64,000 bases of DNA. Source: Candidatus Methylomirabilales bacterium. Lineage in GTDB: Bacteria; Methylomirabilota; Methylomirabilia; Methylomirabilales; CSP1-5. Both the position numbers and the translations under genes were made by a program. The stretch spans positions 43,944 through 107,943 of the forward strand of contig JBHIAH010000004.1 of assembly GCA_046758505.1 (NCBI GenBank). Reading direction: 5' to 3'. This document shows, one piece after another, positions 1-64,000 of the stretch (its first letter is position 1; every line of letters begins with the position of its first letter). The notes below the pieces were generated by a model. That model had not been told where the DNA came from, searched no databases, and saw only the letters and a list, made by a program, of their open reading frames with translations.

Positions 1-164
1 CGCTCCGCGTTGAGGCCCTTGTAGGCCTCGCACGCTCCCTCAAGGCGGTTGATCGCGGCATGGAGGCGATCGAGGTGTACCAACGGATTATGCAAGCCTA
101 TCCGGGGACCAACTGGGCACGGGCGGCACAGGAGCAGTTGGCGTCGCTCGAGCGGGGAGGTTGA
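1..164 (+). CDS. 3' end of a tetratricopeptide-repeat (TPR) protein, partial
   Basis: Frame from position 3 reads LRVEALVGLARSLKAVDRGMEAIEVYQRIMQAYPGTNWARAAQEQLASLERGG-stop (TGA 162-164), a typical TPR C-terminus (A..Y..I...YP.T..A..A...L). Not in the ORF track. Confidence 0.7.
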   Translation, partial: LRVEALVGLARSLKAVDRGMEAIEVYQRIMQAYPGTNWARAAQEQLASLERGG

Positions 165-189
165 GCCGGGACGGTCGGGTGTGGCTCGT

Positions 190-217
190 ATGTCGGATAA
201 GAAGTCTTATGTAAACT
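190..217 (+). other. dif: dif chromosome dimer resolution site (XerC/XerD)
   Basis: ATGTCGGATAA-GAAGTC-TTATGTAAACT has the 11-6-11 layout. The right arm matches the Bacillus-type XerD arm TTATGTAAACT and the left arm ends ATAA. It sits between convergent genes. Confidence 0.8.
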
Positions 218-368
218 TACGCATCACCTTACATAAAACGTGCGACCTTCCCTGGATCAGCTTACATAAGACAAAACCCCTGTATCCCCTGCTATCCGCC
301 CTCCCCCTCTCAAAGAAAATGGCCGCGATCTCCGCGGCCCCCCTCGTCGGTCATCCGTCAGGAACCGG

Positions 369-860
369 TTACATCTTGTACTTGCCGAAGTCCTCCGGCT
401 TCAGGTTTTCAAGCCACTCCCGCCACCGATCGCTCTCCTCCTTCTCTTCCGCAATATCCATGCTCTTGGCTTTGCTGACCACTTTTTCTGTGACGAAAAT
501 CGGCGCATTCACTCTCAGCGCTAGAGCAATCGCATCGGAAGGCCGCGCATCGACGTTCACGACATTCCCGTTGTAACTGACCTCGATCACCGCGAAGAAC
601 GTGTTCTCCTTCAGGTCATTGACCACGATTTGTTGGACCGCGGCGCCGAGCCCGTCGAGGATGTTCTTGATCAGGTCATGCGTCATGGGGCGCGGCGTGG
701 AAATCTTCTCCAATTCCAGGGCGATGGCATTCGCCTCAAAGATGCCAACCCAGATGGGAAGAGCCCGTTTCTCCTCTACGTCCTTGAGAATAATGATCGG
801 CATGTTGGTGATCGGGTCGAGGGCGATCCCCCGCACTGTCATCCGGATCAGCATTGCCAT
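369..860 (-). CDS. Bifunctional nuclease family protein (DUF151)
   Basis: [20 protein letters not shown] and [11 protein letters not shown] motifs. Confidence 0.92.
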
Positions 861-872
861 TCTCCCGTTCCC

Positions 873-1358
873 TCAGGCAGCCTCAAAGTAGGGCAACAGC
901 TTCGCGTAGGTTTCCTGGAGGTGCTCCGGAATCACCTTGGTCTCGCCCAGGACCGGCATGAAATTTGTATCCGCATTCCAGCGCGGAACGACGTGCATGT
1001 GCAGGTGGTCATCAATACCGGCCCCCGCCCCCTTGCCGATGTTCACCCCCATGTTGAATCCCTCCGCACGGAGGGCCTCGCCGAGGATTCGCTCGCTCCT
1101 ACACGCCCAGGTCATCATCTCGGCCCTTTCCTCGGCGGAGAGCTTCTCCAGACGCTCCAGATGGCGGTACGGAGCGATCATCAGGTGGCCGGAATTATAG
1201 GGGTAAATGTTCATCAGGACATACGTAAAGGGCCCTCTGGCGAGAATCAGGTTCTTCGTGTCATCCTCTTCTTTCGGCTTCTCGCACAGGATGCATCCGT
1301 TAGATCTCGGTCCCACGATGTACTGCATCCTCCACGGCGCCCACAGCGTCAGTCTCAT
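873..1358 (-). CDS. HIT family nucleotide hydrolase (FHIT/Ap4A-like)
   Basis: LWAPWR N-terminus, CxxC, HLHMHVVPRW histidine triad. Confidence 0.93.
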   Translation of the reverse strand: MRLTLWAPWRMQYIVGPRSNGCILCEKPKEEDDTKNLILARGPFTYVLMNIYPYNSGHLMIAPYRHLERLEKLSAEERAEMMTWACRSERILGEALRAEGFNMGVNIGKGAGAGIDDHLHMHVVPRWNADTNFMPVLGETKVIPEHLQETYAKLLPYFEAA

Positions 1359-1382
1359 CGTATCATCGGCTTTCCTGGACCG

Positions 1383-3173
1383 TCAAGAGGCGACCACCCG
1401 ATAAACGGGCTGAGCCCGCCCCACGCCTTTGAACTTAGCATCCCCCACATACGCAATCAAGATCTTTTTTTGAATTTCGGGATCGAAACAGGTATACCGA
1501 GTGCCGCCTTTTCCCTCCTCAACCTCCCAGGAGATGCTGCCCCGGAGCGCCTCCACATACTCGCCGGTCGCCGCGATTCCCGAATTGTAGAGAACGCCAC
1601 GCGGGTCAATCCAGACATCCTGATCGGCGTCCGCAGGCTGGGTTGGAGTTTCGGCCTCGACTTCCCAGGGACGGCTTCCCGAGCCTGTTACACGGCTGGC
1701 AATATTGACATGCCGGCCGATCACCGTCACATCCACCGATTTTTCATCCGTGAGAAAGCGGCTGATTTGCGCGCGACCGGTATGAAGGCTGATCCCCAAT
1801 CGATAAGACACCTTCCCCTGCTTTTGCAGGTCCTTGACCACTACCTGAATAGCGATCGCAGTTCGAAGCGCGTTTAACTCGTCCTCAGGGCTGACCCGGG
1901 TGGTCCCGAAGGTGATCATCACCCCATCGCCCGTGAATTTGTCGATCTGCCCCTTGAACCGTTTGACAATACCAGCCACGGGATCGAAGACTGTGTAGAG
2001 GGATCGCGTCAGTTCTACCTCCGAAATCCCCCCTTCCGAAACGGCCGTAAAACCCCGAAGGTCTGCGAAGACGATCGTCACCTTTCGCGCACTCCTGAGG
2101 ACCTCGCCTGACTCAGAAAACCGAAAGAGCCGCCCCTCGGCAACATACTCCTTGAGCTGCATTTCAACCAGTCCCGGAGGGATCAGCGCAATGTCGCTGC
2201 GAAGCCGATGGATGACTTCAGAACGACGGACCGCCTGGATAAGGTCTACGTAGTCACGGAAAAGATAATGCCATCCGCCCCGGCGTTCCCGCCCCGCCTT
2301 CAGCGCGGGGGAAGCCGTGACGCGTTCCATGGTCTCGTCGTAGTCCGTAAAGAGATAGGTCACAATGGTCGGGTGAAACATCATCTTCACGTGCGCGCCC
2401 TCCTGATCATATGTGCCGCGATCCACGCTCGGAAGATGGGTTTTCACCACATCGAGTAGGGAGTGTTCCTGCTTCGTTAAACCATGGCGAATCCGGTCAC
2501 GCAGAATAGTCCGCAGTTCCCTGTATTCTTCGCCGGTGAGACGGAACCGCCGGTTTTGCGGGACGAGGACGCTCTCGAAGCGGATACGGGGCACGTCCAC
2601 CTCCGTAAGCGGCAATTGATCCTCAACGAGACTCTCGATCAGGCGGTGGTTGAAAGGAATGCCGAGGTTGTATTCCAGTGTCTCGGGGGCCGTACTGGCA
2701 AAATGATGCCAGGTCGATCGATGAAGGAGCCGGTAGAACCCGCGGATCAGGGGGTGCATCTGGTATTTCAAATGGCTCCGGATCCCCTCCCGATTGAAAT
2801 ACTCTTCTACGGTGGCGGCCACCTCTTTGGAATGGGCCAGCCAGAAAAGATTCAACAACCCCGATCGGCGCTCGTTCTCGATAATATTTGTGGTGATCCG
2901 CAGCAGCAGCTGGAAATAGGCCCACTCCGCCTGCTGTGACTCCCGTGGTTCCCCCGCATTTTCCATGAGGGAGCGGGACGTCGCTTCCAGAAAACTCAGA
3001 AACGCGGACTGCAGGCCGGGGTGAAGTTGGACGAGAAAGACCGGCTGGTCCCCTGCAGGCTCGGGACCCGCCGGAAAAGTGGGGGGAGGAACCCCAAAGA
3101 GTTCCTGAATTTCTTCGCTTCTACCTTCGATGAAGCGAGACAAGGGAGCATTCCTGTTCCCGGAACGGGTCAC
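1383..3173 (-). CDS. Class III adenylate/guanylate cyclase with a large uncharacterised N-terminal region
   Basis: C-terminal TIVFADLRGFT, IDKFTGDGVM, GISLHTG and TVIGRHVNIASR motifs. Confidence 0.82.
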   Translation of the reverse strand: MTRSGNRNAPLSRFIEGRSEEIQELFGVPPPTFPAGPEPAGDQPVFLVQLHPGLQSAFLSFLEATSRSLMENAGEPRESQQAEWAYFQLLLRITTNIIENERRSGLLNLFWLAHSKEVAATVEEYFNREGIRSHLKYQMHPLIRGFYRLLHRSTWHHFASTAPETLEYNLGIPFNHRLIESLVEDQLPLTEVDVPRIRFESVLVPQNRRFRLTGEEYRELRTILRDRIRHGLTKQEHSLLDVVKTHLPSVDRGTYDQEGAHVKMMFHPTIVTYLFTDYDETMERVTASPALKAGRERRGGWHYLFRDYVDLIQAVRRSEVIHRLRSDIALIPPGLVEMQLKEYVAEGRLFRFSESGEVLRSARKVTIVFADLRGFTAVSEGGISEVELTRSLYTVFDPVAGIVKRFKGQIDKFTGDGVMITFGTTRVSPEDELNALRTAIAIQVVVKDLQKQGKVSYRLGISLHTGRAQISRFLTDEKSVDVTVIGRHVNIASRVTGSGSRPWEVEAETPTQPADADQDVWIDPRGVLYNSGIAATGEYVEALRGSISWEVEEGKGGTRYTCFDPEIQKKILIAYVGDAKFKGVGRAQPVYRVVAS

Positions 3174-3241
3174 GTGTTACATGCACTAATGGCCGACTGA
3201 CCGCGTAGGGGCCGAGAGGGAAGTCTCGTGAGGAAAAGGGC

Positions 3242-3523
3242 TTACTTGTCGATGAGCGCCTTTAGCTCCTTTCCCGGCTTAAAGTAGGGAACCCTCTTGG
3301 CCGGGACACTCACCGTGGCGCCGCTCTGCGGGTTCCGCCCCTGGCGAGCACCGCGACGGCGGATGCGGAAACTCCCGAAGCCCCGAAGTTCAACCTTGCC
3401 GTCCTGGGTCGATGCGAGTGCCGTGGCGATGCCTTCGAAGATCGTATCAATGACAACCTCGGTCTCCTTTTTTGTCAGATTGACCGTCGCAGCGATCTTC
3501 TCCACGAGATCTGCCTTGGTCAT
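3242..3523 (-). CDS. ihfB: Integration host factor beta / HU family DNA-binding protein
   Basis: MTKADLV...VELRGFGSF...GRNPQSG...PYFKPGKELK; downstream of rpsA-sppA. Confidence 0.88.
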   Translation of the reverse strand: MTKADLVEKIAATVNLTKKETEVVIDTIFEGIATALASTQDGKVELRGFGSFRIRRRGARQGRNPQSGATVSVPAKRVPYFKPGKELKALIDK

Positions 3524-3549
3524 TGCTTTCCTCCTTCACGCACGGGATT

Positions 3550-4452
3550 TCACCACTGCCACAGATAATCCACGGACAATTGCCCGGTTCCCCTCCCCAG
3601 GATCTTGTGCCGCCATGACGTCGCAGCGCCTCCCAGCAAAAACCGGAGCAGGGAAAATTCGCGTTCCTTCACCTGCACGATTTCCGGTTTCCCCTCAATC
3701 CCCCCCATTCTTGCTGCCGCCTCGATGGCATCTTGGAGGTTTCCTAGCTGATCCACCAAACCTACCTTCAGGGCCTGGCGCCCGCTCAAAATTCGACCAT
3801 CCGCCAGCGTCTCGACCTGTTCGCGGGAAAGACCGCGCCCCTCGACCACGGCTTGGATGAACTGGTCGTGGATGTCATCGATCAATCGTTGCAACAACTG
3901 TTGCTCCTGGGGCGAGAGATCTCTGGTGGCCGAGGCCATATCCTTGTATGGCCCGCTTTTGATAACCACCGATCGAATCCCCACCTTTTGCAGCAAATCC
4001 GAGACGTTGGGGAACTGCATGATCACCCCTATGCTGCCAGTGATGCTTCCGGGATTGGCCAGGATCCGGTCGGCAGCCGCAGCGATATAGTAGCCGCCCG
4101 ACGCTCCCACTGTAGAGAGGGAGGCTACCACCGGCTTGTCGTGAACCCGGCGGATCTTCTTGATTTCCTCATAGATCTCTTGAGAAGGCGCTACTCCCCC
4201 TCCCGGACTGTTGATGCGGATCACGAAAGCCTGGACCGTCCGATTTTCGACGTGATGCCTGATCTGCTCGATGACCCCTTCGGACTCCGTAATGATCCCG
4301 TCCACCTCGAGCAGGGCCACCTTCGGACCCCCGAACTGTTCCCGGTTCCCTAGCAGGAAGGCCACGCCGAAGATCAAGAGGAAAAAGAACAGTCCGATGG
4401 CGCCTATGACAATCACGGCGCGCCAGAAAGAGCGTCTCCGTCCCGCACGCAT
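3550..4452 (-). CDS. sppA: Signal peptide peptidase SppA (36K type)
   Basis: N-terminal TM helix, RINSPGG, ASGGYY, GSIGV, KSGPYKD. Confidence 0.95.
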   Translation of the reverse strand: MRAGRRRSFWRAVIVIGAIGLFFFLLIFGVAFLLGNREQFGGPKVALLEVDGIITESEGVIEQIRHHVENRTVQAFVIRINSPGGGVAPSQEIYEEIKKIRRVHDKPVVASLSTVGASGGYYIAAAADRILANPGSITGSIGVIMQFPNVSDLLQKVGIRSVVIKSGPYKDMASATRDLSPQEQQLLQRLIDDIHDQFIQAVVEGRGLSREQVETLADGRILSGRQALKVGLVDQLGNLQDAIEAAARMGGIEGKPEIVQVKEREFSLLRFLLGGAATSWRHKILGRGTGQLSVDYLWQW

Positions 4453-4455
4453 GGG

Positions 4456-6132
<1,677 letters not shown>

Positions 6133-6162
6133 ACCTGGGTGTACCTCCCGGTAAAGGATTCC

Positions 6163-6804
6163 TTACACATCAGCATCGTACGATCCCGGAGAATGAGCCC
6201 GGGCCCTCAATTCGGCGATCCCTTTCATGACTCGTTCACTCAGGCACCGGTAGCCCCATCGGCTCGCCTCGCGTGTGGTCTCGGGTGCCAATCGCAACGC
6301 AGAACCGAAATACACCGCCACGGGACGGACCCGAGGAATTCGCTTTCCTCGGGGCAGGACATTATCGGTGCCTTGAACGTACACGGGGACCACCGCACAG
6401 CCGGACCGGGCTGCCAGAAACCCGATCCCCTCCTCTGCCGCCTGCAGGGCCATTCCGTCTCCACGGGTCCCTTCCGGAAACATGAGAAGGCTCTCCCCCT
6501 CCCCGAGAAGGCGTAGACATTGCCGGATCGCCGCGTGGTCCACCTGACCTCTCCGAACAGGAAAGGCATGGAGGTCTCGAATGAGCGCACCAAAGAATGG
6601 GGACCGAAAGAGCTCCTCTTTCGCCATAAAGTGAAGCTGCCGTTCCGCGAGGGCCGCGCCGATAAACAGGGGATCGACGTAACTCACGTGATTGGCGGCC
6701 AGGATCACGCCCTCTGAGTTTGGAACCTCCTCTTTCCCCACCACTCGGAAGCGAAACACCGGCATGATAATGGGGAGGAATATTTGGAGGGCCCGATACC
6801 ACAC
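6163..6804 (-). CDS. plsC: 1-acyl-sn-glycerol-3-phosphate acyltransferase
   Basis: NHVSYVD and FPEGTR motifs; GTG at 6804 follows GGGAGG (start adjusted from ORF track). Confidence 0.9.
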   Translation of the reverse strand: MWYRALQIFLPIIMPVFRFRVVGKEEVPNSEGVILAANHVSYVDPLFIGAALAERQLHFMAKEELFRSPFFGALIRDLHAFPVRRGQVDHAAIRQCLRLLGEGESLLMFPEGTRGDGMALQAAEEGIGFLAARSGCAVVPVYVQGTDNVLPRGKRIPRVRPVAVYFGSALRLAPETTREASRWGYRCLSERVMKGIAELRARAHSPGSYDADV

Positions 6805-6881
6805 GTGAAGCAGCCTCCCGCCACCCCTGAAAGTCACGTATTTTACCGCGCTTGCAACGCCCATGCAAGGAAAAAATCGTG

Positions 6882-7562
6882 TCACTTCTCGACCGTCCGC
6901 CGGATATGCTCCTCCATCGCCCCCACCACCTCTTCCGGGCTCAAAAAGGTCGTGTCGATGGGGATGGCGTCGGGGGCCGGCTTCAGTGGTGAGGCCACCC
7001 GCTCCATGTCCCGACGATCTCGGCGGGCAACCTCCTCGAGCGTCCCCTCAAGGTTTCCCTGGGCGTGGGGGGACTCCTGGAAGCGGCGACGTCCCCGCTC
7101 ATCCAGGGAGGCGGTGAAGTAAAATTTCACCGCCGCGTGCGGAAAGACCACCGTTCCGATATCGCGGCCATCCATCACCACCCCGCCCTGTGCCCCCAGC
7201 GCTCGTTGCCTTTTCACCAGCTCTTCCCGGATGCTCGCATGAACCGAGACGAGTGAGGCGGCTGCCTGGATGTTCGGGGACTGGAGCGCCTCGGTGATGT
7301 CTTCTCCATCGACCACCACCCGAAACCCCTCGGCTGTCGGCCGAAACTCGAGCCTGGTTTGCGTGAGCAGCCCTTTCAGGCGAAGGGGGTCCGAGAGATC
7401 AACCCCCTGCTCGATCGCCTTCCAGGCCAGTGCCCGGTACATGGCCCCACTCTCGATGTGACAATACCCGAGCCGCTGGGCCAACAAGCGAGCCGCCGTG
7501 GTCTTCCCGGCGCCCACTGGGCCGTCGATGGTAATGATGAGATCCCCCCGGAGACGCCTCAT
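6882..7562 (-). CDS. cmk: Cytidylate kinase
   Basis: ITIDGPVGAGKTT, SGAMYR, VMDGRDIGTVVFP; ATG overlaps the aroA stop (ATGA). Confidence 0.95.
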   Translation of the reverse strand: MRRLRGDLIITIDGPVGAGKTTAARLLAQRLGYCHIESGAMYRALAWKAIEQGVDLSDPLRLKGLLTQTRLEFRPTAEGFRVVVDGEDITEALQSPNIQAAASLVSVHASIREELVKRQRALGAQGGVVMDGRDIGTVVFPHAAVKFYFTASLDERGRRRFQESPHAQGNLEGTLEEVARRDRRDMERVASPLKPAPDAIPIDTTFLSPEEVVGAMEEHIRRTVEK

Positions 7563-8875
7563 GGCTTTCTTTCTATGGACTTGGGAAGAAAGCGCTGCAG
7601 CGTTTCCACAAAGCCGGGGAAGGAGGTGGAGATGCACCCTGTGTCCAAAACCGTGGTCTCTCCCTCGGCCCTGAGACCCGCCACGGTCAGGGCCATGGCC
7701 ATTCGATGGTCTCCGTGGCTCTCGCAACGGGCTCCGCGAAGGCCCTGCCCCCCATGGATAATAAGCCCATCCTCGAGCTCTTCGGTCTGCACGCCCATGC
7801 GGTTCAGCTCTATGGCAAGGGATCGGATCCGATCCGACTCCTTGACCCGCAGTTCGGCGGCACCCCGGATCACGGTCTTCCCCTCCGCACACGCGGCGGC
7901 CATTCCCAAGACCGGGATCTCATCGATCAAGCGCGGGATCAGATCCCCCCCGATACGCACCCCCCTGAGGGGTCCCGAGCGAACGTGGAGATTGGCCCTC
8001 GGCTCTCCGGCGCTCTCGCCGTGGGGAAGGACCTGTACCGCCCCCCCCATCGCCCGGAGAACCTCCACGAGTCCTGTCCGAGTCGGGTTGAATCCTACCC
8101 CCTCGAGGGTGAGATCGGAATCGGGAAGGATGAGGCCCGCCACGAGGAAGAAGGCAGCCGACGAGAAGTCTCCCGGAACGGAGATGGGGGCGGCCTTGAG
8201 GGTTCCGCAGGGGTTGATGGACACCTCCCGCTCTCCCCGCTCCACCGGCTGGCCCCAGGCCTCGAGCATGCGCTCGGTATGATCCCGCGAGGTGACCGGT
8301 TCGACGATGGTCGTCCGACCCTCGGCAAAGAGGCCGGCCAGGAGGATGGCGGACTTTACCTGTGCCGAGGCGATCGGAGTCCGATATGTAATCCCTCGAA
8401 GAACCCTGCCGCGCAGCACCAGGGGGGGGAGTGTATTCTGGGCCCGACCCCAGATCTCCCCCCCCATCTGTCTCAGAGGCACGATGACTCGATCCATGGG
8501 TCGACGCCTGAGGGAAGCATCTCCCGTCAGGACGGACAGGAAGGGTTGCCCTGCCAGGACACCCGAAAGGAGACGGAGCGTCGTCCCCGAATTCCCGCAG
8601 TCCAGAACGTCACCCGCCTCCCGGAGGCCGCGAAGCCCCTTCCCGTAAATCCGAAGGGGCTCCCCTTCTCCCCCTTTGACCTCCACCCCCAGGGCGCGGA
8701 CAGCTTCGAGGGTTCGCGTGCAATCCCCCGACATGAGACACCCTGAGATTTCCGTACATCCATCCGCTAGGGCGCCAAGGATAATCGCCCGGTGGGAGAT
8801 GGACTTGTCTCCCGGGACCGAGAGCCTCCCCTGTAGTCCCCGCGCACCTCCCCGAATCCTAAGCTGTTGCTCCAT
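7559..8875 (-). CDS. aroA: 3-phosphoshikimate 1-carboxyvinyltransferase
   Basis: PGDKSISHR, GNSGTT, SAQVKSA, RVKESDR, DHRMAM. Confidence 0.97.
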   Translation of the reverse strand: MEQQLRIRGGARGLQGRLSVPGDKSISHRAIILGALADGCTEISGCLMSGDCTRTLEAVRALGVEVKGGEGEPLRIYGKGLRGLREAGDVLDCGNSGTTLRLLSGVLAGQPFLSVLTGDASLRRRPMDRVIVPLRQMGGEIWGRAQNTLPPLVLRGRVLRGITYRTPIASAQVKSAILLAGLFAEGRTTIVEPVTSRDHTERMLEAWGQPVERGEREVSINPCGTLKAAPISVPGDFSSAAFFLVAGLILPDSDLTLEGVGFNPTRTGLVEVLRAMGGAVQVLPHGESAGEPRANLHVRSGPLRGVRIGGDLIPRLIDEIPVLGMAAACAEGKTVIRGAAELRVKESDRIRSLAIELNRMGVQTEELEDGLIIHGGQGLRGARCESHGDHRMAMALTVAGLRAEGETTVLDTGCISTSFPGFVETLQRFLPKSIERKP

Positions 8876-9869
8876 AGGTTTGCCGGTTGCGGATACTCGC
8901 GATCAACGCCTCTGTGATCCGTCCGGAGTCGGCGTCCGGCAGGTCGAACCAGGTGACCCCCTGCTCGCGGCGAAACCACGTCATTTGACGCTTCGCATAA
9001 TGCCGCGTTCCCTGTTTCGTCCGCCACACCGCCTCCTCCAGAGTCCCCTGCCCTAACAGAAAGGCAACTATGTGGCGATAGTTGTGGCTGCGGAGAGGCT
9101 TGATGTTTGCGGCATAGCCGGCTTCGAGCAGCTCCCGGACTTCCTCCACAAGGCCGCACTCGACCATCCGGTCCACCCGGTCGTCAATCCGGCGGTAGAG
9201 CGCGGCCCGCTCCCGCCGCAGCCCCAAGAAGAGGACGGAGGGGAGAACCAGACCCTCCCGGTGGGCCGCCTGCAGCTCCGAGACCCGGCGGCCGGTGACC
9301 TCGATGATTTCGAGGGCTCGAATAAGGCGGAATGCATCCCGGGGATGAATTCTGGCTGCGGTCGACGGATCGAGGTGCGTCAGTCGGGCATGCAGCACCT
9401 CCGGGCCGTCCCCGGCCACCTGTTGTCCCAGGCGGTGTCTGATGCTTGGGACTTCCCGCGGGCCAGAAAAAATTTCACCCCGCAGGGCCCGGAGGTACAG
9501 ACCCGAGCCTCCCACCACGAGAGGCAGGCGGCCGCGGGAACGAATCTGTTGCAGGGCCCGACCGGCCAATCGGGCGTAATCGGCAGCCGTGAAGGGATCC
9601 ACCGGATCCACCACATCGATGAGATGGTGAGGAACCCCTTGCTGTTCAATATGAGACGGTTTGGCGGTGCCGATGTTCAGATGCCGATAGACTTGCATAG
9701 AGTCGAGAGCCACAATCTCTCCTCCCAGTGCCTTGGCCAATTCCACAGCGACGGCGCTCTTCCCGACCGCGGTCGGACCGACCAAGGCGACAAAAGCGGG
9801 AGGGGATTCGAAAGGGGGTGCTGGAACAGGGGTTGCCTGGGAAGACGGAGCGTCCACCTGAAGCATCAT
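8859..9869 (-). CDS. miaA: tRNA dimethylallyltransferase
   Basis: GPTAVGKS, DSMQVYR, IGTAKP, YAKRQMTWFR; start placed at the ATGA overlap. Confidence 0.95.
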   Translation of the reverse strand: MMLQVDAPSSQATPVPAPPFESPPAFVALVGPTAVGKSAVAVELAKALGGEIVALDSMQVYRHLNIGTAKPSHIEQQGVPHHLIDVVDPVDPFTAADYARLAGRALQQIRSRGRLPLVVGGSGLYLRALRGEIFSGPREVPSIRHRLGQQVAGDGPEVLHARLTHLDPSTAARIHPRDAFRLIRALEIIEVTGRRVSELQAAHREGLVLPSVLFLGLRRERAALYRRIDDRVDRMVECGLVEEVRELLEAGYAANIKPLRSHNYRHIVAFLLGQGTLEEAVWRTKQGTRHYAKRQMTWFRREQGVTWFDLPDADSGRITEALIASIRNRQTYGATA

Positions 9870-10315
9870 CTGGCAGCTCGATGCAGCGCTTGTGACTCCT
9901 CGATCTCGAAGGGCAGGAGAAACGTGTACCCCCACAGACCAATCGGCTGTTGCCACCTGATCCTGGCTACGACCTCCCCCGGAACCACCTTCAACACCAC
10001 CTCGTGCTCCAGAACGGGGAGTTCGAGCTCTCGGACGCGCGCCATAATCCGCTCCATTCCCTCGTCCAAGCGTCGGGGCGCCATGGCGGTGTCGCGAACC
10101 ACGAGGCGAACATCATTCCTGAGTGACCAGTAATTCACGTACGCGGAGACCGCCTGAATGCCTGCGTACACGAGAACCGCAAGGAGGAACAGGAGGAGCA
10201 GGCTCCCGATCCTGACTCTCCCCTTCCTCCCAACCGTCGCGAGATGCGTGAGGTCGGCGGGGGGCCACCCCCCGTATTCCCCGACGGTCCCAGAAGGCCG
10301 AACGACTTCACCCAT
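9866..10315 (-). CDS. Small membrane-anchored protein (DUF4845-like); true start probably downstream
   Basis: Basic N-region, one hydrophobic helix, stop overlaps the miaA start. Confidence 0.55.
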   Translation of the reverse strand: MGEVVRPSGTVGEYGGWPPADLTHLATVGRKGRVRIGSLLLLFLLAVLVYAGIQAVSAYVNYWSLRNDVRLVVRDTAMAPRRLDEGMERIMARVRELELPVLEHEVVLKVVPGEVVARIRWQQPIGLWGYTFLLPFEIEESQALHRAAR

Positions 10316-10436
10316 AGGGGAAAATCCGTGTCAAGCCGGTATCGTAACCGCCTGCGAAACGCCGCACGAAACAAAAATACCTCCGGACCTCCGGAGGCAT
10401 CCTCGCGGATAGGGAAAATGCTCGAGGGCTGGAGGA

Positions 10437-11438
10437 CTACCGAGGTCCCCCTTTGATCCAGCTCATCATGGACCGCAGTTCTTTCCCTACAACCTCGATG
10501 GGATGCTCGGCGTCCTTTTTCCGAAGCGCCAGAAAGCTCGGGCGACCTGCCTGATTTTCCAGGATCCATTCCCCGGCGAAGCTTCCATCCTGAATCTCTT
10601 GCAGGATCTTTTTCATCTCCGCCCGGACCGACTCGCTAATCACGCGGGGCCCCCGGCTGTAATCCCCGTACTCAGCGGTATCACTCACGGAATACCGCAT
10701 ATAGGCGAGACCGCCCTGGTAGAAGAGATCCACGATCAACTTGAGCTCGTGGAGACATTCGAAGTAGGCGAGTTCCGGCTGGTATCCCGCCTCCACCAGG
10801 GTTTCATACGCGGCCTTGATCAAGGCCGAAACCCCGCCGCACAGAACCGTCTGTTCCCCGAACAGGTCGGTCTCGGTCTCTTCCCTGAAGCTGGTCTCGA
10901 GGACCCCGGCCCGGGTGCATCCGATACCCTTGGCATAGGCCAAGGCCACTTCCTTCGCCTTGCCCGACGTGTTTTGATGGATAGCCAGAAGGGCTGGGAC
11001 CCCGGAGCCCTCCGAATACACCTGACGCATCATGTGACCCGGCGCCTTGGGGGCCACCATGGAGACATCGACATCCTGTGGGGGCATGACTTGATGAAAA
11101 TGGATGTTAAAACCGTGGGCGAACATGAGGGTCTTGCCGGGGGTGAGGCCCTGTTGGATTGAATCGAGATAGACCTGTCGCTGGTGTTGATCGGGGATGA
11201 GCATCATGACGATCTGCGCCGTTGCGGCCGCCTCGTCCACCGTCATCACCTTCAGCCCATCCGCTCTTGCTTTCTCCCAAGATTTCGATCCTTGATAGAG
11301 CCCCACCACGACGGTGAAGCCGGCATCCTTCAGGTTCAGGGCATGCGCGTGTCCCTGACTCCCGTACCCGATGACGGCAATGGTCTTACCTTTCAAGAGG
11401 GACAGATCCGCATCCTTATCGTAATAGAGCTTGGCCAT
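10437..11438 (-). CDS. ilvC: Ketol-acid reductoisomerase
   Basis: [38 protein letters not shown]. Confidence 0.98.
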
Positions 11439-11458
11439 CTATGTTCCCCCGCTTTCCT

Positions 11459-12055
11459 CTACTTGACCTCGGCAACGGCTTGCGCCTTCTTTCCGCTTTT
11501 CTCGTTGTTGCCCGCCGCCCGCTCCACTCTTTTGGGCATCGCCTTGCTTGCCCGCGCGATGGCGATCCGCCCGGTCCGGACAAACTCCTGAATCCCAAAG
11601 GGACGCAGAAGTTCCAAGAGGGCCTGAATCTTGTGTTCGTCGCCACTCGCCTCCAGGGTATAGTTGCGGTGGGTGACATCCACGACCTTGGCCCGGAAGA
11701 TATCCGCGATCCGCAGGATCTCAGCCCGGTTGGGGGCCTCGGCGTTCACCCGGACCAGGATCATTTCTCGCTCGACGAAGTCCTCCTCGGTGAGATCGAC
11801 CACCTTGGCCACATCGATCAGCCGATTGAGTTGCTTGACCACCTGCTCCATGACCCAGTCATCCCCGTGGACCACGAGGGTAATCCGGGATAACGAATTG
11901 TCCATCGTCTCCCCGACGGAGACGCTGTTGATGTTATAGCCCTTGGCCGCGATCAGTCCGGCAATCCTGGCGAGCACACCGATTCGGTTCTCTACCAAGA
12001 GTGTCAGGATGTGCCGCTGCGAGGGGGTATGTCCTTTCATTCTCGCCTCATCCAT
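11459..12055 (-). CDS. ilvN: Acetolactate synthase small subunit
   Basis: ACT domain LVENRIGVLARI, KQLNRLIDV, VRTGRIA. Confidence 0.95.
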   Translation of the reverse strand: MDEARMKGHTPSQRHILTLLVENRIGVLARIAGLIAAKGYNINSVSVGETMDNSLSRITLVVHGDDWVMEQVVKQLNRLIDVAKVVDLTEEDFVEREMILVRVNAEAPNRAEILRIADIFRAKVVDVTHRNYTLEASGDEHKIQALLELLRPFGIQEFVRTGRIAIARASKAMPKRVERAAGNNEKSGKKAQAVAEVK

Positions 12056-12127
12056 GCACCCCGCTGTCTCCTGAAAGCCCGCGGCTCACCGGACCAGGAG
12101 AGCAGCAGGGGGCGAAGGAATTATCCG

Positions 12128-13867
12128 TTACCGCCAGCCCTGGAATAACTTATCGGGAACCGGTTCCCCGACGTCGATGATGTCCTTGATCGCCGCCCCT
12201 GCAGGGATCATGGGGAAGCAGTTTTCCTCGCGTTCCACGACTATATCAACCACGACTGGACCCGGCGTGTTGACGGCCTTCTCGATCCCCGCCTTGACCT
12301 CTTCCGGCCGTTCGATCCGGACTCCGGCAACCCCGTACGCCTCTGCGAGTTTCACAAAATCGGGCTGGTGGCCGATGTCTACCTGGGAGTACCGATGGCC
12401 GTAAAAAAGTTGCTGCCACTGACGCACCATGCCCAGGAACTTATTGTTGATGATGAAGGTCTTGACCGGCAGCCCGTAGTGCACGAGCGTCACAAGATCC
12501 TGCATCGTCATCTGAAAGCTGCCGTCGCCGTCGATGTTCACCACCAAACTGTTGGGGAAAGCCGCCTGGGCCCCCATCGCAGCCGGAAAACCGTATCCCA
12601 TCGTTCCAAGGCCGCCCGACGTGAGGAAGCGGCGAGGCTTGCGGCCCCGGTACACCTGGGCCGCCCACATCTGATGCTGACCCACTCCGGTGGCGATGAT
12701 CGGATCGTACTCCTCCGTGAGGCGAAGGATCATATCGATGGCGTACTGGGGCTTGATCACGCCCTCCCCCTGCTCGTACCGGAGAGGGTGCTCTTTCTTC
12801 CACACCTCGATCTCCGCGTACCATTCCTCGAAGTCCTTCGCCCAGTTCCGCTGCACCTTGCGGAGTTCCTTGTTGAGTTCTCGCAGCACGCACTTCACAT
12901 CGCCGACGACAGGAACGTCCACCGTGACGTTTTTCCGGATAGACGTCGGGTCAATATCCAGGTGGATAATCTTGCACTGCTTCCCGAACTCGGAGAGCTT
13001 CCCCGTGATCCGGTCATCGAAACGCGACCCGATGGCGATCATCAAATCGCAGTGCACCATGCACATGTTGGCCCAGTAGGTCCCGTGCATCCCGAGCATC
13101 CCCAGCCAGAGAGGATGGTCAGTGGGAAGAGCCCCGAGCCCCATCAGGGTCAGGGTGGTCGGGATCTGGGTGATTCCCACCATCTCGTGAAGTTCTGCGG
13201 ACGCGTCCGAATGGATAATGCCCCCGCCCCCGTAAATCACCGGGCGCTTGGCCTGCGCGATCAACTCGGCCGCTTTCTTGATCTGGCCGGGATGTCCGTA
13301 AATCTGGGGATTATAGCCGCGGATGGAGACGTCTTTCGGGTAGCCCCGGAACGTGCCATGCCCCATCACCGCATCCTTCGGCAGGTCCACCAGGACCGGG
13401 CCCGGGCGACCCGAGCGGGCGATATAATACGCCTCTTTGATGATGCGCGGAATGTCTTCGGTTTTGAGGGCCAAGAAGTTGTGCTTGGTACAGGCCCGCG
13501 TCGTCCCCACCACATCGGCCTCTTGGAAGGCATCGCATCCCATGACGGCCGTCGGCACCTGTCCGGTGAGAACCACAATCGCCATGGAGTCCATGAGCGC
13601 ATCGGTGATCGCGGTCACACAGTTCGTGGCCCCCGGACCCGAGGTGACCATGACCGTCCCCGCCTTTCCCGTGGCCTTGTAATATCCTTCGGCGGCATGG
13701 GTCGCCGCCTGCTCGTGACGGCATAAAATATGCTGAATGGGGTAATCCATGAGGACGTCATACGCGTGGAGGATCGCCCCACCGGGGTGACCAAAGATCG
13801 TGGTCACCCCTTCCTCCGCAAGACAGTTCATCAGGATCTCCGATCCTGTCATCCTCGTCATCGTCAT
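12128..13867 (-). CDS. ilvB: Acetolactate synthase large subunit
   Basis: RHEQ, TSGPGATN, GQHQMW, GDGSFQM...NN; ATG at 13867 after GGAGGG. Confidence 0.97.
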   Translation of the reverse strand: MTMTRMTGSEILMNCLAEEGVTTIFGHPGGAILHAYDVLMDYPIQHILCRHEQAATHAAEGYYKATGKAGTVMVTSGPGATNCVTAITDALMDSMAIVVLTGQVPTAVMGCDAFQEADVVGTTRACTKHNFLALKTEDIPRIIKEAYYIARSGRPGPVLVDLPKDAVMGHGTFRGYPKDVSIRGYNPQIYGHPGQIKKAAELIAQAKRPVIYGGGGIIHSDASAELHEMVGITQIPTTLTLMGLGALPTDHPLWLGMLGMHGTYWANMCMVHCDLMIAIGSRFDDRITGKLSEFGKQCKIIHLDIDPTSIRKNVTVDVPVVGDVKCVLRELNKELRKVQRNWAKDFEEWYAEIEVWKKEHPLRYEQGEGVIKPQYAIDMILRLTEEYDPIIATGVGQHQMWAAQVYRGRKPRRFLTSGGLGTMGYGFPAAMGAQAAFPNSLVVNIDGDGSFQMTMQDLVTLVHYGLPVKTFIINNKFLGMVRQWQQLFYGHRYSQVDIGHQPDFVKLAEAYGVAGVRIERPEEVKAGIEKAVNTPGPVVVDIVVEREENCFPMIPAGAAIKDIIDVGEPVPDKLFQGWR

Positions 13868-14113
13868 GCCCTCCTGCGTTGAGCGCGGGGTCCTCAAGAC
13901 CCAGGCGCCGAGCTAACCCGTGCGTAGAACAAAAGGGCGGCGTGGCTCAATCAAGGCGAAGTTTCCGACATGCGTCCCGAGACCCCCACCTCCTACCCTG
14001 ACAGTCATGGCTCTCCTCCCTAATTCTCAGCTTGAATTATGTGCCAGATCTTCACACAAACAATGAAGAATCGGTGTTGGCACGAATTCAGGGCGATAAG
14101 AAATGTGTGGCAG

Positions 14114-14143
14114 AGCATACCCCCTGCTTCCCTCCCCTGTCAA
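14114..14143 (-). promoter_or_regulatory. Putative sigma70 promoter of the ilvBNC operon
   Basis: Minus strand TTGACA-18 nt-TATGCT. Confidence 0.55.
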
Positions 14144-14151
14144 CAGAAATC

Positions 14152-15744
14152 TCAGCCTTTGCCCCTCAACCCACCTTGAATGAGGCTCTTGAGGAGCCGA
14201 ACCTCCTCACAGCCGAGGGAAGCCGCGGCGGCGAAAAAGACCGCCATCCCCAGCCCCAGCTCCCCCACGAAGCGGGTAATTTCCAGACCGACCCCGCGAC
14301 CCTCGAGGGACGGCAGCAGGATTTGAAGAGCGAGGAGCGTCCCCGCCATGCACAGTCCTGCAAGCGCCGTTTTTTGAAGGGATCGTGCCAGGACCCCTCC
14401 CCCCAGCGAGCCGAGGCGTTTTCTGAGAAAGACCACGAGGAGGGAGAAGTTAACCATGGAAGCGAGGGAGGTTGCGACCGCGAGTCCCGTTGCCTGCAGC
14501 GGCCGCATGAGCAGGAGGCTGAACACGATATTGCTCGCGACAGCGATGGCTCCCGCCTTGACGGGAGTCACCGTGTCCTGAAAAGCATAAAACGCTCGGA
14601 CAAGAACCCGATTGACCACAAAGAAACAGAGACCGAGGGAGTATCCCAGCAGGACCTGCGCTGTAGCGGCCGTCGCTGCACCCGTAAACTCGCCTCGTTC
14701 AAAGAGGAGACGGATAATGGTGTGCCGGTAGATGGCAAGGCCCAGGAGGGCAGGAACGGTCAGGAAGAGGCTGAACCGCAGGGCGAAAACGAGTGTCTTC
14801 CGGACATCTTCTGGTGATTGCTGCGCGGCGGCGGCGGCCATGGTGGGGAGGACGGCCGTCGCCATGGCTACGCCGACCAGCCCGATGGGGACGTGGATGA
14901 GGCGGAAGGCGTAGTAGAGGTAAGAGACCGACCCCTGCACGAGGAAGGTGGCCAAAAGCGTCGTGATGAATATATTCAGCTGGGTGCTGGCGAGCCCGGC
15001 GACGCCCGGGGCCATTAATCTTCCGATCCGCGGTAAGGCTGGGTCTCTCCACTCCCCCTTCCGCGTGAGAATGACGCCGCGGCGCAGGGCAGGCGGAAAT
15101 TGGAAAAGGAGCTGGAGGCACCCGCCCCCCAACACTCCATATGCTAGGGCATAGACCGGCTTCTCAAGCCGCGGACCCAGAACGAGGAGACTCACAATGA
15201 TCGAGATGTTGAGGAGGGCCGGGGAGAAGGCCGGGGCGGCAAAGTGGCCCAGGGCGTTTAAAATCCCCATCATGAGCGCGGTGAGCCCGATAAAGAAGAG
15301 ATAGGGAAACATCATGCGGGTGAGGTCGATGGTGAGGGCGAGTTTTTCAGGATCTACCCGCCACCCAAGGGCCATAAGGTTGACGAGGATCGGAGCACTC
15401 ACGATCCCCACGGCGCATATCACCACGAGAATCAGACTCAGCATCCAAAAGGCCGCCGCAGCCATCCGAAAGGCAGACGGCCGTCCCCGCTTGGTCAGGG
15501 TCTCGGTGAAAACAGGAATAAAGGCGGCGGAGAGGGCCCCCTCCCCAAGGAGCTCTCGGGCCATGTTCGGGATGCGAAAGGCCACAAAGAACGCATCCGC
15601 AGCCAATCCCGCCCCGAAGCCATGGGCGATGAGCATATCCCGGATATATCCCAGGACCCGGCTTACGAATGTCGCCCCGCTGACCACCGAGGCGGCCACT
15701 GTCAGGCGGTGCATCGAGGTTTTGGGGTCAATAGTGCTTGACAT
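14152..15744 (-). CDS. murJ: Lipid II flippase MurJ (MviN)
   Basis: SRVLGYIRD, AFRIPN..R.LLGEGALSAAFIPVF, many TM helices. Confidence 0.96.
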   Translation of the reverse strand: MSSTIDPKTSMHRLTVAASVVSGATFVSRVLGYIRDMLIAHGFGAGLAADAFFVAFRIPNMARELLGEGALSAAFIPVFTETLTKRGRPSAFRMAAAAFWMLSLILVVICAVGIVSAPILVNLMALGWRVDPEKLALTIDLTRMMFPYLFFIGLTALMMGILNALGHFAAPAFSPALLNISIIVSLLVLGPRLEKPVYALAYGVLGGGCLQLLFQFPPALRRGVILTRKGEWRDPALPRIGRLMAPGVAGLASTQLNIFITTLLATFLVQGSVSYLYYAFRLIHVPIGLVGVAMATAVLPTMAAAAAQQSPEDVRKTLVFALRFSLFLTVPALLGLAIYRHTIIRLLFERGEFTGAATAATAQVLLGYSLGLCFFVVNRVLVRAFYAFQDTVTPVKAGAIAVASNIVFSLLLMRPLQATGLAVATSLASMVNFSLLVVFLRKRLGSLGGGVLARSLQKTALAGLCMAGTLLALQILLPSLEGRGVGLEITRFVGELGLGMAVFFAAAASLGCEEVRLLKSLIQGGLRGKG

Positions 15745-15766
15745 GGAGGCGAGATTCCCCTATAAA
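15738..15766 (+). promoter_or_regulatory. Putative sigma70 promoter of rpsT
   Basis: TTGACA-17 nt-TATAAA upstream of rpsT. Confidence 0.55.
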
Positions 15767-15802
15767 AAGACTCTCGACCCGGTCCGCGTAGAGGAGATAA
15801 TA

Positions 15803-16075
15803 ATGCCCAACACCAAATCAGCCGCAAAGCGCCTGCGCCAGGTGAACGCGCGAACCCTCCGCAACCGGGCGGCCAAAAGCCGCCTCCGCACCAGCATGAA
15901 AAGGGTCCACCAGGCCGTAAAGACGGGGAACCGCGAGGCGGCCGCGGCGGCGTTTCGCGCGGCCGTCGCGACGATCGACAAAACCGCCTCCAAGGGAATT
16001 ATTCATTCCCGGACGGCGGCCCGGTACAAGTCCCGACTCGCCCATCGCTTGCCATCTCCCGGTACCGCTCTATAA
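15803..16075 (+). CDS. rpsT: 30S ribosomal protein S20
   Basis: MPNTKSAAKR...IDKTASKGIIH..TAARYKSRL; SD GAGGAG. Confidence 0.96.
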   Translation: MPNTKSAAKRLRQVNARTLRNRAAKSRLRTSMKRVHQAVKTGNREAAAAAFRAAVATIDKTASKGIIHSRTAARYKSRLAHRLPSPGTAL

Positions 16076-16083
16076 CCTCGCCC

Positions 16084-17085
16084 TCACGAACAGAGATCGA
16101 TAATCGCCAACTCGAGATGCAGGGGTCGGCCCCTTCCCCAGGATTTCAGCTTCCGATCCAGGTCAAGCAGGCGTACCAGCCCCTGCTCCAGCCGAGGTAG
16201 GGACGACGCCTTGGCCCCCTCGAGAATCTCTGGAAGAAATGGGCGGGGGATCCCCAGGAGCTGGCCAATCTCGGCGACAGGGCGAGACTGCGCAAGCAGT
16301 TCCTGGGCTCGCAAGAGCAGGCGCAGCTGACGCGCCAGCATCCCGAGGATCGCCAAAGGTTCCTCTCCCTGTTCCAGGAGCCGCCGGAGGCAAAACAACG
16401 CGCCCTCCAGGTCCCGGCGGCTCACCGCTCGGGTGAGATCAAAGATCCCTTGGACCCTGCCTTGGCCAACCAGCGCCTCGACCGCCCCGACGTCGATCTG
16501 CTGCCGTTCCCCCACAAAGCAACACAGCTTGTCTACCTCCTGGCACAGACGGAGAAGGTCCGGCCCTTGAAGGGTGAGCAGGAGTTGCTCCGCTTCGAGG
16601 CTCAGGGACTTTCCGTGCTGTCTCACCCGTTCCCGCATCCACTGCTGGCACCGCCGTTGGCGTTCCTTCTCGTGCCGTGGGGGGGTAAACCGGAGAACTT
16701 TTCCCACCTGATCTATGCGTCGGAGTCCGGGATTCCGCTGGTCCAGCTTGTCCGCGACACAGATCAGGCACGTGGTGGCGGATGGGGATTCGAGGTAGGC
16801 GAGAATCGCGTCCCACACCTCCCTGCGGAGGTGATCGGCCCCTTTCAGTACCACGACCCGCCGCGGGGAGAACGCGGGGACCGTGCGGCAGCGCGTGGCG
16901 AGATCCGCTCCGGCGACATCACTCCCCGAGAGAGTATCCACGTTGAGGGTCTCCGTCCCGGGCGGCAGGAGCGCCTGGAGGAGGCGGGAGAGGAACTCAT
17001 CACGGAGGAGAACCTCCTCACCCAGGAGGAGATATACCGGGGCGACGTGGCCCCGAGTTACGGCTTGGAGGAGTGGCGCAAACAG
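16084..17085 (-). CDS. holA: DNA polymerase III delta subunit; probable CTG start
   Basis: The open frame extends upstream of the track start and encodes the conserved PVYLLLGEE motif; also EVDKL and IFDLT motifs; leuS-lptE-holA-rpsT context. Confidence 0.88.
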   Translation of the reverse strand: MFAPLLQAVTRGHVAPVYLLLGEEVLLRDEFLSRLLQALLPPGTETLNVDTLSGSDVAGADLATRCRTVPAFSPRRVVVLKGADHLRREVWDAILAYLESPSATTCLICVADKLDQRNPGLRRIDQVGKVLRFTPPRHEKERQRRCQQWMRERVRQHGKSLSLEAEQLLLTLQGPDLLRLCQEVDKLCCFVGERQQIDVGAVEALVGQGRVQGIFDLTRAVSRRDLEGALFCLRRLLEQGEEPLAILGMLARQLRLLLRAQELLAQSRPVAEIGQLLGIPRPFLPEILEGAKASSLPRLEQGLVRLLDLDRKLKSWGRGRPLHLELAIIDLCS

Positions 17086-17094
17086 TGTCGTCCC

Positions 17095-17601
17095 TCAGAA
17101 GGGTTCCACCACGCGTGTTACGACCTGATCGGCGAGGTTGCGAAGGGCCCGACGGACGGCTTCATCTTCTGCGACCTGCGTTCCCGTAACCCCCGGCGGG
17201 GCCGAATAGTAGGCCTCGCCCCGGACCTGCTCATTGGCCAACTCGACCTTGCCACTCCGCTGGACCACCTGCAGGTCGAGGACGACCACCATCCTGAACC
17301 GCCGGGCGATGTCTGTAGAATCGAATGATACCGGATTTCGCTCGAGGGCGGTGATCGTGGCCTTCATCGCGGCGTCCGCCTCACCTTCCTCTTTCACGAC
17401 CCGCCCCCCGGCGCTCAGGATTCGCTGTGTCAGGGCCTGGGTAAGGTCGGTCTCCAGTCCTGGCCGAAAAGCTCCGGGATTGCTGACCGTGAGATGGATT
17501 CGTTTCAGATGCCCCGGAAGGCTCACCTGCCCGTGATAGCCACATGCGCCCCCAAGCGCCGGGATCAGGCCAAGGCCAATCAGGACCAGGCCTTTTTTCA
17601 C
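17095..17601 (-). CDS. lptE: LPS assembly lipoprotein LptE family
   Basis: Lipoprotein signal ending GGA-CGY; between leuS and holA. Confidence 0.8.
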   Translation of the reverse strand: MKKGLVLIGLGLIPALGGACGYHGQVSLPGHLKRIHLTVSNPGAFRPGLETDLTQALTQRILSAGGRVVKEEGEADAAMKATITALERNPVSFDSTDIARRFRMVVVLDLQVVQRSGKVELANEQVRGEAYYSAPPGVTGTQVAEDEAVRRALRNLADQVVTRVVEPF

Positions 17602-17615
17602 GAGTCCCCCCTTCG

Positions 17616-17731
17616 GGCTGTCCGCTGTCCGCCCTCGAGCTCAAAGAGTTCAAGGTGCGAAGTGCAATGTTTACACTGTGAACATCGCACGGTGAATCCT
17701 CGCAAGCCTGAACGCTGACTGCTGACCGCGA
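17616..17731. repeat. Inverted 7-bp tandem repeat element (leuS-lptE spacer)
   Basis: GGCTGTC-CGCTGTC ... CGCTGAC-TGCTGAC enclosing GAGTTCA-AGGTGCG-AAGTGCA-ATGTTTA / TGAACA-TCGCAC-GGTGAA. Confidence 0.55.
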
Positions 17732-20311
17732 CTACCCGTCCGTTACAATATTCACCAGCTTCTTGGGAACCACGATGACCCGTTTCACCTGTCTCCCGTG
17801 AAGCCACGTTTGAACACGGCCGTCCTCGAGCGCCGCCGTCCGAAGCTCGCCCTCCCCAGCATCGGCAGGAAGGGAGATCCGGCTCCGCAGTTTGCCGTTC
17901 ACCTGGACCACCACGAGAAGTTCTTCTCGCTGAACGACCTCTGCATCATAGGTTGGCCACGGCTCGTGGCAGACGCTCCCTGGATGTCCGAGGCGCTCCC
18001 ACAGCTCCTCCGCCAGGTGGGGGGCGAAGGGGGCGAGAAGCACGAGGAGGGTCTCGACGGCAAAGCGTGCCACGGCGCGCCGCTCCACGAGTCCCGACGG
18101 TTCATCATGCAGCTCAAATTGCCCCAGGGTGTTGACCAGCTCCATGAGGGCGGCGATGGCCGTGTTGAAATGAAAATCCCGGTCCAGGTCCTCGGTCACC
18201 TTCTTGATGGTCAGGTGCGCCTTTTGGTACACCGCTCGACCCACCGTCAGGGCGCCATAGGAAATGGGCATTCCCGGAAGGCGGAGCTCCTCCGCCCAGC
18301 CGTCCACCAGTCGGTAGACCCGGTTCAGGAACCGAAACGCCCCCTCCACCCCTTTATCGGACCATTCCAGATCCTTCTCCGGAGGTGCCGCAAAGAGGGA
18401 AAAGAGACGGGCGGTGTCCGCCCCATACCGATGCAGGAGGTCATCCGGGTCTACCACATTCCGCCGCGACTTGGACATCTTCTCGGTCCGTCCGATCTCG
18501 ACCGGCTGATGACACGTCGTGCAGCGGCCGTCGGCATCCACCTCTTGCGGAAGCCGATACCCATGGGTGGCACATCGGTAGGTCTCCTTGCAGACCATTC
18601 CCTGCGTCAGCAAATTCACAAACGGTTCGTCGTGCAGGATCAGGCCGAGGTCCCGAACCACCCTGGTGAAGAACCGCGCGTACAGCAAGTGGAGGACGGC
18701 GTGTTCGATCCCGCCGATATATTGATCCACCGGCATCCAGTACGCCACCTTTGCCTTCTCCACGGCCTGGTCCCGCGCCTGTGGATTACAAAACCGTAGG
18801 AAGTACCAGGAGGAATCGACAAAGGTATCCATCGTATCGGTTTCCCGTCGGGCCGGCCCCCGACAGGTCGGACAGCGAACATCCACAAAACTCTCGACCC
18901 GGGCAAGGGGAGATCGCCCCCTCATGGTGATGTCCACTTCTCCCGGAAGGAGGACCGGCAAATCGCTGTATGGGACGGGAACCGTGCCGCACTGGTCACA
19001 GTAGACGATAGGAATCGGGGTCCCCCAGTATCGCTGCCGGGAAATTCCCCAGTCCCGAAGCCGGTAGTTCACCGCGCGCCTGCCGATGCCCTCCTTCTCC
19101 AGATGGTGGATCACGGCCTCGCGCCCTTCCGGACTCGGCAACCCGGTGAAGGGACCCGAATTCGCCATCACCCCCTCGTCCTCATACGCTTTTTCCAGCC
19201 CCCCCGCGGTGAGGGTTTCGTGCGCCGGCTCGATCACGACCCGGATAGGGAGGTCGTACTTCTTGGCGAATTCAAAGTCGCGCTGGTCATGGGCGGGGAC
19301 CGCCATGATGGCCCCCGTGCCGTACTCGAGCAAGACGAAATTGGCCAGCCAGATGGGGATCTTCTCTTGGGTCAAGGGGTTGATGGCATACGCGCCAGTG
19401 AAGACCCCTTCCTTCTCTGTGTCGGCCGCGGTCCGGACTACCCGATCTTCCGCCTTCATCCGCTGGATGAAGGTTTGGACCTCCGGCTTGCCCCGCGCGA
19501 GCTGCTGCGCCAGGGAGTGCTCCGGCGCGAGGACCATAAAGGTGGCCCCGTAGAGGGTGTCCTGCCGGGTGGTAAAAATGGTGAGAGCGCTCCCCTCCGC
19601 CACGAGGGGGAAACTCACCTCTGCGCCGACGCTCTTCCCGATCCAGTTCCGCTGCATCGTCTTGACCCGCTCGGGCCAGCCGGGGAGGCGATCCAGCCCC
19701 TGGAGCAGTTCCTCGGCGTATGCGGTGATTTTGAAGAACCACTGGTCGAGCTCTTTCTGGACAACCTCCGACTCGTCCCGCCAGCACCGCCCCCCCTCCA
19801 CCTGTTCGTTGGCGAGGACGGTCTGGCAGACCTCACACCAGTTGACACAGGCGGGCTTCTTTTCGGCAATCCCCTTTTCGTACATCTTGAGGAAGAGCCA
19901 CTGGTTCCAGCGGTAGTACTCCGGATCACTGCAGGTGATCTCCCGATCCCAGTCGTAGGATAACCCCATCTGCTTCAGTTGCTTGCGCATGTACGCGATG
20001 TTGTCATAGGTCCAGGTGGCAGGATGGACACCGTGTTCAATGGCCGCATTCTCTGCGGGCAGGCCGAAGGCGTCCCATCCCATCGGGTGCAGGACGTTGT
20101 GGCCCCGCATCCGCAGGTAGCGGGCAACGACGTCTCCGATGGAGTAATTCCGGACGTGGCCCATGTGGATCTTCCCGGAGGGATACGGGTACATCTCAAG
20201 GCAGTAGTACTTCGGCTTGGTGCGGTCCTCCGTCACCCGGAAGACCCGTCCCTCCTCCCAGATCCGCTGCCACTTGGCCTCGAAGCCTTTGAAATCATAT
20301 GCTCTGGCCAT
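17732..20311 (-). CDS. leuS: Leucine--tRNA ligase
   Basis: [13 protein letters not shown] (HIGH), [20 protein letters not shown] editing motif. Confidence 0.98.
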
Positions 20312-20507
20312 ACCGGTCCTCACCCGACCCGCGAGAAATTCCGCTTATAGATAGCACAAGCCTCAGACCGTTGCAACTCCTCCCCCCCCCTCCCCCCGGC
20401 CACGATCCCGTCCCGGACGAGCAGGCCTGTGATCCCACCTGCGCATTGCCCGGCGGGACGACGCAGCCTCCGTTGTCCTTCGGGATCCTGACGTCTGGGG
20501 GGGGATG

Positions 20508-21506
20508 CTACGGAATCTCCAGGACCGCCGCCGCGTGCAGCTGGGCCGCCTTGAGGCGTTGGAGGGCGCGATTGGCCTCTTGAAGCGGAAACGTCTCCAC
20601 TTCCGTTCGAATCGGAACCTCGGCTGCGATCCGCAACAGGTCTTCGGCGTCCTGGCGGGTAAAGTTCGTCACGCTGCGAATGGTTCGTTCGTGGTACAGC
20701 TCCTGATAATCGAGCGGGGGAATCGGAGTTAAGTGAATTGCGTTGATGGCGAGGGTACCTCCCATGCACAGGGCACGTAAGGCTTCGGGCACCAGCGTCC
20801 CGACGGGCGCGAAGAGAATGGCACTATCCAGGGGGTGGGGTGGGGCCTCGTCGGCCCTCCCCGCCCAGGTAGCTCCCAGGTCACGGGCCAGCCGCTGGTG
20901 GGCTTCCCCCCGTGTGAAGACCAGCACCTCACAGCCCCAGTGGCGGGCGATCTGAATGACAATGTGGGCAGACCCCCCGAATCCGTACAGGCCGAGGCGC
21001 CCGCCTGGCCTAATTTCGCTCAATCGGAGGGAACGGTAGCCAATGATCCCGGCGCAGAGGAGCGGGGCCGCCTCTGCCGCGGTAAAAGTATCGGGAATCG
21101 CGTAGGCGAATGCCTCATCGACGACGGTAAATTGGGCGTACCCCCCGTCAGCCTGGTACCCGGTAAAGCGGGCGCAGTCACAGAGATTCTCACGGCCCGC
21201 CTCGCAGTATCGGCAGCGCCCGCAGGTCCAGTGCAGCCACCCGACCCCGAGTCGATCGCCTCGATGATAACGGCGGACATCGGGGCCGATCGCCTCCACA
21301 CTCCCCACGATCTGGTGACCCGGAATGACCGGTGTCTTGCGCGCGGGGAGGTCCCCCTCCACGATGTGGAGGTCTGTCCGGCAGACGCCGCAGTGACTCA
21401 CCCGGAGGCGAACCTGCCCGGCTCCGGGGGTGGGCACCGGGACCTCCGCCTCCCTGAGCGGCGCCACCCTCACCCGCGCCGGATGGTCGAGAAGCATTGC
21501 CTTCAT
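20508..21506 (-). CDS. Zinc-dependent alcohol dehydrogenase family protein
   Basis: CGVCRTDLH, GHQIVG, CxxCxxC..C, GLYGFGGSA. Confidence 0.92.
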   Translation of the reverse strand: MKAMLLDHPARVRVAPLREAEVPVPTPGAGQVRLRVSHCGVCRTDLHIVEGDLPARKTPVIPGHQIVGSVEAIGPDVRRYHRGDRLGVGWLHWTCGRCRYCEAGRENLCDCARFTGYQADGGYAQFTVVDEAFAYAIPDTFTAAEAAPLLCAGIIGYRSLRLSEIRPGGRLGLYGFGGSAHIVIQIARHWGCEVLVFTRGEAHQRLARDLGATWAGRADEAPPHPLDSAILFAPVGTLVPEALRALCMGGTLAINAIHLTPIPPLDYQELYHERTIRSVTNFTRQDAEDLLRIAAEVPIRTEVETFPLQEANRALQRLKAAQLHAAAVLEIP

Positions 21507-21519
21507 CCCAAGACCGCTC

Positions 21520-21789
21520 TCAGAGGGGAATTCGATTCTGCCGGCAGTAGTTGGTAAGCAGAAGGATAGCCCGATTCAAGCGCTGGATGCGGAGGTTTTT
21601 CTTTCGAATCGCTTCGGCATCGCCCGGCGGCGTCACGTCGCCCCGGCTATCGCGGAGAGTCTGTTGGAGGCTAGTGTTGACGATTTTCAAATCGGCATGC
21701 GTGTACTTCTTGAGAGTCGCAGGGCTGAGCGTTCGAAAGCCATCCGCCACTTCTCGAGCCATGACTAATGGATTCCCAGCAATGGCCAT
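21520..21789 (-). CDS. Small basic hypothetical protein
   Basis: GGAGAGGG SD before ATG; fits between truA and the dehydrogenase with short gaps. Confidence 0.7.
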   Translation of the reverse strand: MAIAGNPLVMAREVADGFRTLSPATLKKYTHADLKIVNTSLQQTLRDSRGDVTPPGDAEAIRKKNLRIQRLNRAILLLTNYCRQNRIPL

Positions 21790-21804
21790 GCGTCCCTCTC
21801 CTGC

Positions 21805-22539
21805 TTAATAGCCCACACGCATGAGACACAAGCCGTGAGGGGGCGCCGTACGCCCGGCCCGCTGTCGATCCTTGGAGTGCAAGATGTGCCGGAAGTGCTC
21901 GGGGGTGAGCCGTCCCCTGCCGACATCGAGGAGGGTGCCAACGACGATCCGGATCATGTGTTTCAGGAAGCCGTTCGCGGTAATAACAAAGTCGAGGCGG
22001 TTCCGCTCGGTAACGAACCGGGCCTCGCAGACCCGGCGAACGGATGTCGGCTGCTCGCCGTCGGCTGCCCGGAAGGCGGAGAAATCGTGCTCGCCGATGA
22101 GCGCAGCGGCCGCCTCGGCCATGGAGGCTGGGTCCAACGGCTCAACAATGTGCAGGAACCAGTGCCGTTCGAGGGCCGGGGGGTACGGGGTGTTCAGGAT
22201 GCGGTAGCGATAGGTCTTGTGCGTGGCCGACCGTCGGGCCTCAAAATCTTCTGCCGCCCTCTCAATGCCTCGCACCACGATGTCGGGCGGGAGCAGACCG
22301 TTCAAGGCCCGCTGCCATCTGTCGGGGAAGAGATCCTTCGCCGTCCGAAAGTTTGCCACCTGCCCGAGGGCATGGACTCCCGCATCGGTCCGCCCCGCGC
22401 CGGTAATGCGCACCTCCTCACCCGATATGCGTTTCACCGTCTCTTGCAATACGCCCTGGATGGTTGGCAGCCCCGGCTGCGCCTGCCAGCCATGATACCC
22501 TGTCCCGTCGTACTCGAGCGTCAGCTTGAAATTCTGCAC
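21805..22539 (-). CDS. truA: tRNA pseudouridine(38-40) synthase
   Basis: YDGTGYHGWQ, AGRTDAGVHA, FLKHMIR. Confidence 0.97.
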   Translation of the reverse strand: MQNFKLTLEYDGTGYHGWQAQPGLPTIQGVLQETVKRISGEEVRITGAGRTDAGVHALGQVANFRTAKDLFPDRWQRALNGLLPPDIVVRGIERAAEDFEARRSATHKTYRYRILNTPYPPALERHWFLHIVEPLDPASMAEAAAALIGEHDFSAFRAADGEQPTSVRRVCEARFVTERNRLDFVITANGFLKHMIRIVVGTLLDVGRGRLTPEHFRHILHSKDRQRAGRTAPPHGLCLMRVGY

Positions 22540-22560
22540 GAGTGCCCCTCTAACAACTCA

Positions 22561-22803
22561 GCGATGACCGTTGATCGATATCCGATGACCGTAAGGAACC
22601 AATACGTCCTTTCTCGGTCGTCGGACCTCGGCGAGGCCCTCGACTGAACTCGGTCGAATGTCCTCAGTCGAGCCGTCATCGGTCGTCGGTCCACACTGAG
22701 TACCGGAGGCCCTGCCCCCTTACAGGCAGCCGTTAGCTATCAGCAGTCGGTATGCGCGCTTTGGGGTTTCTTGTACAAAGCTGACAGCAGACCGCTGACT
22801 GCT
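22561..22803. repeat. Two inverted 7-bp tandem repeat elements with an internal palindrome (asd-truA spacer)
   Basis: CGATGAC-CGTTGAC-like units facing CCGTCAT-CGGTCGT-CGGTC; CTCGACTGA...TCAGTCGAG; CCGTTAG-CTATCAG-CAGTCGG facing GCTGACA-GCAGACC-GCTGACT. Confidence 0.6.
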
Positions 22804-22827
22804 TTTTTGCTGGCTGGTGGTGCGGCA

Positions 22828-23856
22828 CTAGCCGGTACCCTGCCCGGCCACCCCCAGGACGAGCTCGGCAATCTGGATGGCGTTGAGGGCGGCGCCCTTC
22901 CGAAGCTGGTCTCCGACGACCCAAAAATGTAGTCCGTGATCGCTGGAGAGATCTTCCCGGACTCGGCCGACATAACATGCATCCTTCCCGGCCGCCATGA
23001 GGGGCATCGGGTACCGACGGTGGGCTGGATCATCTAGGAGCTCGAGGCCCGGAAACCTGGCGAAGAGGTTCCGGGCCTCCCCCACCGACACCTTCCGTTC
23101 TGTCTCTGCGGTCACGGAGACCGAGTGGGCATGCCAGACAGGGACCCGGACCGTGGTGGCGGCAATTTTCATCGCGGGATCCCCCAGGAGCTTCCGGGTC
23201 TCGTGGACCAGTTTCATCTCTTCTCTGGTGTAACCGTTCTCCTCAAAGGCATCGACCTGGGGAATGCAATTGAAGGCGATCGGATGGGGGAAGACCGTGG
23301 CTTCCGCCCGCTCTCCCCGTGCCCACGCGAGGACCTGTCGCCTGAGCTCCTCGATGGCCTGGGCTCCGGCGCCAGAGACCGCTTGATAGCTCGAGACGAT
23401 CAGGCGCGTGACCCTGGCCGCATCGTAGAGCGGCTTCAGCGCCATCACAGTGACAATGGTCGTACAGTTGGGATTGGCGATGAGCGCCTGGTGCCCTCGG
23501 ATCGCTCCGGGGTTGACCTCGGGAATCACCAGGGGGACCGCTGGATCCATGCGGAAGGCGGAGCTGTTGTCCACCACGAGGGCCCCGGCCTTGAGCGCCG
23601 CAGGGGCGAACGCCTTGCTCCGCCCCGCCCCCGCAGAGAACAGGGCCAACTCGACCCCCTGAAACGCGCGCTCGCTCAGTCCTTCGACCTTCAGCTCCTC
23701 CTCTCGAAAGGTCACGGTCTTGCCCTCCGACCGCTCCGACGCCAAGAGCCGGAGGCTCCGCACGGGAAAGTCCCGCTCGGCCAGGATCGAGAGCATGGTC
23801 TGCCCCACCGCTCCCGTCGCTCCCGCAATCGCCACCCGGTACCCGGTTCGAGTCAT
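22828..23856 (-). CDS. asd: Aspartate-semialdehyde dehydrogenase
   Basis: GATGAVG, VDNSSAFRM, ANPNCTT, SYQAVSGAG, DQLRKGAALN. Confidence 0.97.
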   Translation of the reverse strand: MTRTGYRVAIAGATGAVGQTMLSILAERDFPVRSLRLLASERSEGKTVTFREEELKVEGLSERAFQGVELALFSAGAGRSKAFAPAALKAGALVVDNSSAFRMDPAVPLVIPEVNPGAIRGHQALIANPNCTTIVTVMALKPLYDAARVTRLIVSSYQAVSGAGAQAIEELRRQVLAWARGERAEATVFPHPIAFNCIPQVDAFEENGYTREEMKLVHETRKLLGDPAMKIAATTVRVPVWHAHSVSVTAETERKVSVGEARNLFARFPGLELLDDPAHRRYPMPLMAAGKDACYVGRVREDLSSDHGLHFWVVGDQLRKGAALNAIQIAELVLGVAGQGTG

Positions 23857-23866
23857 TCCTGCTCCC

Positions 23867-24012
23867 GTTCACAGTTCACAGTTCACCGTTCACAGCAAAT
23901 ACAGCTTGGAGTTCAGGGTTCACCGTTCTCCGTTCACGGTATAAATCCGTCTTGGCGGACAGCACCCCCGTTTTTTGCTCCTTCCGAACTCTTAACTCTC
24001 AACCCTGAACCA
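23867..24012. repeat. Inverted 7-bp tandem repeat element (leuD-asd spacer)
   Basis: GTTCACA-GTTCACA-GTTCACC-GTTCACA and GTTCAGG-GTTCACC-GTTCTCC-GTTCACG, then inverse GAACTCT-TAACTCT-CAACCCT-GAACCAT. Confidence 0.8.
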
Positions 24013-24609
24013 TCAGTAGCCGCTCACGTACGGGAGCTTCATGGCAACCCGTTCGATCTCGTCACCGGCTTCCAGGAGGACCAGTGCGGCGTTCCAGGTG
24101 CCTGTTACGAGCTGATTCCGGTAACCCTTCGGCATCGTGGCGGCAATCGTCTCTTCAGCGACGCGCACCTGCTGCTTTTCCACGTCGAGGGTGATCTGTC
24201 GCTCTGGCTGTTCCGCTGTGAGGGTCATCAACCTCTCGAGATCGTCGGCGCCCACACTGAGACAGGGGAGCCCGAGGGCAGTACAGTTCCCGATGAAGAT
24301 CTCGCCGAACGACCGTCCCACGATGCCCCGGATTCCCCACCGCCGCAAGGCCTCTGGCGCATGCTCGCGCGAGGAGCCGCACCCGAAATTTTGTCCGACC
24401 AGCAGAACCGCGGCCCCGCGGTACCGGGCCTGGTTGAACGGATGGTCGGGTGCCTGAAGGCGATCGTCCTCAAAGACATGGTCCCCGAGGCCCTCAAATG
24501 TGACGCTTTTCAGGAACCGGGCCGGGATGATCCGATCGGTGTCGATGTCGGTGCCCGGGAGGGGGATGGCTCGCCCAACAATCTCGCGGCGCACGGCGTC
24601 GTGGTTCAT
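24013..24609 (-). CDS. leuD: 3-isopropylmalate dehydratase small subunit
   Basis: [28 protein letters not shown] overlaps the leuC stop. Confidence 0.96.
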
Positions 24610-26009
24610 TTCAGGAACTCCCGCACGTCGGTCACCTCTCCCGCGATGGCTGCCGCGGCCACCATCACCGGGCTCATGAGGAGCGTCCGCCCTGTGGGAG
24701 AGCCCTGCCGCCCCTTGAAATTCCGGTTGCTCGAGGAGGCGCAGACCTCCCGGCCTTTCAGTTTGTCTTCGTTCATCCCCAAACACAGCGAGCACCCGGC
24801 CTTGCGCCACTCGAATCCCGCCTCTTGGAAGATGACGTGGAGCTCCTCGGCTTCGGCCGCCTTCGCCACCGCCTGGGACCCCGGAACCACCAACGCGCGC
24901 ACCCCCTTGGCGACCTTCCGGCCGCGCGCCACCTCGGCGGCCGCCCGCAGGTCGGAGAGCCGGGCGTTGGTGCAGGATCCAATGAAGGCCACGTCAATAG
25001 GGGTCCCCGCGATGGGCCGCCCCGGCTCGAAGGACATGAAAGCCAAGGCCTCTTCCAGGGGAGCCCGATCCATGTCAGGCATGTCGGCCGGACGCGGGAT
25101 CCGCTCGCCCACGCCCACGGATTGGCCCGGATTGATGCCCCAGGTGACCATGGGCTGGATCGACCCGCCGTCCAGACGGACGACGTCGTCAAAGGGCGCG
25201 CCCGGTTCCGTCGCCATGCCCTTCCACCACGCCACCGCACGATCAAAGGCCTCGCCCCGGGGCGCAAAAGGGCGGCCCTTGAGGTAGTTGAAGGTGGTCG
25301 CATCGGGATTGACGTAGCCGGCGCGCGCCCCCCCCTCGATGCTCATATTACAGATGGTGAGGCGTTCGTCCATCGACATCGCCTCAAGCACCGAGCCGGC
25401 GTATTCGTACGCAAAGCCGACCCCCCCCTTGACGCCGAGCCGCTGGATGATCGCCAGGACGACGTCCTTGGCGTAGACGCCGCGGGCAAGCGTCCCCTCC
25501 ACCCGGATCTGCCGGAGCTTCGGCTTGGCGATCGACAGACATTGCGTCGCCAGCACGTCCCGAACCTGGCTGGTGCCAACGCCGAAGGCGAGCGCCCCGA
25601 GCGCCCCGTGCGTAGCGGTGTGGCTGTCCCCACAGGCAATGGTGATTCCCGGCTGGGTCAGACCCAGCTCGGGTCCGATGACGTGGACGATGCCCTGCCG
25701 CCCGCTGTCCAGATCAAAGAGCGGGATGCCAAATTCCTTACAGTTTCTGACCAGGTGAACCGTCATCTCTTCGGCCAGCACATCCCGGAAGGGACGGCGC
25801 TGCGAAGCGGTCGGAATGATGTGATCGATCGTGGCGAACGTCCTTTCCGGGAAGCGGACCTTGAGCCCTGCCTCCCGGATCATCTGGAAGGCCTGGGGGC
25901 TCGTCACCTCGTGGACGAGGTGGAGGCCGACGAAGAGCTGCGTGTGCCCCGAGGGGAGCAGACGCACGGTGTGGGCCTGCCACACTTTGTCGAGGAGCGT
26001 TTCAGCCAT
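24606..26009 (-). CDS. leuC: 3-isopropylmalate dehydratase large subunit
   Basis: [40 protein letters not shown]. Confidence 0.97.
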
Positions 26010-26159
26010 ACGGCTCCTTTCCCCGTCCTTCCAATGCTCCACACCCCTCGCGTAGGCCCCTGGAACCCGAGCGGACCAGGGGTGGGAGGGTGTCACGATT
26101 TACGCGTGGACCGGAGGAGCGATCGTCCGTTCGTCCCTCACCCGACGAGCGCACCCCGC

Positions 26160-27704
26160 TCACACACCCTGGGAGACCTCCTTCCCGGGAGGCGTCTTCC
26201 GGCTCACCGCCCGGTTTATCGCGTTCAGATATGCCTTTGCACTCGCCTCGATGACATCGGTGGAGGTCCCCCGCCCGATGATCGTGTGCCCGTCGACCTC
26301 GATGGAGACCATCACCTCCCCCAGGGCATCCTTCCCCGAGGTGACGGCCCGGATGCCATAGTCCTTCAGCCGCGGGTGGATCCCGGTAACCTGGTCGATC
26401 GCCTTGAAAGTCGCATCGACCGGACCATCTCCCCAGCCCGACTCCTGGTGGACCTCATCTTCCTTCTTTAAGCGAACGGTGGCCGTGGGGATCATATTGG
26501 TCCCACTGGCGAATTGCAGATGATCGAGCACATAGGTTTCGGCAACGGTAAGCACCTGTTCCTCGACGATCGCCAGGAGATCATCGTCGAAGACCTCTTT
26601 CTTCTTGTCGCAGAGGTCCTTGAATCGCACGAAGGCTCTGTTCAGGTTGTCCTCGCCGAGATCCACCCCTAGGTCCTGGAGCCGTTTCTTGAACGCGTGG
26701 CGACCCGAGTGCTTGCCCAGGACGAGGCGGCTCTGGGGCACCCCCACCGATTGCGGCGTCATGATCTCGTAGGTCAGGGCGTGGGAGAGGACGCCGTGCT
26801 GGTGGATTCCGGCTTCGTGCGCGAAGGCGTTGGCCCCCACGATCGCCTTATTCGGTTGCACCGGAATGCCGGTGATCTTGGTGAGCAGCTTCGAGGCCCT
26901 GTAGACCTCTTCCGTGTTGACGCCCGTCTCCGCCTGCAGGATATCGCGGCGCGTCCTGATGGCCATCACGACCTCTTCGAGCGAGGCGTTGCCCGCCCGC
27001 TCCCCGATGCCGTTGATCGTGCACTCCACCTGCCGGGCGCCTTGTTTCATCCCCTCCAGGGAGTTGGCGACGGCCAGCCCCAGGTCATTGTGGCAGTGGA
27101 CGCTGACGATCACCTTATCAATGTTGGGAACGCGATTCATGAGATTCCGAATCCGCTCGCCATATTCCCACGGGATGGCGTATCCCACTGTATCCGGGAT
27201 GTTGATGGTCGTGGCCCCCGCCGTGATGGCTGCCTCTACCATCTGGCAGAGGAAGTCCTGATCGGTCCGGCAGGCGTCCTCACAGGAGAACTCCACATCA
27301 TCCGTATAGCCCCGGGCTTTCTGCACCGCCCGGACCGCCGCGTCACGCACTTCGTCCCGGCTCATCTTCAGCTTGTGCCGCATGTGGATATCGGAGGTCG
27401 CGATGAACGTGTGGATCCGAGGCCGTTCGGCATGCTGGAGTGCCTCCCAGGCCCGATCGATATCCTGATCCCGAGTCCGGCACAGCCCGGCGATGGTCAC
27501 TCCCTCTCGCACCTGCTGAGAGACCACCTTGACCGCCTCGAAGTCATCCGTGGAGGCGATCGGAAAGCCCGCCTCGATGATATCGACCCGAAGGCGGGCG
27601 AGCTGCCGGGCCAACTCCAGCTTCTCTCGGGTATTCATGCTGTACCCAGGAGACTGCTCTCCGTCGCGTAATGTCGTATCGAAGATCATAATCCGCGTGG
27701 CCAT
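26160..27704 (-). CDS. leuA: 2-isopropylmalate synthase
   Basis: DTTLRDGEQ, HCHNDLG, GERAGN, HEAGIHQ, GDGPVDA regulatory domain. Confidence 0.97.
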   Translation of the reverse strand: MATRIMIFDTTLRDGEQSPGYSMNTREKLELARQLARLRVDIIEAGFPIASTDDFEAVKVVSQQVREGVTIAGLCRTRDQDIDRAWEALQHAERPRIHTFIATSDIHMRHKLKMSRDEVRDAAVRAVQKARGYTDDVEFSCEDACRTDQDFLCQMVEAAITAGATTINIPDTVGYAIPWEYGERIRNLMNRVPNIDKVIVSVHCHNDLGLAVANSLEGMKQGARQVECTINGIGERAGNASLEEVVMAIRTRRDILQAETGVNTEEVYRASKLLTKITGIPVQPNKAIVGANAFAHEAGIHQHGVLSHALTYEIMTPQSVGVPQSRLVLGKHSGRHAFKKRLQDLGVDLGEDNLNRAFVRFKDLCDKKKEVFDDDLLAIVEEQVLTVAETYVLDHLQFASGTNMIPTATVRLKKEDEVHQESGWGDGPVDATFKAIDQVTGIHPRLKDYGIRAVTSGKDALGEVMVSIEVDGHTIIGRGTSTDVIEASAKAYLNAINRAVSRKTPPGKEVSQGV

Positions 27705-27825
27705 CACTTCACTCCTCTCTCTGTGCCTCGTCGGCACCGTCGCACACAAACAACACTCCTCACGGTCGATACTCTCTGCTGAAGGTCACCACTGCTGATG
27801 TCGCCCACGCCGGGGGAACCCTCCC

Positions 27826-28620
27826 TCAGGGGGAGTGCGGCTCCCCCGGCGTAAGCTCGAGCTCTTCACCCAGGTCGGGCAAAACGCGCCTGCGCACGAG
27901 GGGAAGGTAGCGGAGGAAACCAGAGAGGGCATATAGGAAGAAGAAGCCGGAGAGTAAGAGGCTCGGTTTCCAGGCAACGACGAGCATGGCCAGGAGGAGA
28001 CTGAACAGAATCGTGAAGGGGTGGCGCCGGGAGATATCAATCTCTTTCAGCGAGCGGTACCGGATCTTGCTCACCATGAGAAACGCCGTCACCGCCACCA
28101 AGACCACCATCAGGGCAGACGTGACTTCCGGCGAAAGCACTTGATAGTCAAAAATCTCCAAAGAAGGCGATTCGCCGAGAAAGAGCACGGATGAGGCGAT
28201 GATCCCCGCCGCCGCCGGGATGGGAAGCCCCACAAAGTACCGTTTGTCGAGCTTCTTCGTCTGGATGTTAAAGCGGGCCAGGCGGAGCGCCCCGCACGCG
28301 GCGAACAGGAAGGCGGCTAACCAGCCGATTCGCCCGAAAGGCTGCATGGCGAAGACGTAGGCGAGCATTCCCGGGGCGACCCCGAAAGAGACCAGATCGG
28401 CCAACGAATCTAACTCGACCCCGAAATCGCTGGCGGCCTTCGCAATCCGCGCGACCGCGCCATCCAAACAATCCAGCACCAGGGCAATGACGATGGCCAA
28501 TGCCGCCTTCGACAGGTCGTTCTTATAGACCGCGATAATGGCGTAGAACCCGCAGAAGAGATTCCCGATGGTCAGGATACTCGGCAGAATGTATACGCCC
28601 CGGCGACCTTCTCGCCTCAT
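27826..28620 (-). CDS. pssA: CDP-diacylglycerol--serine O-phosphatidyltransferase
   Basis: DG.VAR...FG.ELDSLADLVSFGVAP, RLARFN. Confidence 0.95.
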   Translation of the reverse strand: MRREGRRGVYILPSILTIGNLFCGFYAIIAVYKNDLSKAALAIVIALVLDCLDGAVARIAKAASDFGVELDSLADLVSFGVAPGMLAYVFAMQPFGRIGWLAAFLFAACGALRLARFNIQTKKLDKRYFVGLPIPAAAGIIASSVLFLGESPSLEIFDYQVLSPEVTSALMVVLVAVTAFLMVSKIRYRSLKEIDISRRHPFTILFSLLLAMLVVAWKPSLLLSGFFFLYALSGFLRYLPLVRRRVLPDLGEELELTPGEPHSP

Positions 28621-29282
28621 GAGACCACCCCGATGATACTCTCGCCGCCTCTCACATAGTCCCCGATCTGCACGCGCGGGTGCACCCCTTCAGGCAACAG
28701 TAGGTCCACCCGGGAGCCGAAACGAATCATGCCAATCCGCTCTCCTGCCCGAACCTCCTGCCCGGGCTGTACCCACGTCACGATCCGCCGTGCCAAGATC
28801 CCGGCCACCTGGCGAACGAAAATATCCCCGGGACCTCCCTGCAGGTGGATCAAGGTCTGGGCATTCACGTGGGAGGCCTCCGCCTTCCACGCGACCTTAA
28901 AGGCCCCGCGGCTCGGACGGACCTCTGAGACCCGGCCACCGCATGGAGCGCGGTTGATGTGCACATCGAAGAGGGAGAGGAAGATACTGATCTCGTTCCC
29001 ACTCCCTCCATCCCCCGCGGAAGCCACCCGGACTACTCGCCCGTCAGCCGGGGCCAGGATCGCCCCGGCCTCGGCAGGCGGGACCCGATTGGGATCCCGG
29101 AAGAAGAAGGCCACCGCGCATGCCAGCAGCCCCAGAAGAAGGGCCCCTGCCGTGAGGCCTATCATCCAGAGGAGCAAGGCTCCTCCCAACGGAGGGAGGA
29201 TAAACGGCCACCCCTCTGGGGCGATAGGAAGCGTCCCCCTCCGGCGTCCAGCCGTCCGATCCAACACCTCACGAGATCCCAT
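28617..29282 (-). CDS. psd: Phosphatidylserine decarboxylase proenzyme
   Basis: FFRDP, APADG, DVHINRAP, IRFGSRVD cleavage motif. Confidence 0.95.
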   Translation of the reverse strand: MGSREVLDRTAGRRRGTLPIAPEGWPFILPPLGGALLLWMIGLTAGALLLGLLACAVAFFFRDPNRVPPAEAGAILAPADGRVVRVASAGDGGSGNEISIFLSLFDVHINRAPCGGRVSEVRPSRGAFKVAWKAEASHVNAQTLIHLQGGPGDIFVRQVAGILARRIVTWVQPGQEVRAGERIGMIRFGSRVDLLLPEGVHPRVQIGDYVRGGESIIGVVS

Positions 29283-29317
29283 CTATACCACTGCGCCCCC
29301 GGTATTTCAAGGGTGAT

Positions 29318-31999
29318 TCACCGGGGCTTCTCCCCTTCCCGCCCGGCCATCAGCCGCCGGATGACTTCAGGAACACGACCAAGGGCCTCGTCGAGCGTCG
29401 AGGGATCCTTTCCTCCCGCCTCGGCCAAGTCAGCCCGGCCGCCCCCCTCCCCTCCGGTCATCCGCGCCAACTCTCGCACGAGGTGCCCGGCGTGCAGGCG
29501 CGCCATGATGTCCCCAGTCACGCCGGTAACCCACCCCACCCGCTTCTCGATCACCGTGCCCAGAACGACCACCCCCGACCCGAGCTTTGTCCGGAGTCGG
29601 TCTACCAGGTCCCGAAGGCCCTTCTGGTCGAAATGCTCGACCCGCCCCCGGACCACGGGAAACCCTTCAACAATCTCGACCTGATTCAGCAAATCCTCAA
29701 CCACGGTAGCCGCCAAACGGCTCCGAAGCCGCTGAATCTCTTGTTCCAACTCTCCCCCGCGTCGACTCAGCCTATCCACTCGCTCCGGAAGTTCGAGCGG
29801 CCGCGCCTTTAATGCCTCAGCCGATTCCTGGAGCGCGGCCTCTTCCCGCAGGAGGAAGTCATAGGCCCCGGCACCGGTGTAAGCTTCCAGGCGGCGGATG
29901 CCGGCCGCCACCCCGCTCTCGCTGCCGATCTTGCAGATCCCGATCTCGCCGATGGCTCGGGCATGCGTCCCGCCGCAGAGCTCCAGTCCAAAGCCGGGCA
30001 CGGCCACGACGCGAACCCGATCGGCATACTTATCGGCAAAGAAGGCCCTCGCCCCGCGCGCGATGGCTTCCTCATACGGCACACCATCCTCGATGACGAC
30101 GGGAAGATTTCGCCAGAGCTGTTCGTTCACCATCCGTTCGAGACGGGCGATCTCCGACGCCGTGAGTGGTCCGAAGTGGCGAAAATCGAAACGCAGGCGG
30201 TCGGGGGCCACCAGCGACCCCTCCTGCCGGACGTGGTCTCCCAGGACGCGGTGGAGGCCCTCGTGGATCAGGTGGGTTGCCGTGTGGTTCCTGACGATCA
30301 GCCCCCGCCGTTCCTCATCAATGGCCGCCAACAGACGCTCCCCTCTCCGAATCGTCCCCCGTACCACCCGGACCCGATGGACCGCCAGGCCGGGGAGGGG
30401 GCGCTGGACATCCAAGACGTTCGCCGCCCCGTGCGCCCCCGCGAGGATGCCGACGTCTGCGACCTGTCCTCCCGCCTCGGCGTAATAGGGGGTGCGGTCC
30501 AGAATGATCTCCGCCTCCTCCCCCTCCCGGACGGTCTCGGTCTGCTGTCCCCCCTTCACGATCGCGACCACCTCCGCCTCTACCTTCATCTGGTCGTACC
30601 CGACGAAGGTGGTCGCGGACGATGTCGCCAGATCCTGGATGACGGGGGAGACCTCAGCCCCTTTGAACCAGGCCGCCCCGTGCAGGCGCGCCCGGTCCCG
30701 CTGCCGCTCAAGCTCCCGGTCAAAATCCTCCCAGGCGCATTCGATTCCCTGTTCGCCGGCTACCTCATCGACAATGTCTCGCGGGAGACCGTAGGTATCG
30801 TACAGCTTGAACAGGGTTTCGCCGCCCAGGCGCTGGGCTTGGCCGCCCCCCTTCGCCGCCGCGATGGCCTCTTCGAGCCGCGGGATCGCCATCTGCAGGG
30901 TATGACCAAAGCGCTCTTCTTCGGCTGCCGTCTCGCGCGCCACACGGTCACGCGTCCCCTCAAGCTCGGGATATTGCCCCTTCATGAGATCGACCACCCG
31001 CCCGGTCATCCGTGCCAGGAACGGTCCTTCCAGGCCGAGGAGCTTCCCATGACGCAGGGCCCGTCGCACGATCCGCCTCAGGACGTAGCCCCGCCCCTCA
31101 TTGCTCGGGAAGATGCCGTCGCTCTGCAAAAAGGTGACGGCCCGGGCATGATCGGCGATCACCCGCATGGACACATCGTCCCGTTCCTTGGCACCATAGG
31201 CCTGCCCACTCAGTTCTTCCACAACGGTGATGAGAGGTTGCAGGAGATCGGTGTCGAAGTTGCTCACCACGCCTTGGACGACGGCGACTATCCGCTCGAG
31301 GCCGGCCCCCGTGTCGATACTCGGCTTCGGTAGTGGGGTGAGCGTCCCGCCGGCATCTCGGTTAAACTGCATAAAAACCAGATTCCACAGCTCCAGGTAT
31401 CGGTCACAGTCACACTCGATGGTGCACGAGGGGCGCCCACACCCCACCTCGGGCCCCTGATCGATAACGATTTCGGAGCAGGGTCCGCAGGGACCCGTGT
31501 CTCCCATCGCCCAGAAGTTGTCCTTTTCCCCGAGGCGAACGATACGACCGGTGGGCACGCCAGCCACCGTCTGCCACAACTGAAAGGCCTCATCGTCATC
31601 CGTGTAGACCGTTGCCCAGAGGCGCTCCGGCGGCAGACCGAGGTCCACCGTCATCCACTCCCAGGCGTAGGTGATGGCGGCTTCTTTGAAATAGTCGCCG
31701 AAGGAAAAGTTGCCGAGCATTTCGAAAAACGTATGGTGTCTGGCCGTCTTCCCCACGTTTTCGAGATCGTTATGCTTCCCGCCAGCCCGGACACACTTCT
31801 GGCACGACGTCGCCCGGCTGTACGGTCGCTGCTCGTGTCCGAGGAAGCAGTCCTTGAACTGCACCATTCCGGCATTGGTAAAGAGGAGCGTGGGATCCGC
31901 CCGGGGAACCAAGGAGGAACTCGGAACGATGGCATGTCCTCGCGAGGCAAAAAAGTCCAGGAAGGACTGCCGAACCTCCGCTCCAGTCAGCTTCCGCAT
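29318..31999 (-). CDS. alaS: Alanine--tRNA ligase
   Basis: FTNAGMVQFK, HHTFFEMLGNFSFGDYFK, NHTATH, ELCGGTH. Confidence 0.98.
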   Translation of the reverse strand: MRKLTGAEVRQSFLDFFASRGHAIVPSSSLVPRADPTLLFTNAGMVQFKDCFLGHEQRPYSRATSCQKCVRAGGKHNDLENVGKTARHHTFFEMLGNFSFGDYFKEAAITYAWEWMTVDLGLPPERLWATVYTDDDEAFQLWQTVAGVPTGRIVRLGEKDNFWAMGDTGPCGPCSEIVIDQGPEVGCGRPSCTIECDCDRYLELWNLVFMQFNRDAGGTLTPLPKPSIDTGAGLERIVAVVQGVVSNFDTDLLQPLITVVEELSGQAYGAKERDDVSMRVIADHARAVTFLQSDGIFPSNEGRGYVLRRIVRRALRHGKLLGLEGPFLARMTGRVVDLMKGQYPELEGTRDRVARETAAEEERFGHTLQMAIPRLEEAIAAAKGGGQAQRLGGETLFKLYDTYGLPRDIVDEVAGEQGIECAWEDFDRELERQRDRARLHGAAWFKGAEVSPVIQDLATSSATTFVGYDQMKVEAEVVAIVKGGQQTETVREGEEAEIILDRTPYYAEAGGQVADVGILAGAHGAANVLDVQRPLPGLAVHRVRVVRGTIRRGERLLAAIDEERRGLIVRNHTATHLIHEGLHRVLGDHVRQEGSLVAPDRLRFDFRHFGPLTASEIARLERMVNEQLWRNLPVVIEDGVPYEEAIARGARAFFADKYADRVRVVAVPGFGLELCGGTHARAIGEIGICKIGSESGVAAGIRRLEAYTGAGAYDFLLREEAALQESAEALKARPLELPERVDRLSRRGGELEQEIQRLRSRLAATVVEDLLNQVEIVEGFPVVRGRVEHFDQKGLRDLVDRLRTKLGSGVVVLGTVIEKRVGWVTGVTGDIMARLHAGHLVRELARMTGGEGGGRADLAEAGGKDPSTLDEALGRVPEVIRRLMAGREGEKPR

Positions 32000-32038
32000 G
32001 ACCTCTCCCCATGATGGCCAGAGAAACTGTAAATAAAG

Positions 32039-32067
32039 ATATTAAAGCCCAAGCCTGAAATTGTCAA
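32039..32067 (-). promoter_or_regulatory. Putative sigma70 promoter of alaS
   Basis: Minus strand TTGACA-17 nt-TAATAT in an AT-rich patch. Confidence 0.6.
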
Positions 32068-32159
32068 GAAAATGCAGAACTTTAGCCGGGAGAGGCGAGG
32101 ACCCTTCAAGGAATTTTTCAGGGGATTCCCAGGCACGCGCGAGGTGGCAGTCGTACGGA

Positions 32160-32332
32160 GCAAGCAGCAGCGGCCAGCAGATTTTCGGCTGTCGGCATGC
32201 AGGCCTCAGTCGTTTTGAAGCTAACAGCGGTCGGGAGCCAGCAATCCGCATGCAGCTTTCGTGACGTCATGGATGCGTTCGGATTCCCGCCGACTGCCGA
32301 CTGCTCGTTCCTGACTGCGGACAGCTGATGGC
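32160..32332. repeat. Inverted 7-bp tandem repeat element (recX-alaS spacer)
   Basis: TTTTCGG-CTGTCGG and GCGGTCG-GGAGCCA-GCAATCC facing CCGACTG-CCGACTG-CTCGTTC-CTGACTG-CGGACAG-CTGATGG. Confidence 0.55.
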
Positions 32333-32359
32333 CATGACGCATCTGCTTTCGGAGGGATG

Positions 32360-32845
32360 CTAATATTTATCCTTCACAAGGGTGGTGACGGTCCGCCGGA
32401 CCGTCTCTGAAGAGAACCCGCGCCGCAGTAAGTACGCCGCAAGGCGACGTCGCACGACATTGGGAGAAAGACGGCCCAGGGCCTTCAGGCGCCTCGCCGC
32501 TCCCGCCCGGGCTATCTCTTCCTCGTTAATCTCCTGAAATACCTCCCGAACCGTGGCCTTGACGATCTCCTCCGCAACGCCCTTGTCCCGCAGTTCCCCT
32601 TGCAGCCGGCGGGAGCTGATGTGGCGACTCTGGACACGCGTCCGCGCGTGATGCAGGGCAAAGGCGCGATCATCGACGAGCCCGCGGGCTGTGAGATTCT
32701 GGACGACGCCTGAGATCACCTCGGCGGCGAAGCCCCGGCGCCGGAGCCGGTCGACGATCTCGTGGCAGGACCGGGCCCGAACAGCGAGGAGGCGAAGGGC
32801 CGCCCGGGTGGCGGCGTCCCAATCCGCGGACGACGGTGAGGGCAT
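32360..32845 (-). CDS. recX: Regulatory protein RecX
   Basis: ALRLL..RARS..E, VDDRAFA, YLLRRGFS; near recA and alaS. Confidence 0.92.
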   Translation of the reverse strand: MPSPSSADWDAATRAALRLLAVRARSCHEIVDRLRRRGFAAEVISGVVQNLTARGLVDDRAFALHHARTRVQSRHISSRRLQGELRDKGVAEEIVKATVREVFQEINEEEIARAGAARRLKALGRLSPNVVRRRLAAYLLRRGFSSETVRRTVTTLVKDKY

Positions 32846-32851
32846 GAAGGG

Positions 32852-34000
32852 TTAGCCGGTCAGTGGTTCCAAGCCGGAAACCTTGGCCTGTTCCTCCCCA
32901 GGACTCCGCGACGCACCGGCCTCCCAGGTGGGTTCGATGCCGCGAACCCGCAGGGCAAAATCATCCGGGTTGGACGCCCAGAGCAGCGCCTCCTCGTACG
33001 TGATGAGGCCGCGTGCGTACAGTGTCATCAGGGACTGATCAAATGTCTGCATACCGTACTGACTCTGCCCGGCGGCGATGAAGTCGGGGATCTTTCGGGT
33101 CTTGTCCGAATCGAGAATACATTCCCGCATGGTCGCCGTGACCACCATGACCTCCGCCGCCGGAACCCGCCCCCGCCCGTCGGCACGCGGGATGAGGCGC
33201 ATGGAGATGATCCCCTTGAGCAACGAGGCAAGTTGGAGGCGCACCTGCCGCTGCTGGTAGGGCGGAAAGACTGAGATGATGCGGTTGATGGTTTCCGTGG
33301 CATCGACCGTATGGAGGGTGCTCATGACCAAATGACCCGTCTCGGCCGCCAGAATGGCTGTGGAGATCGTTTCGTAATCCCGCATCTCCCCGACCAGGAT
33401 CACATCGGGGTCTTGCCGAAGGGCGCTCCGAAGCGCCTCGGCAAAGCTCTCGGTGTCGGTTCCCACCTCCCGTTGGTTAACCAGACACTTCTTGTCTCGC
33501 ATGAGATACTCGATGGGGTCCTCGATGGTGATGATATGGGCCGTGCGGTGCGTGTTCATATGTTCGACCATGGTCGCCAGGGTCGTTGTTTTCCCAGTCC
33601 CGGTCGCTCCGGTGACCAGGATCAAGCCACGGGTTTCCATGGACATCTTCTCCACGACTGGGGGAAGATTCAACTCCTCGATGCTCTGGATCTTGATGGG
33701 GATGACCCGCATCACCATCCCGATGGTTGAGCGCTGCTGGAAGATGTTGACACGAAAGCGCCCGAGGCCCGGCACGCTGTACGCCATATCGATCTCGCGC
33801 TTCTCTTTGAAGGTCTCTCGCTGATTCTCGTTCATCACGGAGAAAATCATTCGAATCGCATCCTCTTGGCTGATCCGGGGCTTCTCGCTCAGGGGAATCA
33901 AGCGGTTGTCGATTCGAATGACCGGCGGGCTGCCCACCTTGATATGCAGGTCCGAGGCCTTCCGCTCAACGGCGATCTTTGCCAGCTCTCCAAGGTCCAT
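32852..34000 (-). CDS. pilT: Type IV pilus retraction ATPase PilT/PilU family
   Basis: ASDLHI, GATGTGKTTT, IEDPIE, LRQDPDVILVGEMRD, GHLVMSTLH, GMQTFDQ. Confidence 0.92.
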   Translation of the reverse strand: MDLGELAKIAVERKASDLHIKVGSPPVIRIDNRLIPLSEKPRISQEDAIRMIFSVMNENQRETFKEKREIDMAYSVPGLGRFRVNIFQQRSTIGMVMRVIPIKIQSIEELNLPPVVEKMSMETRGLILVTGATGTGKTTTLATMVEHMNTHRTAHIITIEDPIEYLMRDKKCLVNQREVGTDTESFAEALRSALRQDPDVILVGEMRDYETISTAILAAETGHLVMSTLHTVDATETINRIISVFPPYQQRQVRLQLASLLKGIISMRLIPRADGRGRVPAAEVMVVTATMRECILDSDKTRKIPDFIAAGQSQYGMQTFDQSLMTLYARGLITYEEALLWASNPDDFALRVRGIEPTWEAGASRSPGEEQAKVSGLEPLTG

Positions 34001-34129
34001 GATCCCTCCGGCAATTTCCGTTTTTCAGCAGCAGGCATGCATTTTCTATGCCGAACTGGAAGACCCCGGCCGGACCCCCGTCCCCTTCCCGACTCGGCGA
34101 GAGCCGAGGGCCGATCGACGCCAGGGGGA

Positions 34130-35152
34130 TCAGGCCCCCTCAGACTTTTGGGCGCCGTTCATCCCCAAAAGGGTCCGCAGCTTTTTGTCGATCTCGGCCA
34201 CAACCGTCGGGTTTTCCACCAGGAACCGCTTCGCGTTTTCACGCCCCTGGCCGATCCGTTCCCCTCCGTACGAGTACCAAGCGCCGCTCTTCTCAATCAC
34301 CTTGTGGGCCACCCCGAGGTCGAGGAGGCTCGACGTACGGGAGATGCCTTCCCCAAAAATCACGTCGAACTCGGACTCCCTGAAGGGGGGCGCAATCTTA
34401 TTTTTGACCACTCGCACGCGCACGCGGGATCCGATCACCCGATCTCCATCCTTGATCGACGCCACCCTGCGGATGTCGAGCCGAACGGAAGCATAAAATT
34501 TGAGGGCCCGACCCCCCGTGGTCGTCTCCGGGTTGCCGAACATCACGCCGATCTTTTCCCGGATCTGATTGATGAATACCACGCAGGTTCTGGATTTCGA
34601 GATCGCTGCCGCGAGCTTCCGAAGCGCCTGCGACATGAGGCGAGCCTGCAGTCCCATGGTCGGCTCCCCCATCTCCCCCTCGATCTCGGCCCGGGGGACC
34701 AAGGCGGCCACCGAGTCAATCACAATTACATCCACCGCACCGCTGCGGACCAGGATCTCCGTAATCTCCAAAGCCTGCTCGCCTGTGTCTGGCTGAGAAA
34801 TCAGCAGATCGTCTACCTTGACCCCCAACGCCTCCGCATACCTCGGATCCAGCGCGTGCTCCGCATCGACAAAGGCGGCCCCGCCCCCCAGCTGTTGCGC
34901 CTCCGCAATGATGTGGAGCGCCAGGGTGGTCTTCCCTGAAGATTCCGGACCAAAGATTTCGACCACCCGCCCCCGGGGCACCCCACCGATGCCAAGCGCA
35001 TAATCCAGTTCGAGTGCGCCGGTAGGGATGGCAGCCACCGCCTCCAGGGCCCCGGTCGTCCCCAGACGCATGATCGCCCCTTTTCCGTACATCTTCTCGA
35101 TCTGGGTAATGGCCAGATCTCGTGCCCGATCCCGTTCCTGCTTTTCACCCAT
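34130..35152 (-). CDS. recA: Recombinase A
   Basis: [25 protein letters not shown]. Confidence 0.99.
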
Positions 35153-35451
35153 CCCCCACCCTCCGTTCTGAAAGGCGCCGTCGTTCGCCCGCTGCCTCTT
35201 TCTGGCTGGAAATTATGCCATTTTTCTTCACGTGTCAACCGGCTCTCGTGCGGTTTCCCGCCCAGAGAGAAGGCACCATTCAACGAAGCGCATTTCTCGA
35301 ATCGCGGCGGGCAAGCGGCCCGACAGGTGCCACGGAAAGGGGCTAGAAATGGGGGAAGGGGTCTGACAGGACCCAATTCCGGCCGGGGCGGACATCAGAG
35401 AACAGGCGCTATCCGGGGCGCAGGACGTTTCCGCTGGGGACCCGGAGAGAG

Positions 35452-35931
35452 TTACACCTCTAACTTCTTTTCCAACTCGCTGAGCTTTGCTTTCAGGGAG
35501 TCCAACTCCGCCTTCAAGCTCGATGGGGTCTCATGCGGGGCGGGCTCCCGGCCGAGCGCCATCTCACCCCCCCCTCCCAGCCCTGCCCACTGCTTGATCC
35601 CCTTTTCCGCCTCGCGCTGCATGGAGATCAAGGCGTCCAGATTGGACGCAAGGTACTGGCGGAAAATATCGTGGTACATCTCTCCGTACTTGATGAGCTG
35701 GTGGAGAAACGGAACGGGAAGGAGATTCCGTCGCTTCTCTTCTTCGAGAAGAATCTGGACCAGGGTAATGTTGGTCAGGTCTTCCTGGGTCTCGGCGTCC
35801 ACGATCTTGACCTGACCTCCTTGGCGGATCAGTTCGGCGATCTCCTCGAGCGTGATATACCGACTCCGGTTGAGATCGTAGAGCTTGCGGTTACTGTACT
35901 TCTTAATCAGAATCTGCTCGTGTGTCACCAC
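35452..35931 (-). CDS. phaR: Polyhydroxyalkanoate synthesis regulator PhaR family
   Basis: IKKYSNRKLYD...SRYITL...DAET.EDLT..TL.QI; LP..FL.QLI. Confidence 0.85.
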   Translation of the reverse strand: MVTHEQILIKKYSNRKLYDLNRSRYITLEEIAELIRQGGQVKIVDAETQEDLTNITLVQILLEEEKRRNLLPVPFLHQLIKYGEMYHDIFRQYLASNLDALISMQREAEKGIKQWAGLGGGGEMALGREPAPHETPSSLKAELDSLKAKLSELEKKLEV

Positions 35932-36283
35932 GCCTCCGCCGTGCCGCCTGACGTGTGGCTGGCCGCGATTCTCGCCGGCCTTCCGTCCTCAGGAGTTGAT
36001 CCACCTTCCCCGTGAGAGTCTCCACCTCGCCCTGGAGGCGCTGCAATGCCTCGAGCACTCGCTCGACATCACGCGTGGACGGAAGGTGTAAGGCTTGAAG
36101 ATACGTGTGCAGCGCCTGGTCGATGTGTTCCTTGAGATTCAGAGAACTTTCGAGGCCTTTCCCCATCGTCGCCAGCATCAGGGGACTGCGCAGAAAGGTA
36201 TCCATGCCCTCTGACATCATCTTCTGCCAGGCCGCAAGCATCTCCCGGTATACGTCCTTTTCCCCCGCCCGCTCCTCGCTCAT
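35903..36283 (-). CDS. PhaE-like / PHA granule-associated coiled-coil protein
   Basis: W..M...FLRSP and L.AL.LPSTRDV followed by a coiled coil; overlaps phaR; start moved to ATG 36283. Confidence 0.6.
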   Translation of the reverse strand: MSEERAGEKDVYREMLAAWQKMMSEGMDTFLRSPLMLATMGKGLESSLNLKEHIDQALHTYLQALHLPSTRDVERVLEALQRLQGEVETLTGKVDQLLRTEGRRESRPATRQAARRRRGDTRADSD

Positions 36284-36643
36284 CTTCGCCCCGTGCGTCG
36301 AGAAGACACCCCGCCTGCGCTTCCGCGCCGCCCCTCCGGCGAACGCTCGAAGTGTCCTCCCCGACCCCCAGAGGGCCTCCATCTGCAGGATACCAGAGGG
36401 GTATAGGCCTGTCAAAGCTGAAATGCCACTCTGCGTCACGAAAAAACCTGAGCTTCGATGCCGCCGGGGCGAACCCCAGCCAATCTCCACAAAACTAATG
36501 GAGTACGACTCTCGGGCCGGCGTCTCGCCTGTCTCCTCTTCCTTTCCTCTCCGGCCGATCTTTCAGAATCCACTTCAAGGACGCGCTTGAGTTTCAAGGA
36601 TCAGCTGAAGTTTTTCCGCGGGATGGACAGGACAGAACAGGAC

Positions 36644-36674
36644 AAAAAAAGAAGGGGGGCTTCTGCCCCCCTCC
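36644..36674 (-). terminator. Intrinsic terminator
   Basis: Minus strand GGAGGGGGGC-AGAA-GCCCCCCTTC-TTTTTTT just after the small gene stop. Confidence 0.85.
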
Positions 36675-36691
36675 GCGGATTCGACCCCCGA

Positions 36692-36883
36692 CTACAGGTC
36701 GGATCGAAACTTGATGGCCCCGCACTTGTCGCAACGCAGGGCCGTTCTTCCCCGACCATTGCCCGCAAGGTACTGGACCCACATCATCTTGGATCCGTCG
36801 GCGGGGCAGGTGTACACCCGGGCGGCCTGACCATTGGTCTCCCGGGAGGCCAGCTTGGCCAACTTCCTCTCTCCCTTGGCCAT
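36692..36883 (-). CDS. 63-aa basic zinc-ribbon-like protein
   Basis: SD AGGAGGTG, own promoter and terminator, CPAD...CDKCG motif. Confidence 0.75.
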   Translation of the reverse strand: MAKGERKLAKLASRETNGQAARVYTCPADGSKMMWVQYLAGNGRGRTALRCDKCGAIKFRSDL

Positions 36884-36926
36884 GGAACGGTTTCACCTCC
36901 TCTCGCGCCCAGAAAGCAACCGCGCG

Positions 36927-36955
36927 ACGATACGAGGTGACGATGCGCCTGTCAA
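36927..36955 (-). promoter_or_regulatory. Putative sigma70 promoter of the 63-aa gene
   Basis: Minus strand TTGACA-17 nt-TATCGT. Confidence 0.6.
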
Positions 36956-36980
36956 GAGGATTTTTGGCAAGCCACGACGG

Positions 36981-37940
36981 TTAGGAGCGGGCAAGGGAGC
37001 GGACGAGCGCTGCCAGGTGAGCCGGGGTGGTCCCACAGCAGCCGCCGAGGATCGCCGGCCGGGACGCCAGCAGGAGGGGAAGGGAGCGCACCCAGCCTTC
37101 CGGGTTCTGCGGATCGATCCCCGGTTTTTCTTGTCCGTCGGGGAGCCCTGCATGCGGTTGGGCAATGAGCGGCAGGGCTGTCGCCTCCCGCATCTGCCGG
37201 AGGACCTCCCCCGCATCCGCTGTATCCATGCAGTTGCACCCCACCGCCTGAGCCGCGGAAAGCTCCCGGGCGGCCTCGTGGGGGGAAGCACCGTCCAGGG
37301 TACACAGGCCTCTCCCATGCTGGAAAAACACGAGGCTGACTGCCACGGGAACGGCCGAACCCTGTTGCGCCCCCGCAAGAGCCACCTGCGCCTCGGCCAG
37401 GTGGCTCATGGTCTCGATCATGATCAGATCAACCCCCCCGTCATTCAGGTGGGATACCTGCTCCGCGAACGCAGAGCCGATCTCGCTCCACGGACCCTTG
37501 CGCTTTCCCCCCTGGAAACGCCCCGTCGGCCCCACAGCGCCAGCCACGAGATGCGCGGCGCTCCCGGCCCTCCGGGCGAGCTGAACGGCCGCCCCGTTGA
37601 TGTCTGCAACCCGCCCCTCGAGACCGTACTCCTGCAGCCGAAGACGGTTTGCCCCAAAGGTGTTGGTCTCAAGCAGATCACATCCGACAGCCAGGTAGGC
37701 CTCGTGGATTTCGTGCACCGTCTGTGGCCGAGTCAGATTCCAACGCTCCGGCGGGTCTCCCCGCTGGAGGCCCTTCGCGTGAAGCATCGTCCCAAGCGCC
37801 CCGTCGGCCACCAGGAGCCCCCCCGTGGCAAGCGGCTCACGAATCCCCCCCGTGCGTGCTCCAGGGAGGTTCTGCCCGTCAGGAGGGGGACGGAATGTCA
37901 TGAGACCCCACCCACGCGGTGCCGTTACCCCGTCGTTCAC
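36981..37940 (-). CDS. Homocysteine S-methyltransferase domain protein (stand-alone MetH N-terminal domain)
   Basis: DGALGTML, ETNTFGAN, IETM, GCNC and GGCCGTTP zinc ligands. Confidence 0.88.
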   Translation of the reverse strand: MNDGVTAPRGWGLMTFRPPPDGQNLPGARTGGIREPLATGGLLVADGALGTMLHAKGLQRGDPPERWNLTRPQTVHEIHEAYLAVGCDLLETNTFGANRLRLQEYGLEGRVADINGAAVQLARRAGSAAHLVAGAVGPTGRFQGGKRKGPWSEIGSAFAEQVSHLNDGGVDLIMIETMSHLAEAQVALAGAQQGSAVPVAVSLVFFQHGRGLCTLDGASPHEAARELSAAQAVGCNCMDTADAGEVLRQMREATALPLIAQPHAGLPDGQEKPGIDPQNPEGWVRSLPLLLASRPAILGGCCGTTPAHLAALVRSLARS

Positions 37941-38731
37941 CCGGTGTCTCCTCCGATGATCACGCGGCCCGGGTCGATTTCATCCCGCAGAACCGCCAGC
38001 TCTTCCCGTCTCGGCGGCTCGAGCACGTTGAGTTGTGTCGCCACCGATGGCTCAAAGCCCATCCCGTGGACGACCTGACCCGCCGATCGTCCCTCCAACA
38101 CGCCGAGCAGGCGCATGCGCTTGGTCTCCTCGTCGAACCCGAAGAGGGCTTGCGACGTGACGACCCGGTAAGGCCCGGTCCTTCGGGGAAGTCCGGCCGC
38201 TTCCCGGGCCCCCAAACCGGCCAGGTACCCCGGGGACGTCATGAAGTCGAGCCGGTCGACGAAGCGGCGCGGCTCGTGCTTCAAAACGACAATCGTCTTC
38301 CAACAGAGGGAGGCTACTTCATTCCCCCCCCCACTTCCCGGGAACCGTCGTCCAGGCTGCTCGTAGGTCCCCCCGAGGAGGGTCGAATTCACGTTCCCGT
38401 ACGCGTCCACCTGGAGGGCGCCGATCATCCCATAATCCAGGTACCCGGTGGCGGCATAGGAAAACGCCCAGTTCATCGTCGTCCATTGGAGCGACCGGTA
38501 CACGTTGGAAGCCCCCCCCATGGTGCCTCGGACGAAGGGGGTCAACGCCTGGGGGCCTATCGCGCCAAACTCGAAGACCTGGACCAGGTGGGGGGTGTAG
38601 AGTCTCTCGGCCAAGAGGGCCACGAGCTGGGGAATGCCCCAGCCGACAAAGACCGTCTTTCGATCTTCGAGCAGGCGGGCGGCAAGGCAGATCATGAATT
38701 CTGTGTCGGTGAAGGGGGGAGCGCCTTTCAT
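37937..38731 (-). CDS. Family I CoA-transferase beta subunit (GctB-like)
   Basis: VFVGWGIP, FE.G catalytic Glu, QVDAYGNVNST, GSGGGN, DFMTSPG. Confidence 0.9.
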   Translation of the reverse strand: MKGAPPFTDTEFMICLAARLLEDRKTVFVGWGIPQLVALLAERLYTPHLVQVFEFGAIGPQALTPFVRGTMGGASNVYRSLQWTTMNWAFSYAATGYLDYGMIGALQVDAYGNVNSTLLGGTYEQPGRRFPGSGGGNEVASLCWKTIVVLKHEPRRFVDRLDFMTSPGYLAGLGAREAAGLPRRTGPYRVVTSQALFGFDEETKRMRLLGVLEGRSAGQVVHGMGFEPSVATQLNVLEPPRREELAVLRDEIDPGRVIIGGDTG

Positions 38732-38851
38732 GTCATCCGTAAACGGTATGGCTCATAGACGGTCCGCCTCCATTTTCTCCCCGCATCCATGCCGCAGCGG
38801 GGGCATGGCGGAACCACCCTTTGCCCGTCGATCCTCATCCGCACGCCGTCG

Positions 38852-39820
38852 CTACCGATACCCCTCTTTCAGGGATCCCCGCCGAGCCATGGCTGCGAGT
38901 TGGTTCCATCCCACCTTCTGTTCCAGAAGCTCGGTGTGCGTTTTCACGCTGTACACAAACGTGTCCAGATACTCGTGCACCTGCGCCTCGGTCGCGAGCG
39001 CGTTCAAGCGCTGGATATGCTCGAGGTCCAGCTCGTACCTCCCCGGAACCCCTCCCGGATACGCCCCAAAGGGGAGGTGGACCACGCCACTCACCAGGAA
39101 GTACGGAATTGTCGTCTGTGCCGGTTCCTTCCGAAACTCGAGGGGATCGATGATTTCCTCGGCGGAGACAATAACCTTTTTCGAGGCCATGGCGGCCTCC
39201 AGGGCGAAGAGGTTGGTTCCGAAGATACGGACATTCCCATACATGTCCGCCTGGTGGACGTGGACGAGAAAGACATCAGGGTTGAGCGCCGGGACCACGC
39301 ACACCGGATCGCCGGTGAAGGGATCTTCCACGAGCTTGGCCCCCGACCGCAGAAACGTATCTGTCCCCAGGAGGTTTCGCATCGGCATAAAGGGAATCCC
39401 CCTGGCGCCGGCGAGCATCCGGAAGGCCAGCGCGCCATTGGTCCATTCATAGACCTGCGCCTTTCCTTCCACGACCGCCCGTCCGATGTAATTGCCGTAT
39501 CCCAAAAATCCCACGTCGATCCGGTCGGCACACCCCGCCCCCACGAGAAGGGTGGACTCGTGCAGCGTGAACTCGGCGCAGATCCAGAGATTCCGCTTGT
39601 GCTGTCGGATGATTTCCCGGACCAAGGCCTGTGGGCCCCGCGTCAGGGAAGAAAAATCGTAGGCGATATAGTCCCCGTCCGCGACAAACCGTGACACGGC
39701 TTCCCCTTCGGTCATCAGCTTTTGCCCCGGTTCCCGACCCTTATGGACCTGCACCCACTCCCGAAAGTCGTCCGGATGAATCCAATGGTAGCCGCTCATC
39801 CCCGAGGCAGACACCTTCAT
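38852..39820 (-). CDS. Family I CoA-transferase alpha subunit (GctA-like)
   Basis: EAVSRFVADGD, AGARGIPFMP, PALNPDV..VHVHQAD.YGN; SD GGAGAGG before ATG 39820. Confidence 0.9.
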   Translation of the reverse strand: MKVSASGMSGYHWIHPDDFREWVQVHKGREPGQKLMTEGEAVSRFVADGDYIAYDFSSLTRGPQALVREIIRQHKRNLWICAEFTLHESTLLVGAGCADRIDVGFLGYGNYIGRAVVEGKAQVYEWTNGALAFRMLAGARGIPFMPMRNLLGTDTFLRSGAKLVEDPFTGDPVCVVPALNPDVFLVHVHQADMYGNVRIFGTNLFALEAAMASKKVIVSAEEIIDPLEFRKEPAQTTIPYFLVSGVVHLPFGAYPGGVPGRYELDLEHIQRLNALATEAQVHEYLDTFVYSVKTHTELLEQKVGWNQLAAMARRGSLKEGYR

Positions 39821-39927
39821 TGACGCACCTCTCCCCCCTGGGCACACGGGTCGCCCGGAGTCGATTCGCCCCGGCACGAGCGAACATGCGGGATGTGGAT
39901 TGCGGAATGCTCTGTGATCGACACGGG

Positions 39928-40866
39928 TCAGAGACCGGCTTTTGTGAGCAGTTCCTCGACTGCTGAATAGGGGTCGAGCTCTCGTCGGGCAATCCGGTCA
40001 ATCGTCTGCTCGAGTGTTCCGTTGGCGGTCGCTCGCTCCAGCAGATGCCGGGTCACCTGCTCCTGAAGCAGCTCGAGGAAAAGCGCACGACTCCGTTCCC
40101 GCTGTCGCGTCTGCCGCGAGCCCGCTCGGTCCAGGTGGGTCTGATGGACGAGGATTCCCTCCGCCAGTTCGGCGATGCCCTTTCCCTGAATGGCCACTGT
40201 CTTCATAATGGGGGGACTCCAGTCCGAGCGTCCCGGCCCAAGGGCCATCATCGCCTGGAGCTCCGTCACGGCCTTCTCCGCCCCCTCGCGGTCTGCTTTA
40301 TTCACCACGAAGATATCAGCGATCTCCAGGATCCCGGCCTTGATGGCCTGAATATCATCGCCGAGACCGGGAACGATCACGACCACGGAGGTGTGTGCCG
40401 CTTTGACCACCTCCACCTCATCCTGCCCGACCCCGACCGTCTCAATGAAGATCACGTCTTTCCCCGCGGCGTCGAGCACATTCACCACGTCGTTGGTGGC
40501 CTTGGCCAAGCCCCCAAGGTGCCCGCGCGTGGCCATGCTCCTGATAAAGACCCCCGTGTCGAGACTGTGCCGCTGCATCCGAATGCGATCGGCTAAGATG
40601 GCCCCCCCCGTGAAGGGGCTGGTGGGATCTACGGCGACGATTCCCACCTCCCTCCCTCCCCGTCGAAACTCCTGGGTAAGCTGATCGGTAAGGGTGCTCT
40701 TCCCAGACCCCGGAGGACCGGTAATTCCGACAATAAAAGCGCGGCCCGTGAACGGATAGATCCCCTTCAGGGCGGATGTTGCCTCGCGGGAATCATCCTC
40801 GATGAGGGACATGAGGCGGGCCATCGCCCGGACATCCCCCTGTCGAACTCTTTCACCGATCTCCAC
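39928..40866 (-). CDS. meaB: Acyl-CoA mutase-associated GTPase MeaB
   Basis: GITGPPGSGKST, AVDPTSPFTGGAILADRIRM, ETVGVGQ, VNKAD. Confidence 0.96.
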   Translation of the reverse strand: MEIGERVRQGDVRAMARLMSLIEDDSREATSALKGIYPFTGRAFIVGITGPPGSGKSTLTDQLTQEFRRGGREVGIVAVDPTSPFTGGAILADRIRMQRHSLDTGVFIRSMATRGHLGGLAKATNDVVNVLDAAGKDVIFIETVGVGQDEVEVVKAAHTSVVVIVPGLGDDIQAIKAGILEIADIFVVNKADREGAEKAVTELQAMMALGPGRSDWSPPIMKTVAIQGKGIAELAEGILVHQTHLDRAGSRQTRQRERSRALFLELLQEQVTRHLLERATANGTLEQTIDRIARRELDPYSAVEELLTKAGL

Positions 40867-41074
40867 GCCTCATCTCCGTGTTCGGCACCACTCGCGGCGA
40901 TGGGAGCCACCACCCCACCGCTTTACGTCACGCACGACATGTAGCACAGCGGTCAAACCCTGTCGAGGAGAAATTGGCGCTGCCACCGTTTCCAGGAAGC
41001 AATACGCCCGTTTTCTGTGTATTTAAAATATGAAACGATACATCACTGTACTTAATACTTTACTTTAGATATAC

Positions 41075-41231
41075 CGCACGGCCCCTCTCTCCATGCCTTA
41101 CAGCGGTCCGCCGCGCTCACCATACGTCTCTGGCCCTGAGTGTTGAAGGTGGGGGCGCCACGGCAAGCACGGCCTGCAGACCGTACACTGAGGATCGCGC
41201 GCGCCGCGAACCCCGGAGGGTCCGGCCACGT
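41075..41231 (-). ncRNA. Candidate structured RNA of unknown family
   Basis: Nested minus-strand pairings GUGGCC/GGCCGU, GGUUCGC/GCGGACC, GCGC/GCGC, CCU.AGUGU/ACACU.AGG, hairpins ACGGUC-UGCA-GGCCGU and GUGG/CCAC. Confidence 0.4.
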
Positions 41232-41272
41232 CAAGAAGCTACCGGTAATCCTGGCGGGAAATGAAGGGCGTG

Positions 41273-41707
41273 CTAGTTCTTGTCGCTCGGTCGAACCCGC
41301 CGCACATGGGTTCGAAGAAAATCGATCGCCACCCCTGTGGGAGTCCCTGGCGTAAACACCTGGGCGATCCCCGCCTCCCGTAACGCCGGGATGTCCTCGT
41401 CCGGAATCGTCCCCCCGCCGAAGACCAGCACATCATCTACCCCACGCTCTTGCAGGAGTTCCGCGATCCGGGGAAACAGGTACATATGAGCCCCCGAGAG
41501 GCACGAGAGGCCGATCGCATCGACATCCTCCTGAATCGCGGCATTCACGATCATCTCTGGTGTCTGCCGAAGGCCGGTATAGATCACCTCAAACCCCGCA
41601 TCCCGGAACGCTCGGGCAATCACCTTGGCCCCGCGGTCATGGCCATCCAGGCCGGGCTTGGCCACCAACACGCGAATCTTCCGGCCCTCAGTCATCGTTT
41701 CGCTCAT
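41273..41707 (-). CDS. Acyl-CoA mutase small, cobalamin-binding subunit
   Basis: [13 protein letters not shown] (DxHxxG), [14 protein letters not shown]. Confidence 0.95.
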
Positions 41708-41984
41708 CGGACGCCACGCTCACCTCTTGACAGATCGCCCCGAAGCCTGGATCGCGTCCCCAGAGCTCCTGGTCATTGGCCACTTCCGGTCGATACTCTA
41801 CCCGGACTTCGGGCTCCTCCGACTCGCTCCCAAACAGTGTCCCCTGTTCTGCCTTGGCCCTCTCCCTGACGCAGGCAGCGATCTCTTCTTCGGTCGGCCG
41901 CTCCTCCTTCTCAAAGAGAACCAGATGCGGCTCCAACCTCCCGGTCACCCAGAGATCAAATCGAACTCCATGTACCTTCCCCAT
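41688..41984 (-). CDS. Acidic hypothetical protein between the mutase subunits
   Basis: SD-like GAGG before ATG; Glu-rich 98-aa ORF overlapping the next gene. Confidence 0.55.
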
Positions 41985-42091
41985 GTCGCCTCACCCCTCA
42001 GCCTGACCGCCGCGGGCGCACCACCGGCCCGAAGCCGCCGGCGTTTTCGACCTATCTTAAACCGTATTTTCTCCACCAAGTCAACGGGCAA

Positions 42092-43792
42092 TCACAGGAC
42101 GGACGGTTCAATGTATTCCCCCCACGCCTCCCGAAGGACCCCCATGATCTCTCCGAGGGTCGCGTAGGCCCGGACCGCATCCAGGATCTTCGGCATCAGC
42201 AGGTCTCGATCCCACGGGTCCTTCCCCTCGGCCGCCCTGCGGAGCGCATCCAGCGTCCGTTCGACCCGGCCGGTATCGCGCCGTCTTTTCAGATGGTGCA
42301 TCTGCTCCAACTGGCGGTGCGCAGCCTCCTCCGGGTTGATCTGGAGCAAGGGGATCGACTCCCCCCCTAGGGCGGCGAACCGGTTGACCCCGACCACGAC
42401 CCTTTCGCTCGCTTCGACGGCCTGCTGATACCGATACGAGGCATCGGCGATCTCCTGTTGCGGAAACCCCTTCTCGACCGCCCGCACCATCCCCCCCAGA
42501 TCATCGATCTTGTGGAGATAGGTCCATACCGCCTCCTCGATCTCCCTGGTCAGGCTTTCGACAAAGAACGACCCCCCCACGGGATCGATGGTGTCGGTCA
42601 CGCCCGTCTCGTGGGCGATGATCTGTTGGGTTCGCAGGGCAATTGTGGCCGCCTCTTCGGTCGGGAGCGCCAGTGTCTCGTCTAGGGCATTGGTATGAAG
42701 CGACTGTGCTCCCCCGAGGATCGCCGCCAGGGCCTGGATCGCCACCCGGACGACATTATTATACGGCTGCTGGGCCGTCAGGGCGCACCCCGCCGTCTGC
42801 GCGTGGGTCCGGAGCAGCCAGGCTCGCGGATCGGCGGCCCCGTACCGCTCTCGCATGATCCTGGCCCAAACACGCCTCGCGGCGCGAAACTTGGCGATCT
42901 CCTCAAAGAAATCATTGTGGACGTTAAAGAAGAAAGAGAGGCGAGGCGCAAAGCTATCCGGGGGGAGCCCCGCCTTCATCGTTGCCTCGACATACGCCAT
43001 CCCGTCGGCCAAAGTAAACGCCAGCTCCTGGATCGCCGTGGCGCCTGCCTCCCGGATGTGATAGCCGCTGATACTGATGGGATGCCACCGGGGGAGATGC
43101 CGGGCCCCGAAGAGGACCGTGTCCACCACGAGGCGCATGGACGGCTCGAGGGGGAACACATACTCCTTCTGCGCGATGAACTCCTTGAGAATGTCGTTTT
43201 GCAGGGTGCCGCCGATGCGGTCATAGGGGACCCCTTGTTTTTCGCAGACCGCCAGATACATCGCCCAGAGAACCGCTGCGGGCGAGTTGATGGTCATCGA
43301 GGTGGTCACGCCACCCAGGGGGATGCGGTCGAACAGGGTCTCCATGTCCGCCAAAGAGTCAATGGCCACCCCGCACTTTCCCACCTCGCCGCGGGCCATG
43401 GGATGGTCGGAGTCGTACCCCATGAGCGTCGGCAGATCAAAGGCCACCGACAGACCGGTCTGCCCCTGCTCCAACAGATAGGTGAACCGTCGATTCGTTT
43501 CCTCGGGGGTCCCGTAGCCCCCGAACATGCGCATGGTCCAGAGCTTGCCGCGATACATGGTCGGATAGACTCCCCGCGTAAAGGGATAATCGCCCGGGAA
43601 CCCCAGGTCGCGGGCATAGTCGAAGTCGGAGAGATCCAGAGGCGTATAGAGCCGTCGAATGGGATGCCAGGACACCGTACTGAACTCGCGCGCCCGCTCG
43701 GGGACCCTCGCCAGCGCGGGATGGAGGGTCTGCTCCTCCCATGACTTTCCTGCCGCCTCGACCCCCTTCATTGCGTCTCCATCACTCGCCAT
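42092..43792 (-). CDS. Acyl-CoA mutase large subunit with isobutyryl-CoA mutase-type residues
   Basis: [43 protein letters not shown]; no B12 domain. Confidence 0.92.
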
Positions 43793-43850
43793 CGAATGCT
43801 CTCCTCCGCCCGGTCGAAAGCCTCCTCGGCCTTGTGACCTTCCAAAGCGG

Positions 43851-44774
43851 TCACCCGTATCGGGAAACGGTTCTGACGGCGTTCTCCGGCACTGGCCCCG
43901 GGAAGAGTTCCGGATGGACCAGGTGGGCCAGGACCTCTATTCCCTCCACCAGACGGGGCCCGGATCGACTGTACAAGGCGTGCCCATTCACGGCAAACAC
44001 CCGGCCGCACCGCACCGCGGGGAGCCCAGCCCAGCCCGGGAGTCCGGTCAGGAGGTGGATTTCGCCGAGAACCCGTTCCACGCTGAAGCCGCAGGGCATC
44101 AGAATCAGGACCGCCGGGGCAGCGGAGAGCACCTGCTCCCATGCGACGCGTCGGGAGGGCGCCCCAGGATTTCCCAGGACCTCGGTCCCTCCCGCCAGGG
44201 CGACCATCTCGGGGATCCAGTGTCCCGAAACCATCACGGGATCGAGCCACTCCAGGCACACGACCGTGGGCCGGGTTGGGGCCTTCGCCGCCCCCTGCGT
44301 GACACGCTCGATCCGCGCCTGAAGCGATGCGACAACTTTCTCCGCCTCTCCGAGGCGTCCCGTGGCTTCCCCGACCCGCGAGACATCGGTCAGCACATCG
44401 TCGAAGCATTGCGGATCGAGGGAAAGGATCTCCGGTTTTCGCAGAAGGGTTGCCGCCGCCGCCACGACCTCCCGGTACGGGGCCGCACACACCTCGCAAA
44501 GCTCCTGGGTCAGGATCAGATCGGGATCGGCCGCCTCCAGGGCCTCGCGATCGATCCGATAGATCCCCTCACCACGTTCCAGAAACGTCCTGACCCGTGT
44601 GTCAATTTCCCGGCTGGTCGACCCAGAACTCGCGATCGCCGACTTGATGATCTTGGGCTTGCCACGGGCCGCCGGGGGGTAATCACACTCGTGACTCACC
44701 CCGACGAGCTGCTCTCCCAATCCTAGCAGATACACGATCTCGGTCGCACTAGGCAATAAAGAGACGACCCGCAT
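43851..44774 (-). CDS. BtuF-like cobalamin-binding protein lacking a signal peptide
   Basis: [39 protein letters not shown]. Confidence 0.85.
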
Positions 44775-44791
44775 GCCCCACCTCCGGTGGG

Positions 44792-44862
44792 GGTTCAGCG
44801 TTCAGGGTTGAAAGAATGCTTCGGTCTCTTCGACAGACCATGAACCGTGAACTATGAACCAT
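44792..44862. repeat. Inverted 7-bp tandem repeat element
   Basis: GGTTCAG-CGTTCAG-GGTTGAA facing TGAACCG-TGAACTA-TGAACCA. Confidence 0.7.
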
Positions 44863-46835
44863 CACAGGGCGCGCACCACCAGCTCGGCCAGGTCCAAGGC
44901 CTTGACCGCCTGGCTCTTCCCGCGCACCGTGATCCCATCCGTCATCATGGTCAGGCAAAAGGGGCAGGCGGTGGCCACGACGGCCGCGCCGGTTCGTAAG
45001 AACTCATCCGTCCGCTCCAGATTCACGCGCCTGCCGATCCGCTCCTCGACCCACATCAAGCCGCCCCCCGCCCCACAGCAAAATCCTTGCTCGCGGCATC
45101 TGGGCATCTCCCTCTGCTGCAGGCCCGGAAAGTGATCAATCACCGACCGGGGCTCATCGTAGATGCCGTTGTGGCGGCCCAGATAGCAGGGATCATGAAA
45201 GCTTACCGTCCCGCTAAACCGCTTCCGCAGGCCCAGGTGCCCCTCGCGCAGCAGGTGGGCAATGAATTGGCTGTGATGGACAACCTCGAACGTTCCGCCG
45301 AACTGGGGATACTCGTGCCTGAGCGTATTAAAACAGTGGGGGCAGGTGGTCAGGATCTTTTTCACCTGGTACCGACCCAGGGTCGTAATGTTCTCCTGGG
45401 CCAGGAGTTGAAAGAGATACTCATTCCCAATCCGTCTGGCCGGATCTCCGGTGCACCGCTCTTCGTTGCCGAGGATGGCAAACTCGACCCCTGCCGCCTC
45501 CAACACCCGTACCATCGCCCGCGTCACCTGCTGGCCGCGCTCGTCAAAGGCACCCGCGCAGCCGACCCAGTACAGGAGGTCTACCTCCCCGAGCTTTGCC
45601 GCCTCGGGAATCCGAAGGCCTTTTGCCCAGTCGGTCCGTCCGGCACTCACCCCCTTATAGGGGTGCCCCCGCGTCTCCAGGTTCCTGAGGGTCTCCTGCA
45701 TCTGTTCCGGGAATCTCGCCTCCTCCATCACCAGGTGACGGCGCATATCCAGGATCTTGGGGATCGGTTCGATGAGGACCGGACACGCCTGATGACAGGC
45801 CCCACACGTCGTGCAGGACCAGAGGACATCCTCGGCGATCACCTCGCCAACCATGCGCCGCGTCTCCTCGCCGCGGTGGACCTTGATCAGATGGTCCCGC
45901 AGGTCGAGGATGACTCCCTTCGGCGTGAGGGGCTTCGCCGTGGCCCAGGCGGGACAGGCAGCCTGGCATCGCCCGCATTCGGTGCAGGCATAGAGATCCA
46001 AGAGGGCCTTCCACGAAAAATCCTGGATCGTAGAGGCCCCCAGTCGCTCTTCCTCGACGGCCAGCGGCGCCAGGATGCCGGAGGGCTCGAGGTTTCGAAG
46101 GAAGATGTTGACGGGAGCGGCCAGGAGATGAAAGACGCCCGTATACGGAATGGCTGCCACGAAACCAAAGGAAAGCGCGGCGTGCACCCACCAGAGGACC
46201 TGGTGAAAGGCCCGGGCATACTCGACCCCCACCCCCCGGAAGAGGAGAGCCGCAAACCACCCGCCGGGGGAAAAGGGCCCCCAGGGATCAGCGGTCGCCT
46301 CAATTCGGAGCCCCTCCACGAGGAATCCGGTCACCAGAACCGCTAAGAACAAGAGGAGGAGCCACCCGAACCCGTCAGATCCCCGGGGCTCCACGAGACG
46401 AGCGGGGGGGCGAAGGAACCGCCGGGCAACAGCCATGAGGGTCCCGAGGACGGCTGCCACGCCGAAGAGATCCACGGTGAGGGACATGAAGTAGAGATAG
46501 AAAGGGCCCTCGAGGACCGGGAGGCCAAAATACTCCTCGAAGGCCACGAGGGTGGTGGCAACAAACAAGATCAGAAATCCCCAGGAGAGGGTGAGATGCA
46601 TGAGGCCTGCATATCTCTCCTGGGCAATCCGCCGCTGCAAGAAGGCCTGCTCCGTCAGGGCCTTCAGGCGGCCTTTCAAGCGACCGATCCGCACCCCTCG
46701 TGTGCCGAGCAGGAGGGCTCCCCAGACGCGATAGCAGCCGTACAGGAAAACGGCGAGGAAAGGGAGGAACAGGATGTACAGGAACAGGTGCTCTGGAATG
46801 TTCCAGTAGATCTCCCGCCCCGGCAACTGTTGCAT
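44862..46835 (-). CDS. Membrane Fe-S oxidoreductase (FadF / HdrD-like, ETF partner)
   Basis: N-terminal TM helices, two CxxCxxCxxxCP motifs, two CCG-type domains ([17 protein letters not shown]). Confidence 0.92.
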
Positions 46836-46838
46836 AGT

Positions 46839-47819
46839 CTACTCCCCCATCAACGCCCGGCACTTGGCGATCAAAGGGGGGAGGACGGCCTTGTAATCAC
46901 CCACGATCCCCAGGTGAGCCACCTTGAAGATGGGGGCTTCTGGATCTGAATTAATGGCCACGATCGTCTTGGCGCCCGTGATCCCGGCCACATGCTGGGT
47001 GGCCCCGGAAATGCCCACCGCAATGTACAGATCGGGGCTCACCGTTTTTCCGGTCTGCCCCACCTGCATGGAGGAGGGAACCCATCCGGCATCGGTGGCA
47101 GCCCGAGATGCGCCCACCGCTCCCTTGAGGAGCCGGGCCAGTTCCACCAGCAGGTTGAAATCCTCGGGGCCCCCGAGTCCCCGACCGCCCGAGACCACCG
47201 CTGGCGCGTCCTCGAGCTTCACGCCCGTGGATTCCTCCTGCACCCGCTCCACCAGGCGGGTGCGGGCCAGACCGGGATTTAGGGGAACCTCTACCGAAAT
47301 TTCCTTCCCCTGCTCTTCGCCCGCCGGCGCCGCCGGGTCGAAGGTCCGCGGCTTCACGGTCACCACCACCGGGAAGGTTCTTGGCACCATGGTGGCCATG
47401 GCCTTCCCCCCGTACGCCTGGCGGTGAAAGCGGGGAATCTTGTCTGCCTCCGCCACGTCCATGTCAACCACCTCCGTGACGATCCCTCCCTGCAGGCGAA
47501 ACGCCAGGCGCGCCGCAAGATCCCGCCCCAGAGAATCGCCGGGGAGAAGGAAGACCCGGGGATCAGCGGTCTCGGCCATCCGCTCCAGGGCCGCGAGGTG
47601 AACATCAGCCTGATACTCTTTCAAGAGGGGATGGTCCACCCGATAGACGGTGTCGATCCCGTAGCCATAGAGGGCAGCGCCGTCCCCGTGGCCGAGCAGG
47701 CCGGCACACACCGGTTCTTGCAGCCCCTGGGCGAGCTGTTGGGCACCCCCCAAGAGCTCCAGGGTCGTCCGGGATGGAACCCCATTTTCGATCTTGGCAA
47801 GCACGAAGATGCCTGGCAT
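46839..47819 (-). CDS. etfA: Electron transfer flavoprotein alpha subunit
   Basis: VSGGRG, VGASRAA, QVGQTGK, GISGATQH. Confidence 0.96.
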   Translation of the reverse strand: MPGIFVLAKIENGVPSRTTLELLGGAQQLAQGLQEPVCAGLLGHGDGAALYGYGIDTVYRVDHPLLKEYQADVHLAALERMAETADPRVFLLPGDSLGRDLAARLAFRLQGGIVTEVVDMDVAEADKIPRFHRQAYGGKAMATMVPRTFPVVVTVKPRTFDPAAPAGEEQGKEISVEVPLNPGLARTRLVERVQEESTGVKLEDAPAVVSGGRGLGGPEDFNLLVELARLLKGAVGASRAATDAGWVPSSMQVGQTGKTVSPDLYIAVGISGATQHVAGITGAKTIVAINSDPEAPIFKVAHLGIVGDYKAVLPPLIAKCRALMGE

Positions 47820-47822
47820 CGC

Positions 47823-48620
47823 TCACATCACCTTTCGCTCTCGGAGTTTCGTGATCAGCGTCGCGACCTGCTCTTCCGGCTCTCCCTCCAGCAGCTCGCA
47901 GCGAGACTCTCGCGTGGGAACGGTGAGCTCCTGAAGCTCCACCCGTGCTGCCGTCGCGCCCAGGCCTTGGGCCTCGAGGCCAATGTCGCCGAGCGACCAC
48001 GTCGGGATGGGTCTGCGAGAGGCCGTCATGATGTCTTTCACTTTCGGATATCGGGGAACATTTGACTCGTGACTTACGATAGTCAAGAGGAGCGGTGGTG
48101 TCCCCTCCCAGATCTCGTGGCCCTCCTCCACGACGCGCTGGGCCCGTATCCGACCGTTCTGTCGATCCACCCGGGAGACATAGGTGAGACAGGGAATCTG
48201 GAGCGCCTCGGCCAGCGTGGGTCCAACGATCCGGTCGGCCCAGTCCCCGGACTCGCAGCCGCACAGGACCAGATCTGCCCGGCCGAGTTTTTCCGTCCCC
48301 CGGGCCAACGCCGTGGCGACCGCGAAAGCATCGCATCCCACGAGGGCCGGATCGCTGATCAAGGCAGCCTCGTCCGCGCCCATGGCCAGCCCTTTCCGAA
48401 GTGCGCTCACGGCCGATGCCCCCCCGACGCTCAGCACCGCCACGTGACCGCTGGTTTGCTCTTTGAGCTGCAGCGCCACCTCAAGGGCATTTTCATCGTA
48501 GGGGCTGATGACGAGGGGGTGCCCATTCGGTTGCTGCCGCTTTGACGCCGGATCAATCTTGAACTGACTGACGGGAAGCTCGGGATCGATGATCTGCTTG
48601 AGACAGACGACGATGCGCAT
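47823..48620 (-). CDS. etfB: Electron transfer flavoprotein beta subunit
   Basis: VCLKQI.D, PYDENALE.AL, AMGAD, PRYP. Confidence 0.95.
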   Translation of the reverse strand: MRIVVCLKQIIDPELPVSQFKIDPASKRQQPNGHPLVISPYDENALEVALQLKEQTSGHVAVLSVGGASAVSALRKGLAMGADEAALISDPALVGCDAFAVATALARGTEKLGRADLVLCGCESGDWADRIVGPTLAEALQIPCLTYVSRVDRQNGRIRAQRVVEEGHEIWEGTPPLLLTIVSHESNVPRYPKVKDIMTASRRPIPTWSLGDIGLEAQGLGATAARVELQELTVPTRESRCELLEGEPEEQVATLITKLRERKVM

Positions 48621-48786
48621 TACTCCTCCCGGGAGCGCGTTGATGAGGTGCTGCCGTGTGCGGGCAGCCGTCCCCGTGGGGATTACGGATTGATGTCATC
48701 CGTGAAAAACCGTGGGACCGGAAACAAAGATGCCGGAAAGGGAGAGCAGATGTCAAGGGACTTTCGTTCCGTTGGGCGCAACGGAA

Positions 48787-49062
48787 CTACGCCCCGCCGG
48801 CGATGGCAGGGACGATCGAGACGTGGTCCCCCGGTTTCAGCGGGGTGGCGGTTCCCTGGAGGAACCGGATGTCCTCATCGTTCACATAGATATTGATGAA
48901 ACGGCGGATATCCCGCCCGTCACACAGCCGTTCTTTCAACCCCTTATACCGTGTCTCCAGGTTCTCAATGAGATCCTGAACGCAGCCCCCTTCTCCCTGC
49001 ACCTCGGCCTGCCCCTGGGTCAGGGTCCGGAGGGGTGTCGGAATCCGGACGAGGACGCTCAT
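48787..49062 (-). CDS. MoaD/CysO-like sulfur carrier protein ending IAGG-A
   Basis: [33 protein letters not shown]. Confidence 0.93.
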
Positions 49063-49086
49063 GGTTTCCTCCGTATCGCTTGCCGA

Positions 49087-50367
49087 TTATCCCCGATGCG
49101 TGCTCAAGGCGCTGACACCGGCATCGAACCCAAGGTCCGGCCGCTCCGTGATCGCCCCATCAAAGGACTTTAGGGTTGGTTTGATGGAGACGGTAGGCTT
49201 GAGCGCGTGAGAGACTACTTCCTGCGTCTTGAGGCCGTTGCCGGTAATGGAAAGCACGACGCTCTCGTCGCGGGGAATGATCCCCTCCTCAATGAGCCGC
49301 TTCGCGACGGCCACCGTGACCCCTCCCGCCGTTTCTGTAAAGATCCCCTCCGTTGCGGCGAGCAGCGTCATCCCGGCGACGATCTCCTCGTCGCTCGCCT
49401 CTCCGGCAAATCCCCGACTCTCCTCGACGGCCTTGTACGCGTAATAGCCGTCCGCCGGGTTGCCGATGGCCAGGGATTTACAAATCGTGTGCGGGCGCAC
49501 GGGCCGAATGGTCTCACACCGGTTACGAATCGCCGTCACGATGGGACTGCATCCGGCCGCTTGTGCCACATGCATCCGGGTGTGAGAATCGGGGATCAAT
49601 CCCAACCGGTGAAACTCCTTGAGTCCCTTCCAAATCTTGGTGACGAGGGATCCGCCGGCCGCGGGGACGATAATGTGCTGGGGGGTGCGCCACCCCAGTT
49701 GCTCGACGATCTCGTAGCCGAAGGTTTTCGACCCCTCCGCGTAATAGGGCCGGATGTTGATGTTCACAAAGGCCCAGCCGTATTTGTCGGCCACCTCGCT
49801 GCAGAGACGGTTGACCTCATCGTAGTTTCCATCGACCGCCACCAGCACCGGATCATAGATCAAGGTCCCGATGATCTTCCCCTGCTCCAGATCGGCCGGA
49901 ACAAAAATAAAGCTCTTGAGACCCGCCTCTGCCGCATGGGCGCCAACGGAGTTGGCCAGGTTCCCCGTAGAGGCGCAAGCGACCACCGGGAACCCAAATT
50001 CCATCGCCTTGGTCACCGCGACCGCCACGACCCGGTCCTTGAAAGAGAGGGACGGGTGGCAAACCGCATCGTTCTTGACGTAGAGTTCCCCGACCCCTAA
50101 TGCATCGGCGAGGTTTTTCGCCCGAATCAGCGGCGTCATGCCGCAATGCCTTCCGACCGGTATCTCCTGTTCGATGGGGAGCAAGTCGCGATACCGCCAG
50201 GCGCTGTACGGGCCGGCCTCGATCCGTTTCCGATTCACGATCGTCTGCAGGCTGGCGTAATCGTAGTCGACCTCGAGCGGCCCAAAGCAGAATTCGCAGA
50301 CGTGGAGCGGCGCGGCTGGATAGGGACGGCCGCACTCCCGGCACTTCAGCCCTCTGATTGTACCCAT
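49087..50367 (-). CDS. Threonine synthase-like PLP enzyme (probable O-phosphohomoserine sulfhydrylase)
   Basis: N-terminal CxxC...CxxC, SFKDR PLP lysine, ASTGN, ITGNGLK; under a SAM riboswitch with a sulfur carrier. Confidence 0.88.
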   Translation of the reverse strand: MGTIRGLKCRECGRPYPAAPLHVCEFCFGPLEVDYDYASLQTIVNRKRIEAGPYSAWRYRDLLPIEQEIPVGRHCGMTPLIRAKNLADALGVGELYVKNDAVCHPSLSFKDRVVAVAVTKAMEFGFPVVACASTGNLANSVGAHAAEAGLKSFIFVPADLEQGKIIGTLIYDPVLVAVDGNYDEVNRLCSEVADKYGWAFVNINIRPYYAEGSKTFGYEIVEQLGWRTPQHIIVPAAGGSLVTKIWKGLKEFHRLGLIPDSHTRMHVAQAAGCSPIVTAIRNRCETIRPVRPHTICKSLAIGNPADGYYAYKAVEESRGFAGEASDEEIVAGMTLLAATEGIFTETAGGVTVAVAKRLIEEGIIPRDESVVLSITGNGLKTQEVVSHALKPTVSIKPTLKSFDGAITERPDLGFDAGVSALSTHRG

Positions 50368-50410
50368 CGAACCCTCCTGAGTCTGGGTTCTGCAGATCGA
50401 TCGACACGCG

Positions 50411-50650
50411 TCACGATTTCTCCCGCACTTCCTCGACCGTGATGCCGAGACGCGTGAGGACCGTCATGCCTCTGGCCAGGTCCTCCTCTTGCCCGTCGAA
50501 CTCCACGAGGACCTCTCCAATCGTGTCCGTGATCCGGGCCTTGCGGATGTTGGGCACCAGGTTGCACTCCTTTGAAACCCGGTGAATCACCGGCTCCTTG
50601 ATGAGATCGGGAGGATACCTTAGAGACCACCGTCGTCTCGCCACGCCCAC
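50411..50650 (-). CDS. Stand-alone NIL domain protein
   Basis: L.YP...IKEPVI......L.PNI.KA.I....G...VE..G pattern. Confidence 0.8.
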   Translation of the reverse strand: MGVARRRWSLRYPPDLIKEPVIHRVSKECNLVPNIRKARITDTIGEVLVEFDGQEEDLARGMTVLTRLGITVEEVREKS

Positions 50651-50660
50651 TCACCCCCTC

Positions 50661-50692
50661 AAAAAAAACCCCCTTCTCCTCATGAGAAGGGG
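50661..50692 (-). terminator. Riboswitch expression-platform terminator
   Basis: Minus strand CCCCTTCTC-ATGAG-GAGAAGGGG-G-TTTTTTTT; its 5' arm (CTTCTCAT) can alternatively pair with the riboswitch P1 3' strand. Confidence 0.85.
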
Positions 50693-50716
50693 TATGCATG
50701 ACCGCTGCGCATCCAC

Positions 50717-50844
50717 CTCCTCATCTCTCACCCCGATGTGCGAGATCGGGATGCAGGAGTTGGCACTTCTTCCCGCCGACTTCGTCGGCGGGACCGTTGC
50801 CGCGGCTTCGTAGGGCCAGTCCCTCAGCCGCTCTTGATGAGAAG
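50717..50844 (-). ncRNA. SAM-I (S-box) riboswitch
   Basis: Minus strand CTCATCAAGAG...GAGGGACTGGCCC...GAAGCCGCGGCAAC...GTGCCAACTCCTGC...AGAGATGAG matches the SAM-I core. Confidence 0.93.
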
Positions 50845-50907
50845 TGAACTCGTATTCAATTGTCGCCTATACAAGCAAATGTCTTCCGTGCTGTCAAGCA
50901 AAAAACC

Positions 50908-51147
50908 TCACTGCACCACGTCCTGCTCGATGGGGCCCACCCGGACGCCCTGCTCCTCCAGCCATCGTATGCCGCTCGCAAGCTGCTCTTCCTCTCCTTC
51001 CAGCTCGGCCATGAGCCACCCGAGCCCCTCCGTGTAATCGGCCTGACGGATGTTGAAGACGAGATCAAAGCGCTCACACGCCTGCCACAACAGCGGCGCG
51101 TCCTTGAGCTTGCCAGGAAAGCTGAGGTGTACCCGCCTCTTCGCCAC
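50908..51147 (-). CDS. Stand-alone NIL domain protein
   Basis: L.FP.....PLL......FDL.FNIRQA.....GWL..ELEG; GTG after GGAGG. Confidence 0.82.
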   Translation of the reverse strand: MAKRRVHLSFPGKLKDAPLLWQACERFDLVFNIRQADYTEGLGWLMAELEGEEEQLASGIRWLEEQGVRVGPIEQDVVQ

Positions 51148-51280
51148 CGCTTCCTCCAGCCGACACACGACCAATTTATTCTACCCGAAATTACAGCCAA
51201 CGACAACCCCGGCGCTCGGATTCGCCTCGCGCGGAATCCGGGAAAACCGCCGCGCCGTGCCTGCGGCATCCCGGAATTAT

Positions 51281-52450
51281 TTAGATGCGGTAGTGGTCGG
51301 TGTTGGCCCACTGCACGAGGATCTCCGCCACCTCGCGCCGGGAGAACTCGGACGGGGGAAGCTCCACCCGGTGCAGCATCTCGCGCACCTTGGTTCCCGA
51401 CAAGCTCACCCGCTCCTCGGGGCCGTGCGGGCAGGTCTTGGTCGTCGCCATGCCGTGGCAGCGCCGGCAATAGAAGGCATGATCGAAAAAGAGAGGCGTG
51501 ATGCCGAGTTCTGCGGCCGAAAATTCCTGAAAGATCGCGTGGGAGTCGAACGTCCCGTAATAGTTCCCCACCCCGGCATGATCCCGGCCGACAATGAAAT
51601 GGGTACACCCGTAGTTCTTGCGGATGAGGGCGTGAAAGATCGCCTCCCGCGGCCCCGCGTAGCGCATGGCCGCCGGGAGGACCGACAGGATCACCCGATC
51701 CTTCGGATAGTACCCATCCAACAGAACTTCATAGCAGCGCAGCCGCGTTTCCGGGGGGATGTCATCGGGCTTGGTCTCTCCCACCAACGGGTGGAGGAGG
51801 AGTCCATCCACCACCTCGAGGGCGCACTTCTGGATGTACTCGTGAGCCCGATGGACCGGGTTTCGGGTCTGAAAGCCCACCACCGTCCGCCACCCCCGAT
51901 CTGTAAAGGCCCGACGCGTCTCTCTGGGGGTGAGATGGTAGGGATCAAAGCCGGGATACTGGGGGCGCTCGAGGAGACGGACGGGGCCGGCCAAGAGCAC
52001 CTCTCCCTGCGCGTAGAGGGCGTGGACACCCGGGTGGGCCTCGTCGGTCGTCCGGTAGACCTCCGACGCCTCCCGCTTCTTATCATACGGGAACTTCTCG
52101 CGAAGCTCCAGGAGACCTCGGGGCTCCCCCTCCTCATCTACGAGGGCGAGCTCCGCCCCCACGGCAAGCAAAGCGGCCTGGCCCTTCCCCACCGCTAACG
52201 TGACGGGAATGGACCAGGGAAGGCCGTTCGCCAAACGCATCTCCGTCACCACCCGTTCGTAATCGGCCCGCCCCATGAACCCATCCAGGGGACTCAGGCC
52301 TCCGATCCCGATCAGGTCCAGGTCCGAGCGCTGCCGTAGATTCAGGTGGATGGACTTCAGGCCACGGGCCCGCCGCCGCGCCTCTGCCTGCTCGTCTGGC
52401 GGCACGAGCCGGTCGATCAGTCTCCCTCCGTGCGGCGCAATCGTGCTCAT
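51281..52450 (-). CDS. sat: Sulfate adenylyltransferase
   Basis: [37 protein letters not shown]. Confidence 0.97.
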
Positions 52451-52466
52451 GCGACCTCCAGCTCCC

Positions 52467-53219
52467 TCATGAACGAGACCGGCCTGTCTCCACGGGCGTG
52501 ACGTGCAGGCCGCACTCCTTGCTTTCGGGTGTCTCCCACCACCATCGCCCGGCCCGGATATCCTCTCCTGGCTTGATCGCCCGGGTACACGGGGCGCAAC
52601 CGATGCTGGGAAACCCTACATCATGGAGCGCGTTGTACGGAACGTCGTGGGTATGGATGTAGTCCCACACCTGCTCCACGGACCAGTCGACCAACGGGTT
52701 CACCTTGATGATTCCGCCATGACTCTGATCACATTCCACCTTATGCATCGCGGTTCGGGTGACCGCTTGCTCACGCCGGAGTCCGGTCACCCACGCATCG
52801 AGTCCCTCGAGCGCCCGGCCCAGGGGCTCGACCTTTCGGATCCCACAGCAAAACTTGCGCTCCTCCACACTCCGCCGAAAGGAGTAAAATCCCCTCTCCC
52901 GTTCCAGGGCCTCTACCGCTTCCCGGTCGGGAAAATAACTCTCGACGGAAATCCCGTATCGTTCCCGGATCCGCTCCATCACGGTGTAGGTTTCTTCGTG
53001 AAGGCGACCGGTGTCCAGCGTAAAGACCCGAACGTGGGGATTCATCTTCCAGGCGATGTCCAGGATGACCATGTCTTCCACCTGGAGGCTCGTGGCGAGG
53101 GCGATCCGGGGATGAAACCGATCCAGGCTCCACCGGAGTACCGCCTCGGCGTCCTGCTCCTCGAATCGAGCCGCCACGTCCTTGATCTCTGCTTCATCCA
53201 CCAGGTTTTTCTGTTCCAC
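52467..53219 (-). CDS. cysH: Assimilatory APS reductase (4Fe-4S CysH type)
   Basis: [37 protein letters not shown] after AAGGAGG. Confidence 0.94.
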
Positions 53220-53335
53220 GCCTGCCTCCTTTCCGATCCGCCGCTGTGCCGTCTCTCGACCTGCGCAACGCATCCCTTCCGGACATGGATGCATCCAGAA
53301 GGGCATACAATGGCGTACCCGTCTTCCTTCCTTCG

Positions 53336-54268
53336 TTACGGACGTTCCTCTGCCGCGGTCTCCCCGCGAATCCCCGCCACAACATTTTTCCGATCACCCG
53401 GAGGCCGGCCGGCGAGATACCCGACCGTGGCCCGCAGCATGGGCCCCAACTTGTACTCGTCCGGCATGACATCGACCGAGACTCCATTGTCTTCAATGGC
53501 CTGTCGGGTGGGGGGGCCCACTGCGACGACCACTACCGCCCCGTTCAGGGCTTGGCGTAACGCGTCCTCGAGCCCGTGGGCTTCCGCAAACCGGAAGAGG
53601 TTCTTGACCGACGGTGGGCTGGTGAATGTCATGACATGTATCGCCCCCCTCCCCACATCGTGAATCAGCTCGAGGATCCTGCGCTCCTCGGGAGGGAACG
53701 ACTTGAACCCCGCCGCCTCCAAAAGTTGCGCGCCCTCCTTCTTGAGGTCCAGCGCATAGGTGTACGCCATCGCCTCGAAGACGTCCGCTCCACCCTGCTC
53801 GAGGGTCGCCCGGAGCGTGGGGTGGGAGTCGCCATGCCAGAGAACGGTCACGTGTTTGCCGTGCAGGTCGAACCTGGCCATCTCGGCGGCGATCCCCTCC
53901 GACGTATTGTCGGATGGTACCAGGTTCACGCGTATTCCGTGCCGCTCCAACACCTTCTGTGGCTTTTGGCTTCTCGCGATCACATACGTGCGGTCTAAGA
54001 CGTCCACCACCTCCCGCTCCAACCCCAGTCGTTGGGCCGTCGCCATCAACCGAAAGACCCCCGGGCCCGTCAAGAAGACCGCATAGTCAACTGCTCGACC
54101 GACGATCCGGTGCACCAACCCTTCCATTTGAAGGTCCAGATCCTCCTGGATTGCAATGCCCACCGTGGGAGCCACATAGGGGACTCCCCCGAGCTTCGTC
54201 ACGAGCTGGGCGAGCTCGGACGCTCTTCGGCTGCCGGTAACCGCCACTGTCAGACCCTGAAGCTCCAT
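53336..54268 (-). CDS. hemD: Uroporphyrinogen-III synthase family protein
   Basis: VAVTGSRR, FLTGPG, FTSPPSV, AVGPPT; next to sulfite reductase. Confidence 0.85.
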   Translation of the reverse strand: MELQGLTVAVTGSRRASELAQLVTKLGGVPYVAPTVGIAIQEDLDLQMEGLVHRIVGRAVDYAVFLTGPGVFRLMATAQRLGLEREVVDVLDRTYVIARSQKPQKVLERHGIRVNLVPSDNTSEGIAAEMARFDLHGKHVTVLWHGDSHPTLRATLEQGGADVFEAMAYTYALDLKKEGAQLLEAAGFKSFPPEERRILELIHDVGRGAIHVMTFTSPPSVKNLFRFAEAHGLEDALRQALNGAVVVVAVGPPTRQAIEDNGVSVDVMPDEYKLGPMLRATVGYLAGRPPGDRKNVVAGIRGETAAEERP

Positions 54269-54306
54269 CCCACACCCTTGGCGTAGCCCCGACCGCGCTC
54301 TCCCCC

Positions 54307-56100
54307 TTACGCCGCGCACTCCCCAGGACCCGTCTTGAGCTCGAAGGCCTCTTCCGCCTCCCAATCCTGGAACCCGTCTGGGGCCTCTGCGTAAGTGGGG
54401 AGCTGGGTGAACTCGGCCATGATCTCCGCCACGCGATCCAGCCCGAGACGGTCCATGAAGGTCAGCAGGGCTTCCCCCTCTGTCCGATCCGCCTTAAAAA
54501 CCGTCAGGAGCGCGTCGATGGCCATCGGAATATTCTTTGCCGGAATCCGTAGCGTGGGCTTGCCGAACCGGGCGGTCCCATCATCCCAGGTTCCCCCCAG
54601 AAGCATTTGATAGGTCGGCACCTGGCGTCCCTCGAATTTTTTCGCCCCGCCGTAAAAGCCAATCGTGCCGAGATGGTGGTGGCCGCACGAGTTCGGGCAG
54701 CCCGAGATCTTGATCCGTCCCTTCACGTCCTCGGCCAGGTCGGGGTGCTTCTCCTGCACCATCCCCGCGATCGCGGTCGCCAACCCCCGGGAAGAGGTGA
54801 TGCCGAGCTGGCAGGTGTCTGCGCCGGGGCAGGCGGTGACGTCGACGAGCCGCTCGGCCCCGCGCCGAGCCAGGTCGATGCGGCGGAGCACCCGGTAGAG
54901 GGCCCCCAGGGCCCCTTCCGGGACCCACCGGAGAAGAAAGTTCTGCTGATTTGTCGTCCTGACGGTGCCGTCTCCAAACTCCCGGGCACAGAACCCCAGG
55001 AGTCGAAGCTGGAGTGCGGTGATATCCCCGAGTTCCAAACAGACCGTGACCATGACGTACCCCGGCTGCTTCTGGGGCCGGACGTTGCTCCGTCGCCAGC
55101 GCTCATAGGCGGCGTCATTGGGATCGGGGAGCGCCGCTGGCGCCGGCCTCCGGGGTGGAGGCACCTCTTGCCGGACGATGATCGGAGGAAACTTGCCGCC
55201 CATGGTCAGCCGTAGGCCTGTCCGTTCTTTGAAGACCAGCTTTTGGAATTTCTCTACGCCCAGCTCCTGGATGACGAACTTCATCCGCGCCCGATTGCGA
55301 TTCTCCCGGTTGCCGAAGCGATCAAAGACCCTGACAATGGCCGCCACGGTGACCAGCAGGTCGTCCGCCGGGGTGAACTCTTCGAGGACGTCGGCATGGT
55401 GAGGCACGGGCCCGAGCCCTCCGGCCACAATCAGCCGGAAGCCCCGGTGGCTCATCCCGTTCTCCTGATGTAGGAGCGCCCGCGCCCCAATGTCGTGAAT
55501 CGCCGTAATTCCCTCGTCGTCCGGGCATCCCGAAAAGGCGATTTTGAACTTGCGCGGAAGATTCTGGTTCATCGGGTTCCGCAGGAGAAAGCGCGCCACC
55601 GCCTCGGCGTACGGCGTAACGTCGAAGACCTCCCGCGGGCAGACGCCCGAGCAGGCCCCGGCAGTGACATTGCGCACGGTATTTCCGCACGCTTCTCGCG
55701 TCGTCAACCCGACCTTTTCTAAATGCCGCATAAACTCGGTTGCCTCGGTCAGCTTGACGAAGTGTAGTTGGATGTTCTGGCGGGTCGTGACATGGCCGAG
55801 GCCGCCCGGGGTCCGCTTGGCCAGGTCCGCCAAGACCTCCAGCTGGTCAGTCGTCAGCCCGCCCCAGGGGATCTTGATTCGAAACATCTGTTCTCCCTGT
55901 TGGCGCTGACCGTAGACGCCGTTCTGAAGGCGAAAGCGTTTGAACTCGTCCTCCGACAACTGCTTTCGCCAAAACCGCTGGACAAACTCGTCAAAGGTAT
56001 CGATCTCCTCCTGCCGGGCATAGGAGGGACGGACGGCTAGGGGCTTATCCTCTATGGCGATGGTCGCCTTGTTGGCATCCCGATCCTGTACCTGCTGCAT
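54307..56100 (-). CDS. sir: Ferredoxin-dependent sulfite/nitrite reductase (siroheme)
   Basis: GVYGQRQ, HVTTRQNIQ, LPRKFKIAFSGC, CPGADTCQ...ISGCPNSCG. Confidence 0.92.
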   Translation of the reverse strand: MQQVQDRDANKATIAIEDKPLAVRPSYARQEEIDTFDEFVQRFWRKQLSEDEFKRFRLQNGVYGQRQQGEQMFRIKIPWGGLTTDQLEVLADLAKRTPGGLGHVTTRQNIQLHFVKLTEATEFMRHLEKVGLTTREACGNTVRNVTAGACSGVCPREVFDVTPYAEAVARFLLRNPMNQNLPRKFKIAFSGCPDDEGITAIHDIGARALLHQENGMSHRGFRLIVAGGLGPVPHHADVLEEFTPADDLLVTVAAIVRVFDRFGNRENRNRARMKFVIQELGVEKFQKLVFKERTGLRLTMGGKFPPIIVRQEVPPPRRPAPAALPDPNDAAYERWRRSNVRPQKQPGYVMVTVCLELGDITALQLRLLGFCAREFGDGTVRTTNQQNFLLRWVPEGALGALYRVLRRIDLARRGAERLVDVTACPGADTCQLGITSSRGLATAIAGMVQEKHPDLAEDVKGRIKISGCPNSCGHHHLGTIGFYGGAKKFEGRQVPTYQMLLGGTWDDGTARFGKPTLRIPAKNIPMAIDALLTVFKADRTEGEALLTFMDRLGLDRVAEIMAEFTQLPTYAEAPDGFQDWEAEEAFELKTGPGECAA

Positions 56101-56163
56101 GACCTCTCCTCCCTTCCGGACGTTCGCATGTCCGCCTCGGGGTGGCGATCAGGTGAACAGCGT

Positions 56164-56997
56164 TCACCATGTCGTTCCGACAACCGTGACGGCGCCTACC
56201 AGGCTTACCACGACGCCGATGAATTGTCGCATCCCGGCCGCCGAAAACCGATTTGCCCTCCGAACCCCAAGATATACTCCCACGCCCCCTGCCAGCAGCA
56301 GCGGAAGAAAAACTCCCACGGGGAACGTCCCCGTCTGAAGGGTATATGAGCCGGTCGCGGCTGACGCCACCAGCGATCGGGCCAGCAGTGAAGAGCCCAC
56401 GACGGTGTGGGGCGGAATCCCTGTCCACATCATCAAGACGACACCGATCGTTCCCCACCCCGCCCCGAATGCCCCCGCACAGAATCCGGCAACCGCTCCG
56501 ATGCCGAAAAGGGTTTGGCGCCTGTCACGCCATTTCACGGTTTCAAAGCCGTTTTGCGACCCGTTTCCATTTTTCCTGAGCAGCGTCAGAACGCCGATGG
56601 TCACCGTAATCACACCAATCAGCACCCGCAGGGTCTGCGCCGGCAATGCCGGACTCAGAAAACTCCCCAGGAAGGCTCCTCCCACCCCTCCGAGAACCAG
56701 CGGGACGAGGGCGGCGACGCGCGATCGGTCATAGCGCCAATGGGTCAGACCCCCGAACAGGCTCAGCACGATGGAAGCTGCCAGAGACGAGTTGATCGCG
56801 ACTAACGGCTCGATCCCGATCACAATCAGCAACGGGACGCTCAACGCCCCCCAGGCCGCGGCAGAGATCCCCGTCACCCATCCCGACACGATTCCGACGA
56901 AGACAATTGCAGACATTGAAGCCGTCACCACATGTATTCTTCCCAAACGCGAGGTCAACATCATCCGGGGCGAGCCCGGTCCGTGGGGATCGGTCAC
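56164..56997 (-). CDS. TauE/SafE family membrane transporter
   Basis: About 8 TM helices, G.VSG...G and AG.FGAGWG repeat motifs. Confidence 0.8.
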   Translation of the reverse strand: MTDPHGPGSPRMMLTSRLGRIHVVTASMSAIVFVGIVSGWVTGISAAAWGALSVPLLIVIGIEPLVAINSSLAASIVLSLFGGLTHWRYDRSRVAALVPLVLGGVGGAFLGSFLSPALPAQTLRVLIGVITVTIGVLTLLRKNGNGSQNGFETVKWRDRRQTLFGIGAVAGFCAGAFGAGWGTIGVVLMMWTGIPPHTVVGSSLLARSLVASAATGSYTLQTGTFPVGVFLPLLLAGGVGVYLGVRRANRFSAAGMRQFIGVVVSLVGAVTVVGTTW

Positions 56998-57665
56998 CCC
57001 GTGGGCAAGAAAACCTCCTGCGGGCGGCGACCCCGCAGCTTGTCGATCAGCGCCCGCAGGGCCTCCTCAAGGCTCTCCCCGTACACCGTCAGTTCGGGCC
57101 GCGGTACTTGCTGGGGGTGATCGGGACGAGCCATGCACCGCTTCCCCGGTTCCTGGACCTCCCCCAGGGTTTCTTCCACCAGGAGGTCCAGGGTACTCCA
57201 GGCACACCCGACGGCCCTGAGATATCGGAACCGATGGGTCCGAATGAGACGCTCGCTTGCGGTGAGGAATGCCCCCGGAGACGTCCCGGCCGCTGTGGGC
57301 ACCTCCTCGAGGCCCTGCTCACCCTCTGGAGGAGAAGACTCCAGTGGGTATTCCTGCGTCTCCCACCGCTGAATTCCCCCTTCCAGGTTGTACACCTCGC
57401 CAAGCCCGATCGCCGCCGCCGCTTCGCAGGCGACGGCGCTCCTGATCCCTTCTGAGCAGATGAAGAGCACGGCCCCTTCTTTCAGGAACTCCCGCGGGGT
57501 GCGAAGCAGCGTCCCGAGAGGGACGAGGATCGAGCCCGGGATCCGCACCTGGGCGTACTCGTTGGGCTCCCGGACGTCAACAACCTGGGCCCCCCTCTCC
57601 ATCAAGGCCTTTGCCTCTGCAGGCTCAATCCGAGAAAAGGGTTCATCCGCCAGGGGCTCCGTCAT
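56994..57665 (-). CDS. Single-domain rhodanese with an unknown C-terminal domain
   Basis: VDVREPNEY..RIPG, ICSEGIRS, NLEGGI..W, then about 100 unassigned residues. Confidence 0.82.
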   Translation of the reverse strand: MTEPLADEPFSRIEPAEAKALMERGAQVVDVREPNEYAQVRIPGSILVPLGTLLRTPREFLKEGAVLFICSEGIRSAVACEAAAAIGLGEVYNLEGGIQRWETQEYPLESSPPEGEQGLEEVPTAAGTSPGAFLTASERLIRTHRFRYLRAVGCAWSTLDLLVEETLGEVQEPGKRCMARPDHPQQVPRPELTVYGESLEEALRALIDKLRGRRPQEVFLPTG

Positions 57666-57677
57666 GCGAGACTCTCC

Positions 57678-58520
57678 TTATTTTTCGATCGGAACATGCA
57701 CCAGACTGCCATACTCAGTCCACGAGCCGTCGTAGTTGAGCACCGTGGAATAGCCCAGGAGGTACTTCAGCACGAACCAGGTGTGGGAGGAGCGCTCGCC
57801 GATCCGGCAATAGGCGATGATCTCCTTGTTCGGGGTGATCCCCTTGCCCTGGTAGAGTTGCGTGAGGTCCTCCGCGCTCTTGAAGGTCCCGTCCTCCTTG
57901 ACTGCCTGGCTCCAAGGGATATTCGCCGCCCCCGGAATATGCCCGCCGCGCTGGGCCCCTTCCTGGGGCAGGTTTTCGGGGGCTACAATTTCGCCGGAGA
58001 ATTCTTTCGGCGAGCGGACATCCACGAGGGCCAGCCCCGCCTTGCCAACCGCGCCGATGACTTCGTCCCGCACCACCCGGATGCTCTTATCGGACTTCTG
58101 CGCCTTATAGGTGGTGGCCGGATAGTTCGGCACCTCTTTGGTCATAGGTCGCCCCTCGGCGATCCATTTGACCCGCCCTCCGTTCATGACCCGGGCGTCG
58201 GCATGACCGTAGTACTTGAGCAACCAGAACGCATAGGTGGCAAACCAGTTATTGTTGTCACCGTACAAGATCACGGTCGTGTCGTTCTGAATCCCCGACC
58301 GACTGAGCAGCTTCTCCAGGGTCTGGCGGTGAACGATGTCGCGTTCCAGCCGCTCCTCCAGATCGCTTTTCCAGTTCCAGCCAATGGCCCCGGGAACATG
58401 CCCTTCGCCATAGGCGGCCGTGTCCACGTCCACCTCCACCAGCCGGATCTTGGGGTCCTTCAGGTGATCCGCGACCCACTGGGTCTCCACCAACACCTCG
58501 CCATGTGCGTAGCCTGCCAT
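57678..58520 (-). CDS. Two-domain thiosulfate sulfurtransferase (actinobacterial CysA-like rhodanese)
   Basis: GHVPGA, LYGDNNNWFA, AYCRIGERSSHTWF, NYDGSWTEYG. Confidence 0.95.
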   Translation of the reverse strand: MAGYAHGEVLVETQWVADHLKDPKIRLVEVDVDTAAYGEGHVPGAIGWNWKSDLEERLERDIVHRQTLEKLLSRSGIQNDTTVILYGDNNNWFATYAFWLLKYYGHADARVMNGGRVKWIAEGRPMTKEVPNYPATTYKAQKSDKSIRVVRDEVIGAVGKAGLALVDVRSPKEFSGEIVAPENLPQEGAQRGGHIPGAANIPWSQAVKEDGTFKSAEDLTQLYQGKGITPNKEIIAYCRIGERSSHTWFVLKYLLGYSTVLNYDGSWTEYGSLVHVPIEK

Positions 58521-58581
58521 CGTCGCCTCCTTTCATCTCATCTGGAACATATAGGTCCACCGCGTCTGTTGAATATGATCT

Positions 58582-58602
58582 TCCCGATTGATTTAGTCGA
58601 GA
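58582..58602. promoter_or_regulatory. Putative Rrf2-family (IscR/CymR-like) operator
   Basis: TCCCGATT-GATTT-AGTCGAGA imperfect inverted repeat upstream of the sulfate-reduction genes. Confidence 0.5.
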
Positions 58603-58624
58603 TTTACCGGCACAAACATCCCCC

Positions 58625-59023
58625 CTATGCGACCATCACCTCCTCCTCGCTGATCTGGCCATTCGTAATTCGAAAGGCGCGAATCACCGGTGCGTCTCGC
58701 TTCTCCAGGGAAACGATGAAGTAGAGGGCCTCGGGATAGAACGCGAGCTCCACGTCGGTCTTCGAGGGATAGGCCTCGCTGTGGGTGTGGGAGTGGTAGA
58801 TCCCAATGAGATCCCACCCCTTCTGATCCAGCTCCCGCATGACCCGGAGTTGATCCCTCGGATCGAGGTAGTAGCGATACGGGCTCTTTTCGGCACTGTC
58901 GCAGCGATAGAGCTGCAGAACCACCCCCCCGGTGCCAGCCAGGAGGCCACAACACTCGTTCGGGGCCTCTGTCCGCGCGTGATCGATCATCGCCGCCGCG
59001 AACTGCTTTTCCAGCTTGAACAT
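58625..59023 (-). CDS. mec: JAMM/Mov34 (M67) metallopeptidase, Mec-like CysO-cysteine peptidase
   Basis: PNECCGLL and YHSHTHSEAYPSKTD (HxHx7Sx2D). Confidence 0.92.
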   Translation of the reverse strand: MFKLEKQFAAAMIDHARTEAPNECCGLLAGTGGVVLQLYRCDSAEKSPYRYYLDPRDQLRVMRELDQKGWDLIGIYHSHTHSEAYPSKTDVELAFYPEALYFIVSLEKRDAPVIRAFRITNGQISEEEVMVA

Positions 59024-59059
59024 CTCTCCTCTCGACTCTCAGCGCTCGTCGCTCAGGGA

Positions 59060-60274
59060 TTACCACCAGATGTGACTATAGACATCCTCGCCGAGATCAG
59101 GCAGCTCCTTGGCCCACACGCCCAGGCTGATATACTTCCACCCCCCGTCGGCGAGCAGGCAGACGATCTTCCCCCGCTCCATCTTGTGGGCCGTCCGAAT
59201 CGCGCAGTGGAGCACGGCGCCCGACGAGACCCCCGCAAAGATCCCCTCCTTGATCGTCAGATCCCGGGTCAAGGCAAAGGCGCAGCGCGAATCGACAATG
59301 ATCTTTCCGTCCAGGAGGCTCAGATCCAGGATGGGGGGGATGAACCCTTCCTCCAAACTGCGGAGCCCCTGAACGAGATCGCCCGGATGGGGCTCTACGG
59401 CGATCACCTGCGTCTTCGGGTTCGCCTCCTTGAGCCGCCGCCCCACCCCCATGAGGGTCCCCCCGGTCCCCAGCCCGGCCACGAACAGATCCACGTCCGG
59501 CACCGCTTCGAGGATCTCCGTGCCCGTGGTCTCGTAATGCGCGCGGGGATTCGACTCGTTGCCGTACTGGTACGGCATGTACCAATCGGGGTTCTCGGCG
59601 GCGAGCCGCTTGGCCAGATCGATGGCCCCGTTCGTCCCCCGGCGCGCATCGGAGTATACGATTTCCGCACCGTACAGCTCCAGCAATTGCCGCCGCTCGA
59701 CGGTAATGTTCTCGGGGACGACCACCTTCACCCTGTACCCCTTCCGCCGACCGATCAAGGCTAGGGAAATCCCGGTATTGCCGCTGGTGGGCTCGAGGAT
59801 CGTCTTTCCAGGGGTCAGCGCTCCTCGCTCCTCCGCCTCCTCGATCATATACTTGGCGATCCGGTCCTTCAGGCTCCCCGTCGGATTGTAGAATTCGAGC
59901 TTGCAGAAGATTCGAACCGACGGCTTGGGGCTGACCCGGGGTACCTCCACCAGGGGGGTGTGTCCGATGGCGTCCACGATGTCAGCGTATGTGCCGGGGT
60001 AGCCTCCCCCCGCGACCGCTGGGAGGATGGAGATGGTATCCCCCTCCCGCACCTCCGTATCCAGGGACTCGAGGAACCGGATATCCTCATCGTTCCGATA
60101 CACGTTCACGAACCGGTGAAGCTCCTTGCCATCCAGCAGCCGATCCCACAGCCCCGGATAGGCCTTGTCCAGGCTCTCCAGGACCTCACGGACCGTCCTC
60201 CCCTCGCCGGTGATCGTCTTTGCGCCGCCGGTGTGCTTTCGAAAGATCTGGGGAACGTGCACCTGAACCTTCAT
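59060..60274 (-). CDS. CysO-like sulfur carrier fused to CysM-type cysteine synthase
   Basis: Residues 1-90 MoaD-like ending LPAVAGG; continuous into IGHTPLV, NPTGSLKDR, EPTSGNTG, GTGGT, DGGWKY. Confidence 0.92.
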   Translation of the reverse strand: MKVQVHVPQIFRKHTGGAKTITGEGRTVREVLESLDKAYPGLWDRLLDGKELHRFVNVYRNDEDIRFLESLDTEVREGDTISILPAVAGGGYPGTYADIVDAIGHTPLVEVPRVSPKPSVRIFCKLEFYNPTGSLKDRIAKYMIEEAEERGALTPGKTILEPTSGNTGISLALIGRRKGYRVKVVVPENITVERRQLLELYGAEIVYSDARRGTNGAIDLAKRLAAENPDWYMPYQYGNESNPRAHYETTGTEILEAVPDVDLFVAGLGTGGTLMGVGRRLKEANPKTQVIAVEPHPGDLVQGLRSLEEGFIPPILDLSLLDGKIIVDSRCAFALTRDLTIKEGIFAGVSSGAVLHCAIRTAHKMERGKIVCLLADGGWKYISLGVWAKELPDLGEDVYSHIWW

Positions 60275-60346
60275 CTCCCTCCCTGTACCTCCGGATCTAC
60301 CTTTGACCCTTAACCATGATCCCGGAACCGAAATTCCGCAGACAGG

Positions 60347-60634
60347 TCACCGGGGCTTAGAGACACCCCCACCCTTTCGGACCACAATGGCCCATTCGCG
60401 ATCGGTGAACTGACGCACCTCCAGAACCTCGTTTCCCTCACTGGCCAGGCTCCGCGGCACGTCGGCCGCAGACCGGGGATTGTCCACGATGACCCGGAGG
60501 ACTTCGCCCGCCTCCAGTTGTTCCAAGGCCAGTTTGGACTTCACAAACGTGTACGGGCAGACCTCGCCCCGGAGGTTCAGTTCCTCATCGACCGTGTCTT
60601 TCTCGGACACGAAAGATCCCTCGCTTTCTCTCAT
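60347..60634 (-). CDS. TusA/YeeD family sulfur carrier
   Basis: LNLRGEVCPYT..K...L..L..GE.L.V..D. Confidence 0.9.
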   Translation of the reverse strand: MRESEGSFVSEKDTVDEELNLRGEVCPYTFVKSKLALEQLEAGEVLRVIVDNPRSAADVPRSLASEGNEVLEVRQFTDREWAIVVRKGGGVSKPR

Positions 60635-60714
60635 GGCCGCACCGCGATTTCGGTCATCAGCATCAATGTTTCCCTCCGGCGGATGAGATGCACGCGCTCA
60701 CCCCGGACAGCACC

Positions 60715-60978
60715 TCATGCCGAACCGCCCTTTTCAATCTCGATCTCCCACAGCGCATCCCCCACCTTGTCAACCCGAATGACCCTGTGCCCCTCGTCGG
60801 CCGCCCAGCGTGGGATATTCTCCGCAGAAAGGGGATAATCGGACACCACGATCAGGATGTCCCCCGGCTCGAGCTTCTTTATCTCCCGCTGGGCCATGAC
60901 GAGGGGATAGGGGCAGATCTCCCCACGCGTATCGAGCCGATGAACCTTCCGCTCTTGGGCCTGCCCCGGCACCGTCAT
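60715..60978 (-). CDS. TusA/YeeD family sulfur carrier
   Basis: LDTRGEICPYP; L.PGD.L...SD.P.S..NIP.W. Confidence 0.92.
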   Translation of the reverse strand: MTVPGQAQERKVHRLDTRGEICPYPLVMAQREIKKLEPGDILIVVSDYPLSAENIPRWAADEGHRVIRVDKVGDALWEIEIEKGGSA

Positions 60979-61943
60979 TACTTCTCCAGCGGAAGCTCGG
61001 GCCGATTCCCCCAGTCGATCCAGGAGCCATCGTAGTTACGGACCTTCTCGTACCCCAGCAGTCGGGCAACAAAGTAGTCGTGCGCCGCCCGGACCCCGGT
61101 CCGGCAGTAGGTCACAATCTCACGATCTCTTGTGGCGCCCGCCGCCTCAAAGAGCTTTTGGAGCTCTGCTGCGCTCTTGAAGGTCCGATCTCCAGTGTTA
61201 ATGGTATCGACCCAGTTGATCAGCACGGCCCCGGGGATGTGGCCCCCCCGCCTGATGTCGGGATCCTTCACCTTTCCCGGGTGAGTCCGCTTTCCTTCAT
61301 ATTCCATCGGAGTCCGCGCATCCACCACGCGGACCCCGGGATTCCTGAGGTTGTCCTTGATCCACTCCGCGGTGGCGATCAGCGTGGGATTCGGGCTGGC
61401 GACAAATTTTTTCGGTGCGACCGTGGTTTTCTCCGCCGTCAGGGGCCGGCCCTCTTTCATCCACCGCGTGAGGCCCCCGTTGAGCACGGCCACGTTCTTA
61501 TGCCCGAAGAACTCAAGGACAAAGAAAAGGCGCGCCGCCCAAAGCCCGCCGGTGTCGTCATAGGCAACGACCCGCGTATCGTTGTCAATCCCGAGCTTGC
61601 TGAAGAGGGCCTCCGCTTTGGCCCGATCCATGGGAAGTCCCTTCCGGTTGCTCGCGAGATCGTCGATCTCCGTCCAGTCGACGTAGACCGCTCCCGGGAT
61701 ATGCGCCTTGGCGTACTCCGCCTTCCCGGCAGGCCCTTTCGCCCGGAGATCGACCAGGCGAATGGAGGGATCGCCCAGGTGGTCTGCAATCTCCTGCGTA
61801 TCTATCAACAGCTGTGCGTTCGGATATCCCGCTTTTTTCGCCTGTTGGCCCCAACACTGTGCCCATGCCAGCCCGCCAATGGTCAAAAGCAGGACCAGCG
61901 TACCGACGACAATAGCGATCCTGCTGTACCGGATGCTACGCAT
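60978..61943 (-). CDS. Exported two-domain rhodanese
   Basis: Signal peptide ending AWA, AHIPGA, GHIPGA, TYCRTGVRA, NYDGSW; start at ATG 61943. Confidence 0.9.
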   Translation of the reverse strand: MRSIRYSRIAIVVGTLVLLLTIGGLAWAQCWGQQAKKAGYPNAQLLIDTQEIADHLGDPSIRLVDLRAKGPAGKAEYAKAHIPGAVYVDWTEIDDLASNRKGLPMDRAKAEALFSKLGIDNDTRVVAYDDTGGLWAARLFFVLEFFGHKNVAVLNGGLTRWMKEGRPLTAEKTTVAPKKFVASPNPTLIATAEWIKDNLRNPGVRVVDARTPMEYEGKRTHPGKVKDPDIRRGGHIPGAVLINWVDTINTGDRTFKSAAELQKLFEAAGATRDREIVTYCRTGVRAAHDYFVARLLGYEKVRNYDGSWIDWGNRPELPLEK

Positions 61944-62940
61944 GTCGAGCTCTCCTCTCGAAGACCATCTTCCCGAATAACACATACGCCCCGATCCATA
62001 CCCCAGCGACGATGCCTGCCGTGGCCGTCAAGCTGCTCAAGGCGAGCATGGGAACACCCGTGAGGCTGTGGCCGATGTTACATCCGCCGGCGATGCCCGC
62101 ACCGACCCCCATCAGCGCTCCCCCCCCAAACGCCTGGAGCAGCCGGACGGGGCTAGGGGCGCGCCAGGCAAATTCCTTGTGGCCGATGGCACCCAGAAAA
62201 GCCCCCAGGGGAATCCCGAGCCACATGAAGCTTGACCAATTCAACCACCGGATCTCTCCCGTGAAGAGGTATCGGAACAGGGTGGCAATGGGCTCCGTGA
62301 TCGACAACCCGTACTGCCGACCGGTGCTCGCCGATAGGACCCACGCCACGACCCCGATCAGGCCGATGATCCCGCCCGCCACGGGCCACTTCCACCCCCG
62401 CGCGTATGTGTCGATTGCACCTCGCGCGCACCACCAGGTTCCCGCCACGACCAGGACCCCGATGACAACCCAATGATTGATGCCCAAGAGCGCGCTCAGT
62501 GTCGGTTCCCTGCCGACCGGGACGATCGTCGCCTGGAGCGCCCGCTGGATCGGCCGGAGCACGCCCAAATTCGTCATGGTAACCCCGATCCCGAATCCGA
62601 TAAAAGCGAGGATTGATGCAACCATGCCCTCCCCCGACCGGTAGGAGATACCGCTCGCTCACCCGCCTGCGTTCGCCATGCCGAACCCGAAGATGAGGCC
62701 GCCTACCACGGTGGCCTGCCAGAAGAAGGGAGCCATGTTCCGCATAATCATACCGAGGTCGGCAAGTAGGTTGAGCCCGACGAGTTGGACCAGGACCGCC
62801 ACCACGTACGCCCGCAGCAGCGTGAAGTCCCGCGCCACGAGCACATCGCGAAAGGCGGTGTTCATGCAGAACCGCCCGCGCTGCAGGGCGTACCCGAACG
62901 CAAGGCCCACTGGAAAACCGAGGAGCACTGCCTTAAGCAT
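61936..62940 (-). CDS. yeeE: YeeE/YedE (TsuA) thiosulfate transporter, predicted selenoprotein (UGA at codon 94)
   Basis: Track ORFs 62659-62940 and 61936-62625 are in one frame; read-through gives GMANAGG-U-ASGISYRSGEG; also RGRFC and AGGCNIG; 334 aa. Confidence 0.88.
62629..62647 (-). promoter_or_regulatory. Bacterial SECIS-like hairpin
   Basis: CUCCU-A-CC[GGUC]GG-GGGAG starting 11 nt after the in-frame UGA at 62661-62659. Confidence 0.7.
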
Positions 62941-62955
62941 CCGCGGCGCCCCGTA

Positions 62956-63216
62956 TCACCAACAGGTTACTCGATCGCACTGAAATACCAGTTCCACGAC
63001 CCCCCGGTAATCGACCGCCTTGAGGTGCCCCCCCGTTACTCCTCGGGCTTCGAGGTCTGCCGCGGTCGCATAAAGGGGGAGCGCGGTCTCCCGGGAAGAG
63101 AGAACGCCATCCTGCCAGAGCAGGACCGACACCTCATGTCCCCCTTTGGCCTGCGCCTCGCCCACCTCCCAGGCCCACGTCTCTCTTGGATCCTTGATGA
63201 TATGCAGATACCTCAT
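62956..63216 (-). CDS. DsrH/TusB-like sulfur relay protein
   Basis: LLWQDGV, DLEARG, VDY..VVEL......TCW; start at ATG 63216. Confidence 0.82.
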   Translation of the reverse strand: MRYLHIIKDPRETWAWEVGEAQAKGGHEVSVLLWQDGVLSSRETALPLYATAADLEARGVTGGHLKAVDYRGVVELVFQCDRVTCW

Positions 63217-63219
63217 CGC

Positions 63220-63312
63220 GTCCGATGTCCAAGGTCCGAGGTCCGATATCCGAAGTAAGACGGCCGACCGACACCCCCTTACAACGAACATAGAACGTCG
63301 AACTTCGAACTC
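63220..63312. repeat. Inverted 7-bp tandem repeat element
   Basis: GTCCGAT-GTCCAAG-GTCCGAG-GTCCGAT-ATCCGAA facing GAACATA-GAACGTC-GAACTTC-GAACTC. Confidence 0.7.
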
Positions 63313-63660
63313 CTAAAACGGGACCACGACGTCAGACTCCTCCAGAAGCTTCAGGACCTCCGCCCGGTCCAGGACCTCCACCGCCGGGTGCAAGGAGAAC
63401 CCACCCAGTGCCGCATGCGATCGGCGGTCCGCCACCACGCGGTGCCCCAGCGCCTTCAGGGCCTCGAGGTGCTTTGCCACCCCCGGTTGTCCGATCCGCT
63501 CCGCCCTGAGCCCCGTCGCCCCGGCAACGACGCCATGCTCCACCAGGAGAGCGGTCACCTGATGGGGAGCCAGCGTGTACCCCACGGCAACCCGTAGCGC
63601 CTCGCTCGCCCGTATGGTATTCAGCGGCAGATGGCGAATCAGCACGGTGATCCGTTTCAT
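63313..63660 (-). CDS. DsrF/TusC-like protein
   Basis: R..P.....SEALR.A.G, D.V.PF C-terminus; between DsrE-like and DsrH-like genes. Confidence 0.78.
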   Translation of the reverse strand: MKRITVLIRHLPLNTIRASEALRVAVGYTLAPHQVTALLVEHGVVAGATGLRAERIGQPGVAKHLEALKALGHRVVADRRSHAALGGFSLHPAVEVLDRAEVLKLLEESDVVVPF

Positions 63661-63666
63661 GATCCC

Positions 63667-63999
63667 TCACCCGAAGACCAGAAAACGATCCGCCCGGTGA
63701 AGGATCTGGGCGTGATCGTATTGACTCCCAAAGGTGACACCCGCGATGGCGGTCTCTTTGGTCACGCCCCGGGGATCGCAGTTGGACCCGCAGAGGGTAA
63801 TGGTCGCCCCCGCCTCTTGGAGGGCGGCGAACTCCCCGGCCACCGGGTTGTCCCCGACATCGAGGATGTTGTACACCCCGTCATCCATCAGAAACAGCTC
63901 CACTTGGTGTCCCAGCCCCAAGGCGGCCCGGGCAACCCGAAGGGCGCTGACCGAGTTTTGGTGTTCCGGCGAGGTCGTGAGCAACATCCCCAGTCTCAT
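63667..63999 (-). CDS. DsrE/TusD-like sulfur relay protein
   Basis: TTSP, VELFLMDDGVY, ITLCGSNC..RG, GSQY, DRFLVFG. Confidence 0.88.
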   Translation of the reverse strand: MRLGMLLTTSPEHQNSVSALRVARAALGLGHQVELFLMDDGVYNILDVGDNPVAGEFAALQEAGATITLCGSNCDPRGVTKETAIAGVTFGSQYDHAQILHRADRFLVFG

Positions 64000-64000
64000 G

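Follow-up and report, generated by a model that had tools for sequence, protein, structure and literature searches.

Why would a gene annotated as a threonine synthase lie behind a SAM-I riboswitch, together with a gene for a small sulfur carrier? This arrangement occurs in a Candidatus Methylomirabilales bacterium (assembly GCA_046758505.1), within a 64,000-nucleotide stretch of contig JBHIAH010000004.1 (the window). An earlier note, made from the letters alone, had described a SAM-I aptamer with terminator and antiterminator directly upstream of genes for a NIL protein, a ThrC-like enzyme and a MoaD-like carrier ending in AGG-A. All of these elements are present as described, on the minus strand (Table 1). 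Based on sequence comparison, we estimate a probability of roughly 0.85 that this operon encodes the step of methionine synthesis in which homocysteine is formed, via the thiocarboxylate route of MetM and MetO. The pathway itself has already been published (Streptomyces, 2024) and is included in GapMind; the operon is a further case, in an NC10-type bacterium.

Table 1. Operon, leader and neighboring sulfur genes in the window (coordinates count from the first nucleotide of the window).
Feature	Position	Strand	Evidence or remark
MetO-like ThiS/MoaD sulfur carrier, 91 aa, ends AGG-A	48787–49062	minus	PF02597
MetM-like PLP enzyme of fold type II (annotation: "threonine synthase"), 426 aa	49087–50367	minus	PALP; TIGR00260 270 bits
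NIL1, stand-alone NIL protein, candidate methionine sensor, 79-aa ORF	50411–50650	minus	PF09383, E 3e-12; probable start 50644
Expression platform	50661–50724	minus	terminator hairpin 50670–50692 and U run; alternative antiterminator
SAM-I riboswitch aptamer RF00162	50718–50843	minus	81 bits (gathering score 44.4), E 1.7e-17
Promoter-like element, probable function	50869–50897	minus	TTGACA 50892–50897, 17 nt spacer, weak extended −10 at 50869–50874
NIL2, second stand-alone NIL protein	50908–51174	minus	PF09383, E 1e-14; probable start 51147
sat	51281–52450	minus	sulfide supply
cysH	52467–53306	minus	sulfide supply
hemD-like	53336–54364	minus	sulfide supply run
sulfite/nitrite reductase-like	54307–56100	minus	sulfide supply
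TauE	56164–56997	minus	candidate sulfur relay
Single-domain rhodanese	56994–57665	minus	candidate sulfur relay
Tandem rhodanese	57678–58520	minus	candidate sulfur relay
JAB/Mec-type metalloprotease	58625–59023	minus	PF14464; may mature the carrier and release the product
Carrier–cysteine synthase (CysO-CysM-like) fusion	59060–60274	minus	ThiS and PALP; TIGR01136 340 bits, just below cut-off 344

Leader RNA and expression platform

The aptamer match spans the full covariance model (model positions 1–108) and is the only RF00162 match that a covariance-model search returned from the genome. In the expression platform, a 9-bp hairpin followed by a U run forms an intrinsic terminator, and the antiterminator is a 9-bp pairing between the 5′ arm of this terminator (50682–50690) and the 3′ strand of P1 (50716–50724). 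The two states are mutually exclusive and of near-equal energy: constrained folds of the full leader gave −91.4 kcal/mol for P1 plus terminator versus −87.6 kcal/mol for the antiterminator, and those of a transcript short of the complete terminator gave −74.3 kcal/mol for P1 versus −76.6 kcal/mol for the antiterminator. The hairpin arm CCCCTTCTC of the platform is also present in the relatives aligned. The platform also holds a frame of ten codons with one Met. A conserved leader peptide was considered and rejected: the start of this frame persists within the genus, but the other families aligned lack it.

The promoter-like element, with TTGTAT as its −10, sits between the NIL2 gene and the riboswitch. 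A consensus promoter scan made no call at this element. The hexamer TTGACA precedes the aptamer in all 24 order-level loci with an aptamer-pattern match (30 examined), and in 22 of these a TG lies three bases upstream of the −10. The operon would have its own promoter upstream of the riboswitch. Judging from the behavior of the SAM-I family, bound SAM would allow P1 to form and the terminator to close, and without SAM the P1 3′ strand would take up the terminator 5′ arm so that NIL1, metM and metO are transcribed.

Within the order, SAM-I lies no more than ~410 nt upstream of the metM-like gene in 36 of 39 gene-bearing genomes (two tables compared by hand). In one genome (G056) another SAM-I sits before metY; in the Methylomirabilales the switch is thus a mark of homocysteine genes. 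Elsewhere in the phylum it was found in only 2 of 107 genomes, and in only 9 of 29 scanned loci from our set of 80 related loci, both of which weigh against the MetM/MetO reading.

The MetM-like enzyme and its substrate site

The score of the enzyme with TIGR00260 (thrC) lies well above the cut-off of 167 bits, but since all five paralogs in the genome exceed this value, the model does not discriminate. Threonine synthases were also the top matches in a Foldseek search (E 1e-30, TM 0.75/0.90). Like the canonical ThrCs of T. thermophilus (1uim), B. subtilis (6cgq) and A. aeolicus (2zsj), to which it is 33–36% identical, the protein is a fold-type II PLP enzyme with a PLP lysine (K110), and it probably shares their substrate. 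It differs from them by its SAM control, its linkage to a carrier and an N-terminal extension with a CxxC...CxxC motif; a Pfam NinF match to residues 8–32 covers only this motif and was discarded. The phylogenetic comparison with ThrC, as proposed in the earlier note, placed the enzyme in a separate clade with support of 100/100, and grouping with canonical ThrC was rejected (p-AU 0.0002).

The conserved substrate-site residues of ThrC are missing as well. In the MetM-like set, residues that do not vary among 13 canonical ThrCs (T. thermophilus numbering) give way to others: T88 to L, N157 to R, R160 to Y and N188 to S, G or A (108/108 each), and S155 to N (107/108); Q164 is also replaced in the MetM-like enzyme. 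We take these ThrC residues to be phosphate ligands of the substrate site, which by this comparison is rebuilt in the MetM-like enzyme. Four residues of the query, L137, N204, R206 and Y209, provide a simple signature by which MetM-like proteins can be separated from ThrC.

As a proxy for S. albulus MetM we used the best match in a plasmid collection, a SAM-I/thrC-like/moaD locus from the actinomycete Nonomuraea. Its enzyme falls inside the clade of the query, and both the enzyme and the carrier are 52% identical to their counterparts here. The clade also holds cyanobacterial homologs that are 56–59% identical to the query. Orthology to S. albulus MetM may hold by proxy, through the Nonomuraea locus and the 51.6% identity between the Microcystis homolog and MetM quoted in PMC12172450. 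The earlier note had proposed the Streptomyces chemistry in a different lineage. The host is indeed of NC10 type, but the gene is not confined to a single lineage: it has relatives in many phyla.

The note had also argued that a thrC annotation would be wrong, and had raised the possibility that this gene is the only thrC in the genome. A canonical thrC, apart from the MetM-like gene, directly follows hom on contig C25; together with the rebuilt substrate site this supports the argument. In 39 of 50 further genomes a canonical-type ThrC is likewise separate from the MetM-like gene. The other 11 showed no canonical-type ThrC, and in 4 of them, with completeness not given, the MetM-like gene is the sole family member, which weighs against the MetM/MetO reading. 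In 12 of the 80 relatives canonical ThrC shares the locus with the MetM-like gene.

A probable thiocarboxylate route to homocysteine and its alternatives

The terminal GG of the carrier is invariant in 57 aligned homologs, and since an Ala caps it here, one residue must be trimmed. A carrier gene follows the enzyme gene in 76 of the 80 related loci, where E1 (29), CysK/M (22) and JAB (15) genes are also neighbors. The JAB/Mec protease in the window is the single tblastn match in the genome. Unlike MoeZ, the sole ThiF-family E1, on contig C6 (ThiF domain 295 bits), is fused to a carrier and has no rhodanese domain, so the sulfur to be loaded must come from stand-alone donors.

O-Phosphohomoserine can be supplied by hom and thrB (TIGR00191, 262 bits, above cut-off); HomK was rejected (182 vs cut-off 446 bits) and, given thrB, is not needed. 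A PF01053 search of the genome for MetY, MetZ and MetB gave weak partial matches only, and from this genome alone (96.8% complete, 149 contigs) a metY could have been missed. No member of the MetY family was found at E ≤ 1e-30 in any of 33 genomes from five families, one of them closed. Neither MetA nor HcyBio (DUF39, PF01837) was found in the genome, and HcyBio occurs in 1 of 66 genomes of the order. A MetX-like gene was rejected as homoserine acetyltransferase: it scores 454.8 as an E22-family esterase (cut-off 450) and stays below all MetX cut-offs. For the last step of methionine synthesis a split MetE pair is present; a complete MetH was sought, and only an isolated homocysteine-methyltransferase domain was found. 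For cysteine the genome already has CysE/CysK as well as the carrier–CysM fusion, probably a parallel thiocarboxylate route to this amino acid. The MetM/MetO reading of the earlier note gains support from the clade shared with the actinomycete locus and from the absence of any other recognized homocysteine route.

The reaction steps proposed for the MetM-like enzyme are modeled on threonine synthase and on CysM/CysO chemistry. The JAB protease would remove the Ala that follows GG, the single E1 would adenylate the carrier end, and sulfur from the neighboring sulfite reductase, passed on by a rhodanese/TusA relay, would convert it to the thiocarboxylate. From O-phosphohomoserine made by ThrB, the PLP enzyme would eliminate phosphate, and the thiocarboxylate instead of water would add at C-γ. 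An S-to-N acyl shift would then give carrier-bound homocysteine, which the JAB protease would release and the MetE pair would methylate.

Carrier thiocarboxylates as donors, E1 activation, and JAB trimming and release are also part of the route by which Wolinella succinogenes makes methionine from a protein thiocarboxylate, and of mycobacterial CysM/CysO/Mec. The former reportedly uses a MetY-type enzyme and O-acetylhomoserine, whereas no MetY was found here; CysM makes cysteine, whereas we propose homocysteine. The closest precedent is the MetM/MetO route of Streptomyces albulus, which operates with Mec and MoeZ (Hasebe et al. 2024, AEM 90:e01247-24, as related in GapMind 2026 and PMC12172450). 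According to GapMind 2026, MetM is a threonine synthase homolog that is often misannotated as threonine synthase. Both systems combine such a "threonine synthase" with an adjacent carrier, an upstream SAM riboswitch, a JAB protease, an E1 and a supply of O-phosphohomoserine. The system described here comes from another phylum, contains one NIL gene inside the operon and a second upstream, uses a carrier–ThiF fusion without rhodanese as its E1 and hence stand-alone sulfur donors, adjoins a full sulfate-assimilation cluster, and has an Ala-capped carrier.

Among the alternatives, an O-phosphohomoserine sulfhydrylase with free sulfide as its sulfur source, the carrier being dispensable or engaged in another reaction, fares best, and we still consider it improbable. 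A sulfite reductase-like gene 4 kb upstream, the lack of a rhodanese domain in the only E1, unlike in MoeZ, and an unidentified peak observed with Na2S (PMC12172450) would suit such an enzyme, as would the 4 of 80 loci without a carrier gene, although 2 of these are cut by a contig or locus end. Against it stand the presence of a carrier gene no more than 500 nt downstream in 74 of the 80 loci, the invariant GG end and the description of MetM as dependent on MetO thiocarboxylate in GapMind 2026.

Slightly less probable still is a second threonine synthase or threonine synthase/deaminase, with SAM control partitioning O-phosphohomoserine. The TIGR00260 score and the fold matches agree with this idea, and it has a precedent in Microcystis aeruginosa, where a non-canonical ThrC (thrC/metM) also lies beside a carrier gene (metO), there without a SAM riboswitch. 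The authors of PMC12172450 read this pair as threonine synthase/deaminase and mention that Hasebe et al. had already noted cyanobacterial MetM homologs. For the cyanobacterial homolog they report threonine synthase kinetics in vitro, along with a deaminase activity, and no rise in methionine in vivo. The same paper calls threonine formation by HPLC weak, and carrier thiocarboxylate is not among the sulfur sources in the passages considered. It further reports 10.5-fold induction of the homolog and 6.8-fold induction of its carrier gene, with methionine reversing the thrC induction, which suggests that the "moonlighting ThrC" of Microcystis can be re-read as a methionine-starvation response. 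In the present organism a second threonine synthase would leave no route to homocysteine; canonical thrC is present, and in the 12 relatives mentioned above even in the same locus, and SAM repression with a conserved sulfur carrier would make no sense for threonine. Least likely is transfer of the carrier sulfur to another acceptor, such as O-phosphoserine (cysteine/cysteate chemistry) or another activated homoserine: the substrate site is unlike that of ThrC, cysteate synthases are ThrC-like, and cysK/M genes neighbor 22 of 80 relatives, but the cysteate synthase model TIGR03844 scores 56.7 bits against a cut-off of 324.9, cysteine is supplied otherwise, and neither MetA nor a true MetX is present to provide acyl-homoserine.

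NIL proteins and implications of the proposed MetM/MetO route

The NIL1/NIL2 pair is kept across the order. The NIL2 gene lies directly upstream of the riboswitch, outside its control, as the last gene of the sulfate-assimilation and sulfur-relay cluster. The solved structures closest to NIL1 are MetN C2 domains, methionine-binding NIL domains with the residues N295 and A299 (PMC6233128). N34 and A38 of NIL1 align with these residues; among 106 aligned NILs, the N295 equivalent is kept in 102 and the A299 equivalent in all 106. NIL domains have been linked to methionine metabolism both in MetN and in the NIL/ferredoxin protein of the DUF39 route (PMC6233128; PMC5764234). In contrast to these, the NILs studied here are free or carrier-fused, without an ATPase or ferredoxin partner, and DUF39 is absent; with no PF01837 in the genome and HcyBio so rare in the order, we rejected NIL as a mark of that route. 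Carrier–NIL fusions, with NIL placed behind the GG of the carrier, are frequent in relatives. An apparent PALP–NIL fusion (P0158) was dismissed: it is a fragment whose middle part is garbled, probably because a frameshift was read through. We noticed no NIL gene in the ORFs of the Nonomuraea locus, and none is present in the cyanobacterial loci examined. The literature searched contains no description of NIL in MetM/MetO operons, though the phylogeny and supplements of the S. albulus MetM study may already list NIL or NC10 homologs.

NIL most likely serves as a dimeric, methionine-binding regulator of one step of the pathway, although this is the least certain part of our proposal. A bolder version, with the odds rather against it, is that stand-alone NILs act as free sensors of methionine and so exert allosteric feedback on the MetM/MetO route. 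A dimer, possibly of NIL1 and NIL2, would bind methionine across a β-sheet interface as MetN C2 does, and would then inhibit MetM, the E1 or carrier loading. If so, NIL would add a second layer of control, at the protein level, beneath the SAM riboswitch and would take the place of the riboswitch in lineages that lack it, and carrier–NIL fusions would be sensors made 1:1 with the carrier.

The MetM/MetO assignment would correct a widespread misannotation as threonine synthase. It would also supply the missing homocysteine step for the Methylomirabilales, including Methylomirabilis-type genomes in which neither MetY/MetZ/MetB nor HcyBio was found. Should NIL prove to be a free methionine sensor, it would add a new regulatory layer to a pathway found in many phyla.

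Architecture and control of the operon

The earlier note had described a SAM-I riboswitch with terminator and antiterminator ahead of a NIL gene, a ThrC-like gene and a MoaD-type carrier gene ending in GG-A. We could locate all of these on one strand; the closest named homologs come from Candidatus Methylomirabilales/NC10. The riboswitch is the only Rfam family matched anywhere in the window, and a search of the 2.99-Mb genome (G000; 96.8% complete, 149 contigs) returned no second SAM-I copy.

Features of the operon, in window coordinates
Feature	Position	Strand	Remarks
SAM-I riboswitch	50718-50843	minus	Rfam, 81 bits
Terminator	50670-50692	minus	downstream of SAM-I
NIL protein (NIL1)	50411-50650	minus	downstream of terminator
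ThrC-like protein	49087-50367	minus	426 aa
ThiS/MoaD protein	48787-49062	minus	91 aa; C-terminus GG-A

The 3' strand of P1 has two possible partners, as the terminator's 5' arm is a repeat of the P1 5' strand. For the full leader, constrained folding gave -91.4 kcal/mol for P1 plus terminator versus -87.6 kcal/mol for the antiterminator; before completion of the terminator, the values were -74.3 (P1) versus -76.6 kcal/mol (antiterminator). These computed energies are consistent with an OFF switch. The 64-nt gap upstream of SAM-I contains a TTGACA box followed after 17 nt by a weak extended -10 element. Among 30 loci examined in the order, the box is kept in all 24 with an aptamer-pattern match; of the other six, three gave an Rfam match to SAM-I and three gave none. 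Given this conserved box upstream of the aptamer, the NIL-metM-metO operon probably has its own promoter. The expression platform also holds a 10-codon frame that overlaps it (50681-50713) and whose ATG lies just behind a strong purine run; this ATG is retained within the genus and not in other families.

The ThrC-like gene occurs in 39 of 43 sampled order genomes (two as partial matches), and comparison of two tables by hand places SAM-I at most ~410 nt upstream in 36 of the 39. The exceptions are G071, at a contig edge, and G006 and G069, two genomes of the same family in which SAM-I was not found. In G069 (locus L121, about 2990-3010) the riboswitch is deleted from the -35 box onward and the upstream NIL gene (NIL2) runs into NIL1; in G006 (L111, 1031-1260) unrelated sequence takes its place. 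Either absence may be real loss or misassembly. Outside the order, just 2 of 107 phylum genomes contain SAM-I.

Eighty related loci from many phyla, which are kin and hence not independent samples, contain a carrier gene in 76 cases (within 500 nt downstream in 74), NIL in 45, a ThiF-family activating enzyme (E1) in 29, CysK/M in 22 and JAB in 15. An upstream SAM-I was found in 9 of the 29 loci scanned with Rfam, none of the 29 being cyanobacterial; the positive records include deltaproteobacterial, zetaproteobacterial, Chloroflexota and actinomycete ones. A Nonomuraea record likewise has SAM-I; its enzyme and its carrier are each 52% identical to those of our locus, and the two enzymes share their residue signature. 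This record (L096, NZ_LT559118.1; 11.85 Mb) is filed as a plasmid and looks like the Nonomuraea chromosome. Here SAM-I abuts the enzyme start and there is no terminator, which suggests translational control.

Relation of the enzyme to threonine synthase

Could the enzyme simply make threonine? A separate thrC is present in its genome: among five ThrC-family genes, the one on contig C25 lies directly behind homoserine dehydrogenase, has the top TIGR00260 score (338 bits) and is 36% identical to our enzyme. A quick tree was built from 103 proteins, leaving out 23 of the 29 close relatives and all rows below 300 aa; it places the enzyme in a group of 87 rows (SH-aLRT 99) that is separate from the 13 canonical ThrCs. 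A 42-row subset supports this group at 100/100 and rejects joining the enzyme with canonical ThrC (p-AU 0.0002; long branches present, no cysteate synthase included). On the cysteate synthase HMM the enzyme scores 56.7, against a cut-off of 324.9.

The structure predicted by AlphaFold (pLDDT 90) adopts the fold of threonine synthase. Seven positions that do not vary among the 13 canonical ThrCs carry other, fixed residues in 108 group members, with L at T88, Y at F134, N at S155, R at N157, Y at R160, S at Q164 and S/G/A at N188 (numbered after the 1uim alignment). We take T88, S155, R160 and N188 to be ligands of the substrate phosphate in threonine synthase. In each of the three other family members of G000 (C20:19753-21606, C42:20090-21421, C2:110199-111368) the residue equivalent to R160 is conserved. 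The 617-aa protein from C20 carries a C-terminal domain like the regulatory end of 2-isopropylmalate synthase.

A canonical thrC (at least 55% identity) lies inside the same locus in 12 of the 80 loci. Fifty further genomes, picked from the 80 mostly because they had no adjacent canonical copy, include 39 in which C25 ThrC has a separate counterpart of 54% identity or more, and 11 without one; four of the latter (completeness not given) have no second family member. All 17 cyanobacterial-clade genomes searched (loci L058-L084) have a canonical ThrC encoded apart from the MetM-like gene; in nearly all cases a carrier gene follows the latter. In Nitrospirota (L025, L027, L029, L030, L034-L037, L041, L046, L091), canonical thrC directly follows the MetM-like gene, carrier and NIL, in some loci preceded by hom, E1 and JAB. 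Such an operon would hold both branches from O-phosphohomoserine.

Homocysteine routes and putative sulfur supply

In G000, PF01053 gave weak partial matches only (best E 3e-9), and neither MetA nor HcyBio was found. A MetX-like gene was ruled out as homoserine acetyltransferase; it is an E22-family esterase. Gene content predicts no alternative homocysteine route in this 96.8% complete genome. ThrB, a split MetE pair and one JAB protease are present, as is a single E1 of the ThiF family, which is joined to a carrier and has no rhodanese domain. MetY exceeds the cut-off in 7 of 151 sampled phylum genomes and 1 of 43 order genomes. All 33 genomes of five families lack hits at E<=1e-30; two other families have hits in 8 of 10 genomes, seven of them under the cut-off. 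In one sampled genome (G056) an additional SAM-I precedes metY. Of 66 order genomes, one has HcyBio.

Upstream of the operon, a ~13-kb sulfur cluster on the same strand reaches the contig end. It comprises DsrE/DsrH-like genes, a YeeE-type transporter, rhodaneses, two TusA, a carrier-CysM fusion, a JAB protease, TauE, a sulfite reductase-like gene, a hemD-like gene, cysH, sat and a second NIL. Its terminal part (60347-63999: two TusA, a rhodanese with hydrophobic N-terminus, the YeeE-type sulfur transporter, three DsrE/DsrH-like genes) may be a module for taking up and relaying thiosulfate. Carrier domains are joined via their GG ends to partner enzymes in carrier-CysM (59060-60274) and in carrier-ThiF (C6:112-1224, L131), which follows rrf2-cysK; a fourth carrier, with a 16-residue tail, adjoins an ABC transporter on C108. 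The single JAB protease would need to act on three different carriers. Elsewhere (36981-37940), a homocysteine S-methyltransferase domain of 319 aa stands alone, with no other MetH modules, close to CoA-transferase and methylmalonyl-CoA mutase-like genes.

The NIL proteins and the proposed pathway

The closest solved structures to NIL are MetN C2 domains (E 5e-10). In MetN, methionine is bound across the C2 dimer via N295, binding is lost in the N295A variant, and A299 marks the register shift (PMC6233128). The equivalents are N in 102 of 106 NILs and A in 106 of 106. We consider a methionine-sensing role for NIL possible, though less likely than not. Carrier-NIL fusions account for 34 of 39 longer proteins matching the NIL profile and occur in 4 of the 80 loci; nearly all keep GG, followed by a linker of variable length. 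By analogy with the carrier-CysM and carrier-E1 fusions of G000, this would fit a polyprotein cut by JAB, and the fusion in itself is no proof of binding. Because NIL is missing from 35 of the 80 loci, cyanobacterial ones included, it is accessory. Literature searches, with Hasebe et al. 2024 outside their reach, returned no paper linking NIL to MetM/MetO, the Streptomyces albulus thiocarboxylate route to homocysteine; NIL is a candidate undescribed accessory of such loci.

For S. albulus, the steps listed in GapMind 2026 are MetO, Mec, MoeZ and MetM; according to the same source, MetM often carries a wrong threonine synthase annotation (10.1101/2024.10.14.618325; supplement PMC13759103). S. 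albulus metM has a SAM riboswitch upstream and homologs in cyanobacteria (PMC12172450). PMC1779556 describes carrier/E1/JAB/cysteine synthase operons; a whole-word search of it found neither threonine synthase nor NIL.

A counterargument comes from Microcystis, whose ThrC is 51.6% similar to MetM and whose neighbouring protein is 47.25% similar to MetO. In vitro, this ThrC is reported to act as a threonine synthase and as a deaminase, and no increase in methionine was seen (PMC12172450), which speaks against a MetM/MetO reading. Threonine induces both genes and methionine reverses thrC induction (PMC12172450); this would fit a methionine-starvation response.

For our locus, what is established comprises the switch anatomy, the gene set, a thrC elsewhere in the genome, the absence of rival routes there and an active-site signature of its own; the locus shares every genomic feature of MetM/MetO that could be checked. 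The earlier prediction of this activity, rather than that of thrC, is supported by the separate gene, the missing rival route and the signature. CysM/CysO/Mec chemistry provides the model by analogy. JAB would trim the carrier, and E1 with a rhodanese/TusA/sulfite-reductase relay would generate carrier-COSH. The enzyme would then remove phosphate from O-phosphohomoserine and attach the thiocarboxylate to its C-gamma. Homocysteine would be set free through an acyl shift and cleavage by JAB, and MetE would methylate it; SAM would turn the operon off. We assign this mechanism a probability of about 0.85. The locus very probably works like MetM/MetO, with orthology to S. albulus MetM judged through a proxy locus.

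What the first reader, a model, noticed from the sequence alone, without database searches (positions are those of the whole stretch)
59060..60274. CysO-CysM polyprotein with a buried di-glycine, next to the protease that could release it
Seen: a complete MoaD/CysO domain ending LPAVAGG (G89-G90) runs without a stop into a CysM-type synthase (GG|GYPGTYADIVDAIGHTPLV). No ATG follows at SD distance after the junction. The next gene is a JAMM peptidase. Known: in the mycobacterial Mec-CysO-CysM pathway CysO needs a free C-terminal Gly-Gly for thiocarboxylation and Mec cleaves after Gly-Gly. Inference: the fusion is a ubiquitin-precursor-like polyprotein matured by the adjacent JAMM enzyme, giving 1:1 carrier:enzyme synthesis and a proteolytic switch. 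Alternatively the tethered domain is regulatory.
Basis: partly seen in the sequence, partly recalled or inferred. Interest (0 to 1): 0.85.

Follow-up and report, generated by a model that had tools for sequence, protein, structure and literature searches.

The report
Sulfur carrier fused to cysteine synthase
One gene joins a small ubiquitin-like sulfur carrier to the cysteine-making enzyme it serves, burying the carrier's working end, so the neighbouring protease likely has to cut them apart, a new case of a trick already shown for molybdenum-cofactor enzymes.

Summary
The fusion is real: 59060-60274 (-) encodes a 404-aa CysO-CysM protein with an internal Gly-Gly and no internal start. The host is a Methylomirabilota (NC10)-type bacterium. 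Such fusions recur: 4 of 11 assembled junctions in the genus (at least two origins), Gaiella-type Actinomycetota and Chloroflexota. The Gly-Gly is kept in 68 of 69 fused proteins while linkers vary. All 7 split genus-mates also carry a tail after the Gly-Gly, as do 8 of 9 ThiS-family domains of this genome, which has one Mec-type JAMM. The fusion is therefore likely a precursor that JAMM cuts after G90 (10.2 + 34.4 kDa); cleavage is inferred, not shown. Adjacency to JAMM proves little: 120 of 128 split loci have it too, because Mec releases cysteine anyway. A selected 'switch' or 1:1 purpose is unsupported. JAMM cleavage of MoaD-MoaE fusions is published and was predicted generally in 2006; ten literature searches found no CysO-CysM fusion. 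The scan noted carrier-E1 and carrier-cupin fusions on other DNA; no listed note on other DNA names this fusion. Verdict: new variant of a known kind.

The parts
59060..60274 (-). cysO-cysM fusion gene, 404 aa, 44.5 kDa
60005..60274 (-). CysO/MoaD-type beta-grasp sulfur-carrier domain, residues 1-90, 10.2 kDa if released
   Evidence: PF02597; end-to-end match to 4n6e_B and 3dwg_C; mass
60002..60010 (-). G89-G90|G91, predicted scissile bond after G90; the codons GGG GGA GGC contain GGAGG, which in split relatives precedes the cysM TTG/GTG start
   Evidence: residues 87-92 are the only stretch with pLDDT under 50 in the model
59060..60004 (-). CysM-type (carrier-dependent) cysteine synthase domain, residues 91-404, 34.4 kDa; PLP lysine K136, R305 aligned with R220 of M. 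tuberculosis CysM, C-terminal lid ending SHIWW
   Evidence: best PDB matches by sequence and by fold are M. tuberculosis CysM
58625..59023 (-). Mec-type JAMM metallopeptidase, 132 aa, the only Mec-type JAMM found in the genome
   Evidence: PF14464; motif; single hit in own genome
57678..58520 (-). two-domain rhodanese/sulfurtransferase, likely persulfide donor for the rhodanese-less E1
   Evidence: PF00581 x2; follows JAMM in all genus loci with enough DNA; role inferred
56994..57665 (-). rhodanese-domain protein with C-terminal extension
60347..60634 (-). TusA-family sulfur relay protein
60715..60978 (-). second TusA-family protein
60978..61985 (-). second two-domain rhodanese/sulfurtransferase
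63946..64000 (-). 55-nt overlap of the window's contig end with contig C6, which carries rrf2-cysK-(Ubl-GG|MoeB fusion) on the same strand, so the E1 enzyme lies in the same gene cluster just outside the window
48787..49062 (-). second MoaD-type carrier, ending GG|A, behind a ThrC-family PLP enzyme; another likely JAMM substrate

Best explanation
The gene encodes a CysO sulfur carrier fused through its Gly-Gly to a CysM cysteine synthase, and this precursor is likely cut after G90 by the neighbouring Mec-type JAMM peptidase to give a free 10.2-kDa carrier and a 34.4-kDa synthase. Inferred cycle, by homology to the M. tuberculosis pathway: the MoeB-type E1 of the same cluster adenylates the freed CysO, rhodanese/TusA proteins supply sulfur to form the thiocarboxylate, CysM joins it to O-phosphoserine, and the same JAMM releases cysteine and regenerates CysO. 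The fusion likely arose by small deletions between two coupled genes and is tolerated because this lineage already makes its carriers with a tail that must be trimmed; it is a tail that grew into a whole enzyme, not a selected switch. Shown: sequence, domains, conservation, neighbourhood, repeated origin. Inferred: cleavage, the enzyme responsible, substrate and sulfur source.
For: 1) Chemistry: CysO works through a thiocarboxylate on its last glycine (PMC3227635), impossible while G90 is in a peptide bond. 2) GG kept in 68 of 69 fused proteins, 15 clusters at 80% (window protein included), with five different GG codon pairs and linkers of 12-31 aa in 13 fused loci. 3) All 7 split genus-mates have a tail after GG, 5 of them starting with Gly as here, beside JAMM orthologues 77-82% identical; 89 of 128 split loci in the genome surveys are tailed. 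4) 8 of 9 ThiS-family domains in this genome have a buried GG, including MoaD before moaE, ThiS before thiG and the carrier before ttuA; one Mec-type JAMM exists. 5) JAMM with intact motif lies near the fusion in 13 of 13 fused genomes. 6) In three Gaiella-type fused loci the tethered CysO is the only carrier found in about 6 kb upstream. 7) CysO of this genome is as constrained as split CysO (dN/dS 0.07-0.15 in both). 8) The junction is the only stretch under pLDDT 50 in a model of mean 89.3. 9) Precedent: MoaX is cut at G82|S83 and needs it; DrJAMM and HvJAMM1 cut MoaD/SAMP1-MoaE linear fusions after the Gly. 10) At least two origins in the genus (AU p 1.8e-84 against one fused clade) and at least 7 state changes forced on a 95-row CysM tree.
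Against: No expression, proteomic or biochemical data. JAMM adjacency does not discriminate (120 of 128 split loci). Recent fusions would keep GG for a while without selection. In the sister fusion clade (G005, G007, G011) CysO shows higher dN/dS (0.31-0.62 on 4-9 changes, against 0.07 for the closest split pair), compatible with relaxed use. 18 of 30 NC10 cysM loci have no cysO within 1.5 kb, so CysM of this order can rely on another carrier. This linker is among the shortest seen (about two residues before the position of M1 of M. tuberculosis CysM), so access for JAMM is unproven; the low pLDDT may partly reflect gaps in the alignment. Four other JAB-like frames exist in the genome. Without two extra split loci the AU test was borderline (p 0.055).
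Confidence: 0.77

Rival explanations
1. The fusion is not cut, or cutting does not matter: the tethered CysO is vestigial or regulatory, and CysM uses another carrier (the Ubl released from the Ubl-MoeB fusion, or the GG|A carrier at 48787-49062) or free sulfide.
For: 18 of 30 NC10 cysM loci lack a nearby cysO; in 5 larger loci without cysO the cluster's carrier is the Ubl fused to MoeB; raised dN/dS of CysO in the sister fusion clade; very short linker here.
Against: GG and the whole PAxAGG end are kept in 68 of 69 fused proteins; CysO here is under normal constraint; Gaiella-type fused loci show no second carrier; the alternative carriers would need the same JAMM cut, and a JAMM that trims GG|G tails in genus-mates should see this bond too.
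Confidence: 0.12
2. The precursor is cut, but by another peptidase (one of the other JAB-like proteins or a general protease), and the neighbouring JAMM only releases cysteine from CysO-Cys.
For: Other JAB-like frames on contigs C9, C31, C36 and C47; the MoaX protease was unidentified in PMC4326299.
Against: None of the others scores with a profile of 46 Mec-type JAMMs; in Deinococcus and Haloferax the JAMM itself cuts linear fusions; fused loci of three phyla share only the Mec-type JAMM among the genes I probed.
Confidence: 0.06
3. The first reader's stronger version, compatible with cleavage: the fusion was selected to fix 1:1 synthesis and to give a regulated proteolytic switch on cysteine synthesis.
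For: Repeated origins could reflect benefit; some fused clades span several genomes; uncut MoaX persisted in cells, read by its authors as slow or regulated cleavage; HvJAMM1/SAMP1 regulate MoaE reversibly.
Against: Fusions are a minority everywhere sampled: 4 of 47, 6 of 78 and 1 of 67 matching genomes, 3 of 80 and 1 of 80 loci; split genus-mates already overlap cysO tail and cysM start; JAMM is in the same cluster and is needed for every turnover, so it gives no extra control point; no regulator of JAMM was found.
Confidence: 0.12
4. The fusion is an assembly error or a one-off stop-loss in a dying gene.
For: Most relatives are split; the covering runs may be the source of this assembly.
Against: Contigs at depth 19-32 in 4 runs show no variant; the junction differs from split kin by a deletion of about 49 nt, not one base; both domains are intact and constrained; 12 other genomes carry fusions.
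Confidence: 0.02

Closest known systems
M. tuberculosis Mec+ (Rv1334) / CysO (Rv1335) / CysM (Rv1336) / MoeZR protein-thiocarboxylate cysteine pathway
   Same: CysO and CysM are the best PDB matches by sequence and fold; R220-equivalent and C-terminal lid kept; JAMM, E1 and sulfurtransferases in the cluster.
   Different: CysO and CysM are one chain; JAMM lies downstream; the E1 has no rhodanese domain and carries its own N-terminal Ubl-GG; the cluster also holds cysK, sulfate/sulfite reduction and YeeE/TusA/DsrE genes.
MoaD-MoaE linear fusions: MoaX (PMC4326299), Deinococcus DR2607 cut by DrJAMM (PMC8832034), SAMP1-MoaE cut by HvJAMM1 (PMC4443979)
   Same: Sulfur carrier fused through its GG to the enzyme it serves; inactive until cut after the last Gly; JAMM as the cutter in two of the three.
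   Different: The partner is a PLP cysteine synthase, and the presumed maturase is also a catalytic step of the same pathway; cleavage here is untested.
Tailed sulfur-carrier precursors trimmed by cluster JAMMs: QbsE/QbsD and CxnE/CxnF (as described or proposed in PMC5925218); HcyS/HcyD (recalled, not read)
   Same: GG hidden by a C-terminal extension next to a JAMM gene; the split relatives here are of this type.
   Different: The extension is a complete 314-aa enzyme.
Operon type 4c/4d and the prediction of JAB release of fused ThiS/MoaD in Iyer, Burroughs and Aravind 2006 (PMC1779556)
   Same: ThiS/MoaD + E1 + JAB + cysteine synthase neighbourhood; section 16 proposes that JAB cleaves ThiS/MoaD off fused partners to free the C-terminus.
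   Different: The passages seen list fusions to ThiG, MoaE, ThiF, sulfite reductase and AOR, none to cysteine synthase (12 of 24 places shown).

Membership tests
CysO-dependent cysteine synthase system (CysO/CysM/Mec/MoeZ) | Beta-grasp carrier of the CysO/MoaD type with a PAxAGG end | tested here: met
   PF02597 and end-to-end alignment with 3dwg_C
CysO-dependent cysteine synthase system (CysO/CysM/Mec/MoeZ) | Gly-Gly free at the C-terminus of the primary product | tested here: not met
   G90 continues into CysM; met only after the inferred cleavage
CysO-dependent cysteine synthase system (CysO/CysM/Mec/MoeZ) | Synthase closer to M. tuberculosis CysM than to CysK or enteric CysM, with PLP Lys, R220 equivalent and C-terminal lid | tested here: met
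   311 bits to 3dki against 258 for the next family; Foldseek top hit 3dwg_A; K136, R305; below the cut-offs of cysK and cysM equivalogs. The role of R220 in phosphoserine binding is recalled.
CysO-dependent cysteine synthase system (CysO/CysM/Mec/MoeZ) | Mec-type JAMM with intact metal site, and an E1 plus sulfurtransferase, encoded | tested here: met
CysO-dependent cysteine synthase system (CysO/CysM/Mec/MoeZ) | Cysteine formed from O-phosphoserine and CysO-thiocarboxylate | not testable with these tools
   serA is present; no enzyme assay possible
JAMM-matured linear Ubl fusions (MoaD-MoaE/MoaX type) | Complete carrier joined in frame through a conserved GG to its partner enzyme, no internal start | tested here: met
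JAMM-matured linear Ubl fusions (MoaD-MoaE/MoaX type) | Partner is MoaE | tested here: not met
   Partner is PALP-family CysM; the genome's moaD and moaE are separate genes. It works like this kind but is not MoaX.
JAMM-matured linear Ubl fusions (MoaD-MoaE/MoaX type) | Scissile bond exposed | tested here: inconclusive
   pLDDT under 50 at residues 87-92 only; no complex model could be run
JAMM-matured linear Ubl fusions (MoaD-MoaE/MoaX type) | JAMM-dependent cleavage after the last Gly, required for activity | not testable with these tools
   needs biochemistry or proteomics

The most novel reading that the evidence does not exclude
In this lineage one JAMM peptidase is the general maturase of nearly all sulfur carriers (CysO, MoaD, ThiS, TtuB-like, the homocysteine-branch carrier, and the Ubl domains fused to MoeB, a cupin and CysM). 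The cell makes its carriers as ubiquitin-style pro-proteins, the stop codon after Gly-Gly is no longer under selection, and carrier-enzyme polyproteins arise again and again. One protease would then gate cysteine, molybdenum cofactor, thiamine and thio-tRNA synthesis together, a bacterial parallel of ubiquitin precursor processing.
Probability: 0.4. Interest if true: 0.6.

Novelty: new variant of a known kind. Interest (0 to 1): 0.4.

Why it matters
It extends JAMM-matured carrier-enzyme polyproteins from molybdopterin synthase to cysteine synthase and gives a natural series (free GG, short tail, long tail, whole enzyme) within one genus for testing how ubiquitin-like precursor fusions arise. 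It also matters for annotation: these proteins are labelled simply 'cysteine synthase B', and a buried GG should not be read as a dead carrier. The chemistry itself is known, so a specialist would find it neat and predictable rather than startling.

Tried and rejected
Expression: no RNA holder was listed for the stretch, which says nothing either way. Complex of JAMM with the fusion: no prediction was obtained because the queue was full, so binding geometry is untested. Cluster-member names for fused homologues could not be looked up, so the taxa of most fused proteins are unknown; taxa come from named loci and the Atlas. The profile search of 50% representatives gave few clean fusions among the best 150 (P0228, P0301; P0251 and P0271 look frameshifted). 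The first genus tree was discarded because missing genes were filled with wrong paralogue hits; replace it. Promoter and terminator scans gave chance-level counts (1 vs 1.5, 6 vs 5.1). Internal translation start in this gene: rejected; not excluded for the G005/G007/G011 fusion, which keeps the old GTG behind a G-run. Single-base assembly error: rejected. JAMM co-occurrence as a test: rejected as non-discriminating. Literature: 10 searches listed no paper on a CysO-CysM fusion; one search was uninformative (one common term sufficed). The library lacks most subscription papers, and supplementary tables of PMC1779556 and PMC4443979 were not opened and could list such fusions. A bioRxiv Thi4 paper and PMC2948915 held nothing on this fusion in the passages shown.

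Full report
Observation. The minus-strand frame 60274-59060 is open for 404 codons and holds a ThiS-family domain at 6-90 and a PALP domain at 101-375. Residues 1-90 align end to end with M. tuberculosis CysO (3dwg_C) and 4n6e_B, both ending in the same PAVAGG, so G89-G90 is the normal carrier terminus. The rest matches M. tuberculosis CysM best by sequence (311 bits; next family 258) and by fold (3dwg_A first). K136 and R305 are present; R305 aligns with R220 of CysM (its role in phosphoserine binding is recalled). No start codon with a ribosome-binding motif lies in the junction. Contigs of 4 runs cover the junction without differences, but they are one study and may be the source of the assembly. 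Named close hits place the host in Methylomirabilota/NC10.

Neighbourhood. A JAMM gene follows after 36 nt, then two rhodanese genes, tauE, sulfite reductase, a HemD-like gene, cysH and sat; upstream lie two tusA, a rhodanese, yeeE and dsrE/H genes. The window ends at its contig end, which overlaps contig C6 by 55 nt; C6 carries rrf2, cysK and a Ubl-GG|MoeB fusion on the same strand. The same order is seen on single contigs in genus-mates, so E1, carrier, synthase and JAMM form one cluster. serA and cysE are both in the genome.

How common is the fusion. Of 14 genomes of the genus, 11 have the junction assembled: 4 fused (G000, G005, G007, G011) and 7 split. In the phylum 4 of 47 matching genomes, of 251 searched, are fused. 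In the class of a Gaiella genome (Thermoleophilia, name recalled) 6 of 78 matching genomes of 151 give a stop-free full-length match; in the phylum of a Dehalococcoidia genome 1 of 67 of 251; only the best 30 loci of each were read. A GTDB scan that covered 3 of 64 parts gave 3 fused, 75 split and 2 unclassified among the best 80 of 598 loci; a metagenome scan gave 1 fused and 79 split of 80. Protein searches gave 69 further ThiS+PALP proteins, many near-identical, in 15 clusters at 80% with the window protein; 68 keep PAxAGG followed by GxTP, the exception looking frameshifted. The ESM Atlas holds a 69-member cluster with this architecture, so it is visible in public data.

How it arose. In split genus-mates the GG codons (GGG GGA GG) sit 5-6 nt before the TTG or GTG that starts cysM in another frame, and the cysO frame runs on into a short tail. 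The G005/G007/G011 junction is one base shorter than that of most split kin, which puts cysM in frame and keeps its old N-terminal extension as linker. This genome keeps the split-type GGAGGC but lacks about 49 nt, including the start codon. A nine-gene tree groups this genome with split members (98/99) with a borderline AU test (p 0.055); adding two split metagenome loci that are sister to the other fusion rejects a single fused clade (p 1.8e-84). On a 95-row CysM tree the fused label needs 13 changes, at least 7 forced by well-supported branches; rows were chosen by score and included 9 fused proteins added on purpose, and single-protein fusions could be sequencing errors.

Why cleavage is likely. 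CysO acts through a thiocarboxylate on its last glycine, and Mec hydrolyses CysO-cysteine after that glycine (PMC3227635, passages). All 7 split genus-mates carry a tail after GG, five beginning with Gly as here, next to JAMMs 77-82% identical to this one. Across the genome surveys 89 of 128 split loci are tailed, with 13 different first residues (9 loci unclassified, one duplicate dropped); in the metagenome set only 17 of 79. In this genome 8 of 9 ThiS-family domains have a buried GG, among them MoaD before moaE, ThiS before thiG and a carrier before ttuA. A profile of 46 Mec-type JAMMs finds only the neighbouring gene, though four other JAB-like frames exist. All 13 fused genomes examined have a JAMM with intact motif nearby, 12 within 60 nt. 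The AlphaFold model (mean pLDDT 89.3) is under 50 only at residues 87-92. CysO of this genome shows the same constraint as split CysO.

What speaks against, or limits, this. There are no expression or biochemical data. JAMM is near 120 of 128 split loci as well, so adjacency says nothing special. CysO in the sister fusion clade has raised dN/dS on few changes. 18 of 30 NC10 cysM loci have no cysO close by, so another carrier can serve CysM in this order. The linker here is very short. A selected switch or 1:1 purpose has no support: fusions are a scattered minority and the split genes are already coupled.

Comparison with what is known. MoaX is cut at G82|S83 and needs the cut (PMC4326299, abstract and Discussion). 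DrJAMM cuts MoaD-MoaE (PMC8832034, passages; the 2018 primary paper seen only as a reference). HvJAMM1 cuts SAMP1-MoaE precisely after the Gly in vivo and in vitro (PMC4443979, passages). QbsD/QbsE and CxnF/CxnE tail trimming is described or proposed in PMC5925218 (passages). Iyer et al. 2006 describe the operon type and predict that JAB releases fused ThiS/MoaD (PMC1779556, passages and section 16). MoaD-MoeB fusions in NC10 are noted in PMC11237513 (passages). Ten searches listed no description of a CysO-CysM fusion; subscription papers and unopened supplements may hold one.

Verdict. Real, recurrent and most likely a JAMM-matured precursor (0.77). It works like MoaD-MoaE fusions but is not one; it belongs to the CysO/CysM system except that its GG is not free as translated. 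New variant of a known kind, interest 0.4. The bolder reading, one JAMM as general maturase of a cell's sulfur carriers, is at about 0.4 and would deserve 0.6.

Noticed in passing
window 61936-62940 (-), TGA at 62659-62661: yeeE is one frame broken by an in-frame TGA at the position of a Cys in relatives (GG*TTG in 5 of 7 loci, GGC in 2): likely selenocysteine. Already noted by the scan.
   Followed up: partly
G000:C6:115-1203 (L049), just beyond the window end: MoeB-type E1 with an N-terminal Ubl joined through IAGG|AIPF; kept with GG in most NC10 loci read, and the only carrier found in five larger loci that lack cysO.
   Followed up: partly
G000:C2:115801 onward (L194:2787-3359): MoaD-like domain fused through GG to a cupin; a third carrier fusion in the same genome.
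   Followed up: partly
G000:C33:6980, C37:15574, C11:21113, C108:3673; window 48787-49062: MoaD, ThiS, a ttuA-linked carrier and two more Ubls all end in GG plus 1-16 extra residues.
   Followed up: partly
L035-L041 and L202-L203, cysO/cysM junction: The Gly-Gly codons of cysO double as the GGAGG ribosome-binding motif for a TTG or GTG start of cysM 5-6 nt later.
   Followed up: yes
protein P0305; ESM Atlas cluster of 51 members: A separate fusion type: short ThiS domain ending GGG joined to a CysK-type synthase, commonest in Margulisiibacteriota.
   Followed up: no
proteins P0189 and P0190: MoaD-type domain fused through GG to a cytochrome P450 (Labedaea), and a ThrC-family enzyme with a C-terminal carrier ending in free GG (the latter may be a frameshifted read).
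   Followed up: no
L044, L045, L046, L050 (cysM-adjacent JAMM): In several other families of the order the JAMM next to cysM is only 30-35% identical to this one, against 60-82% elsewhere, and these loci lack cysO.
   Followed up: no
window 50411-50650 and 50908-51174 (-): Two stand-alone NIL-domain genes between sat and the ThrC-family gene.
   Followed up: no
G000:C31:23880, C47:11837, C9:43017: Further JAB-like frames with HSH motifs that do not match the Mec-type profile.
   Followed up: no

Follow-up and report, generated by a model that had tools for sequence, protein, structure and literature searches.

A predicted full-length YeeE-family selenoprotein in a sulfur-assimilation operon of a Methylomirabilales bacterium

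An interrupted yeeE frame among sulfur-assimilation genes

The stretch of DNA that we analysed, hereafter the window, comprises 64,000 nucleotides of a contig (JBHIAH010000004.1) from a Candidatus Methylomirabilales bacterium. On its reverse strand, positions 62940 to 61936 form a single frame of 334 codons whose sole internal stop is a TGA at codon 94 (62659..62661), with cysteines at codons 25, 171, and 287. Translation table 11 breaks this frame into ORFs of 93 and 229 amino acids, both present in the protein collection at 100% identity (P0215 and P0003), and 36 of 50 short database matches stop exactly ahead of the TGA site. A first-pass annotation of the sequence had taken the two apparent ORFs for one frame with a single TGA at 62661-62659 and had expected pipelines to split the gene; both expectations proved correct.

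The read-through product is covered by PF04143 from model position 1 to 310 (E 6e-77; 259.7 bits against a cut-off of 27) and aligns with the Spirochaeta thermophila YeeE structure 6LEO (E 3e-51, 37% identity). In this alignment codon 94 falls on Cys91, the central essential cysteine, while C25 (62866..62868) corresponds to the cytoplasm-side Cys22 and C287 (62080..62082) to the periplasm-side Cys293, which is the mapping of C25, U94, and C287 that had been proposed from the letters of the sequence. An AlphaFold model built from a 73-sequence alignment, with Cys placed at position 94, has a pLDDT of 92 and a TM-score of 0.90 to 6LEO, and equivalents of R208, R31, R101, and E104 of TsuA/YeeE are present in the protein.

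The protein had also been named a YeeE/TsuA thiosulfate transporter. This identity is supported in part, by the PF04143 match, by the YeeE fold, and by the two features that mark TsuA, namely the three pore positions and an adjoining YeeD/TusA gene; against it, the protein scores below the NCBIfam TsuA cut-offs (252.9 against 400 for NF052577; 192 against 645 for NF041049), as do the Cys-form orthologues P0008 and P0012.

All genes of the window described here lie on the reverse strand. Upstream of yeeE, profile matches identify DsrE-like (63667-63999), DsrE/F-like (63313-63642), and DsrH-like (62956-63216) genes; the latter two are separated in part by a stretch of 37 nt (63220-63256), possibly a short repeat, to which each of the four sequencing runs has matches in contigs unrelated to this locus. 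Downstream, a tandem-domain rhodanese (60978..61943; CRTG active-site loop and, by eye, a signal-peptide-like N-terminus) begins within the end of yeeE, with an overlap of 8 nt, and tightly packed genes follow on the same strand: a TusA/YeeD-like sulfur carrier (60715..60978; PF01206, best NCBIfam match TsuB/YeeD, below cut-off), a second TusA-like carrier (60347..60634; PF01206), a ThiS-fold, CysO-like carrier fused to a CysM-like cysteine synthase (59060..60274; PF02597 and PF00291; 340 bits for TIGR01136 against a cut-off of 344), and a Mec-like JAB-domain protease (58625..59023; PF14464). Several relatives match only the synthase part of the fusion at the same place.

A further block (51281..58520) comprises, by profile match, two rhodaneses (57678-58520 and 56994-57665), TauE (56164-56997), sulfite reductase (54307-56100), HemD (53336-54364), PAPS/APS reductase (52467-53306), and ATP sulfurylase (51281-52450). 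The rhodanese at 56994-57665 carries a C-terminal extra domain of about 100 amino acids with a CxxS...C pattern. Promoter and terminator scans gave matches at chance level. In the source genome, which is 96.8% complete, yeeE is the sole PF04143 gene, Sbp/CysP and SulP were not found, and genes for TauE and two PiT-family transporters are present. Very probably, the yeeE product imports sulfur for cysteine synthesis and serves as the entry point of an operon with that function, whose genes are presumably co-transcribed. The operon includes a sulfate-activation route, and the first-pass suggestion that sulfur uptake would depend on selenium is plausible for the YeeE route only.

It is improbable that this gene encodes a YedE-kind importer of selenium, as selenosulfate or selenide, and not of sulfur. 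YedE relatives are tied to selenium transport in published accounts (PMC9312934, PMC11582611), and an ExtH-like match, though a weak one (75 bits against a cut-off of 200), is seen in the adjacent rhodanese. However, the window protein lies far under the selenium-linked YedE/FdhT cut-offs (99.1 of 350 bits for NF033796; 39 of 200 for TIGR04112), obtains its best NCBIfam score among the TsuA and selenium-YedE models from TsuA, and is encoded in a sulfur-assimilation operon on a contig other than that of selA, selB, selD, and tRNA-Sec. In addition, an importer of selenium whose own synthesis requires the element would be expected to fail when the need is greatest.

Predicted selenocysteine at codon 94

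The source genome encodes SelA, SelB, and SelD, all scoring over cut-off, and two programs detect its tRNA-Sec, so that selA, selB, selC, and selD are all accounted for; selD is itself interrupted by an in-frame TGA. SelA was detected in 36 of 41 genomes searched, and the two TGA-form genomes without a SelA match are 87% and 70% complete.

The genome is also rich in selenoprotein candidates, with at least 16 in-frame-TGA genes that have Pfam support (L121-L136, L008); L131 and L137 were left out of 18 initial candidates because they have no Pfam match. They include deiodinase-like, GrdB-like, several AhpC/TlpA, CMD, glutaredoxin, two DsbA, DUF3179, VKOR-thioredoxin, UGSC, and SelD proteins. 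A simple hairpin rule is satisfied by 11 of the 16, which were partly picked by that rule, compared to 635 of 5000 random TGAs; selD fails it.

Codons 98-104 of yeeE (62629..62648) fold into a SECIS-like hairpin whose GGUC loop begins 19 nt past the UGA; in the E. coli fdhF hairpin, folded for comparison, the GGUC loop begins at 18 nt. In bacterial SECIS elements the apical loop is described as containing G and as lying at a distance of 16-37 nt from the UGA (PMC10778597), and the yeeE hairpin lies within this range. Across the genome, 212 of 82,505 six-frame TGA triplets (0.26%) satisfy the same hairpin rule as yeeE, a rule set post hoc with the site already seen. An Rfam scan of 61500-64000 gave no SECIS family match, and one lncRNA match by chance.

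Because the hairpin overlaps conserved codons, we chose synonymous re-coding as the control, in a custom shuffle test (p<0.05) distinct from bSECISearch. Of the 21 TGA forms, 20 have a hairpin more stable than its shuffles, as does one of the nine Cys forms, these loci being related and not independent; the mean energy of the hairpin is -8.6 kcal/mol in TGA forms versus -4.4 in Cys forms. The first run, on fewer loci, gave 13 of 16 TGA forms, 0 of 4 Cys forms, and 0 of 53 outgroup loci. Among 138 segments of the gene, codons 100-105 rank top for synonymous conservation. These comparisons indicate that the SECIS hairpin is under selection in TGA forms only, and the GGUC hairpin seen in the first-pass annotation has held up under folding, comparison with fdhF, and shuffling.

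Alignment of full-length orthologue loci of the order (n=30) revealed TGA at the codon-94 column in 21 and TGC or TGT in nine. Two of the TGA loci come from unpublished genomes (G007, G021), and omitting both leaves 19 of 28 with the same conclusions. The opposite pattern, in which all relatives carry Cys and lack a conserved hairpin, is not what these loci present. All nine Cys-form loci fall within one genus, and Sec is retained by every one of the 13 full-length loci that lie outside family f7. The same column is Cys in 53 of 53 more distant outgroup loci, and in the best 30 full-length PF04143 loci from 151 Desulfuromonadales-type-order genomes Cys occupies each of the three pore columns. 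P0002, at 81% the closest database relative, carries Cys at the codon-94 column, and its 90% cluster includes a 93-aa member, P0209, that stops short of the site.

Trees, the first of which (98 rows) was a quick tree, nest the window clade among Cys forms and leave the deep forks unresolved. The simplest reading of this distribution is a Cys-to-Sec gain at the base of the clade followed by reversions, with three changes inside the clade. Sec is dispensable, because nine orthologues use Cys and the Cys-form genomes checked (four of four) retain SelA. The idea that Cys forms occur where Sec machinery has been lost was rejected because of the SelA retained in those four genomes.

That the interruption is a pseudogene or a sequencing error is effectively refuted. 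Logan contigs from four of four runs span the site with no alternative letter at the TGA, although these are contigs and not raw reads, and they come from one study that is possibly the source of this DNA; against an artefact stand the recurrence of TGA at this column in 21 genomes whose frames have no other interruption, the selected hairpin, and the full Sec machinery. Positions 61936-62940 almost certainly encode one YeeE-fold selenoprotein with Sec at the middle pore cysteine, and we predict with very high confidence, from comparative sequence evidence, that selenocysteine is incorporated at codon 94.

It is quite improbable that the UGA acts mainly as a selenium sensor, such that scarcity of selenium would cause a stop at codon 94 and, through coupling or polarity, lower expression of the downstream sulfur-assimilation genes. 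The 8-nt overlap and close-packed, one-strand genes would suit such an arrangement. However, Sec falls exactly on the essential residue, the spacing from yeeE to the next gene varies among relatives, and an ATG in frame 12 codons 3' of the TGA could permit re-initiation.

Predicted selenocysteine at other pore positions and the adjoining rhodanese

TGA also occurs in other YeeE subfamilies. In one full-length subfamily the first pore cysteine is replaced by TGA (GRF-U-M) in 35 loci (among L189, L190, and L224-L259), and the third by Asp; SelA is present in the genomes of L189 and L190 (G202 and G211). By a rough count of start patterns, about 66 of 87 database homologues of this subfamily start at a Met directly past the site, and five have Cys. 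Its hairpin has a nearer, less canonical loop and beats shuffles in 10 of 35 loci, and its gene neighbours are not conserved.

Two Nitrospirota loci (L086 and L104, in G041 and G042) encode full-length YeeE proteins in which TGA coincides with the third pore cysteine and is accompanied by a hairpin of 8 bp. In the sister loci L088 and L099 this position is Cys and the 8-bp hairpin is absent, and SelA is present in all four genomes. A second central-Sec clade, Rokubacteria-type and long-branched (L191-L196, with Cys form L208), has very stable hairpins (-14 to -18 kcal/mol). An independent origin of the two central-Sec clades found no support, as an AU test leaves a single origin unrejected (p 0.18). 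YeeE is also encoded as split two-gene pairs (L042, L045, L206, L207), of which L042, L045, and L206 have TGA at a pore cysteine in both halves.

Split forms, then, carry TGA in one or both halves, and third-cysteine TGA is found in 15 half-size loci. Every checked genome with TGA at such another position or in such another clade has SelA or SelB over cut-off; G362 has SelB and no SelA match. Thus TGA, read here as putative Sec, recurs at each of the three pore cysteines in separate lineages, a hint that the role of these residues is to react with the cargo and not just to hold it. In the stretches examined beside the other Sec-bearing subfamilies, no rhodanese or TusA match was found.

Within the orthologue set, the downstream neighbour is visible at 30 loci (it is not in 3 of 33): 19 have Sec with rhodanese, nine have Cys without rhodanese, two have Sec without rhodanese, and none has Cys with rhodanese. 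The 11 rhodanese-less loci form one clade (support 100/99) that includes all nine Cys forms. An independent-pairs test for co-evolution of Sec and rhodanese shows nothing, the association being one event in one clade. This arrangement hints at a link between Sec and rhodanese, in which a single loss of the rhodanese may have been followed by Sec-to-Cys reversions.

A possible covalent sulfur relay, and related systems

We consider the most likely mechanism, with a probability of roughly one half, to be a covalent relay of sulfane sulfur into the TusA/CysO-CysM cysteine-synthesis operon. SelB would bind the hairpin just 3' of the UGA, which would be read as selenocysteine to yield a 334-aa membrane protein with a Cys287-Sec94-Cys25 path spanning the membrane. 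Outside the membrane, the secreted rhodanese would remove sulfane sulfur from thiosulfate or polysulfide; the sulfur would then traverse the pore in the form of a persulfide or selenosulfide, covalent or transient, with Sec94 as the more reactive nucleophile, and be handed to TusA/YeeD and from there to the CysO-CysM system. Because Cys forms exist, Sec would be an improvement and not a requirement.

Several observations argue for such a relay. A sulfurtransferase with a signal-peptide-like start adjoins yeeE. At neutral pH a selenol exists largely in its ionised form, which makes it a poor hydrogen-bond donor. Its lower pKa is documented (PMC11431864), Cys-to-Sec changes are reported to occur mostly at catalytic redox-active cysteines (PMC1794560), and in purified YeeE about half of the molecules are described as having a Cys22-Cys91 disulfide, with Cys-to-Ser mutants being inactive (PMC7449682). 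Other observations count against it. The structural papers favour an S-H-S hydrogen-bond relay of intact thiosulfate to YeeD (PMC7449682, PMC11073785), and the pore cysteines are given as about 7-9 Å apart, a distance at which direct hand-over of sulfur is questionable (PMC11582611). The evidently working Cys forms (nine orthologues) also weigh against the relay, as do the two Sec loci without rhodanese and the rhodanese-less state of the other Sec subfamilies.

The most substantial alternative, which we regard as the less likely of the two, is an ordinary TsuA-like channel that passes thiosulfate by hydrogen bonding. Sec94 would then be a near-neutral change in a selenoprotein-rich lineage, in which a SECIS element chanced to fit the conserved SYRSGEG codons. 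The shared fold with 6LEO, the YeeD-like partners beside yeeE, the alternation of Cys and Sec among close relatives (even within the 90% cluster of P0002 and P0209), and the abundance of in-frame-TGA candidates in the genome are all compatible with such a channel. Against it stand the retention of Sec in every full-length locus outside family f7 despite its cost, the recurrence of Sec at all three pore positions, and the unsuitability of an ionised selenol as a substitute for a thiol hydrogen-bond donor.

A broader form of the covalent reading can be offered tentatively, at somewhat less than even odds: the YeeE-family 'channels' may be covalent sulfur-relay proteins, represented here by a membrane-spanning seleno-sulfurtransferase whose central Sec would take sulfane sulfur from rhodanese and pass it to TusA, and not by a hydrogen-bond thiosulfate channel. 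For the way in which YeeE, TsuA, and SoxT proteins move sulfur across the membrane, the structure papers propose a hydrogen-bond relay. With a natural Sec at the essential centre, close Cys relatives as controls, and other lineages marking the other two cysteines, covalent and non-covalent transport could be told apart directly. Databases store the Sec-yeeE genes as fragments (93 and 229 aa here, about 295 aa in the first-cysteine subfamily), and annotations therefore misrepresent the capacity of NC10-type bacteria to take up sulfur.

The novelty implied by the first-pass annotation was overstated. Two reviews already include YeeE/YedE (PF04143, motif GUxSG, WP_012471001.1) among the predicted selenoprotein families (PMC13188914, PMC9312934), and the Peng 2016 supplement lists five organisms with a YeeE/YedE selenoprotein; the main text of Zhang and Gladyshev 2008, which reviews cite for the family, does not mention YeeE/YedE. 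The catalogued form differs, however. In the deep-Sep supplement (PMC12013277), the representative WP_012471001.1 and two examples are half-size, PmpA-like proteins of 170-180 aa with a G-U-PSGHGLSG motif. Using a profile of the window protein's family on 20 fetched loci and nine examined earlier, we mapped this motif to residue 287 of the window protein, the third cysteine, and not to residue 94, in every genomic locus with TGA that was tested (12 of 12), in agreement with the reported correspondence of the PmpA cysteine to Cys293 (PMC11582611). The likeness of the catalogued GUxSG to the G-U-ASG of the window protein is coincidental, because in the latter, a full-length protein, Sec occupies the central column. 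In the literature searched we found no full-length central-Sec YeeE, although such entries may exist in BSepDB and current RefSeq. The family is thus known as a selenoprotein family, and the full-length, central-Sec position and architecture are apparently new.

The window protein can be placed among four known systems. With the catalogued Sec-YeeE/YedE proteins it shares PF04143, the replacement of a pore cysteine by Sec, and a status as prediction only; those proteins are half-size with Sec at the third column (WP_012471001.1 being compared by motif and length only), whereas the window protein is full-length with a central Sec. With TsuA/YeeE of S. thermophila and E. coli and their partner TsuB/YeeD (6LEO, 8J4C; PMC7449682, PMC11073785) it shares the fold, the three-residue pore path, and adjoining TusA-like genes, but it has Sec in place of Cys91, and its operon adds a secreted rhodanese, a CysO-CysM fusion, and genes of DsrEFH type. 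In Hyphomicrobium denitrificans, SoxT1A/B (PMC11582611) are likewise YeeE-family importers, proposed to hand sulfur from a periplasmic carrier to cytoplasmic rhodanese and TusA; SoxT serves sulfur oxidation and signalling, whereas the window operon is assimilatory and its pore contains the predicted Sec. Finally, the selenium-linked YedE/FdhT proteins (NF033796, TIGR04112) belong to the same superfamily and have a link to selenium in common with the window protein, but for them selenium is the proposed cargo, whereas the window protein is predicted to contain it as one of its own residues.
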